From assembly GCA_002423615.1 (NCBI GenBank), contig DIKO01000049.1, forward strand, positions 40,264 to 104,263: a stretch of DNA of 64,000 nt, read 5' to 3'. This DNA comes from Desulfobacteraceae bacterium UBA5616. Lineage in GTDB: Bacteria > Desulfobacterota > Desulfobacteria > Desulfobacterales > UBA5616. Positions within the stretch are counted from its first letter, which is position 1, and every line of letters starts with the position of its first letter. The position numbers were made by a program, and so were the translations under genes. The notes beneath the pieces were generated by a model. It saw only the letters and a list, made by a program, of their open reading frames with translations, was not told the origin of the DNA and searched no databases. Below are positions 1 to 64,000 of the stretch, one piece after another.

Positions 1-500
1 AGGATGATTCTTCTTACCTTGGCTTTGGTCAGGGCTTCCACCGCCATGGCCATGGCCAGATATGTCTTCCCCGTACCAGCCGGACCGATGCCGAATACCA
101 TGTCATGGTTTCTGATGGCATCTATATAGTTTTTCTGGGAGAGACCTCTGGGCGAAATGGCACGCTTGGTTGAAGTGACGAAAACCGTGTCCAGAAAAAT
201 ATTTTTAAGGTTGGCCTGGTTATCCTGGCTCAAAATTTTAATGGCATAATCCACATCCTGCGGATAAATGGGGTGTTTTTCCTTCAGAATGCCGTATAGC
301 TGAGTAAGTATGTTGCGGGCGAAATCCCTCCCCAACCTCTCGCCTTCTATGGAAAGTGTGTTTCCCCTGGCATGAATGGCCACATCCGCGGCTTTTTCGA
401 TGGTTTTCAAATTTTGCTGATGTTCCCCGAAAAGCTGTTTTGCCAGATCATTATCGGCAAAACTCAGCTGTGCCTTCTGGTTTTGTGAAACTTCTTCCAT
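1..500 (-). CDS. phoH: PhoH-like ATPase, 3' end cut by the window edge
   Basis: My translation of the minus strand from the ATG at 500..498 reads MEEVSQNQKAQLSFADNDL... and ends with ...AIRNHDMVFGIGPAGTGKTYLAMAMAVEALTKAKVRRII. GPAGTGKTYLA is the PhoH Walker A signature. The ORF runs off the window, so it is absent from the ORF track. Confidence 0.9.
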   Translation of the reverse strand, partial: MEEVSQNQKAQLSFADNDLAKQLFGEHQQNLKTIEKAADVAIHARGNTLSIEGERLGRDFARNILTQLYGILKEKHPIYPQDVDYAIKILSQDNQANLKNIFLDTVFVTSTKRAISPRGLSQKNYIDAIRNHDMVFGIGPAGTGKTYLAMAMAVEALTKAKVRRII

Positions 501-804
501 ACGATCGCCGACTCGCGTCGATATCCTTTTTTACGGTTAATGGGTAAGAGGTTGTTGTTGATTGGAAGCGACCTTCCAGCCCGTCAATTTATAAGCCTCC
601 ATTTTATATCACACAATGAAAATGGATAGCAAACAACAATTTCAGCTGAAAATGCACCCGGGAAAAACACCTTGACTAAAACGACAGGGCTTTGTTAGGT
701 AAGGTCCATTCCATGCCGCTGTCTTGAAACAGGACAAAAGTTAAGGTTAAGGTTTCTATAAAATATATTAATTATTTATATTAAAAACGAAAATTGAGGG
801 CGAT

Positions 805-1332
805 ATGAATCCGCTGGATATCATTATCATGGTGATTCTGGGTTTTTGTCTGATCCGGGGCATCTTCAGGGGGCTGATCAAGGAAGTCTCCTCCATCGTC
901 GGTGTATTGGCCGGGTTCTATTTCGCCTATTCCTATTATCGCCCCGTTGCCGATCTGCTGTCGGAATGGATTTCCAATACGGGATATCGAAATATCCTGG
1001 GATTCATGATTATTTTCTTTGCCGTGGCCATCCTGGTTGCAGCGGTTGCCGTCATCATCAAATATGTTCTGAAGATTGCTTCCCTCGGATGGTTCGACAG
1101 GATCTGCGGCACAATTTTCGCCCTGGTCAAGGGCGTTCTCATCGTTTCCGTGGTCATCCTGATCCTGACCACCTTTCTGCCCAAGGGGTCCCCTTTTATC
1201 AGGAATTCGCTGCTGGCGCCGCATGTGATGCTGATATCCGAGAAAATGATCAAAATCGTGCCACCGGAGATGAAACAACAGTTTGCCGACAAGTTTATAG
1301 AATTAAAAAAATCCTGGAAATCGAAACAATAG
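805..1332 (+). CDS. cvpA: CvpA family membrane protein (colicin V production protein-like)
   Basis: 175 aa and strongly hydrophobic. The N-terminus MNPLDIIIMVILGFCLIRGIFRGLIKEV is typical of CvpA. A GAGGG RBS lies upstream. Confidence 0.85.
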   Translation: MNPLDIIIMVILGFCLIRGIFRGLIKEVSSIVGVLAGFYFAYSYYRPVADLLSEWISNTGYRNILGFMIIFFAVAILVAAVAVIIKYVLKIASLGWFDRICGTIFALVKGVLIVSVVILILTTFLPKGSPFIRNSLLAPHVMLISEKMIKIVPPEMKQQFADKFIELKKSWKSKQ

Positions 1333-1341
1333 ATAATTGAA

Positions 1342-2139
1342 ATGCCCATAGATCAAATTGACCGGCTGATTCGCCTGATTGAAACCCTCAGGGGGGAGGA
1401 GGGTTGCCCCTGGGATAAGCAGCAGACCTCACGGTCCATGGCCGTTTATCTGGTGGAAGAAGTTTATGAACTCGTGGATGCCATAGAATCCGGAAACATC
1501 GCGGAGATCTGTGAGGAACTCGGCGACGTTCTTTTTCAAATACTGTTTATCGCCTGCATTTATCAGGAAAAGGGAGATTTCACCCTCGGCGATGCAGCTA
1601 GAGAAAGCCGCGAAAAAATGATCCGGCGTCATCCCCACGTGTTCGGGGATGAAAACCTTGAGGATGCGGAACAGGTCCGGCGGCAGTGGCGTCGGATCAA
1701 GAAAGAGGAGCAGGGGAAAGCCGAAAAGTCTTCCATCCTGGATTCGATACCCCGTAAACTGCCTGCCCTGATGCGCGCCTACCGGATTTCCGAACGGGCC
1801 GGGGGAAAAGGGTTTGACTGGGACGATATCCATGGGGTTGTTGAAAAGACCGAAGAGGAGTGGACGGAATTTAAACACGAGCTGGAGCGGCAGCAGGCCC
1901 ATGGCAATAACAGGGAACGGCTCGCTATGGAGTTCGGAGACGTGTTGTTCACTCTGGTCAATGTCGCCCGGTTTGCCCGTTTTCATCCCGAAACCGCCTT
2001 GACCGACGCCACCCGGAAATTTGAAATGCGGTTTCGGCATATGGAAAAAATGATTCAACAGAGAGGTCAGGGCATCGACACTGTTGAAAGATGCGAACTG
2101 GAACGATTGTGGGCGGTCTCTAAAAACGAGCTGGGTTAG
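1342..2139 (+). CDS. mazG: Nucleoside triphosphate pyrophosphohydrolase MazG
   Basis: Contains EEGCPWDKQQT...YLVEEVYELVDAIE and a second EEWTEFK...EFGDVLFTLVNVAR repeat. This is the tandem MazG-domain architecture. Confidence 0.9.
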   Translation: MPIDQIDRLIRLIETLRGEEGCPWDKQQTSRSMAVYLVEEVYELVDAIESGNIAEICEELGDVLFQILFIACIYQEKGDFTLGDAARESREKMIRRHPHVFGDENLEDAEQVRRQWRRIKKEEQGKAEKSSILDSIPRKLPALMRAYRISERAGGKGFDWDDIHGVVEKTEEEWTEFKHELERQQAHGNNRERLAMEFGDVLFTLVNVARFARFHPETALTDATRKFEMRFRHMEKMIQQRGQGIDTVERCELERLWAVSKNELG

Positions 2140-2164
2140 TTCGGGGTGTTACGCTTTTACGGGG

Positions 2165-2719
2165 TCATCGTTGTTTGAATTTACCGTAAAAATGGCTGAC
2201 AAACTGCCGGTGGCTGTCAAAAGCGATGGGAGGGCGTTCATGTGTGCTGAACCAACCCGCATCGGCAGCATCGTCTCCGGCAATGAGGTTCCCTGAAAAA
2301 CACCTTACCAGGTAGCCGACCATCAGGATCGTGCTGTACTGTGCGCTTGGATTGGAGGATACTCCCAGCAAATGCTCGACTGCGCCGGTGAGACCGGTTT
2401 CTTCCTTAAGTTCCCGTAATGCCGACTCACGGGGCCCTTCGTTCAGTTCGATAAATCCGCCGGGAAGGCACCATTCGCCGATTTTCGGGGCTACGCTTCG
2501 CTTGACAAGCAGGAGGCGGTCCTGTTCGTCAATAACCACCACACAGGTGGCGGGAACCGGATTTTGATAGATCGGAATGTCGCAGGCCTCGCAATAAAGC
2601 CGGCTGCGTCCTTCGATAAATTTTTGGGTCAGGCCGTATCCGCAAAAATGGCAATGGGAAATCGGCCTGATGAAAGACAGAATATCAGTCGTCAAAATTA
2701 CCGGATCCTCCTTTATCAC
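2165..2719 (-). CDS. Nudix hydrolase with N-terminal zinc ribbon (NudC-like)
   Basis: Nudix box GGFIELNEGPRESALRELKEETGL, preceded by CHFCGY...CEAC. The track ORF extends to 2833 but would overlap the aldolase 3' end by about 150 nt. In-frame GTG (2719) or TTG (2695, preceded by AAGGAGG) are more plausible starts. The start is uncertain. Confidence 0.75.
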   Translation of the reverse strand: MIKEDPVILTTDILSFIRPISHCHFCGYGLTQKFIEGRSRLYCEACDIPIYQNPVPATCVVVIDEQDRLLLVKRSVAPKIGEWCLPGGFIELNEGPRESALRELKEETGLTGAVEHLLGVSSNPSAQYSTILMVGYLVRCFSGNLIAGDDAADAGWFSTHERPPIAFDSHRQFVSHFYGKFKQR

Positions 2720-3974
2720 CGGCAATCCCGGCTCCGCGACGGGTGATTTTTTCAGGGGTCCAATCGTTTGGGTCCTCGATGCGTTCCGCCTTTGGTCCGG
2801 GATCAAAACTTCGCGTTTCCAGAATTTTTTCAATAACCAAGGGGGCCGAATCTTGCGCGTTAAAGACGTTTGTCAGCATGTGGTATACAAAGTCTTCCAC
2901 ACGGCCGGCCATCCTTTCCCGGATTTCCCTGGGTTGACCCAAGAACTTGTTTTCAAAAACGATGTTTAATTTTTTGTAATCCCCGGCTTTTAATCCCTTA
3001 TCCGTTGCATATCGGATTATCTCGGCCCATAAAGTTTCGGTTACTCCCTGTCCGGGGACTTTGATGAAAGACCCGGTTTCATCGAGTATGGCATTACCGT
3101 AGTCGTTGACTTCAAGGCCCCATGAAATCATCTGCAGGGCTGTTGCCACGTTTGCCTTGGTGGTGCGGGTTTTTTCCGCGATTTCTCTCAATCGCTGGGA
3201 ACTGTTTCCCGATGTTCCGTGCTGGGCTCCCGACACTTTGTATTTCGCCAGGGCTTTGTGGATATCGGCGGTCAGGTCAACCTGGATACCCTCGTCGCTG
3301 GCCTCGATACCGTGGGTTGTCCCGTTGTTCAGGGCGATCCAGTTGGGAAAAATGCCATGGGCGTTTAATCCCTGTATTAAAAAAAGAGCTTCATCAACGG
3401 TAGAAAGACCGGATTTTCCCTTAATTTCACCAACTTCAGTCTCAAGACCGGCCCATTTGGGAACAAGGGGCGCAAGTTCTAAGCTTGAAAGAAGATTCTG
3501 ATCATCCGGGAGATGAGATGCATCGATGGCAATGCTGGTGATGCCGGCTTCGAACATGGAGGGAATTTCAACTTTTGCCGTTTCAACATCCTTGCGGTTT
3601 TTAATACCGTAATGATCCGCATGAACCGCTACAGGCACCGTGATGTGGAGTTCATTGCACAAGGCATCCACTATTCTGGCCATATTCCAGTAATTGACCG
3701 CGCAGTAGGCGTTGGCGCCGCCTTCGGATTTTGCAATTTCGATGATGATGCAGGAATTGGCCTTCTGTGCCGCGAGGAGTGCGCCGCGGATAATGAAATA
3801 ACTTCTGCCGTTCGCCGCAATCGAAATAGCGTTTCCTTTTTTTCTCATGGCCAGGTCAACGAATTTCCCGCTGACGATCAGGGCTTTTGAATTGGGAAAC
3901 AGAGATGAAATATTGGGGGGGCGACCAATGTCGAGAACCCGGTTGAAAGTTTTTGAATCGATTTGGTGCGACAT
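2685..3974 (-). CDS. fba: Class II (metal-dependent) fructose/ketose-bisphosphate aldolase family protein
   Basis: VPVAVHADHYG, IDASHL and GAQHGTSG motifs fit class II aldolases. The start is placed at MSHQ (ATG 3974), directly after an AAGGAGG RBS, rather than at the track start 3995. Confidence 0.75.
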   Translation of the reverse strand: MSHQIDSKTFNRVLDIGRPPNISSLFPNSKALIVSGKFVDLAMRKKGNAISIAANGRSYFIIRGALLAAQKANSCIIIEIAKSEGGANAYCAVNYWNMARIVDALCNELHITVPVAVHADHYGIKNRKDVETAKVEIPSMFEAGITSIAIDASHLPDDQNLLSSLELAPLVPKWAGLETEVGEIKGKSGLSTVDEALFLIQGLNAHGIFPNWIALNNGTTHGIEASDEGIQVDLTADIHKALAKYKVSGAQHGTSGNSSQRLREIAEKTRTTKANVATALQMISWGLEVNDYGNAILDETGSFIKVPGQGVTETLWAEIIRYATDKGLKAGDYKKLNIVFENKFLGQPREIRERMAGRVEDFVYHMLTNVFNAQDSAPLVIEKILETRSFDPGPKAERIEDPNDWTPEKITRRGAGIAGDKGGSGNFDD

Positions 3975-4088
3975 GGCATAACCTCCTTTATTCAATCAAT
4001 CCGGTAAAGTCGATGTATCGCAGGGATTGTTTCGGATATCCGTGACGATATCCAGAATCTCCTGCCGATATTTTATCGGAGCCAGCAA

Positions 4089-4259
4089 TTACCCGTAACC
4101 TTTTTGAAATTGATACAGGCCGTTATAGGCGGTATCGTGGAAAGAGCGAATATGATGGGGAATGTTATTTTCGGTCAGAAGGGATTCCACCAGATTGGCC
4201 TCGATAACATCTTCAATCTGAACGATTTTGACATATGTCGTCTCAAGAAATTGGTTCAT
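4089..4259 (-). CDS. Possible 56-aa small protein (hypothetical)
   Basis: My own translation gives MNQFLETTYVKIVQIEDVIEANLVESLLTENNIPHHIRSFHDTAYNGLYQFQKGYG. It is below the track length cutoff. No family was recognised and no clear RBS was seen. Confidence 0.2.
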   Translation of the reverse strand: MNQFLETTYVKIVQIEDVIEANLVESLLTENNIPHHIRSFHDTAYNGLYQFQKGYG

Positions 4260-4505
4260 CCTGGCTTTTCGAGTGACACGGGTTACAAGGCCCCCATAAC
4301 CTTCCGGAGAGACCGGTGGAAATCCGTTTGAACATCATGGGTTCTTATATATCCTTTGGAAGGATCGGCTGTCAAGAACCGATGGCGAAAGAGCGGATGT
4401 TAAAATAAGTTGTTAAACCGGAAACAAATATTGTATAAAAAAAGCTTAATTTCATATCGATTGGGGCAAAAAAGGAAAACAAAATTATTGGCTTCGGATG
4501 ATTTT

Positions 4506-6371
4506 ATGAAAAAGAAAAGTGTTGTCATCATCTTTTTATTGATTTGGGGCGCGATTGCAAGCCTGTATGGCTGCGCCCCGAAAGTGGTTCTCGAACCGAT
4601 TCCGATGGAATCGCCGCACGACCTTTTTACAAAGGCTGAAAAATCATTTGAAACAGGAGCCTATGCCGAAGCATGGGCACAGTACGAGTCCTATCTGAAT
4701 AAGTTTCCCGATTCCCCCATGGCACCCGGGGCACTCATGAAAATGGGAAAAATAAAGGCATGGCAGGGGGATTATGAAACCGCCCGGATCTATTTCGAAA
4801 GAATTTTAACCGAATATCCGGATACGGTCTTTTTTTCCGATGCCGGCGTCGAAGTTCTCGAAATGCTGTTTGCGCAGGGCCGGTTCTCGGACTTGATTCA
4901 TCGCGCAACAGATCTTCCCAAAGAAAGAATGAACCGTATCCAGGAGGTCAGGGTTTCCATCCTGGTCGGGGACTCCTTTCTTTCCATGGATCTTCCCATG
5001 GAAGCCGTATATTCCTATATGCATGGTTATGAACGGGCTTCCACAACGGAACGGGAGACAATTGAAACAAAGATCCGGACGGCGCTCTCGAAGTTGAGTG
5101 AGACCCAGACCCGGGAACTTGCCGACAGGCTTAAAGATCCGGCCCTTCGAGCTCTGGTGGAAGGACCTCGGAAAACGACGGCGTTCAACCGCGAAATTAT
5201 CGGCTGCCTGTTGCCTCTTTCCGGTCAGTACAAGGAGTTCGGTCAGAGGGCCCTTAGAGGAATTGAGCTTGCCATGCACCAGTTCGGGTCACGTGGGACG
5301 ACGCAGTATAAAATGATCGTCAAGGATGCCCAGTCCGAATCGAGTTCTTCCGTCAAGGGGGTTCAGGAACTTTTCGATGAAAACGCTTCCTGTATTATCG
5401 GGCCCATGGTGGAGCCTGTCCCGGCGGTGAAGAAGGCCCAGGAACTTCAGATACCCATTGTCGCCCTTTCGCAGAAGGAGGGGATTCCGGAAACAGGGGA
5501 TTATGTTTTTCGTAATTTCATCACTCCCGAAATGCAGGTGAATACCCTGGTATCCTATGCCATGAACGAACTGGGGGCCGACCGTTTTATCGTCCTTTAT
5601 CCCAGGGAAAAGTACGGTACGACCTTTATGAACCTTTTCTGGGAAGAAGTGGTGAAGCAGAATGGGCAGATGGTGGGCTCAGAACCCTACAATCCCGGTC
5701 AGACGGATTTTGAAGATTCGCTGAAAAGATTGGAGAACCTGTTCCGCTATGCCCCAAGGGGTCTGGATTCAACGGAAGCCGCATCAGTGGGAAGGGGTAT
5801 CACGGCGAACACGGGCAGGGGATATGAAGGATTTTCCAATGATGGTGATTCCGAGCATATTCAATACGATAAAGACGGAAACGCTTTTGTTGTTCGTCCT
5901 TCCGACGTGCTTTTCATCCCCGATTCATCGAAGTTTGCAGGCCTGATCATTCCCCAGCTGGCCTACCACGATGTGAATAACGTCATCATTATGGGCACCA
6001 ACCTCTGGCATTCCGATGAATTGATCAAGATGGCCGGTCCCTATGCCCAGGGTGCGTTGATCACCGATGGATTTTTCGAACAAAGCCAGTCATTGCAGGT
6101 AAGGGAATTCGTTGATGCTTTTGAGCGCATATACGGTTCAAAACCCGGTTTCTTCGAAGCGATTGCGTACGATACCGCGATGATGCTCTTTAAGGTACTT
6201 TCAAATCCGGGCATTCGTAACCGTCAGGATATCCGGGATAATCTTCAGAAAATGCCTCATTACAACGGTGTAACCGGCAAAACCGCCTTCAAGGAGAATG
6301 GGGATGTGGAAAAAGAGCTGTTTCTGCTTGAGCTGAGAAACGATAAATTTATTGAAATCAGATCATTCTGA
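4506..6371 (+). CDS. Lipoprotein with N-terminal TPR region fused to a type-1 periplasmic-binding domain (LpoA-like / Leu-Ile-Val-binding fold)
   Basis: MKKKSVVIIFLLIWGAIASLYGC is a lipobox signal peptide. TPR-like helices follow (YAEAWAQYESYLNKFPDSP), then a PBP1-like C-terminal half (IIGPMVEPV..., GTNLWHS...). The start is placed at the internal ATG 4506. Confidence 0.65.
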   Translation: MKKKSVVIIFLLIWGAIASLYGCAPKVVLEPIPMESPHDLFTKAEKSFETGAYAEAWAQYESYLNKFPDSPMAPGALMKMGKIKAWQGDYETARIYFERILTEYPDTVFFSDAGVEVLEMLFAQGRFSDLIHRATDLPKERMNRIQEVRVSILVGDSFLSMDLPMEAVYSYMHGYERASTTERETIETKIRTALSKLSETQTRELADRLKDPALRALVEGPRKTTAFNREIIGCLLPLSGQYKEFGQRALRGIELAMHQFGSRGTTQYKMIVKDAQSESSSSVKGVQELFDENASCIIGPMVEPVPAVKKAQELQIPIVALSQKEGIPETGDYVFRNFITPEMQVNTLVSYAMNELGADRFIVLYPREKYGTTFMNLFWEEVVKQNGQMVGSEPYNPGQTDFEDSLKRLENLFRYAPRGLDSTEAASVGRGITANTGRGYEGFSNDGDSEHIQYDKDGNAFVVRPSDVLFIPDSSKFAGLIIPQLAYHDVNNVIIMGTNLWHSDELIKMAGPYAQGALITDGFFEQSQSLQVREFVDAFERIYGSKPGFFEAIAYDTAMMLFKVLSNPGIRNRQDIRDNLQKMPHYNGVTGKTAFKENGDVEKELFLLELRNDKFIEIRSF

Positions 6372-6394
6372 GAAAGTAAGCCTTGTTCAGGGAC

Positions 6395-7690
6395 ATGCCC
6401 ATAGCCTATTTCGTCTATCGACACCTATCCAGCCTGATCTTTTGGATACTTCTGCCCATTTTTAAACTTTATGTTGCAGTCTGCGGGGAACCTTCAGGCA
6501 GCTTCAACCAGAGGGTGGGGGATTATAGCCGGGCGGTTTTAAAAAAATCGTCGGAGAAAAGAATTTGGATTCATGCCGCTTCCGTGGGGGAGGTGGGGGT
6601 TGCATCCGTTATCGTGGAAGAAATTCAGCGGCGGATGCCAGGCTTATCCATTGTTGTATCTACAACCACGCGTACCGGCCAAAAGATTGCCTCTGCGAGA
6701 CTGCCCCATTCCGTGGATTTGATTCATGCTCCGGTGGATTCGGTTTTTGCCGTAAGAAAAGCCCTGGGTCAGATCCGCCCGGATATCCTGGTGTTCGTGG
6801 AAACGGAAATCTGGCCCAACTGGATTATGGAAGCATCGGCCCGGGGAGTCAAAATCCTTTTGATCAACGGAAGGATTTCCGTCCGGTCCGAAAAAAAATA
6901 TCTGAAAATATCTTCTCTTTTAAGGCCGGTGTTAAACACTTTTTACGGCTTCAGCATGATCCATGAAGAGGATGCCGGTCGTATTTCAGCCATGGGCGCC
7001 CCCCGGGAAAAAATTTCCATAAACGGCAATGCCAAATATGACGGCCTGATTCGTGCCCAAAGGACGTTTTGCATAGACCAAGTCCGTAAAACCTATTCCC
7101 TGGACGGCGACCAAACGGTTTTTGTCGCCGGGAGTACCCGACAGAAAGAAGAAGGGCTGATTCTGGATGCGTATGAAAAAATCCTGGTTGAATTCCCGGA
7201 TACCGTTCTGTTTATAGTCCCCCGGCACATTGAACGGGCCCCCGACATCCTGCGGTTGACAATCGGCCGTGGTCATGCGGCCCGGTTGAGGAGCCGGTTT
7301 GACGGGAACAATCTGAAAAGAACTTCCCAAGTGGTGATTGTGGATACCATCGGCGAGCTTGCCGCCCTTTACGGGGCCGGGACCCTGGCTTTCTGCGGTG
7401 GAAGTCTCGTCCCTCTGGGAGGACAAAATCTTTTGGAAGCCGCTGTATGGGGCAGGCCGGTGTTTTACGGACCCCATATGGAAGACTTCCAGGAAGCCAG
7501 GGGTATTGTGGAATCTATTGTGGGGGATGCTTTCCTGGTTCGAACCAGCGAGGAGCTGGCGGAAAAATCCATAGATTACCTCAAAAACCCGGATAAACGG
7601 GAATCAGCAGGGAGAAGTGTTCGAGACGCCTTGCTGCGGCATCAGGGAGCTGCCGAAAAGTATGCCGAGCTCGTATGCAGGGCATTGTAG
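6395..7690 (+). CDS. waaA: 3-deoxy-D-manno-octulosonic acid (Kdo) transferase
   Basis: RIWIHAASVGEVGVA is the KdtA/WaaA hallmark, and a glycosyltransferase C-terminal half follows. The track start 6383 is a TTG; ATG 6395 is chosen, so the start is uncertain by 12 nt. Confidence 0.9.
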   Translation: MPIAYFVYRHLSSLIFWILLPIFKLYVAVCGEPSGSFNQRVGDYSRAVLKKSSEKRIWIHAASVGEVGVASVIVEEIQRRMPGLSIVVSTTTRTGQKIASARLPHSVDLIHAPVDSVFAVRKALGQIRPDILVFVETEIWPNWIMEASARGVKILLINGRISVRSEKKYLKISSLLRPVLNTFYGFSMIHEEDAGRISAMGAPREKISINGNAKYDGLIRAQRTFCIDQVRKTYSLDGDQTVFVAGSTRQKEEGLILDAYEKILVEFPDTVLFIVPRHIERAPDILRLTIGRGHAARLRSRFDGNNLKRTSQVVIVDTIGELAALYGAGTLAFCGGSLVPLGGQNLLEAAVWGRPVFYGPHMEDFQEARGIVESIVGDAFLVRTSEELAEKSIDYLKNPDKRESAGRSVRDALLRHQGAAEKYAELVCRAL

Positions 7691-7698
7691 CTCAATAA

Positions 7699-7896
7699 GG
7701 GTTTCCGGATCTCAATCAGGAAGGGGGTCGACATGATGGGCAGGTTTGGATCGATATGCTCGATCACCGCAACATCCTGTCCCATACCTATGATTCGGAT
7801 CCCTTCGAGAAGGCTGTCCTGTTCATCCGGGACCGGTATTTTCCGGCATTGACTGGTCTTCATGAATGGTTGATGAAAAGGGAGCGGGAGTCATGA
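7699..7896 (+). pseudogene. Remnant (C-terminal about 50 aa only) of an HI0074-type HEPN nucleotidyltransferase-substrate-binding protein
   Basis: The frame reads ...WIDMLDHRNILSHTYDSDPFEKAVLFIRDRYFPALTGLHEWLMKRERES*. The RNxxSHTYD motif is the HEPN RX4-6H signature of this family. The frame opens right after a stop at 7696-7698, with no start codon and no N-terminal half. Confidence 0.6.
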
Positions 7897-7997
7897 CGGG
7901 ACGCATGTCCCATTCGGGACTTACCGAACACGAATGGAATCTCATCGAGGAAGTATTGTCCCGGCACAAGGAGGTTTCCGGGGGTGTTCTCTTCTAA
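7893..7997 (+). pseudogene. Truncated N-terminus (34 codons) of a cognate MNT-type nucleotidyltransferase
   Basis: MTGRMSHSGLTEHEWNLIEEVLSRHKEVSGGVLF* overlaps the HEPN stop by ATGA. It ends exactly where the GSRARG catalytic motif should begin. Confidence 0.45.
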
Positions 7998-8028
7998 TCC
8001 AGTGAAAGAGGTTTTAAGGAGGTTCATT

Positions 8029-8541
8029 TCAGGGCAAACCCGTCTTGTTTATTTTTTCTACCATGTTCAGGCAGGAGGTTTTGAATTCCTCATATTGGCT
8101 TCCCTTCATATCCCCGGTCAGTATCCATTCCAGGGCGTAGTGAACCCCCAGATAATCGTAGGCCATGACCCCATGCCGGTCACGGAGCCATTCAATGCCT
8201 TGTCTGCAAAAGAAACTGAGGCAAATCGGGCTTTTGTGGGTTTTCAGCATGCATCCCGCCAGGGTATGGTATTCACAGGGGCTGATTCTTTTGATACGGG
8301 ACAGTGTTTCAGGAGAGCCGAAAAGCAGTTCCCTGCGGGTTTTCAGCAGTTCAAAAGCAGGGTGATCCAGATCGTATTTTTGATAATAGCGGTCCACACA
8401 GCATCCCGGATTCGGGAATTTCTCGTGATCCGGCTCCAGGATGCAGTGTTTGACGCAATAATCCGTTTCTCTGAACAGTTCGTTCAGGATAGACTCGATT
8501 TCAAGATATTTATGAAGGTTCTCCTCGAAAATGCCCTGCAT
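8029..8541 (-). CDS. Cysteine-rich hypothetical protein (170 aa), last gene of the ACAD operon
   Basis: The ORF lies 31 nt downstream of the ACAD stop. It has about 10 Cys, including CVKHC, GCC, SPCEY, AGC and ICLSFFC. No family was recognised. Confidence 0.5.
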   Translation of the reverse strand: MQGIFEENLHKYLEIESILNELFRETDYCVKHCILEPDHEKFPNPGCCVDRYYQKYDLDHPAFELLKTRRELLFGSPETLSRIKRISPCEYHTLAGCMLKTHKSPICLSFFCRQGIEWLRDRHGVMAYDYLGVHYALEWILTGDMKGSQYEEFKTSCLNMVEKINKTGLP

Positions 8542-8572
8542 CTCAAACCTGAACCACCCGAAATTTCCCTGT

Positions 8573-9706
8573 TTACAAACCCAGGGCTTGCGCCACTTTT
8601 TCCAGGTGATAAGCCGGGTCCCCGAAGAAGACCTCGCCGGCCTTGGCCTTGCGATAATAAAGGTGTAGATTCATCTCTTCGCAAAAACCGATGGCCCCAT
8701 GAATTTGATGGGCCAGGGTGGTTACCTGCCGGGCCGCTGTTCCGGTCCAGGCCTTGCACATGGAGGCATCTTTCCGGAAGGGCAGGTCCCGGGCGATTTT
8801 CCAGGCTGCCTGATAGGTGATGAATCGTGCTCCGTCCACATCCAGAACCATGTTGGCCAGGTGATGCTGGACAGCCTGGAAACTGCCGATGGGCCGGTTG
8901 AACTGATTGCGTTCCTTGGCGTAAGTAACGGACATGTCAAAGGCGGTCTGGAGGCAACCCACCAGTTCGGCACACTTGGCAACGACGGCCCGGGCCTGTA
9001 TCGATTCCAGGATTTCGAATGCGCCGTCAACCGGCCCCAGGACGTCATTTCCGGAAACCCGGACATGGTCCAGAACGACTTCGCATTGATGGTCATGGGC
9101 CAGTGTCTGGATGCGGTTGACCCGGATACCGGGATTCTTGCCGTTTACGATGAACAGGGTGAGGCCGTTTTTATCCCCGGGGTTTCCTCCGGTCCGGGCC
9201 GCGCAGATGATCTTGTCAGCAACATGGGCATTTTCAACGAACAACTTGGTACCGGTGAGAACGTAACCGTCCGTATCGGGAGCCGCTTCCATGGCGATGT
9301 GGACCGGATCAAAATATTGGCCGGGCTCGGTCAGGGCGAACGCCGTCAGCAAATTGCCGTCCGCGATCCCGGGCAAAAGCGCTTTTTTCTGGTTTTCGTT
9401 TCCAGCCAGGAGGATGGGCATGGCGCCCAGTACGATCGTTGAGAAAAACGGGCTTGGGCAGTTTACTTCGCCCATGGCCTCCAGCAGGATGGAAAGCTCG
9501 ATGAAATCGCCGCCGATCCCGTTAAACGACTCGGGAATCATAACCCCTGTCCAGCCCAGTCCGGCCATTTTTTTCCACATCCGGGGGAGGTACCCTTTTT
9601 CGTCGGATTTTAATTCCCTCAAAAGGGAAGGGGGACATTCTTTTTTCAGAAAATCACGGGCCGATTGTTTTAATATTTTTTGCTCTTGGGTGAGATCAAA
9701 ATCCAT
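8573..9706 (-). CDS. Acyl-CoA dehydrogenase family protein, small/beta-type member of a pair
   Basis: ACAD fold (TEPG, GxK.FV.NA). The C-terminus ends ...YHLEKVAQALGL and lacks the GxSEIQRN motif. It is a close paralog of 51197..52333. Confidence 0.9.
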   Translation of the reverse strand: MDFDLTQEQKILKQSARDFLKKECPPSLLRELKSDEKGYLPRMWKKMAGLGWTGVMIPESFNGIGGDFIELSILLEAMGEVNCPSPFFSTIVLGAMPILLAGNENQKKALLPGIADGNLLTAFALTEPGQYFDPVHIAMEAAPDTDGYVLTGTKLFVENAHVADKIICAARTGGNPGDKNGLTLFIVNGKNPGIRVNRIQTLAHDHQCEVVLDHVRVSGNDVLGPVDGAFEILESIQARAVVAKCAELVGCLQTAFDMSVTYAKERNQFNRPIGSFQAVQHHLANMVLDVDGARFITYQAAWKIARDLPFRKDASMCKAWTGTAARQVTTLAHQIHGAIGFCEEMNLHLYYRKAKAGEVFFGDPAYHLEKVAQALGL

Positions 9707-9736
9707 TTCAGATTCCTTTTCTGTGCTTGTAGAAGG

Positions 9737-10939
9737 TTATTTTCTCGGCAATCCCAGACCCCTCTGGGCCACGATATTGCGCTGGATTTCGGAGGAACCC
9801 GCACCGACGGTCGCGGAAATGCAGTCCAGGTATCCCTTGGGGATCATTCCCCGAATGGGCGTCCATGGGGATGGCCCGGTGAGCTGACCGTAGGGGCCCA
9901 TGATCTCCATGGACATGTCGGCCATTTTACGGCTGAGTTCGGTACAGATGAGTTTCAAGGCCGAGGCCTCCACGCTGGGTTGCTGTCCCTTGTCCAGCAT
10001 GTCGGCAGTCCTCCAGAAAAATTTATACGCCACTTCAAGCCGGGTGGCGAGATAAGCGATCTGTTGCCGAACCTGGACGTTTTCACTCAAGGGCCTTCCG
10101 TCCCTTTGAGCGGTTTTAACGTATGCGATGAGTTCCTCGAGCATTTTGGCGAAAGCGCCGATGCCGACCATCAGCCTCTCGAAATCCAGGGCCAGCATGA
10201 GATAGTAAAAGCCCATGTTTTTCTGTCCGATGAGGTTTCGCTTGGGAACGCGGACATTGTCGAAGAAAACCTCGTTAAAGGAATGGGACCCGAGAATGTT
10301 GATCAAGGGACGGATGGTCACCCCGGGGCTCTTGTTGTCCACGATGAACATGCTCATACCCTTGTGGGGTTTTGCATCCGGGTCGGTTTTGGCGGCGAGC
10401 CAGGCGTAATCGGAGAGGTGGGCCGCCGAACTCCAGATTTTCTGGCCATTGATGATATAATCGTCCCCATCCTCGATGGCTGTTGTCCTCATGGCGGCCA
10501 GGTCACTTCCGGCATCGGGTTCGCTGTAGCCCAGCCAGAGGTTGATTTCTCCCCTGGCGATCGGGGGAATCCAGTCCTTCTTGTTTTCTTCGGTGCCGAA
10601 ATGAAGAATGCTGGGCCCGGCAATGCCCGTGGCAATGCCCATTCCCGGAGCCTTGTAATACATGATCAGGTCTTCGTATATGGCCTGCTCCATGTATGAG
10701 TATTGCTTGCCCCCATATTCCTTGGGCCAGGATATGGTGAGCCATCCTTTCTCAGCCAGCTTGTTCTTGAACGCAATCGCAGTCCGGACCATTTCCGGGT
10801 CTTCGTTCAGTTCCATCGAACCATACCCGCCGGGCCAGTATTTCATGCGGTCCGGCCAGTCGGAGGGGAGTTCGGTCTTGAGAAAATTCAGGACCTCGTT
10901 TCTGAAGTCGATCTGTTTTTGCGTAAACTGAAATTCCAT
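9737..10939 (-). CDS. Acyl-CoA dehydrogenase family protein, large/alpha-type member of a pair
   Basis: Contains WPKEYGG, YSEPDAGSDLA, an IVD-like LDFERL segment and a C-terminal GAGSSEIQRNIVAQRGLGLPR. The start is placed at MEFQFTQKQ (ATG 10939), not the track start 11005. It is a paralog of 49972..51159. Confidence 0.9.
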   Translation of the reverse strand: MEFQFTQKQIDFRNEVLNFLKTELPSDWPDRMKYWPGGYGSMELNEDPEMVRTAIAFKNKLAEKGWLTISWPKEYGGKQYSYMEQAIYEDLIMYYKAPGMGIATGIAGPSILHFGTEENKKDWIPPIARGEINLWLGYSEPDAGSDLAAMRTTAIEDGDDYIINGQKIWSSAAHLSDYAWLAAKTDPDAKPHKGMSMFIVDNKSPGVTIRPLINILGSHSFNEVFFDNVRVPKRNLIGQKNMGFYYLMLALDFERLMVGIGAFAKMLEELIAYVKTAQRDGRPLSENVQVRQQIAYLATRLEVAYKFFWRTADMLDKGQQPSVEASALKLICTELSRKMADMSMEIMGPYGQLTGPSPWTPIRGMIPKGYLDCISATVGAGSSEIQRNIVAQRGLGLPRK

Positions 10940-11000
10940 GGCGTCCCTTTCTTTTATAAGAGCATATCGATAAATCGGGTTTGTGTGTCTATGAATATAA

Positions 11001-11016
11001 AGCAAAGGCCGTGCCG
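11001..11016 (-). promoter_or_regulatory. sigma54 (-24/-12) promoter candidate P1
   Basis: The minus strand reads CGGCAC-GGCCT-TTGCT with correct GG-N10-GC spacing. It sits about 60 nt upstream of the ACAD start at 10939. Confidence 0.6.
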
Positions 11017-11227
11017 TCTACAAATAAAATCTGGATGTGTTTTGGCAATCAATTGATTTAGCAGTAAATAAGCTATTATTAGGATTGCCGAATTACGGTA
11101 ACAGGCCGGTTGAATGGGAAAAGCATGTCGGGAAACCGTCTTAAATAGGCCGGTATGCCGACACTCATGGTCCGGTAAAGGCGTTTTGGGAAGGTTGTGC
11201 GATTGAATTTAACACCGGAATGGAATG

Positions 11228-11267
11228 GGTTCCCCGTCGTGCCCGGTGTCGGGCATGACGGGGAACC
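11228..11267 (-). terminator. GC-rich hairpin downstream of the DUF1329 gene
   Basis: GGTTCCCCGTC-gTGCCCGgtgtCGGGCAt-GACGGGGAACC has an 11-bp outer stem plus an inner stem. It lies about 50 nt after the stop at 11318. There is no strong U-tract. Confidence 0.5.
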
Positions 11268-11317
11268 TGATTCTCATGCAATTTTGAGGATTTAAATCCG
11301 GACAGGTGGTGAGAAGA

Positions 11318-12529
11318 TCATCCTCCGCTTAGTGCGCCCGGGTCAAAAAGGTGGGGGTCTAAATCGCTGTTGGTGTTGAGTGCCCCGACAATTGAATAGG
11401 ACCAATATAGCGTTTTGAAATCCGTAGTCCCTCCCCCGAGCCTGAGGGCGTAAAGGTCGGTTTTCGAATTACCGAGGGGCCTGACATGAAAGGCCAATGT
11501 TATGCCTTTCCAGAATTCGCCGCGTTTGTCGTATATTTCCGAGTAAACGCCGGCCCAGTGCCGGTCTCTCACCCACAGGTCCCATTTGGAGGTAGGGTAC
11601 CGTGGATCTTTGGATTTGAGCTCGATGACATAGGCGTCGACGAGTTCATAAGGATCGTTGGGGCCGAAAAGTACGGGATGAGAATACATCTTGTTGGGGA
11701 GCTTATCACCCGTGGTGACCTGGTTCGCCAGCATCAGGGTTTTTTCTTTTCGGAGCAGTTTGTATGTAAAAAGGGGAATTTTTCCATCGAAACAGAATAT
11801 TTCATCCCAGGTCGAAGCGGATCCCCGCATGGGGTTGGCCCTTTCAGCGCTTACCATGCGAATGGTTCTTCTTAAGGTCGGAACATAAGTCCACATGTCA
11901 TCAGTTTTTAAAGGGTCCTTATACCTCCAGGTTAAGGTTGCCATATCTTTGTGGGGAGGTGTCTTGGAATTGATGATGGAAGCCCAGTAGAGACCCTTGG
12001 GATTTGGAAGCTCCGGCAATGGAGGCAGAATGGTCCGTCCTGAGAATTTCAAACAATCAAAGACGCTGTCAAATACGGCAATGGATCCTCCCTTTCGTTT
12101 GGAGAAAGTCAGATAGCTGTAGGGAAGACTCCAGTCTTCGGGCAGATCCTTATAAAACTGATTCCACATGATTTTCAGAGCGAGATCCGGTTCCTGGGGA
12201 TTTGGGAAAGGAACGTCCACCCCGGTGTACCCTTCAATCAAGCCCTCCGGTGTCAGTTTAGCCTTGCCGATATTGCCTTCGGAAGCTTTCCGAAAGGCAT
12301 CGGTGATCGGCCAGTCTTTGGGTTCCCCGATCGAAAGCACGACGGGAGCCTCGAAGCCCCATCCGTCCTTTACGAAGCGCGCCAAAAAGGATGGGAGGTA
12401 ATCCTTGTATTGATCAATATTGGTGGAATCAATAACGTCTCCTCCTCGGGGTTCCGCGGCAAATGAGGGGGGTGAAAAGATCAGCGCTGTAACTGTTGTC
12501 ACCAGCAATAAAAAAAACCGATTTTCCAT
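11318..12529 (-). CDS. Secreted DUF1329 family protein (LolA-like fold), copy 1
   Basis: Signal peptide MENRFFLLLVTTVTALIFSPPSFAAEP. The DDMWTYVPTLRRTIRMVSAERANPMRGS...DEIFCFDG region matches the conserved DUF1329 core pattern (W.Y.P.LRR..R). Confidence 0.75.
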   Translation of the reverse strand: MENRFFLLLVTTVTALIFSPPSFAAEPRGGDVIDSTNIDQYKDYLPSFLARFVKDGWGFEAPVVLSIGEPKDWPITDAFRKASEGNIGKAKLTPEGLIEGYTGVDVPFPNPQEPDLALKIMWNQFYKDLPEDWSLPYSYLTFSKRKGGSIAVFDSVFDCLKFSGRTILPPLPELPNPKGLYWASIINSKTPPHKDMATLTWRYKDPLKTDDMWTYVPTLRRTIRMVSAERANPMRGSASTWDEIFCFDGKIPLFTYKLLRKEKTLMLANQVTTGDKLPNKMYSHPVLFGPNDPYELVDAYVIELKSKDPRYPTSKWDLWVRDRHWAGVYSEIYDKRGEFWKGITLAFHVRPLGNSKTDLYALRLGGGTTDFKTLYWSYSIVGALNTNSDLDPHLFDPGALSGG

Positions 12530-12931
12530 TTCTTTTTAACATCCATTCGTGTACCAGTCCTTTTTGTTTAATGAAGTTTTGTTGAAGAAAGGTCTTTGCT
12601 TGCCGGAAGTAATCAACCGGATATCCTGTTTTGATCAGAAAATATTAGAGGTTCAACTATTACGGTAATAATTTTTTAAAATAGGGTTCCGAAAACGATG
12701 TCTCTGCCGGAACCCGGCAAAAAGCTGAATGGCACGGTTCCACAAGAGGGAGTTAAAAATTTTGTAGCACCTCAAATCCGTGCCGTCAACACCAGGGTAT
12801 TGGTGGGGTTTTGGCGGTTTAAAACCCGAAATAGACAATTTAACCGGTCGGGTCGAATGTGTATCGAACGACCGCTGAACTCGAGGCTTATCCAAAAACA
12901 TTCAAGATCTTAAAAAAAGTGGAGACTCCAT

Positions 12932-15900
12932 ATGATCACAGAAAACCTTCCTGCCTTTTCCATGTCCCAATGGCAGTTTCTGGCCCTTTACCAGGCCGTG
13001 GCCAAACCCTTGTCCATCGACACCGCCGGGCATATCGTTCCTCTGTTGCCCGGGCCTTTTCTCGATCTTTTCAAAAAAGCCGTCGATCTGGGATGGTTGA
13101 TTCCAAGAGCCGAAGGGCTATATCAATTCGCAAAGGCGGCCCCTCCCGGAGTTGTCCGGAAGCTAGATAAAATCAACTCGCCCCATTATCTGACTTCGGT
13201 CGTCAACCGGATTCAGTCCGACCAGGGTATCGCCCGGGAGGCCGGAGACATTGCGGAACTCCTGCTGATCAGGGCCGGCAAAAGTCTGGATGTGGCCCAG
13301 GAAGAATATCAGCGCGCCAAAATCCATATTTCGGAAAACCGGCTGGACGAAGCGTTTTCCGCTTTTCAGAAAACCCTGTCCCTCATTGCCCTGGCCGGGG
13401 ACAGCGCCAAATCGGCCAAACTGTTTGTTTCGGTGGTCATTCATTATTCCTATTTGAGTACGCTGTATGGAAAGGCCACCCGAAAAACCTATGCCCTGAT
13501 GCAGAAAGCCCTTAAACTGTCCGAAAATATCGGTGATATCCGATCCCGGGCCGTGCTGAAAATGCAGTTGGGACTCTATCTGTTTCTGACCCATAATTTA
13601 TCCAACGCCATTTCATCCCTGTCCTCAGGACTGGATATCGTCCGGCAACTCGGGGATGAAGACATCCGGAGCCAGACGACTTCCTATATCGGCTTTTATT
13701 ACTTCATGCGGGGGCGTTACCGGGAGGCCGCCCGTTACTGCCTTCAGGCCTTTCAGGACGGTATCGAAATTAAATACAACCCCTACATCTTAAGTGTCAT
13801 GGGGTATTCCCTGGGATTCCAGGGCCGTTTTTCAACCGCCATCGGCTGCATGGATTATATCCGGACCCTGGCCAGACACCAGGCAGACCCCCAGATGGCG
13901 GCCTATTGCCGGATCGTTATCGGGCTCCTCCTGATTTTCATGGGGGATATGCCCCGGGGTAAGGCCGTGATGGAAGAGGCGATGCTCCATAACCAGAAAA
14001 AATCCCCGAACTTCGCTGAAATCCAGTATGAACTGGGAATGGGGTATGCGGAATACCTCTCCGGGGCTTTCCAATCCGCAGTGGACCACTTTAAAAATGC
14101 CTTCAGCCTTTTTCAGGGCCTCAATATGCAATACCGGAATTTTATTCCCCCATGGATGATTGAAGCCTATTACGAACTTTCCGGAAAGGGATTTTCACTG
14201 CCGGGATTTCAGGAAAATTTTCGGGATGATATGGCATTTTATATCAATGAACCCAATATCGTCCGGAAGGGGATCGCCCTGAGGATGCGCGTTCAGCGGG
14301 ATATGGCCCAGGGGAGTGATTTAAAAAACCTTGAAGCGGATTTACTGGAAAGCGAGCAATACCTGGATCAGGCCGGCGATGTTTTCGAACTGGCCAAAAC
14401 CAGGTTGTGCATGGCCGGATTAAAGCGACGTATGGGAATTCATCAACAGGCAGCCTGGTATGCCGGCCAGGCAGGACCGGAGCTGTCCCGTTACAGACAC
14501 ATGAAGATCAGTGAAGATTTATTGAGACATGTTTCGGGAATAAATCCGATGGCCGATAATAAGGGAAACCCGGAAGACATGTTCCAAAGACTTCTGGACA
14601 TGGTGGAAAATCTGTTGATCATGGATATTCAATTGAATCCCCCGAATTTTTTGTTCCGTTTTATCGTGTCATCCGCACATTTTTTAGGGGCGGAACGGGG
14701 AGCTTATTTCCATTACAGCGAAAAGGAGAAAGGTGAAAACCCGGGGTTTAACCTGATGGGCCAGTTCAACATGGATTCCGGTATTTTTGAAGACCCGGAT
14801 TTTCTTCCCTCACTGACAGCCGTCAAAACCGCATTTGATAACGGTGAACCCAGGGTTTTTATATCAGATGGAAAGGATTCTCACCAGGGTTCATTGATGC
14901 GCTCTTATTTGTGTCTGCCCCTGAAGAACGGCCCCCATGCCAGGGGCGTGTTATATTACGACAACCGGTGGCTGGACGCTCAATACAACAATGTTCCCAT
15001 GAATTCCTTGAAGCGGATCAGCATCCTTTTCGACAATGCGTTTAACCAGGTTTTTCAGATTTATCGGAGAATACGGACCGATACGGACTCCCTCATCGAA
15101 CAAAAAACGCATCTTGGCCCTGGAGAAAACAGCGATTTCATGACCATCAGCCCGGTCATGAAAAAAATGCTGAAACAAATTGACCGGATTGCCGCATCGG
15201 ATGCCCCGGTGCTGATTACCGGCGAGACCGGGGTGGGCAAAGGACTTCTGGCAAAGCGCATTCACGAGAAGAGCAGCAGAAAGGAACGGCCATTCATCGT
15301 GGTGGACCTGAACACCATCCCGGAAAACCTGGTCGAAAGCGAATTGTTCGGGTATGAGAAGGGAGCCTTCACCGGAGCCGACCGGAAAAAAATCGGTCAC
15401 CTGGAAATGGCTCACCGGGGAACCTTGTTTATGGATGAGATCGGTGAAATCCCCCATGCCCTGCAAAGCAAACTCCTGCAGTTTGTTCAGGAAAAATCCT
15501 TCACCCGGATCGGCGGCACCCAGTTGATAAAATCCGATTTCCGGCTGATCACGGCCACCAACCGGGACCTGTCGGAGGATGTCCGGAAAGGGGCCTTCCG
15601 CCTGGATCTTTTTCACCGGTTGAACGTCATTCCCTTTGTTATTCCTTCCCTGGCTGAACGGCGGGAGGACATTCTTTATCTGGCCCGTCATTTTTTGAGG
15701 AATTACGCGACCAAACATCACAAGCCCAATATCCGGCTGTCCGCTCGGCATGAGCAGATGCTTTCATCCTACCACTGGCCCGGGAATGTCCGTGAGCTCG
15801 CCAATATCATGGAACGGTGCATTCTGCTCTCACCGGAAAACCCCATCGATCTGATACTTCCCCTGAACCGGGCCCTTTCAACCGACCACCCGTTTTCCGA

Positions 15901-16075
15901 TACGCCGACCATGGAGGACCTGCAGCGGCGCTACATCGATTTTGTATTGAACCTCACCAATGGTAAAATCGGCGGCAGCAAGGGGGCCGCCGCCATTCTC
16001 GGAATGAAAAGATCCACCCTGTATACGCGGATGGATCGTCTGGGTATCCGGGGCGGCGAGAAGCGGGGTGTTTAG
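12932..16075 (+). CDS. sigma54-dependent transcriptional activator (EBP-1): unknown helical N-domain, GAF, AAA+, Fis-type HTH
   Basis: Walker A GETGVGKG (from 15221), GAFTGA (15361..15378), FRLDLFHRLNV, and C-terminal AAILGMKRSTLYTRMDRLGI. The GAF-like block includes LCLPLKNGPHARGVLYYDN. The first 550 aa or so match no sensor domain I recognise. Confidence 0.9.
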   Translation: MITENLPAFSMSQWQFLALYQAVAKPLSIDTAGHIVPLLPGPFLDLFKKAVDLGWLIPRAEGLYQFAKAAPPGVVRKLDKINSPHYLTSVVNRIQSDQGIAREAGDIAELLLIRAGKSLDVAQEEYQRAKIHISENRLDEAFSAFQKTLSLIALAGDSAKSAKLFVSVVIHYSYLSTLYGKATRKTYALMQKALKLSENIGDIRSRAVLKMQLGLYLFLTHNLSNAISSLSSGLDIVRQLGDEDIRSQTTSYIGFYYFMRGRYREAARYCLQAFQDGIEIKYNPYILSVMGYSLGFQGRFSTAIGCMDYIRTLARHQADPQMAAYCRIVIGLLLIFMGDMPRGKAVMEEAMLHNQKKSPNFAEIQYELGMGYAEYLSGAFQSAVDHFKNAFSLFQGLNMQYRNFIPPWMIEAYYELSGKGFSLPGFQENFRDDMAFYINEPNIVRKGIALRMRVQRDMAQGSDLKNLEADLLESEQYLDQAGDVFELAKTRLCMAGLKRRMGIHQQAAWYAGQAGPELSRYRHMKISEDLLRHVSGINPMADNKGNPEDMFQRLLDMVENLLIMDIQLNPPNFLFRFIVSSAHFLGAERGAYFHYSEKEKGENPGFNLMGQFNMDSGIFEDPDFLPSLTAVKTAFDNGEPRVFISDGKDSHQGSLMRSYLCLPLKNGPHARGVLYYDNRWLDAQYNNVPMNSLKRISILFDNAFNQVFQIYRRIRTDTDSLIEQKTHLGPGENSDFMTISPVMKKMLKQIDRIAASDAPVLITGETGVGKGLLAKRIHEKSSRKERPFIVVDLNTIPENLVESELFGYEKGAFTGADRKKIGHLEMAHRGTLFMDEIGEIPHALQSKLLQFVQEKSFTRIGGTQLIKSDFRLITATNRDLSEDVRKGAFRLDLFHRLNVIPFVIPSLAERREDILYLARHFLRNYATKHHKPNIRLSARHEQMLSSYHWPGNVRELANIMERCILLSPENPIDLILPLNRALSTDHPFSDTPTMEDLQRRYIDFVLNLTNGKIGGSKGAAAILGMKRSTLYTRMDRLGIRGGEKRGV

Positions 16076-16080
16076 TTCTT

Positions 16081-16419
16081 TTATGAGGTGCCCGGAGGGC
16101 TTTCAATGGAATAGACATCAGCGGGCAATTCGATGGTTTTTTCAGGATGGTCAAATTTTTTTCGCTTAAAAAGTTTTTCATGGAAAAAAATCCCAAACCA
16201 TCGGATGTTTCTCCCCAGAAAAGCCAGAAACCGCCCTTTGAAAAGAATATTGGCCAACCCCCGGATATCGTCTTTTCCGACGGTGATCTGGAAATACCAC
16301 ATCACAGGAGTCACGATCTGGCCTTTGATCAGCAGATTGCCATCCCTGATTTCAACGTAATAATGCCTGAAATCCATATTCAGGACCATTGTGCCCAGTC
16401 CTTTGGACCATATGTTCAT
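16081..16419 (-). CDS. Small hypothetical protein (112 aa), tandem paralog B
   Basis: MNIWSKGLGTMVLNMDFRHYYVE... aligns with the upstream 97-aa ORF. Its start overlaps that ORF's stop (ATGA). It is the last gene of the CrtI-like operon. Confidence 0.55.
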   Translation of the reverse strand: MNIWSKGLGTMVLNMDFRHYYVEIRDGNLLIKGQIVTPVMWYFQITVGKDDIRGLANILFKGRFLAFLGRNIRWFGIFFHEKLFKRKKFDHPEKTIELPADVYSIESPPGTS

Positions 16420-16709
16420 TTCGGCTTCTCCGATATCCTCGCATAGCGTTGCCGTTTAAATGCCTTTTCATATAAAAATTGCAGCACAATGGGGAAGTTT
16501 CTCAGAAGGAAAAAAAACGTCGTGGGTTTGAAAAAAATGTTGAGCAGGCCCGGGATGTCTTCCTTGTGAAATGTTGCCTTGAAATCCCACTGAACCGGCT
16601 GGATGGTTATTCCCCGGACCACTGTGCCGTCATTTTCATTTTCAACCCAATAGCGGGAAAAATCGACTTCGAGCTGAATTTTCCCAAGACCTTCGGACCA
16701 CATCTTCAT
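16416..16709 (-). CDS. Small hypothetical protein (97 aa), tandem paralog A
   Basis: MKMWSEGLGKIQLEVDFSRYWVE...KEDIPGLLNIFFK...EKAFKR. A GGAGG lies upstream. The ORF starts 86 nt after the CrtI-like B stop. Confidence 0.55.
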   Translation of the reverse strand: MKMWSEGLGKIQLEVDFSRYWVENENDGTVVRGITIQPVQWDFKATFHKEDIPGLLNIFFKPTTFFFLLRNFPIVLQFLYEKAFKRQRYARISEKPK

Positions 16710-16795
16710 GAAATGTTTGCCTCCGTAAAAAGGATCTGAAAACCGGGCATGACATGGGCCCTGATGCCGTCGTCATGCCCGGTTTTAAAAAAGCT

Positions 16796-18469
16796 TCAAT
16801 CGTCGATATACTGTTTTACATAACGCTCGATGCTCTCCGAATATTTCCACCACTTTGTCACGCCCATGTCTTCTGCGATCCTGTTCGCGGCGATATAGCC
16901 CGGACCGCCGATGATCAATCCCCCTGGATAGGTGGAGGCGCCGCAGACATAGAGGCCTTCGATGGGGGTGCTGGTCCTGGAGCAAAGGTCATTGGGCCGG
17001 AAATACCCCATCTGCAGGGGATTGTACTCCCCGTGTTTGATGGATCCGTATTTCATGCAGGGAATTCGGCGTTCAATATCCAAGGGGCTTTCGGACGTCG
17101 ACATGACAAGATTGTCCTTGTTGAGATTTTTTAAATAACCCGACCAGGTCTCCATGATTTTGGCTTCCAGGCCTTTCTTTTTCTCTTCCCACCCCCCTTC
17201 AATCTTCCCCGGAACCAGCATCTGGAAAAAAGCCGTATGATGGCCCGGAATTCTTGTCAGGGTATGATCAAAAAGGGTTTCCATGGAACAATGACCGGCC
17301 GGCGGAGGAATTTCTCCTTCCCGGATCTGTTTTGCCATGCCCGCCAGTTCATCAGCCGAATCAATGCCGATAATGTTCATGAACGTGTTGTCGATATCCC
17401 GCTCGTCAGCCTTGTAATGCAGGGGCTCCTTGATCGCGATGTGGGTGGTGAAGAAGCTGCTTTTATCCCAGGCCCAGTTTTTGACGTAATTTTTCAATGC
17501 CGGCGAGAGATAATCTTCCCCCACCAGTTTCATGAACGTGGTCTGGGTATCCAGGCTGGATGCCACCACCTTGGCCTTGACGATCTGCCCGTCGAACAAT
17601 TCAACCCCCACGGCCCGGTTGTTCTGCATCAGAATTTTCGTGACCTCGGCGTTTTCCAGGATCAGTCCTTTGTTCCGGATGATTTCCTTGGAAAAGCTGC
17701 TGGCCACCTTGTGGGAACCGCCGATGCTGATGCATTTGTTCATGCCGGTTCTGATCATCAGCAGAGGGACCAGGTATCCAAGACCCGGTTCCGTCGGGGA
17801 AAGCCCCCACATGCAGGTCACATACAGGAACAGGGCCTTGACCCGCTCATCCGTGAACATCCGGTCGATGATTTCAACCGGGCTGTCCTCGGCAAGCTTC
17901 ATCATTTGCTTGCCGATGGCCGTTCTCTCGGTTTTAACGGCCAGTTCAATGGGCGGCAGAGGACGATAATAGGTGGCCGGGGCCAGAATTTCATCGATCA
18001 TCTGAATGAACTGTCGGGAATAGGTCTCAAAGGAAACGGCGTCTTTTCTGGAAAATTTCATGATCTGGTCCGCCGTATCCTGAATTTTTGCGGACATGAT
18101 CCAGGATGTGCCGTCTTTGAAAATAATTCCGGTCTGGCGGTTGGGCTTGACGAATTGAAGGGAATGCTCGCTCAGATTGAAATCCGAAAATGCCGGCATG
18201 TAATCCACCATCAGATGATAGGTGGCATGGGTGTTGGCGAAATAGGACGGGAACAGGATTTCTTCGGTTGCAAGACCCCCGCCCACTTCGTATCGTCTCT
18301 CCAGTAATACGACTTTAAGCCCCGCCCTGGCCAGGTAAGCGGCGGTGATCAGGCCGTTCGGGCCTCCGCCGATAACGGCCACATCGCAGGTGATTTCTTC
18401 CGGCATTTTGAACAGGGTGGGAAGATCATACTGGCAGGTGGTGTTTCCGGGATGATTATTGACTGGCAT
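16796..18469 (-). CDS. FAD-dependent oxidoreductase, phytoene desaturase (CrtI)-like family, subunit B candidate
   Basis: Dinucleotide-binding motif CDVAVIGGGPNGLITAAYLARAGLKVVLLERRYEVGGG. Length 557 aa, with C-terminal GLYVCGASTYPGG. An AGGAGGG RBS is present. Confidence 0.8.
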   Translation of the reverse strand: MPVNNHPGNTTCQYDLPTLFKMPEEITCDVAVIGGGPNGLITAAYLARAGLKVVLLERRYEVGGGLATEEILFPSYFANTHATYHLMVDYMPAFSDFNLSEHSLQFVKPNRQTGIIFKDGTSWIMSAKIQDTADQIMKFSRKDAVSFETYSRQFIQMIDEILAPATYYRPLPPIELAVKTERTAIGKQMMKLAEDSPVEIIDRMFTDERVKALFLYVTCMWGLSPTEPGLGYLVPLLMIRTGMNKCISIGGSHKVASSFSKEIIRNKGLILENAEVTKILMQNNRAVGVELFDGQIVKAKVVASSLDTQTTFMKLVGEDYLSPALKNYVKNWAWDKSSFFTTHIAIKEPLHYKADERDIDNTFMNIIGIDSADELAGMAKQIREGEIPPPAGHCSMETLFDHTLTRIPGHHTAFFQMLVPGKIEGGWEEKKKGLEAKIMETWSGYLKNLNKDNLVMSTSESPLDIERRIPCMKYGSIKHGEYNPLQMGYFRPNDLCSRTSTPIEGLYVCGASTYPGGLIIGGPGYIAANRIAEDMGVTKWWKYSESIERYVKQYIDD

Positions 18470-18547
18470 TTGTTTGCCCTCCTGGATTACAATTTTTGTT
18501 GAACCGGCAATAAATCCATATTTGCCGAAAGCTTGCCCATGCTTTTA

Positions 18548-20239
18548 TCAGGCGTTGGAAGGGATAAAATGAGGCGAAGGATACCACCATTCACCCGGTC
18601 TTAATTTCAGGTCTTCAATCAGGATGTGCATGAGGTTATAGGAAACCGCCTGCAGGGCCAGTCCTCCCGGATAGGATGTCTGGTGGCACAAATAAAGGTT
18701 TTTAATGGGGGTCCGGTATCGAGAGAGTTCCGGAAGGGGCTTCTTCTGGTACCACTGTTCTTCTTCCTGGCTGATTCCCATCCAGTTGCCTCCCACAAAA
18801 GCCATATTTCGCAGACTGGAGTCATAGGGGGTATTGACGAATTTGGCCACGATCTTGTCATCGGTGAGATTGGGAGCGACTTCCCTGATCTTCTCCATCA
18901 TCACCTCCACGATGTCCCATTTGGCGTTGTTGACCGCCAAAGGTCCGTCCCGGTGGTATTCGGGAGGGGGAACCTCGAGATAAATGGGGGTGAATACATG
19001 GTACCCTTCAGGCGTGTGACAGGATGCGTCAAAGACATCATGGTTGAGGAACATCAAAACCATGTCTTCTTTTCTCATGGGGTGGGTGTTTTCCGAATAG
19101 ACCACCCGTTCCATATTGAACATCGCCTCCCGGGAATCCGTGTTGATCACCGTGCAGTTGGGGTAGAGGCCGTTTGAAAACATTTCTTCCGCCTCCCCTT
19201 TGAATCTGGGCATTTCCCGGGTGACCAGGGACAGGACGAAGAGGCTGCCCCCCTTTAAATTAATGCCCCTGACCCGTTCCAGGAAGCCCGCGTCCAGTTC
19301 GCGTTCGGGGATCAGTTCCAGGAACGTCGGTTTGACGTGGGTATTGGAAAGGACCGCCTTGTCCGCGTAAATTTTACGGTTTCGGGCCGTTGCAGTGTCC
19401 GCCAGGATAACCCCCTTGGCTTCCCGGTCCTCGACGATGATTTCTTCAACCTTGCTGTTGGTGTAAATTCTGGCCCCGTAATGCATGGCGCATCTGACCA
19501 GGGCGTGGGTCAACGAATGCATGCCCCCCCGGGGTTGCCCGCAGCTGTACCCGAGGAGCATATTGCAGCAGTACCCGGGTACCGCCGTGCCTTTCCAGTT
19601 GGGATGAGGGCCGTTGTACCAGGATCCCATGGCCGATACCATCTTCATTTGTTCGGATTCAAACAGGGTGTCCAGCAATTCCATGGTGGGCATGTGATTC
19701 CATGAATCCTCGTAAAGCGGATGGTTGTATTTCCTGAATACCTTTGCCCAGGGAAGGTCTTCCATGGCAAGGGAAATATGGGGCGGCGGGGGCGGGGTCC
19801 AGTAGATGGATCTCAACAATTCGGCCAGCCTTGCCGGGTCCCCGTTGATGGTGGCCATGAGTTCATTGGCTTTCAGGTCTTTGGCCGACATTTTCTTGAG
19901 CGCCAGATTCATTGCGGCCTCGTTTTTGACGTTTCCGCCGAAAAGCTGCCCATTTCCGTCGGAAGTGACCCCTCCGCTTAAAACATTGAAATGGACCATG
20001 CGGAAACCGAATTTATGCAGTTCCAGCTGCTCGAAAGCCGGCGCTGCGCCTCCGTATAAATAGGTGGCATGGGGGTCGATTTTACATCCGGGCATAGGTT
20101 CGGTGTTTTCCGCGCCTCCGCCGCATTCCCCCCTTTCTTCGAGAATACAGACCGTAAGTCCGCATTTTCCCAGATAACCGGCAATGCTGAGGCTATTGGT
20201 TCCTCCGCCGACGATGACGACATCATATACTTCTTTCAA
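18548..20239 (-). CDS. FAD-dependent oxidoreductase, phytoene desaturase (CrtI)-like family, subunit A candidate
   Basis: YDVVIVGGGTNSLSIAGYLGKCGLTVCILEERGECGGG, 563 aa, with C-terminal LYLCHQTSYPGG. The start is a TTG preceded by AAAGGGGGA. Confidence 0.8.
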   Translation of the reverse strand: MKEVYDVVIVGGGTNSLSIAGYLGKCGLTVCILEERGECGGGAENTEPMPGCKIDPHATYLYGGAAPAFEQLELHKFGFRMVHFNVLSGGVTSDGNGQLFGGNVKNEAAMNLALKKMSAKDLKANELMATINGDPARLAELLRSIYWTPPPPPHISLAMEDLPWAKVFRKYNHPLYEDSWNHMPTMELLDTLFESEQMKMVSAMGSWYNGPHPNWKGTAVPGYCCNMLLGYSCGQPRGGMHSLTHALVRCAMHYGARIYTNSKVEEIIVEDREAKGVILADTATARNRKIYADKAVLSNTHVKPTFLELIPERELDAGFLERVRGINLKGGSLFVLSLVTREMPRFKGEAEEMFSNGLYPNCTVINTDSREAMFNMERVVYSENTHPMRKEDMVLMFLNHDVFDASCHTPEGYHVFTPIYLEVPPPEYHRDGPLAVNNAKWDIVEVMMEKIREVAPNLTDDKIVAKFVNTPYDSSLRNMAFVGGNWMGISQEEEQWYQKKPLPELSRYRTPIKNLYLCHQTSYPGGLALQAVSYNLMHILIEDLKLRPGEWWYPSPHFIPSNA

Positions 20240-20363
20240 GGCAGTCCCCCTTTCTTTAGAACGGGTTGGTGAAAAAAAGAACTCCTAAGGATCAACCAAA
20301 TGTGAAGGTTTGCATGAGATGGAAATAAATCGCGATGAAAAAATATGAAACGATGTTTTTTAA

Positions 20364-20379
20364 AGCATTTTTCATGCCA
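20364..20379 (-). promoter_or_regulatory. sigma54 (-24/-12) promoter candidate P2
   Basis: The minus strand reads TGGCAT-GAAAA-ATGCT with correct spacing. It sits about 125 nt upstream of the CrtI-like A start, in the divergent region shared with EBP-2. Confidence 0.55.
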
Positions 20380-20592
20380 ATAAGAATACCCACTCCCGAC
20401 CGAGAGTTACATCATCATAAGAAACCGATATCACGTTGAATAAAAATCAATGACGATAAAAGATGATTTGGTCCCTGATGCGGTTCAGAAAAATGTCTTT
20501 TTATCGACACCCGAATGACGGTAATTCAACAAAGAACGTCCATATTCGGACAACGTGCTTGATTTATGGCGCCCGAGTCCGTATAAATAGAA

Positions 20593-23500
20593 ATGACGAT
20601 CACCGTCATTCCTCATGATTTCCTTTCAAACTACCCGACGAGGTGCCGCATGGATGCCGAACCCATAAAAATCACCACGGAGCAATGGGAATTTCTGTCG
20701 GTTCTTGACGCTCTGGAGAAGCCCGTGTCACTGGATGTCGCCGGAAAAATTTTCCCGATATTGCCGGCGCCTTTTCTGAAACTCCTGGGACGAGAGGATT
20801 TCCCGGCCCTCATCCAGGAGAGTGAACCCGGTTTCTTCGGCATTTCCGGGGATATCCCCGAATGGATCCTGGAAAAAATCAAATCCATGAATGATTCCCG
20901 GCGGCTGACCGATCTGATCGAACGTCTGTATGACACCCATCTCTTTAAAAGGATTGACCCGGATATCATCTCCAGACTTCTGGAAAGGACAGGACGAACC
21001 CGGGATATGGCCGAGCTTGAGATTGATCAGGCCCGAAAGGCGCTGAAAAATGGGGAACAGTCCCAGGCCATGGCCCATCTCTGGCATGTGGTGAAGCAGC
21101 TCTTCGGTATGCCTGAAGATCCCGAGCATGACCCCCTGTTTATTTCAGCCACCCTCAAATTGTCGGACCTCTGTTTTTCTCTGGGGACCGGATTCATGGA
21201 ATTGCCCCGTTTCCTGAAAAAAGCGCGTTTAATGGCCCAGAAAATGGGAGACAGGCGATCCCATGCCTTGATCCACCTCAATCTTTCCATTTTTCTGCAT
21301 ATCGCCGGGCAGCATGACGAATCCCTTTCGGCCTTGTCCGAAGGGTTGAAGGAAGTGGAGTCTCTGGGTGATGAGGATATCCTGAACCGGTCTGCGGCTT
21401 TCATCGGGCTGAATTTCTTTCTTCAGGGGATGTTCAGGGATGCGGAACCCTATCTGGAACGGGCGACCCAGGATTATGAGCTCCAGGGCGGAGATAGTAT
21501 GACCATGGGGCCCCTGCCCATGCCCTTTCTTTTGGGGTATTGCCTTGCAAATCTGGGGCATTTTCATGACGCCGTCGGCGGACTGGAGTGTTTCCGGCGT
21601 ATGGCCGGAAAACGGTCACAGGATGCGCTGGCCACAACCATCCGATCCATTCTCGGGACGGTTTTACAGATGGCGGGTAAACGGGATGAGGCCCTGTATC
21701 ACCTTGAATCAGCAAGCAGGGAAGCCCTGGAGAGCAGAAATTCCTTTGCCATGGCCATCGCGGACGGTGGTCTGATTTACCAGGCATTTCTCGACGGCGA
21801 TCTGGAAAAGGCGAGAAACAGAATGGATAATCCATCCGGATATCGGGGGAAGGAGGGTTTTCTGAGATTGTATACGGCTCCGCATATTCTTGAGATGATT
21901 TTTGAAATTGAGGCCGTGGGTTTACCCCCCCATCCCCGGTTAAATTTTGATAATGAAATGTCATGGATCAATAAAGCGCCGAATATTCATGCCAAGGGGG
22001 CCTTGTTCCGACTGCTGGCCAGGGGCGAAATGGGCAAGACGGGAGAAACTCCGGAAGTTGCATCCTTTCTTGAGAAGAGCGAGACATGGTTAAAGATATC
22101 CGGAGATCCGGTGGAATTGGCTAAAACCTGGCTGGAAAAGGCACGGTATCATCTCCTGAAAAATGATACCGACAAGGCGAAAGTCCTCACCCAAAGGGCC
22201 TATCAATTTCTGACACAGCATTGCCGATGGATATTTCCCGATGATCTGCTGACGATGGTAAAGAAAGAGGATAAAACGGAACAGGTCGGGGAATCCTATT
22301 CGGGCTTCCTGAGACGGTTCATGGAAATGTTTGAATACAAATCCCATGGTGAAAACGTCGAGAGGGTTCTGGAGGAATTGCTGAAAAACGCGTGCAGATT
22401 GTTTAAAGCCGAGCGGGGCGGCATATTTCGTGCCGGAGAAAAAGAATCTTCGGTCCTTCCTGTTCTCTGGTCCGGACACAACCTGACTTCCGATGATATT
22501 TCGGACCCGGATTTCTCCCCGTCACTCGAAATCATCCGGAGCGTCATGCAGCGGCATGAGAGCCTGTCCAGACGCCTGCAACGGGATCAACCCGTCTTTA
22601 AAGATCAGTTCCCCATCAAGGCCGTGCTGTGCCTGCCGTTTTTTCAGGGCATGGAACCTGCGGGCGCTTTTTATTTTGACAATCTCTATCTGGATAATGA
22701 TTTTGATCTTCCGGACCCCGCCCTGATGACCCAAATGGCTGTTTTCATGAGTGATCATGTGGCTCAGAGGCTGGATTACCGGCGATTGCGGAGGGAGACC
22801 AGTATGTGGTCATCGGCCCGGACCGTTCAGATTGAACAGCTCAGAAGGGAAGATTTTATTTTTCAAAGTCCGGTCATGAAGCGCCTGTTATCCCAGGCCG
22901 AAAAGGTCGCCCGCACGGACAGCACCCTTTTGATTCAGGGTGAAACCGGTGTCGGGAAGGAACTCCTGGCCCGTCAGTTGCATAAAATGAGCATCCGGGA
23001 TTCCGGTCCTTTTGAAGTGGTGGATCTCACCGCCATTCCCGAGAGTCTCCTGGAAAGTGAATTGTTCGGCTATGAAAAAGGCGCTTTCACCGGAGCGGAA
23101 CGTCAGAAGCGCGGAAGATTCGAACTGACCCGGAAAGGAACGCTTTTTCTGGATGAGATCGGAGAAATTCCCCTTTCCTTTCAGGTCAAGCTTTTAAGGG
23201 TTTTACAGGAAAAAACGTTTGTAAGGGTGGGAGGCACAAAAACACTTGCCTCAAATTTCAGACTGATCGTGGCCACCAACCGGGATCTTGCAGAGGAGGT
23301 CAAATCCGGACGGTTTCGGCAGGATCTGTTTTACCGGCTCAATATGATTCCCCTGACCGTGCCCCCGCTTCGGGAAAGGGAAGATGACATCGTTCTGCTG
23401 GCCGGCTATTTTCTGGCTCGCTACGCCGCCAAGCACGGCAAATCCGCCCTGAGTTTGTCGCCGGAAGATGAAGCGGTTTTAAGGGCCTATCCCTGGCCGG

Positions 23501-23889
23501 GGAATGTCAGGGAATTGAAAAATGTCATGGAAAGGGCGGTGTTGCTGTCAAGAAGCGAAAGACTGGACCTCGGTCAGTTGAATCCCGGCTCATTTTTATC
23601 TCCAACCCAGGCGCTGCTCCCTGAAAAACAGGAAATCCTGGACGACGTCAGTGAAGAAGCGTTTAAGCAAGACCTGACCCTTGAAGCGCTGGAACGCAGC
23701 TATGTCCGCCGGGTTCTGGAAAAAAGCCGGGGAAAAATCAGCGGACCGAACGGGGCTTGTGAAATCCTGGGGATAAAAAGAACCACGTTGTACAGCCGCA
23801 TGAAAAAATTGGGCCTTGAAAACCAGAGGGTCGCGGTAAAGCCTGTAAAAATTTCCCGGGGGGAAGCAAAGCCAAAGCCTTTGCCTTGA
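20593..23889 (+). CDS. sigma54-dependent transcriptional activator (EBP-2), same architecture as EBP-1 and EBP-3
   Basis: GETGVGKE (from 22939), GAFTGA (23080..23097), FRQDLFYRLNM, and the HTH ACEILGIKRTTLYSRMKKLGL. The N-terminal TEQWEFLSVLDALEKPVSLDVAGKIFPILP aligns with the other two. An alternative start at M20 (20650) is possible. Confidence 0.9.
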   Translation: MTITVIPHDFLSNYPTRCRMDAEPIKITTEQWEFLSVLDALEKPVSLDVAGKIFPILPAPFLKLLGREDFPALIQESEPGFFGISGDIPEWILEKIKSMNDSRRLTDLIERLYDTHLFKRIDPDIISRLLERTGRTRDMAELEIDQARKALKNGEQSQAMAHLWHVVKQLFGMPEDPEHDPLFISATLKLSDLCFSLGTGFMELPRFLKKARLMAQKMGDRRSHALIHLNLSIFLHIAGQHDESLSALSEGLKEVESLGDEDILNRSAAFIGLNFFLQGMFRDAEPYLERATQDYELQGGDSMTMGPLPMPFLLGYCLANLGHFHDAVGGLECFRRMAGKRSQDALATTIRSILGTVLQMAGKRDEALYHLESASREALESRNSFAMAIADGGLIYQAFLDGDLEKARNRMDNPSGYRGKEGFLRLYTAPHILEMIFEIEAVGLPPHPRLNFDNEMSWINKAPNIHAKGALFRLLARGEMGKTGETPEVASFLEKSETWLKISGDPVELAKTWLEKARYHLLKNDTDKAKVLTQRAYQFLTQHCRWIFPDDLLTMVKKEDKTEQVGESYSGFLRRFMEMFEYKSHGENVERVLEELLKNACRLFKAERGGIFRAGEKESSVLPVLWSGHNLTSDDISDPDFSPSLEIIRSVMQRHESLSRRLQRDQPVFKDQFPIKAVLCLPFFQGMEPAGAFYFDNLYLDNDFDLPDPALMTQMAVFMSDHVAQRLDYRRLRRETSMWSSARTVQIEQLRREDFIFQSPVMKRLLSQAEKVARTDSTLLIQGETGVGKELLARQLHKMSIRDSGPFEVVDLTAIPESLLESELFGYEKGAFTGAERQKRGRFELTRKGTLFLDEIGEIPLSFQVKLLRVLQEKTFVRVGGTKTLASNFRLIVATNRDLAEEVKSGRFRQDLFYRLNMIPLTVPPLREREDDIVLLAGYFLARYAAKHGKSALSLSPEDEAVLRAYPWPGNVRELKNVMERAVLLSRSERLDLGQLNPGSFLSPTQALLPEKQEILDDVSEEAFKQDLTLEALERSYVRRVLEKSRGKISGPNGACEILGIKRTTLYSRMKKLGLENQRVAVKPVKISRGEAKPKPLP

Positions 23890-23970
23890 CAGGCATGATG
23901 GTTTTGCCTATAGTTTTTGAAACTTTCCTTTAAATCACTGCTTTTAACACTGCTGTTTTCGGAGAAGGCG

Positions 23971-25692
23971 ATGTCCCAGAAAATTCTGTATTCCACAGAT
24001 GCGGAGGATTTTTATTACACGGATATCAATATTCCCTGCCAGCGCGCCTGCCCCGCACTGACCAATATCCCGGCATATATTCGGGCCATCTTTGAAAACC
24101 GGCCTGATCAATCCTACGAGATCAACCGGATGGCCAATATCCTGCCGGGGGTTCTCGGGCGCATCTGCTCCAGACCCTGCGAACAAAAATGCCGTCATGG
24201 AGAATCGGAGTTGGGCCAGCCCGTCAATATCTGCCACCTTAAGCGGGCTGCATCGGATTTTAAAACCCGGATGCCCGAATTTTCGAGGCATCCAAAACCC
24301 TTGGGGAAAAAAGTGGCCATCATCGGATCCGGTCCGTCAGGACTTGCCGCCGCCCATGATCTGGCCCGTTTCGGCTTTGACGTTACCCTTTATGAGGCAC
24401 TGGAAAAGCCGGGAGGGATGCTCCGGTACGGTATCCCTGAATTCAGACTGCCGCGGAACGTCCTGGATGAGGAAATCAACGCCATCCTGAAGATGGGGGT
24501 TATGCTGAAGACCGGAATCCGGATTGGTGAAAACATGCCCCTGGACAACCTGTTAAATTCCCATGATGCCGTGCTGGCGGCCACGGGGTGTTATCGTACC
24601 ATCCCGCTGCACATTCCGGGGGAATCCGAATTGGCCGGGGTCTATCCGGGTCTGGACTTCATGATGGATGTCTGTTCCGGAAAGAATCCCCGGGTAGGCA
24701 GAAGAGTTCTGGTGATCGGTGCGGGGTTTACCGCCTTTGATTGTGCAAGGTCCGCCGTAAGACTCGGGGGAGAGGAGGTTATGATCTGCATTCGGCGCAC
24801 CGAAGAGGATTTAACGGTAACCCATGATGAAATTCTGGAAACCAAGTCCGAAGGGGTAAAAATCCGTTCCCTGATGTTGCCCCAAAAAATCATGGGTAAA
24901 ACCGGAATTGAAGGCGTTGAATTCGTAAGAACGCGTCCCGGTGAAAAAAGACCGGACGGAAAAAGGGAAGTGTCCGTCATTCCCGGCAGTGAATTTGTAT
25001 TGCCCACGGATACCGTCATCGTGGCTACGGGTCAGAGACCCGGTCCTTTTGAACTCTCCGGGGGAGGGATAAAACCTGAGGCCGGGACCTCGTTCAAAAC
25101 CACCACAAGAGGGTTGTATATTTCAGGAGACTATCTTACCGGGCCTTCAACGGTCATCGAGGCTGTGGCCAAGGGCCGGAATGCGGCTCATGAACTTGCC
25201 CGGGACCTCGTGGGAAGAAGGTTTTACGAGAAAACGGTTCGGATGGAGGATGGGCGTATTACAGATCGGGAACGGACCTGGGATTTCATTCCCAGGGAAG
25301 AAATGCCCACACTGATGCCCATTGAAAACCGCATTTCCAACCCGGGTTATGAGGTGGAAACCGGCCAGACCCGGGATCAGGCGATGAACGAGGCAAAGCG
25401 GTGTTATCTGTGCTATCTGCACTATGAAATTGACCTGGACCGATGCATTTACTGTCGGTACTGTATTGACGTGGCGCCGAGGGATTGTATCAAGCTGGTG
25501 AAGGACGTCGGCATCAACGACGATGGAGCCGTCACCGGGTTCGTGGAAACCACCGTGTGGCAGGATGTCAATGCCATTGTCATCGACAACAGCCGATGCA
25601 TCCGGTGCGGGCAATGCATGCGGGTCTGCCCCGTGGAATGCATCTCCGTTACACGGGTGGAACTGGTGGAAAAAGAAACAGGGGGGATCTGA
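23971..25692 (+). CDS. GltD/NfnB-like NAD(P)H-dependent FAD/FeS oxidoreductase with C-terminal 2x[4Fe-4S] ferredoxin domain
   Basis: N-terminal Cys motifs CQRACPALTNIPAYI and CSRPCEQKC. Two Rossmann motifs, VAIIGSGPSGLAAA and VLVIGAGFTAFDCA. C-terminal CIYCRYCIDVAP and CIRCGQCMRVCP. The start is at MSQKIL, after GGAGAAGG. Confidence 0.8.
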   Translation: MSQKILYSTDAEDFYYTDINIPCQRACPALTNIPAYIRAIFENRPDQSYEINRMANILPGVLGRICSRPCEQKCRHGESELGQPVNICHLKRAASDFKTRMPEFSRHPKPLGKKVAIIGSGPSGLAAAHDLARFGFDVTLYEALEKPGGMLRYGIPEFRLPRNVLDEEINAILKMGVMLKTGIRIGENMPLDNLLNSHDAVLAATGCYRTIPLHIPGESELAGVYPGLDFMMDVCSGKNPRVGRRVLVIGAGFTAFDCARSAVRLGGEEVMICIRRTEEDLTVTHDEILETKSEGVKIRSLMLPQKIMGKTGIEGVEFVRTRPGEKRPDGKREVSVIPGSEFVLPTDTVIVATGQRPGPFELSGGGIKPEAGTSFKTTTRGLYISGDYLTGPSTVIEAVAKGRNAAHELARDLVGRRFYEKTVRMEDGRITDRERTWDFIPREEMPTLMPIENRISNPGYEVETGQTRDQAMNEAKRCYLCYLHYEIDLDRCIYCRYCIDVAPRDCIKLVKDVGINDDGAVTGFVETTVWQDVNAIVIDNSRCIRCGQCMRVCPVECISVTRVELVEKETGGI

Positions 25693-26708
25693 TGGACAAA
25701 CCTCATTTCGTCGTCATCGGAAACGGGCCGGCCGGGAATCAGGCGGCTTTGACCTTAAGGGAACTGGACCCGGATGCCCGTATAACCCTGATCAGTAAAC
25801 ACCTTGGGGGGTGCTTTCATCCCTATCTGCTCCCCCGGATGATTTCCGGGGAGATCTCGGAAGAGGATATTTACCTCTATTCGCCGAGCTCTTACAAGGA
25901 AAACAACATAAAATTTCGAAAAGGGCAGGAAGTGGTGCGGCTTGATCTTGAACGGCATGAAATTTATATGGACCATAAAGAGGTGCTGCGATTCGACGGA
26001 CTTATCATTGCGGTGGGGGGTAAGCCCAGAATCCCTGAAAACCTGGCTGTTTTCAGCGATATCCTGTATACGCTCAAAAATCCCGGCGATGCCGGAAAAT
26101 GGATTCAAAGACTGAAATCCGTGGAATCCGTGCTGATGATCGGCGGGGACTTGACCTCCTTCGCCTTGACAAAAGCGCTGCTTTCCATGAGAAAAAATAT
26201 CTGGTTTATGTTCGATGAAGAAGCTTTCTGGCCGGTGCGATTCAATGAAAAACTGTGGGAAGATGCATCCTGCAGGCTCGCCGGCCTCGGCGTAAACGTG
26301 CTGCCCCTCTCCAGGATAGAAAGCCTGTCCGTGATAAATGAGAACGAGGTGCGAATCGAGATGGGAGGCGAGGCGATTTGTGTCGGGATGATCGGCGCCT
26401 TTTTCGGGCTGATGCCGGATATCCGGTTTCTGGCCGGGAGCGGATTGAAAATCGACAGGGGGATTCTGGTGGATGAATATTTGAACACCGGTTTTGCGTC
26501 TGTATATGCCGCCGGCGACTGTGCCCAGATCTATCACCCGGAACTGCAGGACTATTGGGTTTCCATAGGTCATGAGAATGCCTTGGGTCTGGGCCGGATC
26601 GCCGCCATGAACCTTGTGGGCGCAAATATCAAAACCGAGGTGGATCAAAGGAGCGTATTTCAGGTGCAGGGAGTGAACGTCAATACATCCTGGTGGATGG
26701 AGTTCTGA
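25692..26708 (+). CDS. Pyridine nucleotide-disulfide family FAD/NAD(P)-dependent oxidoreductase
   Basis: MDKPHFVVIGNGPAGNQAA and YAAGDCAQ motifs. The start overlaps the upstream stop by 1 nt (TGATG), indicating translational coupling. Confidence 0.75.
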   Translation: MDKPHFVVIGNGPAGNQAALTLRELDPDARITLISKHLGGCFHPYLLPRMISGEISEEDIYLYSPSSYKENNIKFRKGQEVVRLDLERHEIYMDHKEVLRFDGLIIAVGGKPRIPENLAVFSDILYTLKNPGDAGKWIQRLKSVESVLMIGGDLTSFALTKALLSMRKNIWFMFDEEAFWPVRFNEKLWEDASCRLAGLGVNVLPLSRIESLSVINENEVRIEMGGEAICVGMIGAFFGLMPDIRFLAGSGLKIDRGILVDEYLNTGFASVYAAGDCAQIYHPELQDYWVSIGHENALGLGRIAAMNLVGANIKTEVDQRSVFQVQGVNVNTSWWMEF

Positions 26709-26709
26709 T

Positions 26710-28476
26710 ATGACCAAAGTGGATATGACCATTGAAATTTGCGGGATGTCCGGGGATGGAACCATAGCCGCGGGCCAACTTCTCAATACGGCCTTGATTC
26801 AGGCCGGTCTTTACCTCATCGCATTTGATTCCTACCCCGCCGAAATCCGGGGATTCGGCCGATGCGTAACCCATTCCCGGGTGGGAGATGAAGAAATGCT
26901 GGCCTTGAACAGCAAGGCCCATGTACTGATATCCCTGGATGATGAACAATCTTTATCCCGGCTTCCCTTTCTGGATGATGAGGCCGTCATCCTCTTTGAC
27001 AACCGTCCACTTTCCTATGTGTCCTCGGAAAAGACGCTTCCCGCCCATATTGAACCGGAGATGCATCCTTACGGCATTCCTTTCGGAGACCTGGCATCCG
27101 AGGCCATGGGGAGCCGGCGCGGCCGGAACATGGTCGCGTTGGGAGGATTTTCTGGAATCTTCGGACTTCCGCCGGGGTATTTTCATAACGCGATTCGCAA
27201 GAAATTCGGTTCCAAGGACGATAAAACCGTTCAGGACAATATCAGGTGCTTTGACGCCGGCATTCAATACGCTCTGGATCATTTCAAGGGCTTGCCGGTA
27301 AATGGGTTGGCGGCTCAGAGGGAAGTGGCCCCGAACGACAGGCTTCTTGTGTCCGGGAACGAGGCTGTAGCCAAAGGAGCCCTGGCCGGGGGGCTGAAAT
27401 TTTATTACGGATATCCCATCACCCCGGCCACGCCGGTTATGGAGTTTTTATCCAGGGCCCTGCCCGAGGTCGGGGGAGCGATGATGCAGATGGAAGACGA
27501 AATGGCCTCCATCGGCGGTGTTTTGGGGTCTTTTTTTGCCGGCAGGAGAGCCATGACGGCGACTTCGGGTCCCGGCTTCGCCCTGATGACCGAACTGATC
27601 GCTCATGCCACGATTACCGAGACCCCTGCGGTCATCGTCAACGCGCAGAGAGGGGGGCCGGGCACGGGACTTCCCACCAAAACGGAACAGTCGGATCTCG
27701 GGGCGGCTGTATTTGGCGGCCCCGGTGATTCTGCCCGCATCGTTCTGGCCCCGGCCAATGTCAGTGAATGCTATTATTTTACGGCCCGAAGTTTTCAGAT
27801 CGCGGAAAAATACCAGTCGCCGGTAATTCTTCTGACGGATTTTTTCCTCCACAACCGGGTGGAAAGCATTCCGGAACCAAAGGCAAAGGCGGCTGAGGTC
27901 GCCGACGGAAACCTGTATCCGGGTCCGACGGATAAAGATCCATACCGGCGGTATAAAATAACGGATTCCGGCATATCCCCCAGGGCGATTCCCGGCATGG
28001 AGGGGTATATTTTTCGTGCCACCGGCCTTGAGCATACAGAAAACGGGATTCCCGATTATACGCCCGGTCTGCATATGAATATGAGCGAAAAACGCCACCG
28101 CAAGATCCAGGGGGCATTGCAGGATCTGCCCGAACCTGTGCGGTTTTTCAAAGAGGAGAAACTGGATATCGGCGTGGTCGCATGGGGTTCCACCTTCGGC
28201 TCTGCTCTGGAGGCCGTTAAAAAAGCCAGGAAAGAGGGGATTCCGGCTGACGTGCTGAAGATATCCTCCATTTATCCCTATCACGCCAATCATATCAAGG
28301 AGTTTATGGACATATGCGGCGAGGTGTTGATTCCGGAACTGAATCTTGAAGGGCAGTTGGCCAATCTCATCGGGCATCTTCATCGAAAATGCGTCTGGCG
28401 CTTGAATCAGGTGACGGGGGTCCCCATGCCGGCCAGTGATATTCTGGCCAGGATCCGGTCCATACTCGGATCTTAA
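26710..28476 (+). CDS. korA: 2-oxoacid (2-oxoglutarate-type):ferredoxin oxidoreductase, fused gamma-alpha subunit
   Basis: Gamma-like N-terminus ICGMSGDGTIAAGQLL, then the alpha domain NEAVAKGALAGGLKFYYGYPITPATP. Length 588 aa. Confidence 0.85.
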   Translation: MTKVDMTIEICGMSGDGTIAAGQLLNTALIQAGLYLIAFDSYPAEIRGFGRCVTHSRVGDEEMLALNSKAHVLISLDDEQSLSRLPFLDDEAVILFDNRPLSYVSSEKTLPAHIEPEMHPYGIPFGDLASEAMGSRRGRNMVALGGFSGIFGLPPGYFHNAIRKKFGSKDDKTVQDNIRCFDAGIQYALDHFKGLPVNGLAAQREVAPNDRLLVSGNEAVAKGALAGGLKFYYGYPITPATPVMEFLSRALPEVGGAMMQMEDEMASIGGVLGSFFAGRRAMTATSGPGFALMTELIAHATITETPAVIVNAQRGGPGTGLPTKTEQSDLGAAVFGGPGDSARIVLAPANVSECYYFTARSFQIAEKYQSPVILLTDFFLHNRVESIPEPKAKAAEVADGNLYPGPTDKDPYRRYKITDSGISPRAIPGMEGYIFRATGLEHTENGIPDYTPGLHMNMSEKRHRKIQGALQDLPEPVRFFKEEKLDIGVVAWGSTFGSALEAVKKARKEGIPADVLKISSIYPYHANHIKEFMDICGEVLIPELNLEGQLANLIGHLHRKCVWRLNQVTGVPMPASDILARIRSILGS

Positions 28477-28500
28477 ACAAATTATAATAAGGAGCTTTGA

Positions 28501-29334
28501 GTGAAAACGCCCGGAAAGAGCCTTGCCGGTAAAATAACTGCCATTGCCGAATCGCGGAAATTTTCCATTCGTTCCGGAAGCCTGCCCACATGGTGCCCGG
28601 GTTGCGGCTATTTCGGTATTCACCAGGGAATCAATGATGCCATTCAGCAGACCGGGATTGCCCATCACCGGGTGGTTGTGGTATCGGGCGTCGGCTGCGC
28701 CGGCCGCTACCCGTTTTTTGTCAATGCGTACGGATTTCATTCGGCTCACGGACGGGCATTGCCTGTAGCGACAGGGGTTAAAACAGCAAATCCGGAATTA
28801 ACGGTTTTTGCCGTTGGAGGAGACGGCGACGGCATCGGCATCGGGGGTGGACATTTGCCCCATGTCGCCAGAAAAGACATCAATATCAATTACATTCTAT
28901 TTGATAATTCAATCTATGGTTTAACCAAGGGGCAACCCTCTCCCAGTTCCCCCATCGGGCTAAAAACCAAAGCTTCGCCCGGAGGAAATGACGCTGCCCC
29001 GCTGAACGCCACCCTGATGGCCCTGGCATACGGTGCCTCTTTCGTGGCGCGCCTGTACGCAGGTGACCCCCGGGCCATTGCAACGGCGGTTTTGGAAGGC
29101 ATCAAACACCCCGGGTTCTCTTTTTTCCACGTTTATACTTCCTGCGTGACCTTTGACAAACAGAATAAAACCTGGGACCACCTCAGAGAACGGACCCATT
29201 CTCTTCCCCGGGATTATGATGCGTCGGACCAAAAAAACGCCATGAACCTCGTCCTCGATGATGATTATGCCATGGGGATAATTTACAAAAAAAAGGGTAA
29301 TCGCCCTGAAGATCAGAGTGATCACCCCTTTTAG
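28501..29334 (+). CDS. korB: 2-oxoacid:ferredoxin oxidoreductase beta (ThDP-binding) subunit
   Basis: PTWCPGCGYFGI and GGDGDGIGIGGGH motifs. The start is a GTG, 6 nt after AAGGAG. Confidence 0.85.
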   Translation: MKTPGKSLAGKITAIAESRKFSIRSGSLPTWCPGCGYFGIHQGINDAIQQTGIAHHRVVVVSGVGCAGRYPFFVNAYGFHSAHGRALPVATGVKTANPELTVFAVGGDGDGIGIGGGHLPHVARKDININYILFDNSIYGLTKGQPSPSSPIGLKTKASPGGNDAAPLNATLMALAYGASFVARLYAGDPRAIATAVLEGIKHPGFSFFHVYTSCVTFDKQNKTWDHLRERTHSLPRDYDASDQKNAMNLVLDDDYAMGIIYKKKGNRPEDQSDHPF

Positions 29335-29352
29335 GATGCAATCGAATCGGGG

Positions 29353-30579
29353 TTAGAAGTTGGTTCCCAGAGCCGCGGGGGTAAACCGCTCCTTATCCAT
29401 GGGGGCATCCGCGGTAATCGTCCATAACAGGTTGTTGCTCCAGAAATTGTTTTTCAGATCGGTCAGGGAAGAAGAGCACTGGGTCCAGGCCGGCTGTTTC
29501 TGAGCCGTGGCATAATTGATGACGGCGTTGACGCATCCTTTCCAAAGGTTGCCCTGTTTGTCGTAAACATGGGCATATATCACGTGATAGACGAAATCCT
29601 CGATAAACAGGGTTTTCCTGGATTCCGGGTGCCGGGGATTCACCGGAACGACATCCACGACGAAAAAGTTCCGGACCTCATAAGGATCGTCAGGACCGTT
29701 GACCACGGGATGCGGATAACCCTTCTCATATTTGGTTCCCGGCACACACTTGGTCTGCTGGGCCATCAGGGCCAGCATCTTTTTTTCGGCGATCAGGGTC
29801 GGTTTCCATTCGTTGAGCCGCCCGTCAAACCCGTAAAAATCATCCCAGGTAAAAGGGGTCCCCCGAACCGGGTTTGCTCTTTCACTGGATACCAGTCTCA
29901 AGGTTCTCCGGAGAGTGGGTATGTAAGTCCACATATCGTCATTTTTCGTCGGATCGTCATACCGCCAGGCCAAGGTGGCCATATCCTTGTTCGGCGGGGT
30001 CCTGGAGTTCAGGAGCAGGGCTGAATAAAGGTTTTGGTTGTTGGGCAGGGTGGGTTTGGGGTCGACGGCGGTCCTGTGGGCATAGAACAGCATGTCGATC
30101 TGGGTCAGATAGCTGCTGATGGGGCCTCCTTTTCTCTGCTGGGTGTACCAGTACCCGTCGTCATAGGAGTATCCGTCCGATCGCCAGCGGTAATAATGAT
30201 TCCACATGATTTTTATGGCTTTGTTGGGTTCCTGGGGATCGGGGAAGGGTTGCCCGGCGATAAATCCCTGGATCGTGCCGTCGGGATTCAGGGTTGTCTT
30301 TCCGGCGTTTTGCTTGGTGGCTTCGGTGTAAGTCGAGGGGACGTCGACATTGGTTTTTCCCTTGACATGAATGACGGCCGGGGAAACGATTCCCCATCCA
30401 TCCTTGATAAAACGCTGCATGATTTCGGGGAAATAATCATTGTATTGATCAATATTGGCGGAATTGATCACGTCTCCCGGTTGAGGATCCGCCGCTATGG
30501 CAGGTCCGATCGGTACCATCCAGATGGATAATAATACAATGAACGCAAAAACCAGGCTCAATCTATTGATTTGAAACAT
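29353..30579 (-). CDS. Secreted DUF1329 family protein (LolA-like fold), copy 2
   Basis: Signal peptide, then GDVINSANIDQYNDYFPEIMQRFIKDGWG and DDMWTYIPTLRRTLRLVSSERANPVRGT, which are collinear with copy 1. The start is placed at the second ATG (30579), 7 nt after GGAGG. Confidence 0.75.
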   Translation of the reverse strand: MFQINRLSLVFAFIVLLSIWMVPIGPAIAADPQPGDVINSANIDQYNDYFPEIMQRFIKDGWGIVSPAVIHVKGKTNVDVPSTYTEATKQNAGKTTLNPDGTIQGFIAGQPFPDPQEPNKAIKIMWNHYYRWRSDGYSYDDGYWYTQQRKGGPISSYLTQIDMLFYAHRTAVDPKPTLPNNQNLYSALLLNSRTPPNKDMATLAWRYDDPTKNDDMWTYIPTLRRTLRLVSSERANPVRGTPFTWDDFYGFDGRLNEWKPTLIAEKKMLALMAQQTKCVPGTKYEKGYPHPVVNGPDDPYEVRNFFVVDVVPVNPRHPESRKTLFIEDFVYHVIYAHVYDKQGNLWKGCVNAVINYATAQKQPAWTQCSSSLTDLKNNFWSNNLLWTITADAPMDKERFTPAALGTNF

Positions 30580-30815
30580 TAACATACCTCCTGATTAGGG
30601 TTGAGCTGTTCCTTTGAAGCAGTTGGTTTTACAACGGCATTCGGAAAAAAGTTCAACAAAATGAATGAAATTTATATAATAGATATTTAAAAAAATATTA
30701 TAAGTCAAGTTAAAAATAAAATCAGCTTTTTTGCCGGCCTTGCCTGCCATGAAGGGATTGGAAACATGGAGGTAGAACCGGTCATATCCAAAAAGACCCG
30801 ATTGGGTCATTGTCG

Positions 30816-30834
30816 AGACGAAATCAAGTCGTCT
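30816..30834. promoter_or_regulatory. Palindrome AGACGA-N7-TCGTCT, candidate activator binding site
   Basis: Perfect 6-bp arms in the divergent region between DUF1329 copy 2 and EBP-3. The same half-site recurs at 46422..46448. Confidence 0.3.
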
Positions 30835-30991
30835 TGACGATTATCTCCTTGACTAAATAAAAAACATTCGTTAACTGAAGCGGTCAAATGTTTTTGAAGG
30901 CGTTGCGATTTTTTTGAAAAACATTCAGAATCCTCCAACACCCCGAAAAATTGCAGCCCGGGCCCTTTAATCAATGAACCTTGGATAACGC

Positions 30992-33900
30992 ATGAGTTTG
31001 AAAGTCCCTGATTTTTCACCAGCGCAATGGGAATTTATAGCCGCAACCCAGGCCTTTGAGGAGCCGGTATCGGTTCATATCATCGGAGCCCTTGTGCCCC
31101 TGTCTCCGGGGGAAATTTTGGATCTGCTTCGAAAAAGCCTTAAATTAAAATGGATTCACAGATCCGAGGAAGACCTGTTTTCATTGACCGCAGATATTCC
31201 CGAGCAGGTGGCGGCTGTTTTACAGAAAATAAATACACCTGAAAAAATCGCGGGAATCATTGAATTTCTTGAAACAAAGGGGCTGGTGGAACAGGTTCCC
31301 GGGGGTGCATATGCCAGACTGCTTCAAAGATCCGGAAAAGAGAAAAAAGCCATCAGGCTGGAAATGGACATGGCCATTGAGGCGCTGAAAAAAGGAGATA
31401 AAGAAGGCGCTAAGGTCCACATCCAGCAAGTGGAGGCCCTGCTTCCCGCCATAGAAGGGTCCCCGGACAGTCATCCCTGGTTTATACAGAGCGCGATCGA
31501 ACTTTCACAACATTGCGAGGCGAGGGCGGTTGGATTTTCCCTGGTATTCGGCCTGTTGGAAAAAGTCCTTGTCATGGCCCACGGCATCGGCGATGAAAGG
31601 AGCTGGACCATCGCTAATTTCCTGCTCGGCAGGGCTTACTGGAGTGTGAATAAACTGCAGGAGGCCATTCAATTTTTATCCAGGGGCAAGGCCAAGGCGG
31701 AGGAACTCGGCGACAGCGATATCCTGACCCAATCCGCCCCGTTTGTCGGCATTTACTATTTTATTAAAGGTCTTCATAACCAGGCCGTCCCCTACCTTGA
31801 AATGGCGGTGGAGTTCGCCGAGGACAGCGACAAGTATCCCATGAATTTTGAATCCCCCATTTTACTCGCCTATTGCGACGTCGACCGGGGAGATTTCCAT
31901 CGGGCTATCGGGAAGATTGATTTTTTCAGGCATTCGGCCCTGCGGGTTGAGGATTACTACATCGCTTCGCTGTATCGCGCGGTTCTGGGCATCATCCTCT
32001 GGCTCATCAAGAAAAGAAAGGAATCCCTGTTCCATCTGGAGAGAAGCCAGACCGACGCTTTGGCCACCCAGAACATGGTAGCGTACTGGACAAGCCTTTA
32101 CGGTCTTTCCGCCTTATATTTGAGTGAAGGGGATATCGAAACAGGACTTGCCATACTGAAACAGGCAATAAAAATCGCTGAGCAATTCGGCATGGGGCAT
32201 CAAATTTTTCACTCCATTTTCCTTGAAAGCTATGCAACGGTTGAACAGGCCGGATGGAAGCTCCCCGCCGGTTGGAGCTTCAACGAACTATTTGAGCGGA
32301 TCATGAGGGAGCCGAATATCCATGTGCAAGGGGTGGCCTTACGTATCCGCGCCTCCAGGACCATGTTGATGTCGCCCTATGAATCCGCGCCGGTGATAAA
32401 GGACCTGGACCACAGCGAAGTGTTGTTGAAAAAATGCGGCGATCCCGTGGAACTGGCCAAAACCCATATTGAAAAAGCCCGGTATTATTTAAAGCAGAAA
32501 GATACGGAAAAGGCAAGGGAACTGACCTATGCGGCATACCAGTTGATGTCCGGATACAGTGAGGTTTTTTTTCCGGATGACCTTCGCTTTCTTCTGGGAG
32601 ATGAGAACAAGGAGATTCGGTCACGGCAGGAACCGGAGGATATGGTCGAACCCTTTGTCCGGATGCTGGAGGAACTGATCCCCGGTCCGTTCCAAACTCG
32701 GGAAATTGATGCCCTGCTGTCCACCCTTTCGCGGTTTTTCAGGGCTGAAAGATCAGCCTTGTTTTTATTTCAGGACCAGAAGGGGAAAAACTATGAAATA
32801 AAGGCTGCGAGAAATTTGTCGCAGAGCATTATTCAGGCTGAAAATTTTCGTGATAACCTGGCCGTCATCTTTAAAAGCGTTCACGAGAAAAAACCCATCG
32901 TCATTCAATCCAGCGGTGTACGAAATCGCCTGGCCTCGGGTAGCCGTTTATCCATGTTATGCCTCCCCTTGATAGAGGACAATAAAGTACTCGGCGTTTT
33001 GTACTTTGATAATTCCTACCTGGACAATTGCTTTGATTTTATCAAAACGCCGACCCTCAGCCGTTTGGGGCACTATTTGACCAACGTTATCGGAAATTAT
33101 TTGCGGATTGAACAGAGAGCCGCGTCCGTGGAAACGACCCCGCAGATGAACACCGTCATGGATATAGCGGGAAATCAAAATATTTTCGCCGAAGATCCCA
33201 ACATGAAGCGTATTTTGCAGCAGGCGGAAAAACAGGCCCGGTCGGATGCGGCCATTCTGCTCATGGGGGAGACCGGGGCCGGAAAGGAAGTACTGGCCAG
33301 GTGGATTCACCGCATGAGCAACCGGAAGCGAAACCCCTTTGTGGTGGTGGATCTGACGACCATCCCCGAGAATTTAATGGAAAGCGAATTGTTCGGGCAT
33401 GAAAAAGGCGCTTTTACGGGAGCGGACCACCAGAAAATCGGCCGTGTGGAATTGGCCCATCACGGCACGTTGTTCATTGATGAAATCGGAGAAATTTCAC
33501 GCGGTCTTCAGACCAAGCTCCTGAGACTTCTTCAGGAGAAATCCTTTGTCAGAATCGGGGGAACAAAGACCCTCATCTCCGATTTTCGGCTCATCTCCGC
33601 AACAAACCGCAATCTTACCGAAGAAATTGCCGCAGGTCGATTCCGCGAGGACCTGTATTATCGGCTGAATGTCCTTGAGCTCACCATCCCTCCCCTGAGG
33701 AACCGGAAAAAGGATATCCTGCCGCTGGCCCGGTATTATCTTCTCCATTATGCCAAAAAATACCATGTTTCAATGCCGGAGATCAACCAGGAACAAGAGT
33801 CGGCGCTTATGGAATATCATTGGCCGGGAAACGTCAGAGAACTTAAAAACGTTATTGAAAGAGCGGTCATTGTTGCCGACGGCGGTCCGCTTGAATTTGA

Positions 33901-34099
33901 TTTCACCCTGAGAAGCCTCGAACACGAAAACAACCCGTTCGCTGATTTACCAAGCCTGGACGAAATTCAACGCCGTTACATCCGATATGTCATGGAGCAC
34001 ACAAAAGGGAGAATCGGAGGTCCGGAAGGCGCAGCTGAAATCCTGGGGATGAAAAGGACAAGCGTCAATTCCAGGATGATTCGCCTGGGTTTGAAATAA
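30992..34099 (+). CDS. sigma54-dependent transcriptional activator (EBP-3), same architecture as EBP-1 and EBP-2
   Basis: GETGAGKE (from 33266), GAFTGA (33407..33424), FREDLYYRLNV, and the HTH AAEILGMKRTSVNSRMIRLGL. The GAF-like block includes LCLPLIEDNKVLGVLYFDNSYLDN. Confidence 0.9.
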   Translation: MSLKVPDFSPAQWEFIAATQAFEEPVSVHIIGALVPLSPGEILDLLRKSLKLKWIHRSEEDLFSLTADIPEQVAAVLQKINTPEKIAGIIEFLETKGLVEQVPGGAYARLLQRSGKEKKAIRLEMDMAIEALKKGDKEGAKVHIQQVEALLPAIEGSPDSHPWFIQSAIELSQHCEARAVGFSLVFGLLEKVLVMAHGIGDERSWTIANFLLGRAYWSVNKLQEAIQFLSRGKAKAEELGDSDILTQSAPFVGIYYFIKGLHNQAVPYLEMAVEFAEDSDKYPMNFESPILLAYCDVDRGDFHRAIGKIDFFRHSALRVEDYYIASLYRAVLGIILWLIKKRKESLFHLERSQTDALATQNMVAYWTSLYGLSALYLSEGDIETGLAILKQAIKIAEQFGMGHQIFHSIFLESYATVEQAGWKLPAGWSFNELFERIMREPNIHVQGVALRIRASRTMLMSPYESAPVIKDLDHSEVLLKKCGDPVELAKTHIEKARYYLKQKDTEKARELTYAAYQLMSGYSEVFFPDDLRFLLGDENKEIRSRQEPEDMVEPFVRMLEELIPGPFQTREIDALLSTLSRFFRAERSALFLFQDQKGKNYEIKAARNLSQSIIQAENFRDNLAVIFKSVHEKKPIVIQSSGVRNRLASGSRLSMLCLPLIEDNKVLGVLYFDNSYLDNCFDFIKTPTLSRLGHYLTNVIGNYLRIEQRAASVETTPQMNTVMDIAGNQNIFAEDPNMKRILQQAEKQARSDAAILLMGETGAGKEVLARWIHRMSNRKRNPFVVVDLTTIPENLMESELFGHEKGAFTGADHQKIGRVELAHHGTLFIDEIGEISRGLQTKLLRLLQEKSFVRIGGTKTLISDFRLISATNRNLTEEIAAGRFREDLYYRLNVLELTIPPLRNRKKDILPLARYYLLHYAKKYHVSMPEINQEQESALMEYHWPGNVRELKNVIERAVIVADGGPLEFDFTLRSLEHENNPFADLPSLDEIQRRYIRYVMEHTKGRIGGPEGAAEILGMKRTSVNSRMIRLGLK

Positions 34100-34226
34100 A
34101 AAGAGGTCATAGATGGACAAAACGACGAAATAAAGTCGCATTTGGGCGGTATTGAGTCGATAACAGGCCTTCATGATTTGCTGAACATCATTTAAATAAA
34201 TAAATAAATACATGATATTGCGTATA

Positions 34227-34242
34227 AGCTCCTTTATGGCAC
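34227..34242 (+). promoter_or_regulatory. sigma54 (-24/-12) promoter P3
   Basis: TGGCAC-ACAGA-TTGCA is an exact consensus match. It lies about 107 nt upstream of the 73-aa ORF and is preceded by an (AAAT)4 AT-tract at 34194..34210. Confidence 0.8.
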
Positions 34243-34348
34243 ACAGATTGCATTATCCTTCTTCAAATCTTATCGATTTATTTTCTGCAATCATTTTCAG
34301 AAGGTCATTCGCAATCAATTCCGACCAGCACTTTAAAGGGGGGGCGTA

Positions 34349-34570
34349 ATGAAAAGAATACTCAAGGACACCAAGGATTCAAAAAAAATTTTTAAGGACA
34401 TGGGAATGAACAAGTGGCGCGAGGTCGCCATTCCCAAAATCAAAAAGGGAGATCGATTCAGAATTTACTCTCAGGCCGGCCGTCCTCTTGAACTGGGGGG
34501 TGAAGAAACCCTTGTGGCCCAGTCCGACGCCTTTCAGGTCGACGGCGTCTGGGCTGTCGAAATCAACTGA
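34349..34570 (+). CDS. Small hypothetical protein (73 aa), first ORF behind P3
   Basis: MKRILKDTKDSKKIFKDMGMNKWREVAIPKIKKGDRFRIYSQ..., with an AAAGGGGGG RBS. No family was recognised. Confidence 0.5.
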   Translation: MKRILKDTKDSKKIFKDMGMNKWREVAIPKIKKGDRFRIYSQAGRPLELGGEETLVAQSDAFQVDGVWAVEIN

Positions 34571-34652
34571 ACCGGTCCCTGGGCCGGAGGGATTCGACAT
34601 ATGAACCCGATTAATTCCTCGGATATGAAATCAACATCAGGAAGGAGGAGGT

Positions 34653-35900
34653 ATGCCACGAGAAGGCAATAAAAGCGGCGTGATTTTAGGAGGGGAGCTT
34701 CCAAGGGAAGTGACCATGCTGGAGCTTTTGTTAAGAGACGGGTTGCAGCATGTGGACAAAGTTATTCCGGCGGAAGCCAAAGTATGGTATGCGGAACAGC
34801 TCGTCAAGGCGGGTTACCGTCATATCGAGGTGACCAATTTTGGACACCCGAAGACCCTGGTTCAGTTCAGGGACGCGGAAGAAGTGCTGGAACGGGTTCA
34901 TAAACTTAAAATTGTCCAGGAGGAAAAACCCCACCTGAAATGTTATGCCATGACCAAAAGGGCCTTTGAACGGGCCGCGGAAATGGCCCAGAAAGGATTT
35001 CCGCCGTCCAGTTGTGCCTTCACCATATCGGCGGAGGACCTCCACGGCAGGAGAAACTCCGGGCGCACCCGTGAGGAATATCTGAAGGAAATCCCAGAGT
35101 TTATTAAAATCGCCGAAGCCAACGGTTTCGAAATCGACATGGCCATTGCCTGCACTTACGGCTCCGCCATCGCCGGTCCGGTTCCTATTGAAAACACCGT
35201 AGAACTCATGGAATGGGGCCTGGATCACGGCATACGGAATTTCACACCCTGCGATACAACCGGCGAATGCAATCCAAGAACCGCCTTCGAATACATGTCC
35301 ACGCTGGTGGACCGGTTCGGTAAACATGACGACCGGATCAAATTCAGGGTTGCTCATTTTCATGAGGGCAGGGGAATGTCTCTTGCCAACACCATCGCCT
35401 GTATCCAGGCCGGCGCGGAGATCGTTGAAAGCTCGGTGGGCATGGGCGGCGGCCAGCCTGCTTTTTTTGTGGAAGGCATTCCCGGAAAGGGCAGCGGACC
35501 CATTTATACCAATTCCTGGGAAGTGGGAAACTGCCCCACGGAAGACGCCCTGGTCATGATCGATGAGATGGGGATCGAGACGGGTATCGATATTGACCAG
35601 ATGCTTTGTATCGGCCGCGTGTTTGAATGGACCATGCAGCGCACCCTGCCGGTCTGGACCACCAAGTCCGGACGGCCCATTAAATATCCCGTTCAGTGGT
35701 GTATCCCCGGAAACAGCCTGGAACATATACCGCCCTATGGTCCGCCCCAGATGTTCTGGGCGTCTCCTGAAAAATACATACCTGCCTCAAAGGAATTTAT
35801 CGACCGGGAGTTCTCCGGCAGAAGTTTTAAATGGGGCAAGACCAAGGACTGCGAGGACGAATATTGTCGGATCGAAATTTTTGAAGATGAAGACAAATAA
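34653..35900 (+). CDS. HMG-CoA lyase-like (DRE-TIM metallolyase) protein with C-terminal extension
   Basis: LLLRDGLQHV matches the RDGLQ motif typical of HMG-CoA lyases. HFHEGRGMSLANTIACIQAG matches the H.H...G..AN metal site. Strong RBS GGAAGGAGGAGG. The 415-aa length exceeds typical HMGL. Confidence 0.75.
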   Translation: MPREGNKSGVILGGELPREVTMLELLLRDGLQHVDKVIPAEAKVWYAEQLVKAGYRHIEVTNFGHPKTLVQFRDAEEVLERVHKLKIVQEEKPHLKCYAMTKRAFERAAEMAQKGFPPSSCAFTISAEDLHGRRNSGRTREEYLKEIPEFIKIAEANGFEIDMAIACTYGSAIAGPVPIENTVELMEWGLDHGIRNFTPCDTTGECNPRTAFEYMSTLVDRFGKHDDRIKFRVAHFHEGRGMSLANTIACIQAGAEIVESSVGMGGGQPAFFVEGIPGKGSGPIYTNSWEVGNCPTEDALVMIDEMGIETGIDIDQMLCIGRVFEWTMQRTLPVWTTKSGRPIKYPVQWCIPGNSLEHIPPYGPPQMFWASPEKYIPASKEFIDREFSGRSFKWGKTKDCEDEYCRIEIFEDEDK

Positions 35901-35918
35901 CTGAAAAAGGAGCCATTG

Positions 35919-37880
35919 ATGACTGACAACAAGAAGATTCCCGAACAAGAGATTCCCTGGGGTGAACTGGATCTGCATCCTAACGCAAGTACGTATCTGG
36001 CGGAGGCGCTGGTGGAACACGGTGTGGAAATCGCATTCGGCGTGTCCGGAGGCCATATCTGGCAGATGTGCGATGAAATGAGCCTGGCCGGCATCAAAAC
36101 CATCACCGTCCGTCACGAACAAACCGGTGCCTATGCCGCCGAAGCTTATTCCAAAGTCACGCGAAAACCAGGCGTTTGTTACGGAACCGTCGGACCGGGG
36201 GTCGGTAATGCCCTGAGCGGAATCCAACAGGCCCATGAAAGCAATTCACCGGTTCTTTTTCTGGGCGGCGGCAACAGCCCGGAATCGGATTACCTGCCGG
36301 TGATTCAACCCTCTTATGTTCTCGACCTGTTCCGGCATATCACCAAGTATTGCCAGCGCCTGGTGGAACCTTCGATGTTCAAGCAGAATATCGCCAGGGC
36401 CTTCATGGCCATGCAGTCCTACCCCAAGGGGCCGGCTGCTTTGGAAGTCCCGGGATCAGCACTTTTCAGACCGGTTCCGCCGAAGGGTCCTGCCGGTATG
36501 ATGGGGCAGCATGCGCTGTACCAGGGAAAATGGCTCAGGGAAAAAACAGGAGATGCGCCCGAGCCGGGCGGGGATCCCGAGATGATCGCCAAGGCGATTA
36601 AGCTGCTGTGGGAATCCAAGAAGCCCGTTATTTTTGCAGGAGACGGCGTTCACTGGGCCAATGCCGCAGCCGAACTGGTGGAGTTCGCCGAACTGGTGAA
36701 GATTCCGGTTGTCACACGGCGAATCGCCAGAGGCAGCATGCCGGAAAACCATCCCCTGTATCTGGATTCCAGAACAGGCCGGGCCGCCATCAGCCAGAGC
36801 GATATCCGGTTGGGGCTGGGCATGAAAATCGGATTGTTCGACAACTGGGGAAAAGGTTGGGGCCCGACCATTCAGGTCAATGAAGGGTGGGAACACATCT
36901 GGACCTACGTGGATACTCCGGCGGCCATCGTCGGGAGCGTACGGATCGTTTTGAAACAAATGATGGAATACATCCGGCAGAACAACCTGAAACCGCCGGC
37001 AGGCCGGGATGAATGGGTTGAAACATGCCGCAAGGTGCAAATGGGCGGATTGGATGCCCGCAGGGCTAAAGCCGAACAATACAAGGACCATACCCCGGTC
37101 CATTACGGCTATCTGGCCAAGAAGGCCTGGGATGTCTGTGAGTCGGTCTACGGCGGAATGAACCGGGTGATCCTGGACGGCTACACCATTTCGGATTTTG
37201 CACCGGCTTTTATCCAGGCACGGTTTTCCGGACAGATCATGGATGCTTCGGAATATGCCGGCGTCGGGCATGGGGTGGGCATGGCCATCGGTGCGGCGTT
37301 CGGTGATCCGGAATCAAAAAAACATCCCATATTGGCTCTGATGGGAGATGCCGGGATGGGGATCGCCGGTATGGATTACGAGACGGCGCTGATCCACAAA
37401 CTGCCCATCGTTTACCTGGTCACGGAAAACAGAGGCTGGTTGACGGGCATGAAGCATGTGGTGTACGGGGAACACTGGGAAGCCAAGGGGCCCCAGGACC
37501 AGGCTCACGGCGAGGAAGGTGTGGACAACGCCCGTTATGACAAACTTTGTGAAATTTTTGGCGGCCACGGGGAATATGTCGCCAAACCCGATGAGATCGT
37601 TCCGGCACTGACCCGGGCTTTTAAGGCCGCCGAGAACGGCGTGCCCGCCATCGTGAACGTTCACATGGATCCCCGGGTGCACAACCGGCAGCTCATCGCA
37701 CCGTCTTATGCCGCCAGTTGGGCACATCTGCCATGGAATAAACTGGCGCCCAGGGCAAAGGCGGCCAGACGGGCCTGGTTCGGTATGGCCTATCCATTTG
37801 ACCAGTACGGAATTCCGCCGATGAGCCTGCCTGATCCATGGGAGCCGGTGAAAGACGATGAGGATTTTACCATTGAGTAA
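35919..37880 (+). CDS. Thiamine-diphosphate-dependent enzyme (acetolactate synthase / oxalyl-CoA decarboxylase / 2-hydroxyacyl-CoA lyase superfamily), long form
   Basis: N-terminal Pyr domain FGVSGGHIWQMCDE...RHEQTGAYAAEAY...GPGVGNALSGIQQA. The ThDP-binding block GDAGMGIAGMDYETA...VTENRGW is also present. The protein is about 650 aa with an extra C-terminal tail. The start is at ATG 35919, 7 nt after AAAGGAG. Confidence 0.85.
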   Translation: MTDNKKIPEQEIPWGELDLHPNASTYLAEALVEHGVEIAFGVSGGHIWQMCDEMSLAGIKTITVRHEQTGAYAAEAYSKVTRKPGVCYGTVGPGVGNALSGIQQAHESNSPVLFLGGGNSPESDYLPVIQPSYVLDLFRHITKYCQRLVEPSMFKQNIARAFMAMQSYPKGPAALEVPGSALFRPVPPKGPAGMMGQHALYQGKWLREKTGDAPEPGGDPEMIAKAIKLLWESKKPVIFAGDGVHWANAAAELVEFAELVKIPVVTRRIARGSMPENHPLYLDSRTGRAAISQSDIRLGLGMKIGLFDNWGKGWGPTIQVNEGWEHIWTYVDTPAAIVGSVRIVLKQMMEYIRQNNLKPPAGRDEWVETCRKVQMGGLDARRAKAEQYKDHTPVHYGYLAKKAWDVCESVYGGMNRVILDGYTISDFAPAFIQARFSGQIMDASEYAGVGHGVGMAIGAAFGDPESKKHPILALMGDAGMGIAGMDYETALIHKLPIVYLVTENRGWLTGMKHVVYGEHWEAKGPQDQAHGEEGVDNARYDKLCEIFGGHGEYVAKPDEIVPALTRAFKAAENGVPAIVNVHMDPRVHNRQLIAPSYAASWAHLPWNKLAPRAKAARRAWFGMAYPFDQYGIPPMSLPDPWEPVKDDEDFTIE

Positions 37881-37921
37881 AATGCAACGCGGATAGAAAT
37901 CCTCTTGATGCCGGAAGGCCG

Positions 37922-37980
37922 GGCTGTTTCAAGTGAAGCAGGGCAGGCGGGTACGCAAGGCCCTGCTTCATAAAACAGCC
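37922..37980 (+). terminator. Long imperfect stem-loop between the ThDP gene and the ligase gene (terminator or attenuator candidate)
   Basis: GGCTGTTT-caag-TGAAGCAGGGC-(15 nt loop)-GCCCTGCTTCA-ta-AAACAGCC. A T-rich stretch (gtctttttgttt) follows about 20 nt later. Confidence 0.35.
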
Positions 37981-38047
37981 GGTTTTCGTCAAGGGTCTTT
38001 TTGTTTCAAGGGGGAAGATTGCATGAAACTGTAAGGAGGTATGTACG

Positions 38048-39619
38048 ATGAATCTTGCGGACGGACTGAGGATCAGTTCATGGAAGAACCCGGACAAGGT
38101 GGCGGCCGTGTTCGAAGAAAAACGCGTCACCTATGAGGAATTGAACAAAAGGGCCAACCGCCTTTCCCATGCCATGCTTCAAAAAGGATTTAAGCGCCAG
38201 GAAAAGGCTTCCATCATCATGTACAACAATATCGAATTCCTGGAAATTTACCACGGGCTGGCCCGGGCCGCACTCATTTCGGTGCCCGTGAATTTCAGAC
38301 TGGTTCCCGCGGAACTTGAATATGTGATCAACAATTCCGATTCAACCGCCCTTTTTATCGGCTGTGAATTTCTGGAAAAGGTCAATCTGAAAAATATCCC
38401 GATGGTCCGGAAGGATAATGTCATTGTTGTCGGACCCAGGGAGCAGACTCCGGCCGGGTTTATGAATTATGAGGATTTCATCGGCGGGCAACCCGAACAC
38501 GAACCGGACAACGTCCTTCAGCAGGAAAGCGATATATTTTATTTCGGCTATACCAGTGGAACGACGGGATTCCCCAAGGGAGCGATGAACACATCCCGGG
38601 GGACCATCGATATCATAAAAAACCTTTTTGTCCGAACCGGGAACCGGAAAGCGGTGGATCTGTCCAGCCGCGTTTTTCTGGCCATCATCCCCATCTGTCA
38701 CTCAAACAGCGTCTGGGCCACCTTGATCACCTTCTGGGTGGGCGGCACCAACGTGATTTTTCCATCGGGAAAATATGATCCTGAAAAGGTGTTGAAAACC
38801 ATATCCCGGGAAAAGGTGACCACCACGTCCATGGTGCCCACCATGATCACCCGGATCATGGAATTGCCGGATGAGGTTAAGAATCAATATGACATCAGTT
38901 CGTTGACTTCCCTGGGGTCTTCATCGGCGCCGTTGATGACGAAAACCAAGGAAGAAGCGCTTCAGTTCTTTAAAAACGTCCGTTTCAGCGAGGGGTATGG
39001 TTCAACCGAAACAGGCGCCCTGACCACCCTGCGCTTCAAGGACCAGAAACGGAAAGTCCGCAGCATCGGCCAACCCAATCCCGGAATTGAAATTAAATTG
39101 ATCGACGAAGACGGAAACGTGGTGACGGAACCCCATAAATCCGGGGTCCTGTGGGCAAAGACCCGGTCCGCATTCATCGGATATTACAAAGAACCCAAAA
39201 AAACCAGGGAATCCATTGACGGGGAGTGGTCCACTGCAGGTGATGTGGCCTATTTCGATGAAGAGGGCTACTATTATCTGAGCGACCGCAAACACGACAT
39301 GATTATTTCCGGCGGGGAAAATATTTACCCGGCGGAGATCGAAGAAGTCATCTCCAAACTTCCGGAAGTTTCAGAGGTTGCGGTGATCGGCATTCCCAAC
39401 GAGGAGTTCGGCGAGGAAGTCAAGGCCATTGTCAAGCTGGTTGAGGGCAAAGTCCTGACGGAAAAGCAGATACTGGACCATTGCAAGGAACATCTTGCGG
39501 GCTATAAGCGCCCCCGGTCCGTGGATTTTGTGACGGACTTCCCGAGAACAGCCACCGATAAAATACTCAAGAGACTGATTCGTGCGCCCTATTGGAAAAA
39601 CCAGGAACGAAACATTTAA
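38048..39619 (+). CDS. AMP-forming acyl-CoA ligase (ANL superfamily)
   Basis: YTSGTTGFPKGA (A3 motif), GYGSTE, YYYLSDRKHDMIISGGENIYPAEIE and PRTATDKILKR (A10 lysine region). GGAGG lies 8 nt upstream. Confidence 0.9.
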   Translation: MNLADGLRISSWKNPDKVAAVFEEKRVTYEELNKRANRLSHAMLQKGFKRQEKASIIMYNNIEFLEIYHGLARAALISVPVNFRLVPAELEYVINNSDSTALFIGCEFLEKVNLKNIPMVRKDNVIVVGPREQTPAGFMNYEDFIGGQPEHEPDNVLQQESDIFYFGYTSGTTGFPKGAMNTSRGTIDIIKNLFVRTGNRKAVDLSSRVFLAIIPICHSNSVWATLITFWVGGTNVIFPSGKYDPEKVLKTISREKVTTTSMVPTMITRIMELPDEVKNQYDISSLTSLGSSSAPLMTKTKEEALQFFKNVRFSEGYGSTETGALTTLRFKDQKRKVRSIGQPNPGIEIKLIDEDGNVVTEPHKSGVLWAKTRSAFIGYYKEPKKTRESIDGEWSTAGDVAYFDEEGYYYLSDRKHDMIISGGENIYPAEIEEVISKLPEVSEVAVIGIPNEEFGEEVKAIVKLVEGKVLTEKQILDHCKEHLAGYKRPRSVDFVTDFPRTATDKILKRLIRAPYWKNQERNI

Positions 39620-39797
39620 GGATTTTATCATTGTCCCATTTTTCACACAGCCGGAATATCTCATGCGAGAACACCATAATTCACCCCACCCGATCCGGGA
39701 TGGGATTGATGGTCTTGTTCCTGTACGTTCAATCACCCGGCAAATGAGACACTTGAACCCTCCGAGATAATTTTTACCATAAAAAAAGGAGAATGCC

Positions 39798-41096
39798 ATG
39801 AGTCAGGAAAAAGAAGTCAAAACCAAAGGATCGAAAAAATCCCTTCAGACAGCCCGGAATACGTTTAAATTCATCGTCGAGGACTACCTTCAGGGCCATG
39901 CCCATAAACAAGAGGGAAAGCCCGTCGTGTGGTCCTGCGCCCTTGCGGAAAAAGAACTTTTTTATGCCATGGGGCTTCACCCCTACTACCCGGAAAATTA
40001 TGCGGCGGTCTGCGCCACCCAGAGAAAAAACAGAGATCCGTCTGCAGAAAAGGAAGCGGTCCGTTTTGCCAAGATTGCCGAACAGGCCGGGTATTCCGCG
40101 GATTTATGCGGATATCAAAGGGTGGCTACCGGCTACATCATGAACGACGACCTGACCGATGCACCACTGGGGGGGATGCCCGCCCCGGATTTAATGGTGA
40201 CCACATCCAGCGTTTGCGATGTTCGCCTTAAATGGTTTGAAGACATGGCCCAGCGCCTGAATGTACCGCTTTTCACGCTGGATCGTCCGGAACGGGTTTT
40301 TAACGATATCCGGCGGCATCCCATGCCCCATGAAGTCAAATATTACAAATCCATTCTCGAGGACTACATGTCCTTTGTCACCGATGTTACCGGCATTCGA
40401 TACGATGAAGACCGGTTAAGGGAATGCATGGAATGGAGCTACAAAACCAATGAAGTCCGTTTGGAGATACTGGATCTGAGAAAAGCCGTCCCCTCACCCA
40501 TGGGATGTGCCGACGGGTTCGCCACCATGTATCCGGGCATGTACTGCTCGGGAACGGAAAAGGCCTACAACTACTACAAGGAACTGAGGGATGAGGTCAA
40601 GGCAAAGGTCCTTGCCGGGGAAGGCATCATTCAGAATGAGAAGTTCCGTCTCATGTGGTACGGGATTCCCCTGTGGTTCAATATGGGGATATTTAATTAT
40701 TTTGAAGATATCGGCGGCGTGTTCGCCTATGAACCGGCTTACAACCCCTCTCCCTGGCCGCAGTCGACAGGGGATGATCCCTTGACCGAACTGGCCATCC
40801 GCTCTCTTTACACCGGAACGTCGATGAGTTCCGGCATGAGTTCGATACTGGAACAATGCCGGGAATATCATATCAACGGAGCGGTGCTGGCCTTTTTATT
40901 GACCTGCCGACCGGTTTACCTGCCGGCGCTGGAAACCAAACGGATACTGGAAAAAGAACTCGGTATCCCCTCCGTGATGATCGAATGTGATCTGGTTGAC
41001 GAGCGGAGTTATTCCGAAGCCCAGGTTAAAACACGGATGGATGCTTTTGCGGAACAGATTCTAGGCCAATTGGAAGCGAAAAAGGAGGTGGCTTGA
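39798..41096 (+). CDS. Benzoyl-CoA reductase / 2-hydroxyacyl-CoA dehydratase family catalytic subunit (BcrB/BzdO/HgdA-like)
   Basis: 432 aa. GKPVVWSCALAEKELFYAMGLHPYYPENYAAVCA is typical of the N-terminus of this family (HGD-D type). Confidence 0.8.
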   Translation: MSQEKEVKTKGSKKSLQTARNTFKFIVEDYLQGHAHKQEGKPVVWSCALAEKELFYAMGLHPYYPENYAAVCATQRKNRDPSAEKEAVRFAKIAEQAGYSADLCGYQRVATGYIMNDDLTDAPLGGMPAPDLMVTTSSVCDVRLKWFEDMAQRLNVPLFTLDRPERVFNDIRRHPMPHEVKYYKSILEDYMSFVTDVTGIRYDEDRLRECMEWSYKTNEVRLEILDLRKAVPSPMGCADGFATMYPGMYCSGTEKAYNYYKELRDEVKAKVLAGEGIIQNEKFRLMWYGIPLWFNMGIFNYFEDIGGVFAYEPAYNPSPWPQSTGDDPLTELAIRSLYTGTSMSSGMSSILEQCREYHINGAVLAFLLTCRPVYLPALETKRILEKELGIPSVMIECDLVDERSYSEAQVKTRMDAFAEQILGQLEAKKEVA

Positions 41097-41097
41097 T

Positions 41098-42267
41098 ATG
41101 AACGAGATCTTTGCCCAGTATTGCAATAATCGCCATGATATGGCGCGAAAATGGAAGCAGGAAACCGGCAAAAAAGTGTACGGTTATTTTTGCTGCATGT
41201 CACCTGAAGAAATTCTGTTTGCAGCGGATATCCTGCCGGTGCGTATTACGGGAACCGGCGAGCCGCTTCAGAAGGCGGATCTGCATGTTCCCCCCAATTC
41301 CTGCCCCTTTGCCCGTTCCTGCCTGGATGCCGGAATGCAGGGGCATTACGATTATCTGGACGGGGTTGTGGTTCCCAACAGCTGCGATATTATTTTCAGC
41401 ATGGAATACCTTTGGAAGACCCTGGTCAAACGCCCCAATCCGCCTTCAATGGTGGGCGGAATCGACTTGAAGCCCTACGTTCACTATATCAATTACCCGG
41501 AAAAAATTAACAGCCGGGGAGTATTGCCGTTTTACAAGGAAGTTTTGAGCATATTCAAACAGGAACTGGAACGCGGCAACAACCGTCTCATTACCGATGA
41601 GGATATGTCCCGTGCCATAACGGCATACAACGATGACAAATTTCAACTCAAGCGCCTCTACGAGATGCGAAAGACCGACCCACCGGCAGTATCGGGGTTT
41701 GAAGCCTGGCAGGCCGTTTATGCCAGTATTTTGATGCCCAAGGACCAGCACGCGGCCCTGTTGAAAGAATCACTGGACGAGATCGAAAAAACCGGACGGA
41801 AAGCGGAAGAAGGCGTAAGGATTTATCTGTCCGGTTCGGCCATGGATCGGGTGAATGCCGATATCATCAAGGTCATTGAAGAGTGCGGCGGTCAGGTGGT
41901 CACCGACGACCTGTGCGTTGGCACACGCAGCTTCTGGTACCCCATCAGCACGGAATTACCGCCACTGGAAGCCATTGCCCGGCGCAGCCTGGGGACGGCC
42001 TGCCCCAGAAGCACGGTCAAGGAGCGGATCCCCGAGAACCGGTGGGCTCATATCGTGAACACCATAAAAGGATATGACGTTGAGGGGGCGATTTTTTACG
42101 TGTTAAAATGTTGTGACGCGCGACTGGGTGAATATCCGCATTTAAGAGACAAGATCAAGGAAGAAATGGGGTTGCCGTCCCTTTTTCTGGAAGGCGATTA
42201 CACCGCCGAAGGGGTTGAACAGATGCGGGGCAGGGTGGAAGCATTCATTGAAATGATCGGAGGGTAA
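41098..42267 (+). CDS. Benzoyl-CoA reductase / 2-hydroxyacyl-CoA dehydratase family catalytic subunit (BcrC/BzdN/HgdB-like)
   Basis: 389 aa. KKVYGYFCCMSPEEILFAADILPVRITG...CPFARSCLD. The start is 1 nt after the upstream stop. Confidence 0.8.
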   Translation: MNEIFAQYCNNRHDMARKWKQETGKKVYGYFCCMSPEEILFAADILPVRITGTGEPLQKADLHVPPNSCPFARSCLDAGMQGHYDYLDGVVVPNSCDIIFSMEYLWKTLVKRPNPPSMVGGIDLKPYVHYINYPEKINSRGVLPFYKEVLSIFKQELERGNNRLITDEDMSRAITAYNDDKFQLKRLYEMRKTDPPAVSGFEAWQAVYASILMPKDQHAALLKESLDEIEKTGRKAEEGVRIYLSGSAMDRVNADIIKVIEECGGQVVTDDLCVGTRSFWYPISTELPPLEAIARRSLGTACPRSTVKERIPENRWAHIVNTIKGYDVEGAIFYVLKCCDARLGEYPHLRDKIKEEMGLPSLFLEGDYTAEGVEQMRGRVEAFIEMIGG

Positions 42268-42270
42268 TCC

Positions 42271-43071
42271 ATGCCGTTTTATGCCGGGATCGATGTCGGC
42301 GCCCAGAGCATCAAGGTCGTTGTTTTTGACGGAGAAAAAATTCTGGGCGCCAGGATCGTCGTTACGGAAGACGAGGCCAATCGCGCTGCCCAGCGGATTT
42401 ATGAGGATCTTCTGGGTGAATTGAAGCTTTCCGGATCTGATGTCGAAAAAATATATGTCACTGGATGGGGCGCCGATGACGTTTTATTCGCCGACGGAAA
42501 AAGTTCGGAACAGGTTTGCGCCGCCAAGGGGGCCCGCTTTTTAATCCCGACGGCAAGAACCATTCTGGACATGGGGGCCGAAGGGTCCCGTGTCATGAAG
42601 CTTTCCGCCGACGGTATCCTGGAGGAATTCGTCAATAATTCGAAGTGTGCATCGGGAACCGGGTCTTTTATCGAACTGGGGGCCGTTTACCTTCAGGTCC
42701 CCATCGAACAAATGGGACCCCTGTCATTATCCGCCGACGGGTCTGCGGATGTCAGCAGCACCTGTGCCGTATTCGCCGAATCCGTCATTATTTCGAATAT
42801 TCACAAAGGGGAACCCCTTGAACGGATAGCCGCCGGAATTCATAAATCGGCGGCAACCCGCGTTTCGGAACTTCTGGGCAGGATCGGCAAGGTGGACGAC
42901 GTGGTATTCGTGGGAGGACCGGCGAAAAACCGCGGATTGGTCAGAATCCTGGAGGAAATGAGCGGTGTCTCCTTCAAGATCCCGGACAACCCCCAGATCG
43001 TTGTGGCCCTCGGTGCGGCTCTTCAGGCCTCCACGAAACAAAAACGAAAGCGCCGAAAGGGTGCAACGTAA
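42271..43071 (+). CDS. BadF/BadG/BcrA/BcrD-type ATPase (electron-activating subunit 1)
   Basis: MPFYAGIDVGAQSIKVVVF matches the ASKHA phosphate-1 motif. The cluster-bridging Cys contexts NNSKCASGTGSFIE and SSTCAVFAES are present. Confidence 0.85.
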   Translation: MPFYAGIDVGAQSIKVVVFDGEKILGARIVVTEDEANRAAQRIYEDLLGELKLSGSDVEKIYVTGWGADDVLFADGKSSEQVCAAKGARFLIPTARTILDMGAEGSRVMKLSADGILEEFVNNSKCASGTGSFIELGAVYLQVPIEQMGPLSLSADGSADVSSTCAVFAESVIISNIHKGEPLERIAAGIHKSAATRVSELLGRIGKVDDVVFVGGPAKNRGLVRILEEMSGVSFKIPDNPQIVVALGAALQASTKQKRKRRKGAT

Positions 43072-43097
43072 TTTTATTCATGCAAGGAATGAGACCT

Positions 43098-43877
43098 ATG
43101 TTTGTTGCGGGAATCGATATCGGATCAGCCGCCACCAAGGCAGTCCTGTTGAACCAGACGGAAATCGTCGCTTCTCATATCATTGAAACCGGGCCCAGGA
43201 GCCGGGCAACGGCGGAAGAAGCGATGAAGGGCATCCTGGAAAAAAGCGGGTTGAACAGCGGCGATCCGGGATATATTGTAGCCACCGGTTATGGCCGGAT
43301 CAATGTGCCCAGCGCCAATGAAATTATCACGGAAATCGCCTGCCATGCCAAAGGGGTGAACGCCGTTTTCCCCAAGGCCAGGACGATTCTGGATATGGGT
43401 GGACAGGACTGCAAGGCCATCCGCATTGACCACAAAGGCAGGCATGTGGCATTTGTCATGAACGACAAATGCGCCGCCGGGACAGGCCGGTTCCTGGATA
43501 TCATGGCCCAGATGCTGAAAGTGCCGCTGAGTGAAATCGGGCCTTTGTCCATGGAAGCCAGGGAAGATATCAAGATCAGCAGTGTCTGTGGGGTGTTCGC
43601 CAGGTCCGAGGTTGCCCGACATCTGAGACGGGGTGTGAGCAAGGCCGATATCCTGGGAGGACTGCACGCCTCGGTTGCAGACCGGGTTTACGGAATCCTA
43701 AAACGAGTCGGGATCGAAGAGGATTTCGTGATTTCGGGCGGAATCGGAAAAAACATCGGGGTCGTTAGGCGGGTCGAAGCCAAGGTCGGCCTTCCCGCTT
43801 ATATTTCTGATGAACCCCAGCTCATCGGTGCCTTGGGCGCCGCATGTTTCGCCAGGGAAAGGGTGAGCCAGGGGTAA
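43098..43877 (+). CDS. BadF/BadG/BcrA/BcrD-type ATPase (electron-activating subunit 2)
   Basis: MFVAGIDIGSAATKAVLL, MNDKCAAGTGRFLD and SSVCGVFARSE. It is distinct in sequence from subunit 1. The start is chosen at ATG 43098 (AAGGAA 8 nt upstream); the track ORF opens at 43080. Confidence 0.85.
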   Translation: MFVAGIDIGSAATKAVLLNQTEIVASHIIETGPRSRATAEEAMKGILEKSGLNSGDPGYIVATGYGRINVPSANEIITEIACHAKGVNAVFPKARTILDMGGQDCKAIRIDHKGRHVAFVMNDKCAAGTGRFLDIMAQMLKVPLSEIGPLSMEAREDIKISSVCGVFARSEVARHLRRGVSKADILGGLHASVADRVYGILKRVGIEEDFVISGGIGKNIGVVRRVEAKVGLPAYISDEPQLIGALGAACFARERVSQG

Positions 43878-43888
43878 AAGGATCATGC

Positions 43889-45985
43889 ATGGATATCAGA
43901 ACTTATTGTCCGGATAAACTGGTCACCGCCGAGGAGGCCGTCTCCCATATCAAACGGGGAAGCCGCGTTTTCGTGGGTTCGGGAGCCGGAGAGCCCACCC
44001 ATCTGGTGGAAGCCATGGTCCGGAACCCCGATCTTTACGATATCATCATCTACCAGATGCTTTCCTGGTCGCTCGCCGATTATGTGAACGATAATGATTT
44101 TCTCCGTCGTTTCTCGTTAAAACTCTTTTTTATCAGCAGCAATATGAGGGAGGCGGCTTTTCAGGGAAAAATCGACTACATCCCCGCCTATATCTCGAAA
44201 ATACCGACGCTTTTCTCGACCCGGCAGATTGGACTGGACGTCGCCCTGATTCAGGTCAGCGTACCCGATGAATTCGGTTATTGCAGTCTGGGCATCTCCG
44301 TGGATATCACCCGTTCCGGGATGGAAAATGCGGATCTGGTCATCGCCCAGGTCAATCCGCGGATGCCGCGAACTTTCGGGGCGACATTCGTGCATGTGGA
44401 CGATATCGATTTCCTGGTCTGGCATGAGAAAAATCTGGTTGAAACCATCCGTACCGTAAGCGAACGGGAGCAGGACGTCACCGAGAGAATCGGCCGATAT
44501 GTAGCCCAGCTGGTGGATGACGGCGCCACCCTCCAGATCGGGTTTGGATTTCTTTCCCTCTCCATATTGAAATACCTTGATGATAAAAAGGACCTGGGCG
44601 TTCATACCCAGATGATCACCGATTCGTTTCTGCCCCTGTTTAAAAAAGGCATCATCAACAACCGGAAAAAGACCCTTCTTCCGGGTATGGCCGTGGCCTC
44701 GCTGTGCATGGGATCCGAGAAAATCTTTAATTACGTGGACAGCAATCCCATGTTTTATTTCCGGTCCTCGGATTTTGTAAACGACCCCATCCAGATAGCC
44801 CGGAACGACAATATGGTCTCCATTTCCTCGGCCCTCGAGGTGGATTTGACCGGCCAGGTGTGTTCAGACTCCATGGGGTCGCGTTTTTATTCCGGCATCG
44901 GTGACCAGGTTGATTTTTTAAGGGGTTGCTCCATGTCCAGGGGGGGCATTTCCATCATCGCCCTGCCGTCAACCGCTAAAAACGGAACGGTGTCACGCAT
45001 AGTTCCTTTTTTAAGCGAGGGCGCCGGCGTTGCCACCACCCGTGGGGACGTGGATTTCGTGGTAACGGAATACGGCATCGCCGCTTTGCAGGGGAAGGGA
45101 ATATATCAGCGGGTCATGGAACTGGCCCAGATCGCACACCCGGACTTCAGGGCGGAGCTTATCGATTCGGCAAAAAACAGGCGGTATATTTTTCCGGACC
45201 AGCTTCCGCCCGCCCAGGAAGACCTCCTGTTCATTGAGGAATATAAAAGCACTTTCCCGATGAAAAACCGTAAAACATTGGAGGTCCGGCCTTTGCTGCC
45301 TTCGGATGAATTCGAGATCCGGAACTTTTTCTATTCCCTCCAGGACCGTACCATTTACATGAGATTTTTTTACGAAATGAAGCTGTTTTCCCATGAAGTG
45401 GTTCAGATGGAGTGGGCCAGCCTGGATTATCGGAAAAATATGTCTCTGATCGGTCTTGTAAAGGTCGGCGGGCATAAGGAGATCAAGGCCATAGGCTCCT
45501 ACGCCAGGGGGCACGGTGAAGACGATGAGGACTGTGCTGAAATCGCCTTTGTGGTGAGTGAAGAATATCAGGGCATGGGCATCGCCTCCTGTCTTCTGGA
45601 CAAGCTGGAGGGAATTGCGCGAAAAAACGGTTATAAGAGGTTCGGCGCCACAGTGATGAGAGAAAACATCTCCATGCTCCGGGTTTTCCGGAAACGTTAC
45701 CCCGATGCCCGGGTCTCACCTACCGAGACCGACGAGTACCGTGTGATCATGACGTTTTACGATCATCTGATACCTGAAAACACGCTGACCAACGAAATCC
45801 GGAATCAGGTCTACAGTCAGTTGAAAGACCGTCTGGGCAAGGAAATGGTCAATCAATTATTAACGGATTTCAAGAAGACCGAAGCCTTTGATGAACTCGT
45901 GGAAAAGGCTTCGCGGGATCAACTGGATTTTGAACAGGCGGTTAAGGACATGGCCGCCGGGTGGCTCGACGGCATTCCCCGGTAA
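43889..45985 (+). CDS. Acetyl-CoA hydrolase/CoA-transferase family domain fused to a C-terminal GNAT acyltransferase domain
   Basis: N-terminal RVFVGSGAGEPTHLVEAM and EVDLTGQVCSDSMGSRFYSGIGDQVDFLRG match the Cat/ACH1 family. The C-terminal AEIAFVVSEEYQGMGIASCLLDKLEGIARKNGYKRF is a GNAT A-motif, from about 45300. The start is at MDIR. Confidence 0.8.
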   Translation: MDIRTYCPDKLVTAEEAVSHIKRGSRVFVGSGAGEPTHLVEAMVRNPDLYDIIIYQMLSWSLADYVNDNDFLRRFSLKLFFISSNMREAAFQGKIDYIPAYISKIPTLFSTRQIGLDVALIQVSVPDEFGYCSLGISVDITRSGMENADLVIAQVNPRMPRTFGATFVHVDDIDFLVWHEKNLVETIRTVSEREQDVTERIGRYVAQLVDDGATLQIGFGFLSLSILKYLDDKKDLGVHTQMITDSFLPLFKKGIINNRKKTLLPGMAVASLCMGSEKIFNYVDSNPMFYFRSSDFVNDPIQIARNDNMVSISSALEVDLTGQVCSDSMGSRFYSGIGDQVDFLRGCSMSRGGISIIALPSTAKNGTVSRIVPFLSEGAGVATTRGDVDFVVTEYGIAALQGKGIYQRVMELAQIAHPDFRAELIDSAKNRRYIFPDQLPPAQEDLLFIEEYKSTFPMKNRKTLEVRPLLPSDEFEIRNFFYSLQDRTIYMRFFYEMKLFSHEVVQMEWASLDYRKNMSLIGLVKVGGHKEIKAIGSYARGHGEDDEDCAEIAFVVSEEYQGMGIASCLLDKLEGIARKNGYKRFGATVMRENISMLRVFRKRYPDARVSPTETDEYRVIMTFYDHLIPENTLTNEIRNQVYSQLKDRLGKEMVNQLLTDFKKTEAFDELVEKASRDQLDFEQAVKDMAAGWLDGIPR

Positions 45986-46045
45986 ACACCCGGATCACCC
46001 TGAGATATCCCCGCGGGTTACGAGGGGGGGGTGAAGATCAGAGAA

Positions 46046-46300
46046 TTATTCCAGGGCGCATAATATACGGGTTTGTTCATCGATCCGGCAGGTGTTATAG
46101 CGCTCCTGACCGGCTTCATACAAACGGCGTTCTTCGTCGGTGGAAGGAATCAACGGAGGCACCCGGGCCGGTTTCTGGTCTTTATCTAAGGCCACGAAAA
46201 TAAAATAGGCGGTGAGTGCCTCCCATTTTTTACTCGTCAGCAGGTGTTCGGAAACGACTTTTACTTGAACTTCGATGATTGTTTTTAAGCCGATGCAAAC
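46046..46300 (-). pseudogene. Remnant of a hotdog-fold acyl-CoA thioesterase (C-terminal half only)
   Basis: My minus-strand translation gives ...IIEVQVKVVSEHLLTSKKWEALTAYFIFVALDKDQKPARVPPLIPSTDEERRLYEAGQERYNTCRIDE...*. The F.FVALD..GKP..VP pattern is typical of the YciA/Acot family. The 143-codon open frame (46046..46474) contains no Met and lacks the N-terminal half. Confidence 0.55.
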
Positions 46301-46421
46301 AGGCGTTTCCGGCAGATTGACGGAATCGCATGGAAAAAGTGAATGCGGGATGTCAAGGCCCGGAAAAGCACCTGCCGGATACCTGAAATCCTTAAAATAT
46401 TGTTTCCGGGGAGAACGGGAA

Positions 46422-46448
46422 AAGACGAGGTTGACGTAATATCGTCTT
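46422..46448. promoter_or_regulatory. Palindrome AAGACGA-N13-TCGTCTT, candidate upstream activator site for P4
   Basis: Perfect 7-bp arms lie about 100-125 nt upstream of the -24 element at 46546. The half-site is the same as in the palindrome at 30816..30834. Confidence 0.35.
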
Positions 46449-46545
46449 TTTGAGGATTTATTTGCGTCTCTCGGTCATTTTATCAGTAAACGGCAAAACA
46501 CGGATTTTCATTTAATTCATTGAAATAGACCTTTTCGGAACCGCA

Positions 46546-46561
46546 TGGCATATCCATTGCA
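46546..46561 (+). promoter_or_regulatory. sigma54 (-24/-12) promoter P4
   Basis: TGGCAT-ATCCA-TTGCA with correct spacing, about 145 nt upstream of the thiolase-like start. Confidence 0.75.
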
Positions 46562-46707
46562 TAGTTATAATTACTCTTTTTTAATATGCAGGCCCATGCC
46601 CGGAAACGCAGCGAAATTTGAAGGCGGTTGATTTTTAAATTGCCGTAATACCGACAGTCTTTTTTGCGGACAGCTCATTTAAATTGATAACATGTGAGGA
46701 GGTTAGT

Positions 46708-47838
46708 ATGAGTCAAAAAGAATGTGCAATTGTCGGTCTAGGGTATACCCCCCAGGGAAAATGCCCGGACTGGAGCGTAAGAGAGCTTTTTCTGGAGGCC
46801 AGTGTGAATGCCATCAAGGATGCGGGTATGAAGCCCCATGATATCGACGGTATTCTGGTCGAACTCTGCTGGACCGATCCGACCACCCAAAACTGGTCTT
46901 TACAGATGGACCTGGGAATCCCCGAGCTGAGTCTTTCGGCGGTTTATGATTCCATGGGCGCATCTCCCGGATGCCAGATGCAGGTTGCCCAATGGGCCAT
47001 TCAAAACGGGATCTGCAAAAATGTTTTGTGTGCCTTTGTGGAAAAATCCGCAACAGCACCGGCGGTGCCATACCGCATGAGTGCCGGGCCGGGACTGGCT
47101 TACGGACTTCACGGCGCCATGCACGGTATCGCCCTGGCCGCCATGCGTCATAAAATGCTGTACGGGACCACCAGCGAACAGCTTGGGGAGGTGGCCGTAA
47201 CATTCCGGAAACACGCCCAGTTGAATCCCAAGGCCCAGATGTACGGCAAACCCATGACCCTTGCGGACCATCAGAATTCCCGGATCATTGCCGAACCCCT
47301 GCATCTTTTCGACTGCTGTCTGGTATCCGATGGTGGACGGGCCGCGGTTATTACATCGGGGGACCGGGCAAAGGATTGTCCTCAGCCGCCGGTTTATATC
47401 ATGGGATACGGTCAGGGTCATGTGAAGATGGATCTTATTGAAAGAAACACCCTGGTGGACACCGGAGCCGGAGTCTCCGGGGCACATGCTTTCAGGACCG
47501 CCGGTATCCAGCACAAAGACATCGATGTCCTGGGACTGTACGATGCCACCACCCATAACATCATCACCCAGCTCGAGGAACTGGGATTCTGCGAAAGGGG
47601 TGAAGGCGGGCCCTTTGTCGAAAACGGCCGTTTGTCCATTGATGGTGAATTCCCCACCAATCTTTCAGGTGGCATGCTCTCCGAAACCTACCTCCAGGGA
47701 TGGACCGGAATTCCGGAAATCGTCAGCCAGCTTAGAGGCCACTGCGGGGACCGCCAGGTCAAGGATGCCAAAATCGGGCTGGTCACCAACCAGGGCGGAT
47801 ATATCGCATTTCATTCAACTCTAATTTTGCGGAGGTAA
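46708..47838 (+). CDS. Thiolase-like protein (SCP-x / BbsB / Ltp-type)
   Basis: MSQKECAIVGLGYTPQGK..., with a C-terminal thiolase fold ending ...NLSGGMLSETYLQGW...GLVTNQGG. The start is at ATG 46708, after GAGGAGG. Confidence 0.8.
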   Translation: MSQKECAIVGLGYTPQGKCPDWSVRELFLEASVNAIKDAGMKPHDIDGILVELCWTDPTTQNWSLQMDLGIPELSLSAVYDSMGASPGCQMQVAQWAIQNGICKNVLCAFVEKSATAPAVPYRMSAGPGLAYGLHGAMHGIALAAMRHKMLYGTTSEQLGEVAVTFRKHAQLNPKAQMYGKPMTLADHQNSRIIAEPLHLFDCCLVSDGGRAAVITSGDRAKDCPQPPVYIMGYGQGHVKMDLIERNTLVDTGAGVSGAHAFRTAGIQHKDIDVLGLYDATTHNIITQLEELGFCERGEGGPFVENGRLSIDGEFPTNLSGGMLSETYLQGWTGIPEIVSQLRGHCGDRQVKDAKIGLVTNQGGYIAFHSTLILRR

Positions 47839-47844
47839 TCTGAT

Positions 47845-48270
47845 ATGACAACCCAGTTTAAAAAACCATCTCCCGGAATTACGCCGGAAACCAAGCCTTT
47901 CTGGGATGCTGCTAAAAGAAATGAATTCATGCTGGTCAAATGCGTGGGTTGCGGTTTTTACCGGAACCCGGTTTCCATCACCGCCAACATCTGCCCGGAA
48001 TGCGGGTCCAGAAAGCCGGGGGAATGGGTGAAGGCCAGCGGCAAGGGCAGGGTCCACACTTACACGGCGGTTCACCGGACTTTTGATCCTTCCTTTGAAA
48101 AAGAACTTCCCTATATCATCGTCATCGTCGAGCTTGAAGAAGGCCCGCGCTTTCTTTCCAACATGAGAGACGCAAAGCCGGAAGACATGAAACTGGACAT
48201 GCCCCTTGAAGTGGTCTTTGAAAAAGTCAGCGACGAGGTGACCGTTCCGTATTTCAAACCCGCAAAATAA
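47845..48270 (+). CDS. DUF35 OB-fold / rubredoxin-like zinc-ribbon protein (thiolase partner, BbsA-like)
   Basis: CVGCGFYRNPVSITANICPECGS is a zinc ribbon, followed by the OB-fold segment GKGRVHTYTAVHR. The protein is 141 aa and directly follows the thiolase-like gene. Confidence 0.8.
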   Translation: MTTQFKKPSPGITPETKPFWDAAKRNEFMLVKCVGCGFYRNPVSITANICPECGSRKPGEWVKASGKGRVHTYTAVHRTFDPSFEKELPYIIVIVELEEGPRFLSNMRDAKPEDMKLDMPLEVVFEKVSDEVTVPYFKPAK

Positions 48271-48283
48271 ATGGGAGGTTCCG

Positions 48284-49072
48284 ATGAATTATGAAGCCAT
48301 TCTCGTCGAAAAAAAAGGCCATATCACAATAGTGACAATAAACCGGCCCGAAGTGATGAATGCGGTAAGCCCCATCACCGGTCTGGAGCTTGAAACCGCT
48401 TTCAATGAATTCAACGAAGATCCCGAGGCATGGGTCTGTATCGTTACCGGCGCCGGTGACCGGGCTTTCTGCGTGGGAAACGATCTGAAGTTTCATGCGG
48501 AAAACTTCGCCCGGATGCCGGAGCTCTCGGCCAGATTAAAATACGGATTCGGCGGGATTACCGAAAGATACGACTGCTTTAAACCCATGATCGCGGCGGT
48601 TAACGGCATGGCCCTGGGCGGTGGTTTCGAGATCGCGCTGGCCTGTGATATCATCATTGCTTCCGAGAAAGCTGTTTTCGGCCTTCCCGAACCCCGGGTG
48701 GGACTCATGGCCCTGGCCGGCGGCGTGCATCGCCTTTCCCGTCAGATTCCCTATCACGTGGCCATGGGCATGATACTGGCATCCAGGCGCATTACCGCCC
48801 AGGAGGCTCTTAACTACGGGGTCGCCAACGAAGTCGCCGCCCCGGAGAAACTCATGGAAGTCGCCTTGAAATGGGCTGAGGAAATTCTTCTGAGCGCCCC
48901 CCTTTCCGTAAGGGCATCCAAGGAGTCGGTGATCAGGGGCAGCGATTTGCCTCTGGACAAGGCCATTTCCGCCCAATTTCCCGGTGTGATTAAAATGATG
49001 AATTCCCAGGATATGATCGAAGGTCCGACTGCCTTTGCACAGAAACGCAAACCCAACTGGAAGGGAAAATGA
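48284..49072 (+). CDS. Enoyl-CoA hydratase/isomerase (crotonase) family protein
   Basis: ITIVTINRPEVMNA, GAGDRAFCVGNDLK and AAVNGMALGGGFEIALACDIIIAS. Confidence 0.9.
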   Translation: MNYEAILVEKKGHITIVTINRPEVMNAVSPITGLELETAFNEFNEDPEAWVCIVTGAGDRAFCVGNDLKFHAENFARMPELSARLKYGFGGITERYDCFKPMIAAVNGMALGGGFEIALACDIIIASEKAVFGLPEPRVGLMALAGGVHRLSRQIPYHVAMGMILASRRITAQEALNYGVANEVAAPEKLMEVALKWAEEILLSAPLSVRASKESVIRGSDLPLDKAISAQFPGVIKMMNSQDMIEGPTAFAQKRKPNWKGK

Positions 49073-49099
49073 TCGATAGGATTATAAAAGGACTGTGCG

Positions 49100-49909
49100 A
49101 TGAAAACCTTATGTGAGGATCTAAGAAACGAACAGCAGGCCCTGGATGATATCATCGCTGAGATTGCAGACGCGGACTGGGAAAAAGATACCCCTGCCAA
49201 GGGATGGGCGATAAGGGATCAAATCGCCCATCTTGCCTTTTTCGATGAAAAAGCCAAAAAGACCATTATCGATCCGGAAGGATTTAAAGCCGAGCTTGAA
49301 GAAATGATGCGGAACCCACAAAAATTTCTTGATGTTATGAATAAACCGGCAATGTCAAGAACCGTTCCGGAATTAAAAGCCTGGTGGCGGAAAGAACGAT
49401 GGGACCTTGTGGAAGCCCTGTTACCGCTGGATCCCAGGGAACGGGTCGCCTGGTATGGCCCCCCCATGAGTGCCAGATCCCATGCCACGGCAAGAATGAT
49501 GGAAACCTGGGCTCATGGGCAGGATGTGGCCGATGCTCTGGGGGTAAAACGCCCGGCCACCGACCGTCTGAAGCATATCGCCCACCTGGGATATACCACC
49601 TTCAAATGGAGCTTCGTCAACCACCGGATGGCGGTTTCGGATGAGCAGGTGAGACTGGAACTGGTGAGCCCCTCCGGAGAGTTATGGACATGGGGGCCTG
49701 ATTCCAGTGAAAACCTGATCAAGGGGCCTTGTGAGGATTTTTGTCTTGTGGTGATTCAGAGACGGAACGTGGCTGATACGCGGCTATCTGTAACAGGGAA
49801 AACGGCGGGGAAATGGATGTCCATTGCCCAATGTTTCGCAGGTCCTGGAACCATGGGTCCTGATCCGGGAAAATTTCCCTTGGGGTCATTCTCTGATGGA
49901 TCCTGCTGA
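49100..49909 (+). CDS. DinB/MDMPI-like metal-binding protein (TIGR03084-like)
   Basis: The N-terminal four-helix region LRNEQQALDDIIAEIADADWEKDTPAKGWAIRDQIAHLAFFDE and ETWAHGQDV resemble the maleylpyruvate-isomerase N-terminal/DinB superfamily. The assignment rests on recall of family patterns only. Confidence 0.55.
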   Translation: MKTLCEDLRNEQQALDDIIAEIADADWEKDTPAKGWAIRDQIAHLAFFDEKAKKTIIDPEGFKAELEEMMRNPQKFLDVMNKPAMSRTVPELKAWWRKERWDLVEALLPLDPRERVAWYGPPMSARSHATARMMETWAHGQDVADALGVKRPATDRLKHIAHLGYTTFKWSFVNHRMAVSDEQVRLELVSPSGELWTWGPDSSENLIKGPCEDFCLVVIQRRNVADTRLSVTGKTAGKWMSIAQCFAGPGTMGPDPGKFPLGSFSDGSC

Positions 49910-49971
49910 AATATCATTTTAATTTGTACACTGTAGATGGACGTTTGAATTTTCAGGTTGGAGGGAAGAAC

Positions 49972-51159
49972 ATGAATTTCAGCTTTACAACGGAACAGGA
50001 AGCATTTCGCACGGAAGTCAGGGAATTTATGGAAAAGGAAGTGCCCAGCAGGTGGAGGGAACTGGGTTACGGCATCTGGGAAGAGGATGACGAATCCTGG
50101 GAGCTCACTTCCCAATGGGTTAAAAAGCTGGGGCAGAAAGGCTGGCTTTCCTTGACCTGGCCGAAGGAATTTGGAGGACAGGAACGATCCCATATTTACC
50201 AGTTGATTCTGGATGAGGAAACGGCCAGGGTCGGGACCCCTTCGGGAATTGAGAGCATGATCACCATCGGCTGGGTCTGCCCGACCATCATGGTGTTCGG
50301 AAGCCCCGAACAGAAAGAAACAATCCTCCCGAAGGCCTCCAAAGGGGAACTGATTTTCTGCCTGGGGTACAGCGAACCCGGAGCCGGCTCCGACCTGGCA
50401 TCGGTAACGACAACGGCTGTGGAAGAGGGCGATGAATTCATCCTGAACGGACAGAAGGTCTGGACCACCATCGCCCACCGGGCGGATTACTGCTGGCTGG
50501 TGGCGAGAACCGACCTGGATGCGCCCAAGCACAAGGGCCTTTCCATGTTTATCGTGGACATGAAAACCCCCGGAATCAAAATCAATCCGCTGACCAATAT
50601 TCTGGGGTTTCATTCCTTTAACGAAGTGTTTTTCGATAACGTCAGAATCCCCAGGAAAAACCTGGTAGGGCAGAAAAATCTGGGATGGTATCAACTGGCC
50701 ATGGCTCTGGACCACGAAAGGTCGGGAGTCGGCTCTCCAGCCGCCATGGACAGGATGCTCCATGAACTGATCCGGTATTGCAAGACGACCCGAAGGGACG
50801 GGAAATTCCTCGCCGATGACCCATCGGTGAGAAAACGGATCGCACGCCTTGCCGTAGAGAAGGATGTTTTAAGAATGATCTGTTACCGGGTGACTTCCGT
50901 TCAGGAAAAAGGCGGGGTCCCCAATTATGAGGCCTCCACCGCCAAGGTTTTTACAACGGAATTGATGGACCGGTTCGCCAATACGGTCCTCGATATACTG
51001 GGTCCTTACGGCCAGTTGGATCGAAATTCCAGACTCGCGCCTTTTAACGGGCTGTTCGTCAGGCAATTTCTCCATTCCCCATCCAGCGTCGGCGGCGGAA
51101 CCTCCGAAATTCAAAGAAATATTATCGCCATGAGGGGATTGGGCCTTCCCCGAGGGTAA
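49972..51159 (+). CDS. Acyl-CoA dehydrogenase family protein, alpha-type (paralog of 9737..10939)
   Basis: WPKEFGG, YSEPGAGSDLA, LDHER and GGGTSEIQRNIIAMRGLGLPRG. The start is at ATG 49972, after GGAGGG. Confidence 0.9.
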   Translation: MNFSFTTEQEAFRTEVREFMEKEVPSRWRELGYGIWEEDDESWELTSQWVKKLGQKGWLSLTWPKEFGGQERSHIYQLILDEETARVGTPSGIESMITIGWVCPTIMVFGSPEQKETILPKASKGELIFCLGYSEPGAGSDLASVTTTAVEEGDEFILNGQKVWTTIAHRADYCWLVARTDLDAPKHKGLSMFIVDMKTPGIKINPLTNILGFHSFNEVFFDNVRIPRKNLVGQKNLGWYQLAMALDHERSGVGSPAAMDRMLHELIRYCKTTRRDGKFLADDPSVRKRIARLAVEKDVLRMICYRVTSVQEKGGVPNYEASTAKVFTTELMDRFANTVLDILGPYGQLDRNSRLAPFNGLFVRQFLHSPSSVGGGTSEIQRNIIAMRGLGLPRG

Positions 51160-51196
51160 AAAGGACCCTGCCTACTCACGCCAAAGGAGATGTAAA

Positions 51197-52333
51197 ATGG
51201 ATCTGGATTTGACCAGGGATCAGAAAATCCTTTTCAATTCGGCAAAAGAATTTTTGAAAAAAGAATGTTCAACTTCCCTGTTGCGGGAAATGAAGGACGA
51301 CGCAAACGGTTATCCGCCGAAAATGTGGAAAAAAATGGCGGAACTGGGATGGCCGGGGGTTATGATCCCGGAGGAATTCGGTGGAATGGCGGGAAATTTC
51401 ATCGATCTTGTCCTTCTTCTCGAGGCCATGGGGGAGGTCAATTGCCCCGGGCCCTTCTTCTCGACAGTTGTTCTCGGAGCGCTTCCGGTGATGAACGCCG
51501 GAACTCCGGAACAGAAAAAGGAAATACTTCCCAAAATCGCCGATGGCGCCATGATCATGGCCTATGCCATGAATGAGGCCGGAATTCATTACGACGCTTC
51601 ATTTGTCGCCATGCCCGCCAAGGCCGATGGGGACGCCTATATTTTAAACGGAACCAAGCTGTTTGTTGAAAACGCCCACATTGCCGACCTTATCCTTTGC
51701 GTTGCCAGAACCGAAGGGGTTCCCGGATCGAAAGACGGGTTGACGCTTTTCATGGTGGATGGGAAAAGCAAGGGCGTCCGCACGTCGATGCTGACGACCC
51801 TGGCCTTCGACAAGCAATGCGAAGTGGTGTTTGACGATGCCCGGGTTGATAAAGACAGAATCCTCGGCCGGCCGGGAAAGGCTTTTGAGATAATCGAAAC
51901 ACTAACGGAACAGGCGGCCCTGGCCAAGTGTGCCGAAATGGTGGGGAGCGCCCAGAGAGCCTTTGACCAGACCGTTGCCTATGCCAAGGAAAGAAAACAG
52001 TTTGACAAACCCATCGGGAGTTTCCAGGCGATCCAGCACCATATGGCCAATATGATCATGGATATGGACGGCGCACGGTTCATGACCTATCGGGCCGCAT
52101 GGGAAATGACCCGGGACCTGCCGTCGGCGTCCATGTCGGCATCCATGGCCAAAGCCTGGACCGGAAACGCCACGCACAAAATAGCTCTTTTGGCTCACCA
52201 GATTCACGGCGCCATTGCTTTTTGCGAAGAACTGGATCTGCACCTGCATTATCGCAGGACAAAGGCCGGGTCGCTTTCCTTTGGCGACGAGGATTACCAT
52301 TTAGAGAAAGTGGCAAGGCATCTGGGGCTTTAA
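51197..52333 (+). CDS. Acyl-CoA dehydrogenase family protein, beta-type (paralog of 8573..9706)
   Basis: The N-terminus MDLDLTRDQKILFNSAKEFLKKEC is collinear with MDFDLTQEQKILKQSARDFLKKEC. The C-terminus ends ...YHLEKVARHLGL. Confidence 0.9.
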   Translation: MDLDLTRDQKILFNSAKEFLKKECSTSLLREMKDDANGYPPKMWKKMAELGWPGVMIPEEFGGMAGNFIDLVLLLEAMGEVNCPGPFFSTVVLGALPVMNAGTPEQKKEILPKIADGAMIMAYAMNEAGIHYDASFVAMPAKADGDAYILNGTKLFVENAHIADLILCVARTEGVPGSKDGLTLFMVDGKSKGVRTSMLTTLAFDKQCEVVFDDARVDKDRILGRPGKAFEIIETLTEQAALAKCAEMVGSAQRAFDQTVAYAKERKQFDKPIGSFQAIQHHMANMIMDMDGARFMTYRAAWEMTRDLPSASMSASMAKAWTGNATHKIALLAHQIHGAIAFCEELDLHLHYRRTKAGSLSFGDEDYHLEKVARHLGL

Positions 52334-52353
52334 TTTGTTGAGTCGAATTTTGA

Positions 52354-53406
52354 TTATGCGCTTTTGGCCTGGGCCAGACCCAGATCCGCCAGCGGTTCGG
52401 CCATGGCTGAGGTTTCCCGGGCCTGCTGGCTGGCTGCGGTCCCGTCCTTCACCCGGCCCATGATGCCGAAGACAATGGCGGAAACACGGAACAGGTTAAA
52501 CGCCATATAGTAGTTCCAGTTCTTAATCTCTTTTATCCCGGTCCGGCGGCAATACGCCGCGACATAATCTTCTTCAGTAGGAATATTAAGGGATTTCAAA
52601 TCCAGACCGGCCAGTCCCCGTCCTTCACCGGCAGGCATCCGCCAGCTCATGCAGTGATAACAGAAGTCCGACAGAGGGTGGCCCAGGGTGGAAATTTCCC
52701 AGTCCAGGATGGCCAGGATTCTGGGTTGCGTCGGATGATAAATGATGTTGTCGATCCGGTAGTCCCCGTGGACAATGGCGGTTTGATCATCTTCGGGGAT
52801 GTTCCGGTTCAACCAGTCGATGAGCTCATCCATGGGCGGATAGCCGCTGTCCACCGATGCCTGGTACTGTTTGGTCCAGCGGGAAAGCTGGCGGGCAAAA
52901 TAATTGCCTTTTTTCCCGAAGTCCTCAATGCCTATGGATTTGTAGTCCACTTTGTGGAGTCCGGCGATGGCCTCGTTCATGGCGTCGAACAGGGCGGCCC
53001 TTTCTTCAAGCGGCGCATCTTCATAGGTCCAGAAAATGCGGCCTTCCACATCGTCCATGATGTAAAACCAACTGCCGATCACCGAATCATCCGTACACAG
53101 GGCATAGGTCCGGGCGACCGGCACATCGGTCCGGGCCAGTGCGGTGATGACCCGGTATTCCCGGTCCACGGCATGGGCCGATTTCAACAGCTTCCCCAAG
53201 GGTTTCCGGCGGAGAACGTATTTCCGGGAAGGCGTTACGATCTGGTACGTGGGGTTGGACTGGCCTCCCCTGAACTGCCTTATTCCAACCGGTCCCGCAA
53301 AGCCCTGCACATGCTCGGTCATGTATTTTTCAAGCGCTTTTTCATCAATTTCATACCCGCTTCTCACAGGTCCGGTTCCGGAAAATGCAACTTGTCGTTC
53401 GGTCAT
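52354..53406 (-). CDS. APH-like phosphotransferase (ACAD10/11 N-terminal kinase-domain type)
   Basis: IRQFRGGQSNPTYQI...YVLRRKP, then HGDYRIDNIIY (catalytic loop) and ILDWE. Confidence 0.8.
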   Translation of the reverse strand: MTERQVAFSGTGPVRSGYEIDEKALEKYMTEHVQGFAGPVGIRQFRGGQSNPTYQIVTPSRKYVLRRKPLGKLLKSAHAVDREYRVITALARTDVPVARTYALCTDDSVIGSWFYIMDDVEGRIFWTYEDAPLEERAALFDAMNEAIAGLHKVDYKSIGIEDFGKKGNYFARQLSRWTKQYQASVDSGYPPMDELIDWLNRNIPEDDQTAIVHGDYRIDNIIYHPTQPRILAILDWEISTLGHPLSDFCYHCMSWRMPAGEGRGLAGLDLKSLNIPTEEDYVAAYCRRTGIKEIKNWNYYMAFNLFRVSAIVFGIMGRVKDGTAASQQARETSAMAEPLADLGLAQAKSA

Positions 53407-53449
53407 TGTTTGCTCCTATCCGGGCACTCTCCCATCAAGGGGAGGAAAA

Positions 53450-55477
53450 TTAAGGTGTAACCACCGGAAAATCGGCGTCCACCGGTTCGATAACATCGGC
53501 AAGGGCTTCAAAAAGGCTTGAATCGCCATCCATCACGATATCTCCTTTCGCCGCCTTTATGCCGATGGGTGCTTTAGCGAAAAGCGTCATCAACAGGTCG
53601 GGAAAGGTACATCTTACGGTTGCCCCGGCTTCGGGATCCACAATATCCTGTTCATGAATCAAAACACCGTTCTCAACGGTGATCAGGTGGCGCTCCTTTC
53701 GGTCGGTCAGTTCGATGTTCAGCTTGAAAGGCCGGGATATGGCTTTATCAGGGTTAATCCGCACGGCGGCAAAATCAAATATCATGGGTGTGGGCGTGGC
53801 GGCTATCAAATCTTTGGCGATCATGCCGGCAGGCGTCTTCAAAACACCGGTGCGCAACTCCTGGGCGCCGGTGAGATAAATGTTGCGCCATGTGCCTGCT
53901 TCACATTGAAACCCAAGCTGCGTGTACACGTCGGCAAGCTGATCCCTGGCCGGCTTATTTGTTTTATCGGCGAATACGACATGGTTTAACAACATGGCGG
54001 CCCAGCGGTATTCCCCCTTTTCGACGGCGCTGTTAGCCAGATCCATGACTTTTTTTGCTCCGCCCATGGCTTCCGTGTAACGTTTGGCCGCGGGTTCAGG
54101 AGGCAAAGGCCAAAGGTTCGCCGGATTCGCATCATACCAGCCCATGTACCGCTGATAAACCGCCTTGGCGTTGTGGCTCATGGTGCCGTAATAGCCGCGG
54201 TTATACCACTGTCTGGCCAGCACATCGGGAAGCTCCAGGACCTCGGCGATTTCCGAACCGGTCAGGCCGGCGTTCATCAGCCGGACGGATTGATCATGCA
54301 GGAATTTATAGGCATCCCGGTGGAGGCTCAAAAAATCGACGATTTCTTTTTGTCCGAAACGGGGTATTCCGTGGGCTGCGAACATAATATCGCTTTTATC
54401 CGCGAAAAGACGGATGGATTCGGTCAAATAGTCCGCCCACGCCTTGGCATCCCTGACAAGCGCGCCTCTTGCGGGCAGAAAATTGTGCATGGTCAGATTG
54501 GCATTTTCCGCCATGAAGACCGCCCGGAACTGAGGGAGATAGAAATTCATTTCCGCAGGCGCCTCTGTTCCGGGCGTGACCTGAAAAACCAGTTTAACAT
54601 CGCCGATGGTGATCTCCCGGCCGGTTTTTTTAATGATAATGGTAGGAGCGATCAGGCTGACGGTTCCGTGAGGGATCCCCGGTCCGAGTCCGGAGGTAAC
54701 TTCACCTTCCGGGCCCCTGGGCAGGGTCCCGCCGATCTGGAAGCGAACCCGCCGGTTCATGGCAGGTCCGGCAATCACGTTCTCCGAAATGGCATGCTCC
54801 ATGAAGCCATCGGGTGCAATCACCTTTACTTTTCCTGAATCAACATCCTCATGGGAAGTAACCCCCAGAACACCACCGAAATGGTCTCCGTGGGTGTGGG
54901 AATAAATCACCGCCAGCACCGGTTTTTCGCCCAGATTCGCGGTGACCAGATCAAATGCGGCCCGGGCCGGTTCCACCACCGTTAAGGGGTCCACAACGAT
55001 CCAGCCGCTGCCGGCGTCGATGAAGGATACGGTGGAGATATCAAACCCCCGCACCTGGTAGATCCTGTCGGCAACCTTGAACAGTCCGTGTCTGGTCAGA
55101 ATTTTAGCATGACGCCAGAGACTGGGATTCACGGTGTTCGATGTCGGGCCTTTTAAAAAATCATAGGAAGACAGATCACTGACAACCTCGCCCTTGGCAT
55201 TTCGTATGAGCGGGTCCGTTCGTGTGGCGATAAATCCCCGTTCCGCAAATTCAAAATCCTTTTGATCATCAGCCTCCACGAGTTGACGGACTTCGGTCAT
55301 CGCGAGTTTTGATGCTTCTGACAGGGCTTGTTCAGGGGGTGCCGGAATCTCGGGTTTCCCTGCAAAATTGATTTGGGCGATCATGCCCCGAAATGCATAA
55401 GCCCCGGCAGCGATCAAAACCATTGCGGAAAGCCCGCCGATGAAAATCCCCAGCCAAAATTTGCCTTTCAGCATCAT
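53450..55477 (-). CDS. Alkyl/aryl sulfatase (MBL fold + dimerisation + SCP2-like domains; SdsA1/YjcS type), N-terminal anchor or signal
   Basis: YSHTHGDHFGG is the MBL metal motif. WADYL..., NAKAVYQRYMGWYDANPANL is typical of the alkyl sulfatase dimerisation domain. The protein is 675 aa with the hydrophobic N-terminus FWLGIFIGGLSAMVLIAAGAYAF. Confidence 0.8.
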   Translation of the reverse strand: MMLKGKFWLGIFIGGLSAMVLIAAGAYAFRGMIAQINFAGKPEIPAPPEQALSEASKLAMTEVRQLVEADDQKDFEFAERGFIATRTDPLIRNAKGEVVSDLSSYDFLKGPTSNTVNPSLWRHAKILTRHGLFKVADRIYQVRGFDISTVSFIDAGSGWIVVDPLTVVEPARAAFDLVTANLGEKPVLAVIYSHTHGDHFGGVLGVTSHEDVDSGKVKVIAPDGFMEHAISENVIAGPAMNRRVRFQIGGTLPRGPEGEVTSGLGPGIPHGTVSLIAPTIIIKKTGREITIGDVKLVFQVTPGTEAPAEMNFYLPQFRAVFMAENANLTMHNFLPARGALVRDAKAWADYLTESIRLFADKSDIMFAAHGIPRFGQKEIVDFLSLHRDAYKFLHDQSVRLMNAGLTGSEIAEVLELPDVLARQWYNRGYYGTMSHNAKAVYQRYMGWYDANPANLWPLPPEPAAKRYTEAMGGAKKVMDLANSAVEKGEYRWAAMLLNHVVFADKTNKPARDQLADVYTQLGFQCEAGTWRNIYLTGAQELRTGVLKTPAGMIAKDLIAATPTPMIFDFAAVRINPDKAISRPFKLNIELTDRKERHLITVENGVLIHEQDIVDPEAGATVRCTFPDLLMTLFAKAPIGIKAAKGDIVMDGDSSLFEALADVIEPVDADFPVVTP

Positions 55478-55515
55478 AATTACCTTTTATTTCGGTTCTT
55501 TCGGATGTCAGACCT

Positions 55516-56814
55516 TTATTCACTAAATGCCTGGGACATCGGGTCATTTTTTCCTTCCGGGAAATACTGGATCGTGGCGTCGGGAATGACGACGACTTTG
55601 GCGTTATCGCCGTGGGTCGCCCGGAGACCTGAAATAACCTCATCCCAGTTGCGAAGGGTTTCGCTTTCTTTTAATCCCAGCCATTGTTCCCCGGCTTTAT
55701 CTCCGAGGGGGGCATAAATGATCATCCGGTTTAAACCCGGAATCTGGCTGACGGCGGGAAGTCCCTGGTAATGGCGTCCGCCGAGGTTTTTCCCGAAAAC
55801 ACCGTAAATATAATGGGTCACCTGGCCTTCCGGAGCGCTGACGATCATGATAAAGTCTTTTTTCGGGGGGACGAAGAAAAACGGAAGACAAGCCGGCAAG
55901 GCCAGTAGTGCTTCGCTGCCCTTGGCGTAGCAGTTGGCAACGATGATGTCGGCATCCGGCAGCATTTTGGTGGCATAGTGGGACTCGGCTGCGGCCGCTC
56001 CGGCCAGATAGGCTGCTTCCACGTCTCCGACGAAAAGGGCGGTATTCTGACGCCGGCCGTTGACCAGGGAGTTGATGATCATATCCATACCGGCGATTCG
56101 CGCCGCTTCCACCATGTCCAGCCGCATGACATTCTGTTTGTATTTGCCCAGGGCGATTTCAGATCCCAGAGAAGTCTGCATGGCGGTATACCGAAGCGAT
56201 TCGTGGTTCGCCTCGATGGTTTCCATGGAACATACACCGGGCAGCAGAATCTTGGCGCCGCCCCCGAATCCCGTGTACAGGTGAGGAACAATGGACCCCA
56301 TGCCGATCTTCAGGTCGCATTTGGCCACCTCGGCATTGATGAAGACCCGGGTCGCCCGGCTGGTTTTCCCCATGAGGGTGCAGTTCTCATAGACATTGTG
56401 ATTGTAAACAGGGTAACGGCCGACGGTATCCTCCCCCAGTTTCTTTACGAAGTCCGTCCGGGTGTAGGCGCCGTGTGCGCCCAGGCCCATGACGAAACGG
56501 ATGCAGTCGTCCTGTATGCCCCCGGCTTTCAGTTCTTGGAGCAATATGGGGATTATCGCGTCCATGCGGGTGGGCCGGGTCATGTCATCTATGATAATAG
56601 CCGCCTCATGGCGGTCCTTTGCCAGTTCCCGGATGGGTTTTGCGCCGATGGGTTCGGCAAATGCCTTTCGGATGCCGGCTTCATCCAGCTCAGGGGCACG
56701 ATGGCCGTTCATTTCACAGGAGACGACGTCCCAGGATGCGGGAAATAACAGCTCCACGGGAATATCCCCGTGCCAGGCACGGGTTTGAACGGTTACGGAT
56801 TTGGTATCATACAT
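55516..56814 (-). CDS. LarA-like (lactate racemase / 2-hydroxyacid racemase family, DUF2088) protein
   Basis: IIIDDMTRPTRMDAIIPILL, GLGAHG and GFGGGAKILLPGV match LarA-family blocks. Confidence 0.7.
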   Translation of the reverse strand: MYDTKSVTVQTRAWHGDIPVELLFPASWDVVSCEMNGHRAPELDEAGIRKAFAEPIGAKPIRELAKDRHEAAIIIDDMTRPTRMDAIIPILLQELKAGGIQDDCIRFVMGLGAHGAYTRTDFVKKLGEDTVGRYPVYNHNVYENCTLMGKTSRATRVFINAEVAKCDLKIGMGSIVPHLYTGFGGGAKILLPGVCSMETIEANHESLRYTAMQTSLGSEIALGKYKQNVMRLDMVEAARIAGMDMIINSLVNGRRQNTALFVGDVEAAYLAGAAAAESHYATKMLPDADIIVANCYAKGSEALLALPACLPFFFVPPKKDFIMIVSAPEGQVTHYIYGVFGKNLGGRHYQGLPAVSQIPGLNRMIIYAPLGDKAGEQWLGLKESETLRNWDEVISGLRATHGDNAKVVVIPDATIQYFPEGKNDPMSQAFSE

Positions 56815-56829
56815 GGCGATCGTCCTCCT

Positions 56830-58081
56830 TTATTTTTGAAGTGCGCCTTCATGAAGCGTCGTGACGGTATTGATGTAGCGTTTCATCTGACTCAGCAGAT
56901 TTTGATGCTCAGGCGTTTTTCAAATTTTTTTCCGCCGCTGGAGCTCATTCTCGTCGACCAGAAGATCCAGGCGGCGGTTGGGGATGTCGATACGAATCTT
57001 ATCTCCATCTTCGACCAGGGCTAAAGGCCCTCCGTCATAAGCCTCGGGGGTGATGTGGCAGACCATGGCACCCCGGTTTGAACCGGAAAGCCTGCCGTCG
57101 GTGATCATGCCGATATGATCCGCGTTAAGAGCATTCAACATGTAAGGCAAAAGGCTGATCTCCCTGCCGCCGGGCCCGCCCCTAAGCCCCTCATAGCGGG
57201 CGACTACGATATCGCCGTTCTTCACCCGTCCTCCCATGACGGCCCAAGCCGCCTGATCCGCGTCGGAAAAGCACCTGGCCGTGCCCTTAAAGACCATGCA
57301 GTCCGGTGGAAACGGCCACGCGAAGAGCGTTTTCAAAGGTATTGGCCGTCATGATGTCCCTGGGCCGGAGATTTTCATGGATCATTTCCACGATGCGCAT
57401 GCCGGATTTTTTGGCAAGACCCGGTTTTCTCGAATCCACCGCATGGATCGTGGCGCAGGAGGGCAGGGTGATGCCGATGGCTTCGGCGAAGATGGCCATG
57501 GAATTGGCCGTGTACATGCCCTGGCAGGAGCCCACGGTGGGAAAGGCCTGGGCCATTAATTCCGCTTTTTCCCCGGGGGTGAATTTCGCCTTTCCCAGGA
57601 GTTCCGCCATGCGGCAGTCCACATAATCCGACAGCACGAAATTTTTACCGTTACCGCATCCGGGCTGCATGGGGCCGGATGTCACCAGGATGCCGGGGAT
57701 GTTCAACCGGGCCAGGGCCATCATCTGACCCGGCACGATCTTGTCGCAGCCGGATAACAGCACCATGCCGTCGAGCTGGTGGGATTCGATGAGGATTTCG
57801 ATGGAATCGGCAATGTGGTTTCGCATGGCCATCTGGTATTTCCCGGTGGCCACCCCGTCGCACATGGCGATGCAGGGAAATTCCAGGGGGACACCTCCGG
57901 CCATCCGGATCCCGGTTTTCACCATGTCGGTCAATATTCTCAGGTTCATGTGACCGGGAACGATCTCGCTGAAAGCGTTGATCACCCCCACCATGGGTTT
58001 CCCAACCTCGTCTTCAGTAAACCCGCAGGCATACATCAGCCCGTTTAATTCGGAAAATCGCTGTTTGCTGCGTAACTCCAT
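56830..58081 (-). pseudogene. ilvD: Decayed IlvD/Edd-family dehydratase gene (internal deletion with frameshift, plus an in-frame TGA)
   Basis: The N-part (58081..57287) has GVINAFSEIVPGH, CDG, LLSGCDKIVPG and SCQGMYTANSM, and stops at ...AVSTGLHGL*. The C-part, in another frame (57336..56920), has FKGTARCFSD...VARYEGLRGGPG...ITDGRLSG...DIPNRRLDLLV...ELQRRKKI*. After that TGA the same frame continues KTPEHQNLLSQMKRYINTVTTLHEGALQK* to 56830. About 150 central residues are missing. Confidence 0.7.
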
Positions 58082-58194
58082 TTGCGGTAACCTTTTTTGT
58101 TATGTGTCGGGATATGAATCCCGACCTGGGGAAAGGACTCAGCAGATCATTGTGGGTCGGGTTTCCAAATCCGAAAACATTCCCCCAATTTTAT

Positions 58195-58860
58195 TTACCC
58201 CACCATGATCACGATCAACTTCCGGGGGCCGTGCATGCCCTTGAACATCTGTCCCTGGATGTCGGCCGTCATGCTGGGTCCGGTGATAAAACACAGCTGG
58301 GATGGACTTTGACCGTTTAAGAAAACACTTTCCATCACGCTCTCATATACGGGCACCACATTCTTGGCCTCCACCACGGCGATATGCAGGGCCGGTGCAA
58401 GCGAAAGTAGTCTGGCATTGCTTTTGTCATGGATGATGGCGAGGGTTCCGGATTCAGCGACGGCGAAATCCGCGGCGGTCATACCGGCGTCGGCATGGTT
58501 GAAAACAGTATCCTGGTAATCTTTTCGGTCTTTAAAATCATGGGGAAAAGATACGGAAACGCCTTGGTCTGCCCCCCAGAGTTTCAGATTCAGGGCTGTT
58601 ATCAATCCATCTTCAGAAGCTATGACGTTTTTCAGGCCTTCCTGCCTGACGAGATTTGAAAGTATTTCCAAAACCCCCGTCGTGTCTGCCGTACGGTAAA
58701 AAACACCTGTTTGTTCCCCCAGTTTGGCGGCGAATTTTTCGATCCATTCTTCCCGGGTCATGGCGGCTTCATAAGGCGGCGGCAACTGAATTCTTTTCGG
58801 AACTTCCATTGACCGGGCCATTCTCAACTGCCGCAGAATCGCATCCCGTGTACCTTCCAT
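58195..58860 (-). CDS. lutC: LUD-domain protein LutC (lactate utilisation)
   Basis: 221 aa with LUD-domain character (AESGTLAI..., FITGPSMTADI). It is positioned after lutB. Confidence 0.75.
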   Translation of the reverse strand: MEGTRDAILRQLRMARSMEVPKRIQLPPPYEAAMTREEWIEKFAAKLGEQTGVFYRTADTTGVLEILSNLVRQEGLKNVIASEDGLITALNLKLWGADQGVSVSFPHDFKDRKDYQDTVFNHADAGMTAADFAVAESGTLAIIHDKSNARLLSLAPALHIAVVEAKNVVPVYESVMESVFLNGQSPSQLCFITGPSMTADIQGQMFKGMHGPRKLIVIMVG

Positions 58861-58878
58861 TTTTTTACCTTTCCCGGC

Positions 58879-60333
58879 TCAGTTTTCGAGCACAGCTTTT
58901 GGCGGGTTGTTTTCTATTTCCTTCCATCTTTCATGAAAGGTTTTATCGCCCATCTGCGGAAAATCCCGTCCAGCAAGCCAGGTTTCCAGGGGTCCCGGAC
59001 CTTTTGAGAGTTTGCCGTCCTGAGCGTTCCGATTCAGAACCGTACGGATGATTTTTGAGGTCAACTTCCAGAGCGTGGGGTTGGATGCGATAACGGAGAA
59101 GGCCTTGTAGGCCATGTCTTCGGTGAATGGCGGGGGCACGGCATCCAGTGATTTTTCGCCCTGAACCTCCATTTCCCTCAGATAATGAAGGACTCTGGGG
59201 TGATCTATCCCCGCAGGGCAGTTGGCTTTGCAGGCGCCGCATCCCGTGCAGGCCCAGATATGGTCATGGCACCCGGAAAGACCCAGGAGCAGGGGCGTCA
59301 GCAGTTGGCCCATGGGCCCGGAATAGACCCAGCCGTAAGGAAATCCGCCGATGATACCGAAAACCGGGCAGATGTTCAGGCATCCTCCGCAGCGGATACA
59401 CTGCAGGGCCTGCCGGGTTTTTACATTTTGATACAGGCGTGTCCTGCCGTTGTCCAGGATGATGATATGCAGCTCATCAGGACCGTCCATCTCGTCCTTT
59501 TTCCTGGGGCCCGTGTCCATGGAGGCATAAGCGCCGATATGCTGACCGGTGCAGTTTCGGGAAACCAGACGCAGCATATGCATGGCGTCTTTCAGATTAG
59601 GGATCACCTTTTCCAGGGTCATGACGGAAACCTGAATCTTCGGTGATGATTTATTGAAGCGGATGTTGCCTTCATTTTCCACGTTGATGATGGTCCCGGT
59701 TTCGGCAACGGCAAAATTTATGCCGGTGATCCCCATTTTCATCCTTGAAAAACGATCCCTTAAATACAGCCTGGCCGCATACCCCAGTTCCCTGGGATCC
59801 ACCGTGGGGTTTTCCATGATGCCCTTTTCAATGAAAATATCCCGTATTTCAGGGGGAGGTACATTGGCTGCCGGCCCTACAATGTGAAAAGGAGGACGTT
59901 TCAGCAGCTGCGCGATGAATTCCCCCAGGTCTGTTTCATAGACCTCGATTCCGTTTTTTTCCAGAACTTCATTTATGCCCATTTCTTCGGTGACCATGGA
60001 TTTACCCTTGGTAACAAAGTCCACCTGGTTATTCCGGGCCAGTTCAAGGATATATGCGTTTGCGGCATGGGCATCACCGGCCCAGAAAACCTTGGCGCCG
60101 GCTTTAAGGGCATTTTTTTCAAACTGTTCAAGCAATTCGGGAAGTCTTGAAAGGGCTTCGGCCCGGATGATGCCACCCAGGCGCTGAGCCGCCTCAGGGT
60201 CGGGGAAGGACGCCATGGCCAATTGCCTGAGTGATGAAAGGACCACGGGCAAGAGGTCAAGGAATATGCGGGAATTGGGATTGTTGAGTTCCTGTCTGGC
60301 AACCGCTTTGAATTGTCGGGTCTTGATTTCCAT
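58879..60333 (-). CDS. lutB: Iron-sulfur lactate utilisation protein LutB
   Basis: LUD domain plus CIRCGGCLNICPV and CTGCGACKANCPAGI ferredoxin motifs. Length 484 aa. Confidence 0.85.
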   Translation of the reverse strand: MEIKTRQFKAVARQELNNPNSRIFLDLLPVVLSSLRQLAMASFPDPEAAQRLGGIIRAEALSRLPELLEQFEKNALKAGAKVFWAGDAHAANAYILELARNNQVDFVTKGKSMVTEEMGINEVLEKNGIEVYETDLGEFIAQLLKRPPFHIVGPAANVPPPEIRDIFIEKGIMENPTVDPRELGYAARLYLRDRFSRMKMGITGINFAVAETGTIINVENEGNIRFNKSSPKIQVSVMTLEKVIPNLKDAMHMLRLVSRNCTGQHIGAYASMDTGPRKKDEMDGPDELHIIILDNGRTRLYQNVKTRQALQCIRCGGCLNICPVFGIIGGFPYGWVYSGPMGQLLTPLLLGLSGCHDHIWACTGCGACKANCPAGIDHPRVLHYLREMEVQGEKSLDAVPPPFTEDMAYKAFSVIASNPTLWKLTSKIIRTVLNRNAQDGKLSKGPGPLETWLAGRDFPQMGDKTFHERWKEIENNPPKAVLEN

Positions 60334-60348
60334 GGGATGACTTCCCCT

Positions 60349-61077
60349 CTAGTTTTGTTTTCCGGCAAGAAATTCGGCGATATGCATGGCCTTATGTTCG
60401 GGATGGTTCCGTGAAAGGTACCCGTTGATGTTCAGAAAGCAGCCGGGCTCGGAGATGACGAGAAGATCGGCTTTTGATGCGATGTAGTGAACGGCCTTTT
60501 CCTTGACCAGGGCTTCGGAAATATCGGCGTAAGTCACTGAAAAATGGCCGCCGAACCCGCAACAGACCGCAGCCCCGTTCAACGGGACCAGTTCCGTTCC
60601 GTTAACGGCCCTTATGAGGGTTTTGGGCTGTTCCACAACGCCCAGTTCCCGTGAGAGTTGGCAGGATTCGTGGTAGGCGACCTTACCCGAAAAGCTTGCT
60701 CCCACGTCGGCGATTCCCATGATATCCACGATAAACTCGGATAGCTCGAATATCCGTTCCGCAACAGCCTGCGCCCTTTTCAGCCACGCCGGATCATCGG
60801 CCAGAAGCTCCGGATAGTGTTTTTTTACCATGACCACGCAGGAACCAGATGGGCAGACAATGGTCTCGTCATTTTCGAAGATCTCGATAAACCGTTTGGC
60901 GAGCTTGACGGCCTCGGGGTTGCGCCCGCCGTGGAAGGCGGGTTGTCCGCAGCAGGTCTGGGCATCGTGGTAGACCAGGGAAAGCCCCAGACGCTTTAAA
61001 AGCCGGGCCATTGCCTCGCCAATATCCGGCAGGAACAGATCCACGATGCAGGGGACAAACAGGGATACGGTTTTCAT
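60349..61077 (-). CDS. lutA: (Fe-S)-binding CCG-domain oxidoreductase LutA
   Basis: Two CCG motifs are present (TCCGQPAF and VCCGFGG). The N-terminus VSLFVPCIVD is typical of LutA/GlpC-like proteins. Confidence 0.85.
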   Translation of the reverse strand: MKTVSLFVPCIVDLFLPDIGEAMARLLKRLGLSLVYHDAQTCCGQPAFHGGRNPEAVKLAKRFIEIFENDETIVCPSGSCVVMVKKHYPELLADDPAWLKRAQAVAERIFELSEFIVDIMGIADVGASFSGKVAYHESCQLSRELGVVEQPKTLIRAVNGTELVPLNGAAVCCGFGGHFSVTYADISEALVKEKAVHYIASKADLLVISEPGCFLNINGYLSRNHPEHKAMHIAEFLAGKQN

Positions 61078-61083
61078 GTTCGT

Positions 61084-61713
61084 CTACCTCCCGTTCCGGG
61101 CGATCATCTCGATTCCCTTGTCATAGGCCGCCAGATTGACCTGGACCTTTTCCCCGGAAAACGTCAGGCCGATGGCGTTTTCAAAGTCTTCCCGGTCCAG
61201 GGGAAGTTCATTCAGCCCGGCCAGGGCGCCGATGAGAATGATATTTCCCAGAATGGCGGCACCCATTTCCATGGCGACATCGGTGGCGTCCAGAAACCAG
61301 GCGTCCCGGGAGAGTTCCCGGATCCAGTTTTTGGCGTCTTCCAGGTCCGGGTAGGAAGGCTCGCCGGAAATGACCTGGACCGGATGGATGGGCCTCATGT
61401 TGCAGATGGTTTTAACATCCGGGTTGCCGTAAGTCCCCAGGACCCGGAGGGTATCCGTGGGCTCCAGTCCGATGATCATGTCGGCTTTTCCCCTGGGGAT
61501 CAGGGGAGAAAAGGCGGATCCGGAGGATATTCTCAAATGGCTCATCACTGAGCCCCCCCGCTGGGTACCCCCGAAAGTTTCCCCGATGGTGACGGTCAAC
61601 CCTTTCCGGGAGAGCATATTCCCCACGACCCGGCTGGCCAGAACATTTCCCTGGCCGCCGACACCGGCAATGATCAGGTTGTATGGATCTTGTGAAAGCT
61701 GGATGTTCGTCAT
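61084..61713 (-). CDS. iorB: Indolepyruvate (aryl 2-oxoacid):ferredoxin oxidoreductase beta subunit
   Basis: YNLIIAGVGGQGNVLASRVVG...GETFGGTQRGGSV is typical of the IorB/gamma family. Length 209 aa. Confidence 0.8.
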   Translation of the reverse strand: MTNIQLSQDPYNLIIAGVGGQGNVLASRVVGNMLSRKGLTVTIGETFGGTQRGGSVMSHLRISSGSAFSPLIPRGKADMIIGLEPTDTLRVLGTYGNPDVKTICNMRPIHPVQVISGEPSYPDLEDAKNWIRELSRDAWFLDATDVAMEMGAAILGNIILIGALAGLNELPLDREDFENAIGLTFSGEKVQVNLAAYDKGIEMIARNGR

Positions 61714-61716
61714 GGC

Positions 61717-63648
61717 TCAGGCGACCTCCTTTTTCTCGATGGCGGCATTGGGGCAGATGGACCCGCAGACCCCGCATCCGATGCAGATGACGTCATTGAT
61801 TTCGGCCTTGCCTTTATCCTTGTTCCAGATGAGCCCGGGGCAACGGAAGATCCTTGTGCACAACCGGCCGCACCCGCAGCTTTCGCCCAGGCATTTTTCG
61901 GCCATCACCCGGACCTCGAATTTCTTTTTGGCTTTCTTCTCCGGACTGAGAGTACATATCTGTTTCAAAATCAAAACGTTAACACCATTTTCCTCAAGTA
62001 GTTCAAAAAGGGCGTTCCGGGTGGATTCGATGTCAAAGGGATCGCTGATTTTCACCTTGGCACCGATGGAGCGGCAAACGGCTTCAATGCTGATGGCCGG
62101 AACTTCCTGGCCCATGGCGCCTGTTTTAAGGCCGGGATGGGTTTGAAACCCGGTCATGGCGGTGCCGCTGTTGTCCAGAAGGACCATGGTGATATCCGAT
62201 TGATTATGAACGGCGTTGAACAGGGCCGGAAGCGCCGATGCAAAAAAGGTGGAATCTCCGCAAACGGAAAGAACGGGTTGGTCCATGCCGAACTGTTTGA
62301 GTTTCCCGAATCCGCTGGCTACGCCGGTTCCGGAACCCATGGCATGGAGGGTCTTGGATGCGGAGAATCCCGTGGGCAGCGTGGAGAGGGTGTAGCATCC
62401 GATGTCCCCGCAGACAAAACCCTGGCGGTTGTCCATTTTCAAGACGTTGTTGATGGTCCAGAAGGAGGCCCGGTGGGGGCATCCCGGGCAGAAGGTCAAT
62501 TCCCGGTTGGGGGCCCTGGTAACGATTTCCCGGCTTCTTTGCACATAATCATCCGGCTGGGGCTTGTACTCCAGCCCCAGCAGACCGGCAAGGGCCTGGG
62601 TGACGATGTCCGGGTTGAGTTCCCCCACCATGGGAAGTTTCCCGTCCCGCTTGCCCATGATGGTCTTTATCCCGATCCGGGGCGCCATTTCCTGGGCCAG
62701 GATTTTCAGGTTTTCCTCGGTAAAGGGAATGACTTCCTCAACCACGAAAAACCGGTCCGTCATGGAGAGGTATTTTTCGATCAGCTTCGGGGGCAGGGGC
62801 CAGGTGGTGGCGAGTTTCAGCAGCCCCACCCGGTCTCCGGCATCCAGGAGACCGATGGCTTCCCTGCAGTAAAAATTGCAGGCCGAAGAGGTGACCAGTA
62901 TCAGTTCAGGATGCTCGGGCCCCTGATAAGTGTTAAAAGGGGAATTTTCGAAACGTTCAACGGCTTTTTTCAACTTGGCATGCTGGAGACCGTGCTTGTA
63001 ATCCACCGGCGCACTGGTAATGATGCCTTCCATCTCATCAAGGATGAAGCCGTCATGCTTGAACCCGGCTTTTGGGTTGACCTGCGGCAATTCGCCGAAC
63101 TCCACATTACCGCTGGCATGGGAAAGGCGGGTCACGCTCCGGACAAACACCATGCTGTGGAGTTCCTCCGACAATTCAAAGGCCCACCGGGTTATGCCCT
63201 TGGCTTCCTGGAAATCTCCGGGTTCCAGAAGGGGGACTTCCAGAAGCCTGGCAAACTGGCGGGATTCCCCCTCGTTGATGCTGGAGAGTGCCCCGGGGTC
63301 ATCGCAGGGAACGATCACCATGCCCCCGCGGGTACCGGAAAGCGCCAGGTGAAGCAGAAAATCCGACCCCACGTTCACGCCGTTCTGCTTCATGGGGCAC
63401 ATTGCCCTCAAGCCGGCAAAGGAAGCCGCCGCCGCCACCTCCATGGAGACTTTTTCATTGGTCGACCATTCCACGTAAAGGTTTCTGTTCCCGGCGACCT
63501 TTGAAAGGCTTTCGATGATTTCGGAAGAAGGGGTTCCGGGATACCCGGCGCACACGCTGACCCCGGCTTCCAGGGCGCCCCGGGCAATGGCCTCGTTTCC
63601 CATGAGAAGATAACGTTTTCCAGGTTCTCCATTGGTTAGAATTGACAT
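61717..63648 (-). CDS. iorA: Indolepyruvate (aryl 2-oxoacid):ferredoxin oxidoreductase alpha subunit
   Basis: GNEAIARGALEAGVSVCAGYPGTPSSEI, the ThDP block GDSTFFASA, and C-terminal 2x[4Fe-4S] (CxxCxxC...CIGCGVCGSICP). Length 643 aa. Confidence 0.85.
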   Translation of the reverse strand: MSILTNGEPGKRYLLMGNEAIARGALEAGVSVCAGYPGTPSSEIIESLSKVAGNRNLYVEWSTNEKVSMEVAAAASFAGLRAMCPMKQNGVNVGSDFLLHLALSGTRGGMVIVPCDDPGALSSINEGESRQFARLLEVPLLEPGDFQEAKGITRWAFELSEELHSMVFVRSVTRLSHASGNVEFGELPQVNPKAGFKHDGFILDEMEGIITSAPVDYKHGLQHAKLKKAVERFENSPFNTYQGPEHPELILVTSSACNFYCREAIGLLDAGDRVGLLKLATTWPLPPKLIEKYLSMTDRFFVVEEVIPFTEENLKILAQEMAPRIGIKTIMGKRDGKLPMVGELNPDIVTQALAGLLGLEYKPQPDDYVQRSREIVTRAPNRELTFCPGCPHRASFWTINNVLKMDNRQGFVCGDIGCYTLSTLPTGFSASKTLHAMGSGTGVASGFGKLKQFGMDQPVLSVCGDSTFFASALPALFNAVHNQSDITMVLLDNSGTAMTGFQTHPGLKTGAMGQEVPAISIEAVCRSIGAKVKISDPFDIESTRNALFELLEENGVNVLILKQICTLSPEKKAKKKFEVRVMAEKCLGESCGCGRLCTRIFRCPGLIWNKDKGKAEINDVICIGCGVCGSICPNAAIEKKEVA

Positions 63649-63663
63649 GATTTACCCCTCCTT

Positions 63664-64000
63664 CTATGCAAGAATCCGTTCCACAACGGCTTTTTCGATT
63701 CTCATCATGGCCCGCTTTCCGTTTTCCGCGGTATTGAGCAACCCCTCTTCCATGGCCCCGGCAAGCGCCCTTTTTTTCTTGTTGGAGGCAGCGGCCGAAA
63801 GATGATCCAGGTTAACGGCCGGCATCTCCCGGATCGTCAGAAATCCCTGGGCAACGGCTTTATCCACAAGGTCTTGTCCGGTCCGGGTGCGGATAATCAG
63901 GGTGTTGAATTTGGGCTCACCCTCCAGGACCCCCACCGAAACATCGGCCCATTCGGAAGTCATGTCCGGACACAAGAGGCAGGTCCGGGGGACCAGAGGC
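63664..64000 (-). CDS. C-terminal part of an FrhB/FdhB-like (coenzyme F420 hydrogenase/dehydrogenase beta family) FeS flavoprotein, 5' end outside the window
   Basis: ...DVSVGVLEGEPKFNTLIIRTRTGQDLVDKAVAQGFL resembles the FrhB_FdhB C-terminal domain. The open frame continues to the window edge. Confidence 0.55.
   Translation of the reverse strand, partial: PLVPRTCLLCPDMTSEWADVSVGVLEGEPKFNTLIIRTRTGQDLVDKAVAQGFLTIREMPAVNLDHLSAAASNKKKRALAGAMEEGLLNTAENGKRAMMRIEKAVVERILA

Follow-up and report, generated by a model that had tools for sequence, protein, structure and literature searches.

Gene clusters for the use of acetone and other short ketones are described for the sulfate reducers Desulfosarcina cetonica, Desulfococcus biacutus, Desulfotomaculum arcticum and Desulfotomaculum geothermicum (PMC7888143, PMC4103992, PMC8084838). 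In D. cetonica, homologues of the lyase-like protein, the CoA ligase and the ThDP enzyme considered here were reported to be induced by acetone, butanone and isopropanol, and the CoA transferase was not listed (PMC7888143; PMC8084838). The acetone-induced ThDP enzymes are at least 55% identical among four known degraders (PMC8084838), and no role was assigned to the lyase-like protein, the ligase or the dehydratase induced along with them (PMC7888143, PMC8084838). In extracts of D. cetonica, no product was formed from acetone and formyl-CoA (PMC7888143). CO has been reported to be a co-substrate of acetone use (PMC4103992), and the formyl donor is expected in the literature to come from the acetyl-CoA synthase (Wood-Ljungdahl) pathway. 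The present locus bears on how strict anaerobes activate acetone without a costly carboxylase (PMC7888143, PMC8084838). A literature search, with most subscription papers outside its range, returned nothing relevant on benzoyl-CoA reductase together with thiamine and HMG-CoA lyase, on anaerobic alpha-oxidation, or on alkane degraders with these genes.

The window, that is, the whole stretch of 64,000 nucleotides analysed, belongs to Desulfobacteraceae bacterium UBA5616, a sulfate reducer with a 96% complete genome in an assembly of 121 contigs. Relatives of the acetone-induced enzymes are encoded here in a host with alkane-degradation genes and without the usual next enzyme, which points to what may be a second anaerobic route of ketone handling.

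Operon organization and kinship to the acetone cluster

The operon, its probable regulator and the adjoining unit consist of the following features.

30992-34099, plus strand: TPR-GAF-AAA+ sigma-54 activator (Pfam), which probably regulates the operon; a homologue (59-61%) occupies the corresponding position in related loci L013-L015
34237-34251, plus strand: sigma-54 (-24/-12) promoter-like site, TGGCAC-N5-TTGC; similar site upstream in loci L013 and L014
34349-34570, plus strand: conserved 73-aa protein, first gene of the operon; 18 distinct loci, that of D. cetonica among them, have an ORF 58-81% identical to it ahead of the lyase gene
34653-35900, plus strand: HMG-CoA-lyase-like DRE-TIM enzyme, orthologue of D. 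cetonica Ga0122881_105210 (78% over 398 aa; common 100/99 clade; fold nearest to HMG-CoA lyases)
35919-37880, plus strand: long-tailed ThDP enzyme resembling 2-hydroxyacyl-CoA lyases/synthases and paralogous to the ThDP enzyme induced by acetone (PDB sequence and fold search, identity to D. cetonica 105227, tree)
38048-39619, plus strand: AMP-forming CoA ligase, orthologue of D. cetonica 10527 (74%)
39798-42267, plus strand: alpha and beta subunits, like those of 2-hydroxyacyl-CoA dehydratase or class I benzoyl-CoA reductase (Pfam HGD-D)
42271-43877, plus strand: two ATP-dependent activator (BcrAD/BadFG) subunits
43844-45985, plus strand: fusion of an acetyl-CoA hydrolase-family CoA transferase with GNAT (Pfam; 63% identical to its counterpart in the acetone cluster of D. 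cetonica)
46546-52333, plus strand: second sigma-54 unit, with an Ltp2-like thiolase-fold protein, a DUF35 OB-fold protein, an enoyl-CoA hydratase, an MDMPI-like protein and two acyl-CoA dehydrogenases

A site for the sigma-54 promoter proposed in the preliminary description lies at 34237-34251; its pattern occurs four times in the window, where 0.25 occurrences would be expected by chance, and scans for sigma-70 promoters and terminators gave chance-level matches only. The first gene behind this site is the 73-aa ORF, which had been overlooked. A second copy precedes an acetone-type ThDP gene in locus L022; no Pfam match was obtained for the protein, and all matches in an ESM Atlas search were below 0.9. 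The gap between the lyase-like and ThDP genes is exactly 18 nt up to the ATG at 35919, as described before, and includes a Shine-Dalgarno sequence. The ThDP gene is directly followed by the CoA ligase gene, the most constant neighbour of the lyase gene across loci. For the alpha subunit the score was 127 bits with HadB versus 110 with MbdO and 89 with BzdO; dehydratase-like genes adjoin the ThDP gene in L183, L185 and Dehalococcoidia loci. The CoA transferase-GNAT protein is a candidate formate/formyl-CoA transferase. The second sigma-54 unit is tied to the operon in relatives, where it directly follows the CoA transferase gene (G005) or the ThDP gene (L183).

The operon is very probably homologous to the acetone cluster of sulfate reducers. 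Identity to the D. cetonica cluster, whose own identity was checked by protein mass (77.6, 64.7 and 28.0 kDa, as in Table 1 of PMC7888143), was 78% for the lyase-like protein, 74% for the ligase, 63% for the CoA transferase-GNAT protein, 61% for the 73-aa protein and 41% for the ThDP enzyme. Pairing of lyase and ThDP genes, called unusual in the preliminary description, is already known: adjacent genes were published for D. arcticum and D. geothermicum, and sulfate reducers that degrade acetone have been described with the pair (PMC8084838, PMC7888143). The close orthology of the first four proteins, together with several host mutase-family genes at 27-36%, would agree with ordinary use of acetone or butanone by the published route of formylation, B12 mutase and dehydrogenase, the mutase being divergent or unassembled. 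This is improbable, however, as genomes with the acetone cluster carry orthologues of both the ThDP enzyme and the mutase, with identities of at least 74%, and the host's family has neither. The 96% complete host genome gave no orthologues of 2-hydroxyisobutyryl-CoA mutase and the dehydrogenase (best 36% and 33%), and a close mutase match is also absent from four relatives in the host's family. Likewise, no acetone-type ThDP orthologue was detected in the host, where paralogues are 41-44% identical to the D. cetonica enzyme, and neither were the two genes that follow the ThDP gene in D. cetonica.

The lyase-like protein and the long-tailed ThDP enzyme

The lyase-like protein is 415 aa long, about 100 aa more than solved HMG-CoA lyases (295-320 aa), and carries RDGLQ at residues 28-32 and HFH...RGMSLAN at residues 235-246, in agreement with the acyl-CoA-cleaving lyase signatures recognized earlier. 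The HMG-CoA lyase features RDGxQ, HxH metal ligands, GNxxTED and TIM barrel are all present. RDGEQ, the motif of isopropylmalate and homocitrate synthases, was not found, and the protein did not group with LeuA. A point missed before is the sequence GGGQP where canonical lyases have GGCP: the Cys of the GGC loop, C266 in the human enzyme, is absent and Gln268 there is invariant. Loss of HMG-CoA lyase activity was at first assumed from this, and the assumption was dropped; since the leucine-operon paralogue of the host also has GGQP, the missing Cys alone does not exclude the activity. With the curated HMG-CoA lyase model PRK05692 the score was 132 bits, below the cut-off of 246.

In the ThDP enzyme, of 653 aa, the three Pfam ThDP domains extend to about residue 581. 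The tail of about 70 aa, which confirms the extension reported earlier, is conserved across the family, was modelled at pLDDT 78-92, and may act as a lid. Best PDB matches by both sequence and fold were HACL, HACS and OXC, a placement that relies on the ranking in these searches, with Oxc, Gcl, IlvB and IlvI of E. coli as references and PDB sequences kept outside the trees. The enzyme is 41-43% identical to the acetone-induced D. cetonica 105227 and, in a quickly built tree with long branches, belongs to the same long-tailed family but to a separate subclade. Activating Glu67 and Gln130 (equivalent to AcHACL Q128) are kept and invariant, the ThDP/Mg motif is a variant, GDA...N504, and the three-domain fold was detected by fold search. 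At the position of the AcHACL/HACL2-type acid/base Glu493 stands Gly510, with Gly in D. cetonica too; this residue is uncertain in RuHACL as well (PMC8760513). The curated 2-hydroxyacyl-CoA lyase model NF058623 gave 175.6 bits against a cut-off of 600.

Automatic annotation gives both genes housekeeping names, by which they would be chance neighbours, an acetolactate synthase and a leucine-pathway HMG-CoA lyase. The tree and gene context refute this, and its probability is negligible. The ThDP enzyme did not group with IlvB or IlvI, no acetolactate synthase small subunit is encoded downstream, as had been stated, and true ilvI/ilvH-like pairs are located on host contigs C95 and C107. The leucine-operon context was found not for the lyase-like gene but for its paralogue on contig C37, which lies in a methylcrotonyl-CoA carboxylase operon, is only 34% identical, and falls in a separate clade of the lyase tree. 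The preliminary description had itself named grouping with such enzymes, without conserved co-localisation, as evidence against a joint role; both enzymes were placed apart from them, and co-localisation is conserved.

Both families are rare, the long-tailed ThDP enzyme occurring in 2 of 401 genomes of the phylum, the same two that have the lyase. A long-tailed ThDP gene is present in 32 of the 39 genomes with the lyase, and the pairing is more than chance. Among the 106 loci, which are not independent, some recurring across collections, strict head-to-tail order, lyase then ThDP, was limited to four close relatives; in other loci the two genes are convergent, reversed or kilobases apart. Because strict order is rare, the link is functional rather than one of fixed gene order. 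The constant core comprises the lyase, the ligase and the long-tailed ThDP family, plus the 73-aa protein in Desulfobacterota, and the ThDP subclade, dehydratase and mutase are exchangeable. The module is also found in likely alkane degraders, Dehalococcoidia and Bathyarchaeia. The host carries an alkylsuccinate synthase (MasD, 860 bits versus PDB 9O8U); among six related genomes, the sample for this link, MasD occurs in all five with the lyase, and the sixth lacks lyase, ThDP enzyme and MasD.

Proposed route and direction of the pathway

Most candidates for ketone activation sit in one operon. With a confidence somewhat short of even, we favour the view that it is a mutase-free variant of the anaerobe ketone-handling module. 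Branched acyl-CoAs blocked in beta-oxidation would be hydrated to tertiary 3-hydroxyacyl-CoAs, which the metal-dependent DRE-TIM enzyme would split by retro-aldol reaction into a ketone and acetyl-CoA; the downstream Ltp2-like protein may do likewise on 2-methyl substrates, releasing propionyl-CoA. The ThDP enzyme would then join ketone and formyl-CoA to a tertiary 2-hydroxyacyl-CoA, as has been proposed for the related enzyme induced by acetone, with formyl-CoA supplied from formate by the CoA transferase or ligase. Finally, the ATP-activated four-subunit enzyme would dehydrate this product to a 2-methyl-enoyl-CoA, which would return to beta-oxidation, in place of the B12 mutase. Such a module may explain how branched hydrocarbons pass beta-oxidation blocks in alkane degraders, Dehalococcoidia and Bathyarchaeia. 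Several counterpoints stand against this model. In acetone degraders the substrate that induces the lyase is itself a ketone, and a role in ketone release does not explain this; formylation, moreover, failed in D. cetonica. Gly510 replaces Glu493, and the ThDP enzyme and dehydratase are not orthologues of the acetone-induced ones. Fhs is present in the host, but acetyl-CoA synthase was not found there (G000); it is present in relatives G003 and G005 with the same operon.

The main rival, possible though rather unlikely, is oxygen-independent alpha-oxidation by the same genes in the opposite direction. The dehydratase-like enzyme would hydrate C2 of a 3-branched enoyl-CoA, the ThDP enzyme would release aldehyde and formyl-CoA, an aldehyde oxidoreductase and the ligase would turn the shortened acid back to its CoA ester, and the lyase-like enzyme would bring in ketones by aldol addition to acetyl-CoA. 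Characterised HACLs act as cleaving enzymes in vivo (PMC7176365, PMC8760513). Genes of the ThDP family occur near aldehyde:ferredoxin oxidoreductases and acyl-CoA dehydrogenases, and near a formyl-CoA-transferase-like protein and a formyltransferase. The host has four paralogues and many aldehyde oxidoreductase genes; the operon of the 72% paralogue includes one, which suits cleavage and counts against ketone formylation. Acetone-type ThDP enzymes form a long-branched subclade within the family, and this direction would account for both lyase induction by acetone and the failed formylation assay. On the other hand, aldehyde oxidoreductase is absent from the operon itself, and C2 hydration of 3-branched enoyl-CoAs is probably unfavourable. 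On acetone no net C1 uptake would be needed, yet CO is the reported co-substrate (PMC4103992). Combination with one-carbon homologation is unlikely; here ketone and acetyl-CoA would give a 3-hydroxyacyl-CoA, and after loss of water and its re-addition at C2 the ThDP enzyme would split the product into aldehyde and formyl-CoA. If this combination also operated in acetone degraders, acetone would be captured by the lyase-like enzyme and not by the ThDP enzyme, or the lyase-like enzyme would provide the missing formyl donor, and the pathway as published would have to be revised.

The chemistry suggested in the preliminary description, a C-C lyase and a 2-hydroxyacyl-CoA-lyase-like enzyme acting on branched hydroxyacyl-CoAs, was supported. 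Its example, ring opening of a methyl-branched alicyclic compound, gained no specific support, simple-ketone metabolism being the best anchor. We regard as quite unlikely the related reading that the four-subunit enzyme is a class I aryl-CoA reductase and that the operon serves to reduce or open the ring of an aromatic acid or a methyl-branched alicyclic one. Two different activator subunits are present as in class I reductases, one with 238 bits on BzdQ, the genes downstream are similar to those for enzymes of the steroid side chain (top match Ltp2), and cyclic ketones are compatible with the same chemistry. Against these stand the scores with every reductase model, far under cut-off, and the alpha subunit, nearer to HadB; moreover, neither dienoyl-CoA hydratase nor ring hydrolase was identified among recurring neighbours, and of the homologues that have been studied the nearest ones respond to acyclic ketones.

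Comparison with known systems

HMG-CoA lyase (EC 4.1.3.4; PDB 1YDO, 2CW6, 2FTP) shares with the lyase-like protein the DRE-TIM barrel (TM 0.87-0.90 by target) and the three sequence motifs, but identity is only 22-28%. The lyase-like protein also differs in its GGGQP loop, which carries an insertion, in a conserved C-terminal extension of about 70 aa, and in its location outside a leucine operon. The ThDP enzyme finds its top sequence and fold matches in the 2-hydroxyacyl-CoA lyases and synthases AcHACL (PDB 7PT1; PMC8760513), ApbHACS, CfhHACS, DhcHACS (PDB 8VZ series) and RuHACL (6XN8). It keeps the HEQ-motif Glu and the Q128-equivalent Gln and, like AcHACL, has an extended C-terminus. Unlike these enzymes, to which it is about 21-25% identical by fold search, it has no Glu at the E493 position and shows its own family motifs, RRxxRG and GDA...ENRGW. 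The Ltp2-ChsH2 retro-aldolase releases a ketone from a tertiary 3-hydroxyacyl-CoA. This steroid side-chain enzyme, Ltp2-ChsH2(DUF35) (PDB 6OK1), gave the highest PDB score (220 bits) with the thiolase-fold gene of the second unit, which likewise adjoins a DUF35 gene, but two His after conserved Tyr residues are replaced in the thiolase-fold protein.

For the B12 mutase, 3-hydroxybutyryl-CoA dehydrogenase and radical-SAM neighbour of the acetone cluster, no orthologue was found in the host, and its operon has no classical thiolase or carboxyltransferase. A sigma-54 site precedes the operon, in contrast to the TetR neighbours of the acetone cluster, and the host differs further by MasD; no acetyl-CoA synthase was found in its genome. 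The ThDP enzyme comes from the other subclade, and the dehydratase-like pair, only 29-32% identical to the acetone-induced pair of D. cetonica, is not orthologous to it. Nevertheless, both systems combine a ThDP enzyme of the long-tailed family with a four-subunit dehydratase/reductase-like enzyme.

The lyase–ThDP enzyme operon in the window

The preliminary description noted an 18-nt spacing between the ORFs of an HMG-CoA-lyase-like protein (lyase) and a long-tailed ThDP-dependent protein of the ALS / oxalyl-CoA decarboxylase / 2-hydroxyacyl-CoA lyase superfamily (ThDP enzyme), behind a sigma-54 promoter. Both ORFs and the spacing were as described, and a sigma-54 site was indeed found at 34237. 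The first ORF after this site had been overlooked.

Genes following the sigma-54 site
34349-34570, + strand: 73-aa protein of no known family
34653-35900, + strand: lyase, 415 aa, HMGL-like domain (Pfam)
35919-37880, + strand: ThDP enzyme, 653 aa, three ThDP domains (Pfam) and tail

The 73-aa ORF was conserved (58-81%) upstream of the lyase gene at 18 distinct loci. It has this position in Desulfobacterota, D. cetonica among them, and a search of Chloroflexota and archaeal loci gave no match. At locus L022, an additional copy precedes a ThDP gene of the subclade of D. cetonica 105227 (acetone-type). Curated NCBIfam cut-offs were reached by neither lyase nor ThDP enzyme. The pair is followed by genes that Pfam assigns to a CoA ligase, to a pair of HGD-D subunits, to two activators, and to a fusion of CoA transferase with GNAT. 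A further sigma-54 unit includes genes for an Ltp2-like protein, DUF35, a hydratase, and two acyl-CoA dehydrogenases; in one relative this unit directly follows the CoA transferase gene. Alignment of the Ltp2-like protein (46684-47838, + strand) indicated that the usual thiolase position is without Cys, that both Tyr are retained, and that the His residues after them are substituted. Two tandem FAD oxidoreductases (16796-20239, - strand), with a weak carotene desaturase match, may resemble the CtmAB limonene dehydrogenase pair.

Family assignment of the two enzymes

The lyase retains RDGxQ, HxH, and GNxxTED, and its predicted fold resembles HMG-CoA lyase; in contrast to canonical enzymes with GGCP, it carries GGGQP. 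The lyase of the leucine-type operon on host contig C37 (C37:3513-11199, L127) likewise has GGQP in place of GGCP, and the same holds for most of its Desulfobacterales homologues checked. In the lyase tree, the window lyase fell in a clade (98/98) whose 39 members come from Desulfobacterota, Dehalococcoidia, Peptococcaceae, and Bathyarchaeia. This clade was sister to the one containing the C37 enzyme, and included the Desulfosarcina cetonica sequence (78% identity to the window lyase).

Searches with the ThDP enzyme by sequence, profile, and fold gave 2-hydroxyacyl-CoA lyases/synthases and oxalyl-CoA decarboxylases at the top and ALS far lower. Glu67 and Gln130 (AcHACL Q128) were invariant, and Gly was aligned with AcHACL Glu493. 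The conserved tail, which was modelled with confidence, may act as a lid, as in AcHACL. The window protein fell in a 58-member clade (SH-aLRT 100) together with the D. cetonica enzyme, which belongs to another, long-branched subclade. Long-tailed ThDP enzymes fused to DUF362 (about 1090 aa) were observed in P0227, P0228, P0230, and P0231; a DUF362 gene also flanks a dehydratase-like operon on host contig C97.

Host genome and co-occurrence

The host assembly (3.66 Mb, 96% complete) contains dsrA and alkylsuccinate synthase, and relatives with a lyase 84-87% identical are labelled Desulfobacterales or Desulfobacteraceae. The ilvI/ilvH-like pairs on contigs C95 and C107, apart from the window genes, and the C37 lyase, inside a methylcrotonyl-CoA carboxylase operon, are separate housekeeping genes. 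Three more long ThDP paralogues (72, 63, and 48%) were found in the host. The alkylsuccinate synthase gene masD, with a mutase-like gene after it (C100:29702-34379, L179), was found in five of six family genomes: all five with the lyase carry MasD, and in the sixth the lyase, the ThDP enzyme, and MasD are all missing. In searches of the host for acetyl-CoA synthase, CdhC had no match and CdhD a weak one; the enzyme is present in two family relatives having the operon, and its absence from the host would represent either loss or an assembly gap.

Among 52 lyase loci with a length of 10 kb or more, the ligase gene was present in 35, a long-tailed ThDP gene in 23, and a dehydratase alpha subunit gene in 12. 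The ThDP family was detected in 32 of the 39 genomes having the lyase and, in an even sample of 401 genomes of the phylum, the host and G429 were the only ones with the lyase and also the only ones with the ThDP family; related genomes are not independent, but the link extends over several phyla. In Bathyarchaeia loci L050 and L051 the ligase gene adjoins the lyase gene, and L051 has two long-tailed ThDP genes close by.

Proposed chemistry and the acetone pathway

Judged by the known chemistry of the families, with PMC8760513 as one source, the lyase would interconvert ketone plus acetyl-CoA and a tertiary 3-hydroxyacyl-CoA, the ThDP enzyme carbonyl plus formyl-CoA and 2-hydroxyacyl-CoA, and a dehydratase 2-hydroxyacyl-CoA and enoyl-CoA. 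In the simplest order employing all genes but no mutase, a branched acyl-CoA would release a ketone, the ketone would be formylated, and the product would be dehydrated to a 2-methyl-enoyl-CoA; we propose this order tentatively, at somewhat under even chances. The reverse direction, an oxygen-free alpha-oxidation, is nearly equal in standing, if somewhat less probable, and is favored by the location of ThDP paralogues close to aldehyde oxidoreductases, acyl-CoA dehydrogenases, and formyl-transfer genes. The operon of the 72% paralogue on C95 offers the clearest candidate for cleavage. This operon (C95:28340-39000; L133, L170) holds genes for DUF1329, CoA ligase, acyl-CoA dehydrogenase, a thiolase-like protein, aldehyde:ferredoxin oxidoreductase, and a ThiS/MoaD-like protein. 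A family III CoA transferase gene follows three consecutive ThDP paralogues at L132 (11269-21200) and at related loci of Dehalococcoidia, with genes for an Fmt-like formyltransferase and for a dehydratase after it. Formyl-CoA transferase was the best model for this transferase, with a score under the cut-off, and a formyl-CoA/formyl-THF link is possible at these loci.

The published acetone cluster serves as anchor. It lies on the D. cetonica contig, the computed masses of 77.6, 64.7, and 28.0 kDa being equal to those of 105227, 105217, and 105214. Compared with butyrate, growth on acetone, butanone, or isopropanol raised the abundance of its lyase 105210 and ligase 10527, of the ThDP enzyme, and of two subunits of the dehydratase/reductase, and the ThDP reaction was unsuccessful in extracts (PMC7888143). 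ThDP and lyase locus tags are consecutive in D. arcticum and D. geothermicum (PMC8084838). A Firmicute locus has this gene set too, its lyase being 44% and its ligase 64% identical to those of the window. The pairing called unusual in the preliminary description is real and conserved, but was already documented in acetone-degrading sulfate reducers.

Most Desulfobacterota having the lyase carry orthologues (at least 74%) of the acetone-type ThDP enzyme and of the B12 2-hydroxyisobutyryl-CoA mutase; neither was found in the host or four family relatives, of which the ThDP enzyme and dehydratase belong to subclades other than those of acetone degraders. Near-complete genome G045 (L019, L135, L145) has scattered genes for an acetone-type ThDP enzyme (81%) and for lyase and dehydratase orthologues. 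No mutase match was found there at E<=1e-120, and G045 appears by gene content to be another mutase-free case. Two features that define the canonical acetone pathway were not found, which places the window operon outside that pathway. Judged from sequence, the operon appears to be a mutase-free variant, in likely alkane degraders, of which we found no published description, and it probably uses the same chemistry as the acetone pathway.

Follow-up and report, generated by a model that had tools for sequence, protein, structure and literature searches.

A predicted ATP-driven iron-sulfur radical enzyme of four subunits, related to benzoyl-CoA reductase and 2-hydroxyacyl-CoA dehydratases, in a Desulfobacteraceae bacterium

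The stretch of DNA analysed here (64,000 nucleotides, hereafter the window) carries between positions 38048 and 43877 five open reading frames, all on the plus strand, in which the original prediction had recognized a CoA ligase, a pair of HGD-D catalytic subunits (432 and 389 aa), and two different ATPases, each of about 260 aa; both the gene content and the coordinates were confirmed, with lengths of 266 and 265 aa for the ATPases (Table 1). Only 1, 3, and 8 nt separate the four subunit genes, each of which has a good or acceptable ribosome-binding site, and all four products gave Pfam and PDB matches. For ATPase 2, an alternative start at 43098 gives the protein of 259 aa called on the public contig. 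More than 20 loci from other genomes, the most distant with about 40% identity, carry the four-gene module in unchanged order, which indicates that these reading frames are real conserved genes rather than chance ones, and the cluster cysteines and the ATP motifs are kept across the orthologues. As far as the sequence can tell, the best explanation is that the locus encodes a complete and functional ATP-driven iron-sulfur radical enzyme.

Table 1. Features of the locus (positions in the window)
Feature	Position	Strand	Evidence or remark
TPR-GAF sigma-54 enhancer-binding activator	30992..34099	+	Pfam Sigma54_activat 8e-66, GAF, TPR
Sigma-54 (-24/-12) promoter TGGCACACAGATTGC	34237..34251	+	Intergenic, before operon
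73-aa ORF, first gene after promoter	34349..34570	+	Gene on public contig
HMG-CoA-lyase-like (HMGL-like) protein, 415 aa	34653..35900	+	Pfam HMGL-like 6e-26
Thiamine-diphosphate enzyme, oxalyl-CoA decarboxylase (OXC) / 2-hydroxyacyl-CoA lyase-synthase (HACL/HACS) type, 654 aa	35916..37880	+	Three TPP domains
AMP-forming acyl-CoA ligase, FadD-like, 523 aa	38048..39619	+	Pfam AMP-binding 3.8e-76, AMP-binding_C
Alpha (substrate-binding) subunit, 432 aa, 49.3 kDa	39798..41096	+	Pfam HGD-D 4e-61
Beta subunit, 389 aa, 44.2 kDa	41098..42267	+	Pfam HGD-D 7e-81
ATPase 1, 266 aa	42271..43071	+	Pfam BcrAD_BadFG 3.9e-46
ATPase 2, 265 aa	43080..43877	+	Pfam BcrAD_BadFG 3.7e-59
Acetyl-CoA hydrolase/transferase-family CoA-transferase fused to GNAT acetyltransferase, 713 aa	43844..45985	+	Pfam AcetylCoA_hydro 4.9e-26, AcetylCoA_hyd_C 8e-63, Acetyltransf_1 8e-10; alternative start near 43889
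Second sigma-54-type promoter TGGCATATCCATTGC	46546..46560	+	One consensus mismatch
Beta-oxidation-like operon	46684..52333	+	Pfam assignments; intergenic gaps 6-37 nt

The gene of the TPR-GAF activator, which is likely the operon regulator, lies directly upstream of TGGCACACAGATTGC, the sole match without mismatches to TGGCAC-N5-TTGC in the window. The position of this perfect promoter upstream of the HMGL-like gene suggests that the HMGL-like protein, the thiamine enzyme, the ligase, the four subunits, and the CoA-transferase are encoded in one operon; at the two points where its genes lie further apart, upstream of the ligase and of the alpha subunit, we found no further sigma-54 match and no terminator-like site on the plus strand. 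The 73-aa product of the first reading frame has no Pfam match and no cysteine. The HMGL-like protein finds its best PDB match in HMG-CoA lyase (1ydo, 5e-29) and stays under the NCBIfam cut-off. The top 19 PDB matches of the thiamine enzyme are OXC, HACL, or HACS, except two BbmA entries (8vzj, 5.6e-46; 7pt1, 5e-37), and true acetolactate synthases are reached only at about 1e-26. As for the ligase, the best NCBIfam model is the long-chain-fatty-acid-CoA ligase PRK06187 (433 bits), and the aryl-CoA ligase model gives only 232 bits of 1000. The CoA-transferase fusion gene directly follows the ATPases, a position kept in two of the related loci (L002 and L077), which are also the only ones, being the closest relatives, where the beta-oxidation-like operon occurs after the module. 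The latter starts 124 nt downstream of TGGCATATCCATTGC with an SCPx-type thiolase gene and further encodes a DUF35/ChsH2 OB-fold protein, an enoyl-CoA hydratase, a DinB/MDMPI-like protein, and two acyl-CoA dehydrogenases, the second of which falls in a 90% cluster with a protein named by JGI 3-oxocholest-4-en-26-oyl-CoA dehydrogenase beta subunit.

In the alpha subunit, the predicted ligands of an open-site [4Fe-4S] cluster (C104, C140, and C370) and Glu66 align with C95, C128, C380, and Glu65 of BzdO; Glu66, the counterpart of the proposed proton donor, is invariant, as are D141 and R143 among 46 sequences. The clade shares the signature WSCAL, YPE(N/Q)Y, CGY(Q/E)R, VCDVRLK, YGIPxW, and TCRPV. 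The AF2 model (pLDDT, 92.9) presents the overall fold of the CoA-ester-binding subunits BzdO, HadB, and MbdO (TM, 0.82 to 0.85), while the NCBIfam scores are highest for HadB (165 bits, versus 110 for BcrB and 109 for BzdO), which the PDB search matched at 6e-36. The benzoyl-CoA-specific residues of BzdO (PMC11971306), namely, His131, Trp46, Gln274, and Glu381-Gly382, are replaced here by Arg143, Leu49, Ile290, and Arg371-Pro372, whereas none of these BzdO residues has changed in the canonical orthologues of the data set. The beta subunit has its best PDB match in BzdN (1.3e-56, 33% identity), and its six cysteines predicted to hold a double-cubane [8Fe-9S] cluster (C32, C69, C96, C273, C302, and C339) all align with the ligand positions of BzdN and DCCP, different from HadC and MbdN, which lack two and three of them, respectively. 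Sister clades have lost one double-cubane cysteine and retained the alpha signature; thus, the chemistry of this radiation is not linked to the double cubane.

The two ATPases are distinct and appear functional, each retaining the pair of cluster cysteines described in the original prediction, in the motifs KCASGTG (C126) and SSTC (C165) for ATPase 1 and KCAAGTG (C131) and SSVC (C170) for ATPase 2. In canonical Bzd loci, the counterpart of ATPase 1 is the first ATPase (the BzdP position), with which it groups and shares a GAE(G/E) phosphate-2 motif, and ATPase 2, with a canonical DMGGQD motif, groups with the second (the BzdQ position), although its score for bzdQ (TIGR03192) is 238 bits, short of the cut-off of 380. 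The pair and its Bzd-type counterparts go back to the same old duplication and have in common the GAEG variant of the GGQD phosphate loop. The architecture had been called intermediate because both ATPases are short, a view that does not hold, since two short distinct ATPases are normal in Bzd- and Mbd-type reductases (about 255 to 300 aa in canonical Bzd-type loci; 269 and 273 aa for MbdQ and MbdP in PDB 9gai) and the long BcrA is confined to the Thauera type.

The enzyme has relatives in both benzoyl-CoA reductase and the 2-hydroxyacyl-CoA dehydratases but is a member of neither. None of the subunits reaches an NCBIfam equivalog or curated family cut-off, solved relatives share 22 to 46% identity with them, and every subunit tree places the enzyme in a separate clade, so that the clustering with a characterised enzyme at high identity for which the original prediction had proposed to look was not found. 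For the beta subunit and the ATPases, Bzd is phylogenetically nearer than Had. The enzyme is, therefore, intermediate in a different sense from the one first proposed, as a mosaic of a BzdN-type six-cysteine beta subunit, Bzd-type ATPases, and a HadB/MbdO-like alpha subunit. The close relatives all come from uncultured anaerobes, and relatives in the hundreds occur in Desulfobacterales, Dehalococcoidia, Nitrospinota, Bathyarchaeia, and Archaeoglobales; the view that such an ATP-dependent enzyme in a strict anaerobe is notable in itself is thus not supported.

Our leading reading, to which we give slightly less than an even chance, is that of a radical (de)hydratase acting on 2-hydroxyacyl-CoA. 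By homology to solved relatives, the ATPase heterodimer would hold a bridging [4Fe-4S] cluster on C126/C165 and C131/C170, and ATP hydrolysis would lower the potential of one electron, which would pass to the double-cubane-type cluster of the beta subunit and then to the open-site cluster of the alpha subunit, where the thioester carbonyl of the bound acyl-CoA would become a ketyl-type radical. The 2-hydroxyacyl-CoA would be formed or cleaved by the thiamine enzyme encoded in the same sigma-54 operon; the radical enzyme, using ATP and electrons only catalytically, would convert it to and from the 2-enoyl-CoA, and the product would feed the neighbouring beta-oxidation-like operon. We lean toward a dehydratase because of the preference of the alpha subunit for HadB, the CoA-transferase gene right after the ATPases, and the lack of a small ferredoxin gene in all 29 loci of the window and of the sister and related clades, versus 9 of 14 canonical Bzd loci that carry one after the second ATPase (Fisher p = 3.6e-6, the compared loci not being phylogenetically independent). 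A ferredoxin gene also occurs in the thn operon (PMC12016498). The ferredoxin absence is negative evidence. Against a dehydratase count the BzdN six-cysteine motif, the closeness of the beta subunit and ATPases to Bzd, the ATPase heterodimer, given that every characterised dehydratase has a homodimeric activator (PMC11574389), and the fact that MbdO, a genuine aryl-CoA reductase subunit, has HadB-like motifs, so that those of the alpha subunit do not exclude a reductase.

The same features would suit a new class I-type acyl- or aryl-CoA reductase, which we consider rather unlikely, in which each turnover would send two low-potential electrons from the ATPases, with stoichiometric ATP use, by way of the double-cubane beta subunit to a CoA ester other than benzoyl-CoA (a substituted aromatic, alicyclic, or conjugated enoyl substrate), and the downstream thiolase, hydratase, and dehydrogenases would degrade the product. 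Among characterised systems, two different ATPase subunits are known only in reductases (PMC11971306; PMC11574389), and the BzdN-type double-cubane cluster has been read as the multi-electron store of a reductase (PMC11971306); the invariant Glu66, the 2-oxoacid:ferredoxin oxidoreductase cluster 2 kb upstream, and the SCPx-thiolase/DUF35 pair with paired acyl-CoA dehydrogenases, of the kind used on bulky or branched CoA esters, also fit. However, the ferredoxin distribution, the loss of the BzdO residues, the FadD-like ligase, the HACL/OXC-type and HMGL-like operon partners, and the loss of a double-cubane cysteine in sister clades argue against it, as does the set of degradation genes, with one enoyl-CoA hydratase and no hydroxyacyl-CoA dehydrogenase in place of a dienoyl-CoA hydratase, hydroxyacyl-CoA dehydrogenase, and ring hydrolase.

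The module could also belong to the ketone-activation machinery of sulfate reducers without acting on 2-hydroxyacyl-CoA itself, its low-potential electrons or radical chemistry yielding an activated C1 (formyl) donor or driving a thiamine-dependent condensation, which seems improbable. In acetone proteomics studies, co-induced BCR-like, HMGL-like, and neighbouring proteins were proposed to make an activated formyl residue, and 2-hydroxyisobutyryl-CoA formation was not obtained in extracts with formyl-CoA or other C1 donors (PMC7888143; PMC8084838). In those organisms a B12 mutase already handles 2-hydroxyisobutyryl-CoA, and a dehydratase would therefore seem redundant; moreover, double-cubane proteins reduce small molecules (PMC7317905), and one related locus (L023) combines mutase, MeaB, thiamine enzyme, family III CoA-transferase, and module. 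On the other hand, the alpha fold is that of subunits binding CoA esters, such chemistry is not known in the family, and no B12 mutase occurs in the window. An ordinary Bzd-type benzoyl-CoA reductase, or an orthologue of another characterised enzyme (Mbd, Had, or DCCP), is highly improbable and was rejected at the sequence level, since the automatic JGI names of homologues ("benzoyl-CoA reductase subunit B/C") and the four-subunit composition and ATPase types common to Bzd are outweighed by the wide margins to all equivalog cut-offs, the low identities, the separate clades, the missing BzdO residues, and the different gene order and ferredoxin content.

Returning to the (de)hydratase, its link to 2-hydroxyacyl-CoA or ketone metabolism comes from the sigma-54 promoter, the OXC/HACL/HACS-type enzyme, and the neighbours of the module relatives, which adjoin family III CoA-transferases in five loci, B12 mutase and MeaB in L023 and L018, and thiamine enzymes in L019, L022, and L023, the last with only 27 to 29% identity to the one described here and without significant enrichment on their own (Fisher p = 0.23). 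By its gene set, the whole cluster also resembles the ketone-induced genes of sulfate reducers. On the other side weigh the context of HMGL-like, thiamine-enzyme, and thiolase genes, which beyond this locus is shared by the closest relatives alone (L002 and L011/L077), and the absence of a B12 mutase and of an SDR from the window. Of the substrates first envisaged, aromatic, alicyclic, or a 2-hydroxy acid activated as a CoA ester, only the last fits this context, because the FadD-like ligase, an alpha subunit with neither the catalytic residues nor the benzoyl pocket of BzdO, and the HACL/OXC-type and HMGL-like partners leave the others unsupported. The best explanation is that the enzyme derives from the Bzd-type benzoyl-CoA reductase lineage with a new catalytic subunit; the neighbouring genes suggest a role in ketone or 2-hydroxyacyl-CoA metabolism instead of aromatic ring reduction, and the substrate would most likely be an aliphatic 2-hydroxyacyl-CoA, possibly a tertiary 2-hydroxy-2-methylacyl-CoA.

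The four subunit genes of the module, which encode two HGD-D family proteins of 432 and 389 aa (alpha and beta, respectively) and two ASKHA ATPases (ATPase 1 and ATPase 2), are real, conserved, and intact. All five open reading frames that the original prediction had described at 38048-43877, the CoA ligase included, were found there, with Pfam E values from 1e-46 to 1e-81, and so were the Cys motifs of the two ATPases (KCASGTG/SSTC at C126/C165 of ATPase 1 and KCAAGTG/SSVC at C131/C170 of ATPase 2). The subunit genes are spaced by 1, 3, and 8 nt, and the module occurs in identical order at more than 20 loci of other genomes (labeled L002, L023, and so on), with identity down to about 40%.

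The sigma-54 promoter lies between a TPR-GAF sigma-54 activator and the genes that follow it, and neither a second sigma-54 site nor a terminator-like site on the plus strand was found in the longer intergenic stretches, of 167 nt ahead of the ligase and of 178 nt ahead of alpha. It follows from the single promoter, and from gaps devoid of a further promoter or terminator, that these genes likely form one operon, in the order 73-aa open reading frame, HMG-CoA-lyase-like (HMGL-like) gene, thiamine diphosphate (TDP) enzyme, ligase, alpha, beta, the two ATPases, and a CoA-transferase/GNAT fusion. The 73-aa open reading frame was rejected as a ferredoxin, having no Cys; the ligase is FadD-like rather than a benzoate- or phenylacetate-type enzyme; and an Rfam scan of the window gave zero matches. 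The last gene joins a CoA-transferase of the acetyl-CoA hydrolase/transferase family to a Pat-like GNAT acetyltransferase domain, and the AMP-forming ligase might be a target that this domain acylates and controls. Counted from its first ATG, the fusion gene shares 34 nt with the end of ATPase 2; the fusion is kept in L002 and L077, which are among the closest relatives of the window locus. The gene group behind the second sigma-54-like site comprises, besides the SCPx-type thiolase, genes for a DUF35 protein, an enoyl-CoA hydratase (ECH), a DinB-like protein, and two acyl-CoA dehydrogenases (ACADs).

Coordinates of the likely operon, the putative promoter sites, and other features of the window
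Feature	Position	Strand	Remark
DUF1329/LolA-like lipoprotein gene	11318-12529	-	
Sigma-54 activator, TPR-containing	12932-16075	+	
Sigma-54 activator, TPR-containing	20593-23889	+	
Oxidoreductase gene group	23917-29334	+	2-oxoacid:ferredoxin oxidoreductase at 26710-29334
DUF1329/LolA-like lipoprotein gene	29353-30585	-	
Sigma-54 activator, TPR-containing	30992-34099	+	GAF domain
Sigma-54 promoter	34237-34251	+	sole perfect TGGCAC-N5-TTGC match in window
HMG-CoA-lyase-like gene	34653-35900	+	operon gene 2
Thiamine enzyme	35916-37880	+	operon gene 3
AMP-forming CoA ligase, 523 aa	38048-39619	+	Pfam
Alpha, HGD-D family, 432 aa	39798-41096	+	PF06050, 4e-61
Beta, HGD-D family, 389 aa	41098-42267	+	PF06050, 7e-81
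ATPase 1, BcrAD_BadFG, 266 aa	42271-43071	+	Pfam
ATPase 2, BcrAD_BadFG, 265 aa	43080-43877	+	Pfam
CoA-transferase/GNAT fusion, 713 aa	43844-45985	+	last operon gene
Second sigma-54-like site	46546-46560	+	precedes SCPx-type thiolase gene group
Acyl-CoA dehydrogenase gene pair	49924-52333	+	
Downstream genes	52354-61713	-	
IlvD/EDD-family dehydratase	56920-58081	-	apparently split

The three sigma-54 activators are paralogous (1035 to 1098 aa, within 21 kb), and a separate catabolic gene group follows each of them; a GAF domain was found in the third alone. The oxidoreductase group at 23917-29334, which lies behind an activator of its own, consists of genes for a two-subunit 2-oxoacid:ferredoxin oxidoreductase, a Pyr_redox_2 protein, and a GltD-like NAD(P)H oxidoreductase that carries a ferredoxin domain. 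These proteins could feed the ATPases with low-potential electrons, and acetone induces oxidoreductases of a similar kind in Desulfotomaculum. The catabolic clusters lie between two genes for DUF1329/LolA-like lipoproteins; a member of this family also adjoins a 72%-identical thiamine enzyme in L084, which suggests uptake of a hydrophobic substrate. The adjacent acyl-CoA dehydrogenases (411 and 378 aa), the second of which falls in a 90% cluster with a protein named by JGI 3-oxocholest-4-en-26-oyl-CoA dehydrogenase beta subunit, hint that bulky or branched CoA esters are the substrates of a heteromeric dehydrogenase. Downstream, we could notice genes for an APH-type kinase, an alkyl sulfatase, a LarA-like protein, and a LutABC-like (CCG, LUD/Fer4, LUD) lactate-utilization set, besides an IlvD/EDD-family dehydratase present as a 264-aa N-terminal open reading frame and an overlapping one of 138 aa, which may represent a two-part enzyme or a frameshifted gene.

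Judging from the HGD-D pair, the three-Cys alpha subunit, and the two-Cys ASKHA ATPases, the window enzyme is a member of the BCR/HAD radical enzyme family, as had been proposed. Its place within the family is that of an uncharacterized clade. No subunit attains any NCBIfam equivalog cutoff, and in neighbor-joining trees (BLOSUM62 distances, without bootstrap, the references being those segments of PDB chains that HMMER had aligned) the clades of alpha, beta, and the ATPases each stand apart from every reference. Orthology with canonical BCR, Mbd, Had, or DCCP proteins was thus ruled out by cutoffs, identities, trees, and residues, and the clustering with a characterized enzyme that the original prediction had named as a possible objection was not found. 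The best relatives are 82 to 90% identical proteins of metagenome-assembled genomes (MAGs) of Desulfobacterales, and all close homologues found derive from MAGs or metagenomes of Desulfobacterales/Thermodesulfobacteriota, Dehalococcoidia, Nitrospinota, and others. Homologue searches, species-representative genomes, and a cluster look-up returned only generic names and no cultured or characterized relative; likewise, no isolate genome occurs among the 80 best species-representative loci.

The whole neighborhood is conserved only in L002 and L011/L077. In more distant members of the radiation, the module adjoins thiamine enzymes (L019, L022, and L023), family III CoA-transferases (5 loci), SDRs (7 loci), Zn-alcohol dehydrogenases and AdhE, or a B12 mutase (L018 and L023), with the order mutase, MeaB, thiamine enzyme, unknown gene, CoA-transferase III, alpha, beta, and ATPase in L023. 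In L008 and L010 (about 3900-12800), two four-gene modules stand back to back, one of the window clade and the other distantly paralogous (about 30% identity), with genes for a thiolase and a FadB-like ECH/3-hydroxyacyl-CoA dehydrogenase behind it, an arrangement that recalls "gene cluster B" of Desulfococcus biacutus. In L005, L006, and L009 (about 5900-8400), a gene of the HpaB/4-hydroxybutyryl-CoA-dehydratase family and an SDR gene lie directly upstream of alpha, joined in L005 and L006 by a Zn-alcohol dehydrogenase, so that the accessory set around the module differs from that of the window.

In alpha, C104, C140, and C370 occupy the positions of C95, C128, and C380 in BzdO of the BzdNOPQ reductase from Aromatoleum sp. 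CIB (PDB 8S02; PMC11971306), and they are invariant in 46 sequences; these three Cys are predicted to leave one Fe of the [4Fe-4S] cluster open. Of the catalytic and benzoyl-pocket residues of BzdO, only Glu65 (E66 in alpha) and Tyr97 (Tyr106) are kept. The other BzdO residues to which water activation and benzoyl binding are ascribed (PMC11971306) are replaced, namely, His131 by Arg143, Trp46 by Leu49, Gln274 by Ile290, and Glu381-Gly382 by Arg371-Pro372, whereas every one of them is retained in the true BzdO orthologues that were aligned together with alpha, which come from Archaeoglobales, Clostridiales, and other loci. In particular, the motifs GGAW, GEPY, CSYMR, ICCSH(A/S)K, DTQPPW, and GCEGL of the BzdO orthologues correspond to a signature of the alpha clade, WSCAL, YPE(N/Q)Y, CGY(Q/E)R, VCDVRLK, YGIPxW, and TCRPV, in which D141 and R143 form a pair invariant in the 46 sequences. 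The best NCBIfam model for alpha is HadB (165 bits against a cutoff of 750), followed by BcrB (110) and BzdO (109, cutoff 449), and HadB is also its best PDB match (6e-36), with HadB-like local motifs (WS.., YPEN, GIPxW, and xC(R/K)xx). Identity is 26 to 27% to HadB, MbdO, and BzdO alike (27% to the latter two), and the AF2 model (pLDDT 92.9) is equally close to all three folds (TM 0.82 to 0.85), so that the fold comparison does not discriminate among them.

The beta subunit is closest to BzdN (33% identity, 1.3e-56) and next to HadC (29%). In BzdN, as in DCCP, six Cys ligate an [8Fe-9S] double cubane, of which HadC keeps only a [4Fe-5S] remnant (Fuchs et al. 2025, PMC11971306). In our alignments, C32, C69, C96, C273, C302, and C339 of beta align with the cluster Cys of BzdN and DCCP; three of these six positions have no Cys in MbdN and two have none in HadC, which has Pro and Ala where beta has C32 and C273. 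Since beta possesses the two Cys missing from HadC, a double cubane rather than a [4Fe-5S] cluster is predicted. All six Cys are kept in every relative at least 55% identical to beta, and C273 is lost in sister clades at 41 to 52% identity. Model scores remain below the cutoffs for bzdN (199 bits, cutoff 454), HadC (177 bits, cutoff 700), and DCCP (NF040772; 204 bits, cutoff 350; alpha, 74 bits), and the seventh, non-ligand Cys of the DCCP 7-Cys motif is absent from beta.

As for the ATPases, the Cys residues that bridge the [4Fe-4S] cluster are kept in all orthologues and references. A neighbor-joining tree of 90 ATPases contains two old paralogue groups, one joining ATPase 1 with the first ATPase (BzdP position) and the other joining ATPase 2 with the second ATPase (BzdQ position) of canonical Bzd loci; MbdP and MbdQ fall outside both. 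The two window proteins are 37% identical, both genes are conserved, and HadI is the best profile and PDB match for both (39 and 46% identity); ATPase 2 gives 238 bits with the bzdQ model (cutoff 380). In its phosphate loop, ATPase 1 presents DMGAEGSR in place of the usual DxGGQD. This variant, of the form GAE(G/E), is kept in its orthologues and has its counterpart in the VIDVGAEEGR of the first ATPase of canonical Bzd loci; in the light of these alignments, the deviation is a trait of the family and not decay, and a nonfunctional ATPase, another objection raised beforehand, was ruled out. Because the loop is shared and conserved, both ATPase genes look functional and appear to encode a heterodimer of the Bzd-locus type. 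The original prediction had regarded two short, distinct ATPases as an intermediate architecture. That argument does not hold, as such sizes are normal in class I reductases of the Mbd type (269 and 273 aa for the solved chains of MbdQ and MbdP) and of the Bzd type (about 255 to 300 aa at the canonical loci of our data set). The accompanying lean toward an aromatic substrate falls away as well, and what stands is the family assignment, the functional-looking ATPase pair, and the lack of a characterized orthologue.

The comparison with known systems confirms that the window enzyme combines features that are elsewhere distributed among different enzymes. With BzdNOPQ it has in common four subunits, the Cys of BzdN and BzdO, and two short ATPases of the same two paralogue groups. 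However, the gene order in Bzd loci is N-O instead of alpha-beta, the TIGR0319x cutoffs of the Bzd subunits are all missed, and the context is that of a HACL-type thiamine enzyme and an HMGL-like lyase rather than of the lower benzoyl-CoA pathway. HadBC with HadI of Clostridioides difficile (PDB 3O3M and 4EHT) resembles the window enzyme in the alpha-beta gene order, in a CoA-transferase gene in the operon, and in the putative 2-hydroxyacyl-CoA substrate class. Different from Had, the window operon has two ATPase genes in place of one for a homodimeric activator, its CoA-transferase is of another family, it includes no 2-hydroxyacid dehydrogenase, and the host is a respiratory anaerobe of the Desulfobacterales type and not an amino acid fermenter. 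The 3-methylbenzoyl-CoA reductase MbdONQP of Thauera chlorobenzoica (PDB 9G87 and 9GAI) shares the gene order O, N, and two short ATPases, and MbdO resembles alpha in its HadB-like motifs and in lacking a His at the position of BzdO His131; yet, the identities with MbdO, MbdN, MbdQ, and MbdP are 27, 22, 35, and 36%, respectively, and the branches are separate and deep. DCCP with DCCP-R of Carboxydothermus hydrogenoformans (PDB 6ENO and 7YYL) likewise receives electrons from an ATP-dependent ASKHA ATPase, but it is a homodimer served by one ATPase gene and has no CoA-ester substrate; since two different HGD-D genes occur in the window, a heterodimer is expected here. Finally, tetrahydronaphthoyl-CoA (THNCoA) reductase (ThnBCDE) is an ATP-dependent class I-type enzyme of sulfate-reducing Deltaproteobacteria, encoded, as in the window, amid beta-oxidation-like genes. 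Its subunits carry names of the Thauera type (ncrCBAD). Its operon includes genes for MaoC dehydratases, for a ferredoxin, and for an oxidoreductase (PMC12016498), none of which was found at the window locus.

The thiamine enzyme is of the OXC/HACL type: its top 19 PDB matches (5.6e-46 to 1.5e-30) are oxalyl-CoA decarboxylases or 2-hydroxyacyl-CoA lyases/synthases, an actinobacterial 2-hydroxyisobutyryl-CoA lyase among them, except for two BbmA entries. A true acetolactate synthase was ruled out, as those score about 1e-26. Thiamine enzymes adjoin the module at 6 of 24 loci, compared with 1 of 14, a difference that is not significant (Fisher P = 0.23), and those of the sister clade are 27 to 29% identical to that of the window. 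Its homologues occur next to ACAD and thiolase/DUF35 genes, a ligase and an aldehyde:ferredoxin oxidoreductase, CoA-transferase III and ADP-forming synthetases, or HMGL and OAD-beta, and as four tandem paralogues, contexts that are all compatible with CoA-ester and formyl-CoA chemistry, none being decisive. The tandem set, of about 650 aa each, was found in one Bacillota MAG (L083, 2986-11997). In L084 (10001-20585), a 72%-identical enzyme lies behind a sigma-54 activator, with ligase, ACAD, thiolase, and tungsten-type aldehyde:ferredoxin oxidoreductase genes and with a DUF1329/LolA-like gene beside it; the radical enzyme is absent, and the gene set fits a lyase reaction releasing an aldehyde.

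As regards the reaction, we tentatively favor, with slightly less than even confidence, a (de)hydratase whose substrate would be a 2-hydroxyacyl-CoA connected with the thiamine enzyme. The HadB-like alpha, the CoA-transferase in the operon, and the HACL-type partner, whose 2-hydroxyacyl-CoA substrate class is that of the dehydratases, point in this direction, as does the distribution of small ferredoxin genes: one follows the second ATPase at 9 of 14 canonical Bzd loci and at 0 of 29 loci of the window clade and two neighboring clades (Fisher P = 3.6e-6, uncorrected for relatedness), and none was found within the 26 kb scanned at the window locus. The lack of a dedicated ferredoxin gene is the one indirect hint of catalytic, substoichiometric use of ATP and electrons. 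A new reductase consuming ATP stoichiometrically, which we deem unlikely, is favored by the double-cubane motif of beta, by the Bzd-type heterodimeric ATPase, and by the use of one homodimeric activator in all characterized dehydratases (PMC11574389). Sister clades drop a double-cubane Cys and still retain the alpha signature, and MbdN lacks double-cubane ligands although Mbd is a reductase, so that the chemistry cannot be read from the type of cluster. Some room is left for a different function altogether, and participation in the synthesis of the C1 donor for ketone activation appears distinctly improbable.

The gene context may be considered in relation to ketone metabolism. In D. biacutus, Desulfosarcina cetonica, Desulfotomaculum arcticum, and D. 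geothermicum, proteins induced during growth on acetone or higher ketones include a TDP-dependent "acetolactate synthase-like" enzyme, an AMP-forming acyl-CoA synthetase, thiolases, DUF35, ECH, 2-oxoacid:ferredoxin oxidoreductase subunits, a B12 mutase, an SDR, and an HMGL-like protein, the latter encoded beside the TDP enzyme in two Desulfotomaculum species (PMC4103992, PMC7888143, PMC8084838). Compared by gene type, the window has all of these except for the mutase and the SDR, and no B12 mutase, MeaB, or SDR was found in it; the composition of L023, likened in the same manner, is that of the acetone clusters of sulfate reducers. It is possible to hypothesize, although we judge it distinctly unlikely, that the window enzyme is an evolutionary and functional link between Bzd-type reductases and clostridial dehydratases in an undescribed oxygen-independent route of ketone assimilation, together with the thiamine enzyme and the HMGL-like protein. 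Such a route would pass beta-blocked carbon skeletons and assimilate methyl ketones: a 3-methyl-branched acyl-CoA would be dehydrogenated and hydrated, the lyase would release acetyl-CoA and a methyl ketone, the thiamine enzyme would formylate the ketone to a tertiary 2-hydroxy-2-methylacyl-CoA, the radical enzyme would dehydrate the latter to a 2-methyl-2-enoyl-CoA, and the SCPx-thiolase operon would degrade this product.

The potentials attained by BCR/HAD family enzymes come close to the limit of biology, and substrates are known for very few of them. The clade identified here has a combination of cofactor and subunits not yet described in a studied enzyme, lies in an unusual operon, and is widespread in uncultured Desulfobacterales, Dehalococcoidia, and Nitrospinota. 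It joins a subunit of the BzdN type, with its predicted double cubane, and Bzd-type ATPases to a catalytic subunit that appears not to be made for benzoyl-CoA, a combination that corresponds to the intermediate predicted by the published evolutionary scheme leading from a double-cubane protein through BzdNO to the dehydratases. If the enzyme were only a reductase for a minor substrate, its value would be mainly cautionary, in that automatic "benzoyl-CoA reductase subunit B/C" labels on such genes are not evidence of aromatic degradation in metagenomes. The operon partners tie the clade to the open problem of acetone and higher-ketone activation in sulfate reducers and of the roles of the co-induced "benzoyl-CoA reductase-like" and HMG-CoA-lyase-like proteins, and, as all candidate parts stand behind one promoter, the ketone question is testable by heterologous expression. 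A link to anaerobic metabolism of ketones or alpha-branched acyl-CoA, if confirmed, would raise the interest of the locus; were the proposed route true, it would provide a role for the ketone-induced "benzoyl-CoA reductase-like" proteins of sulfate reducers and a B12-independent alternative to the 2-hydroxyisobutyryl-CoA mutase step.
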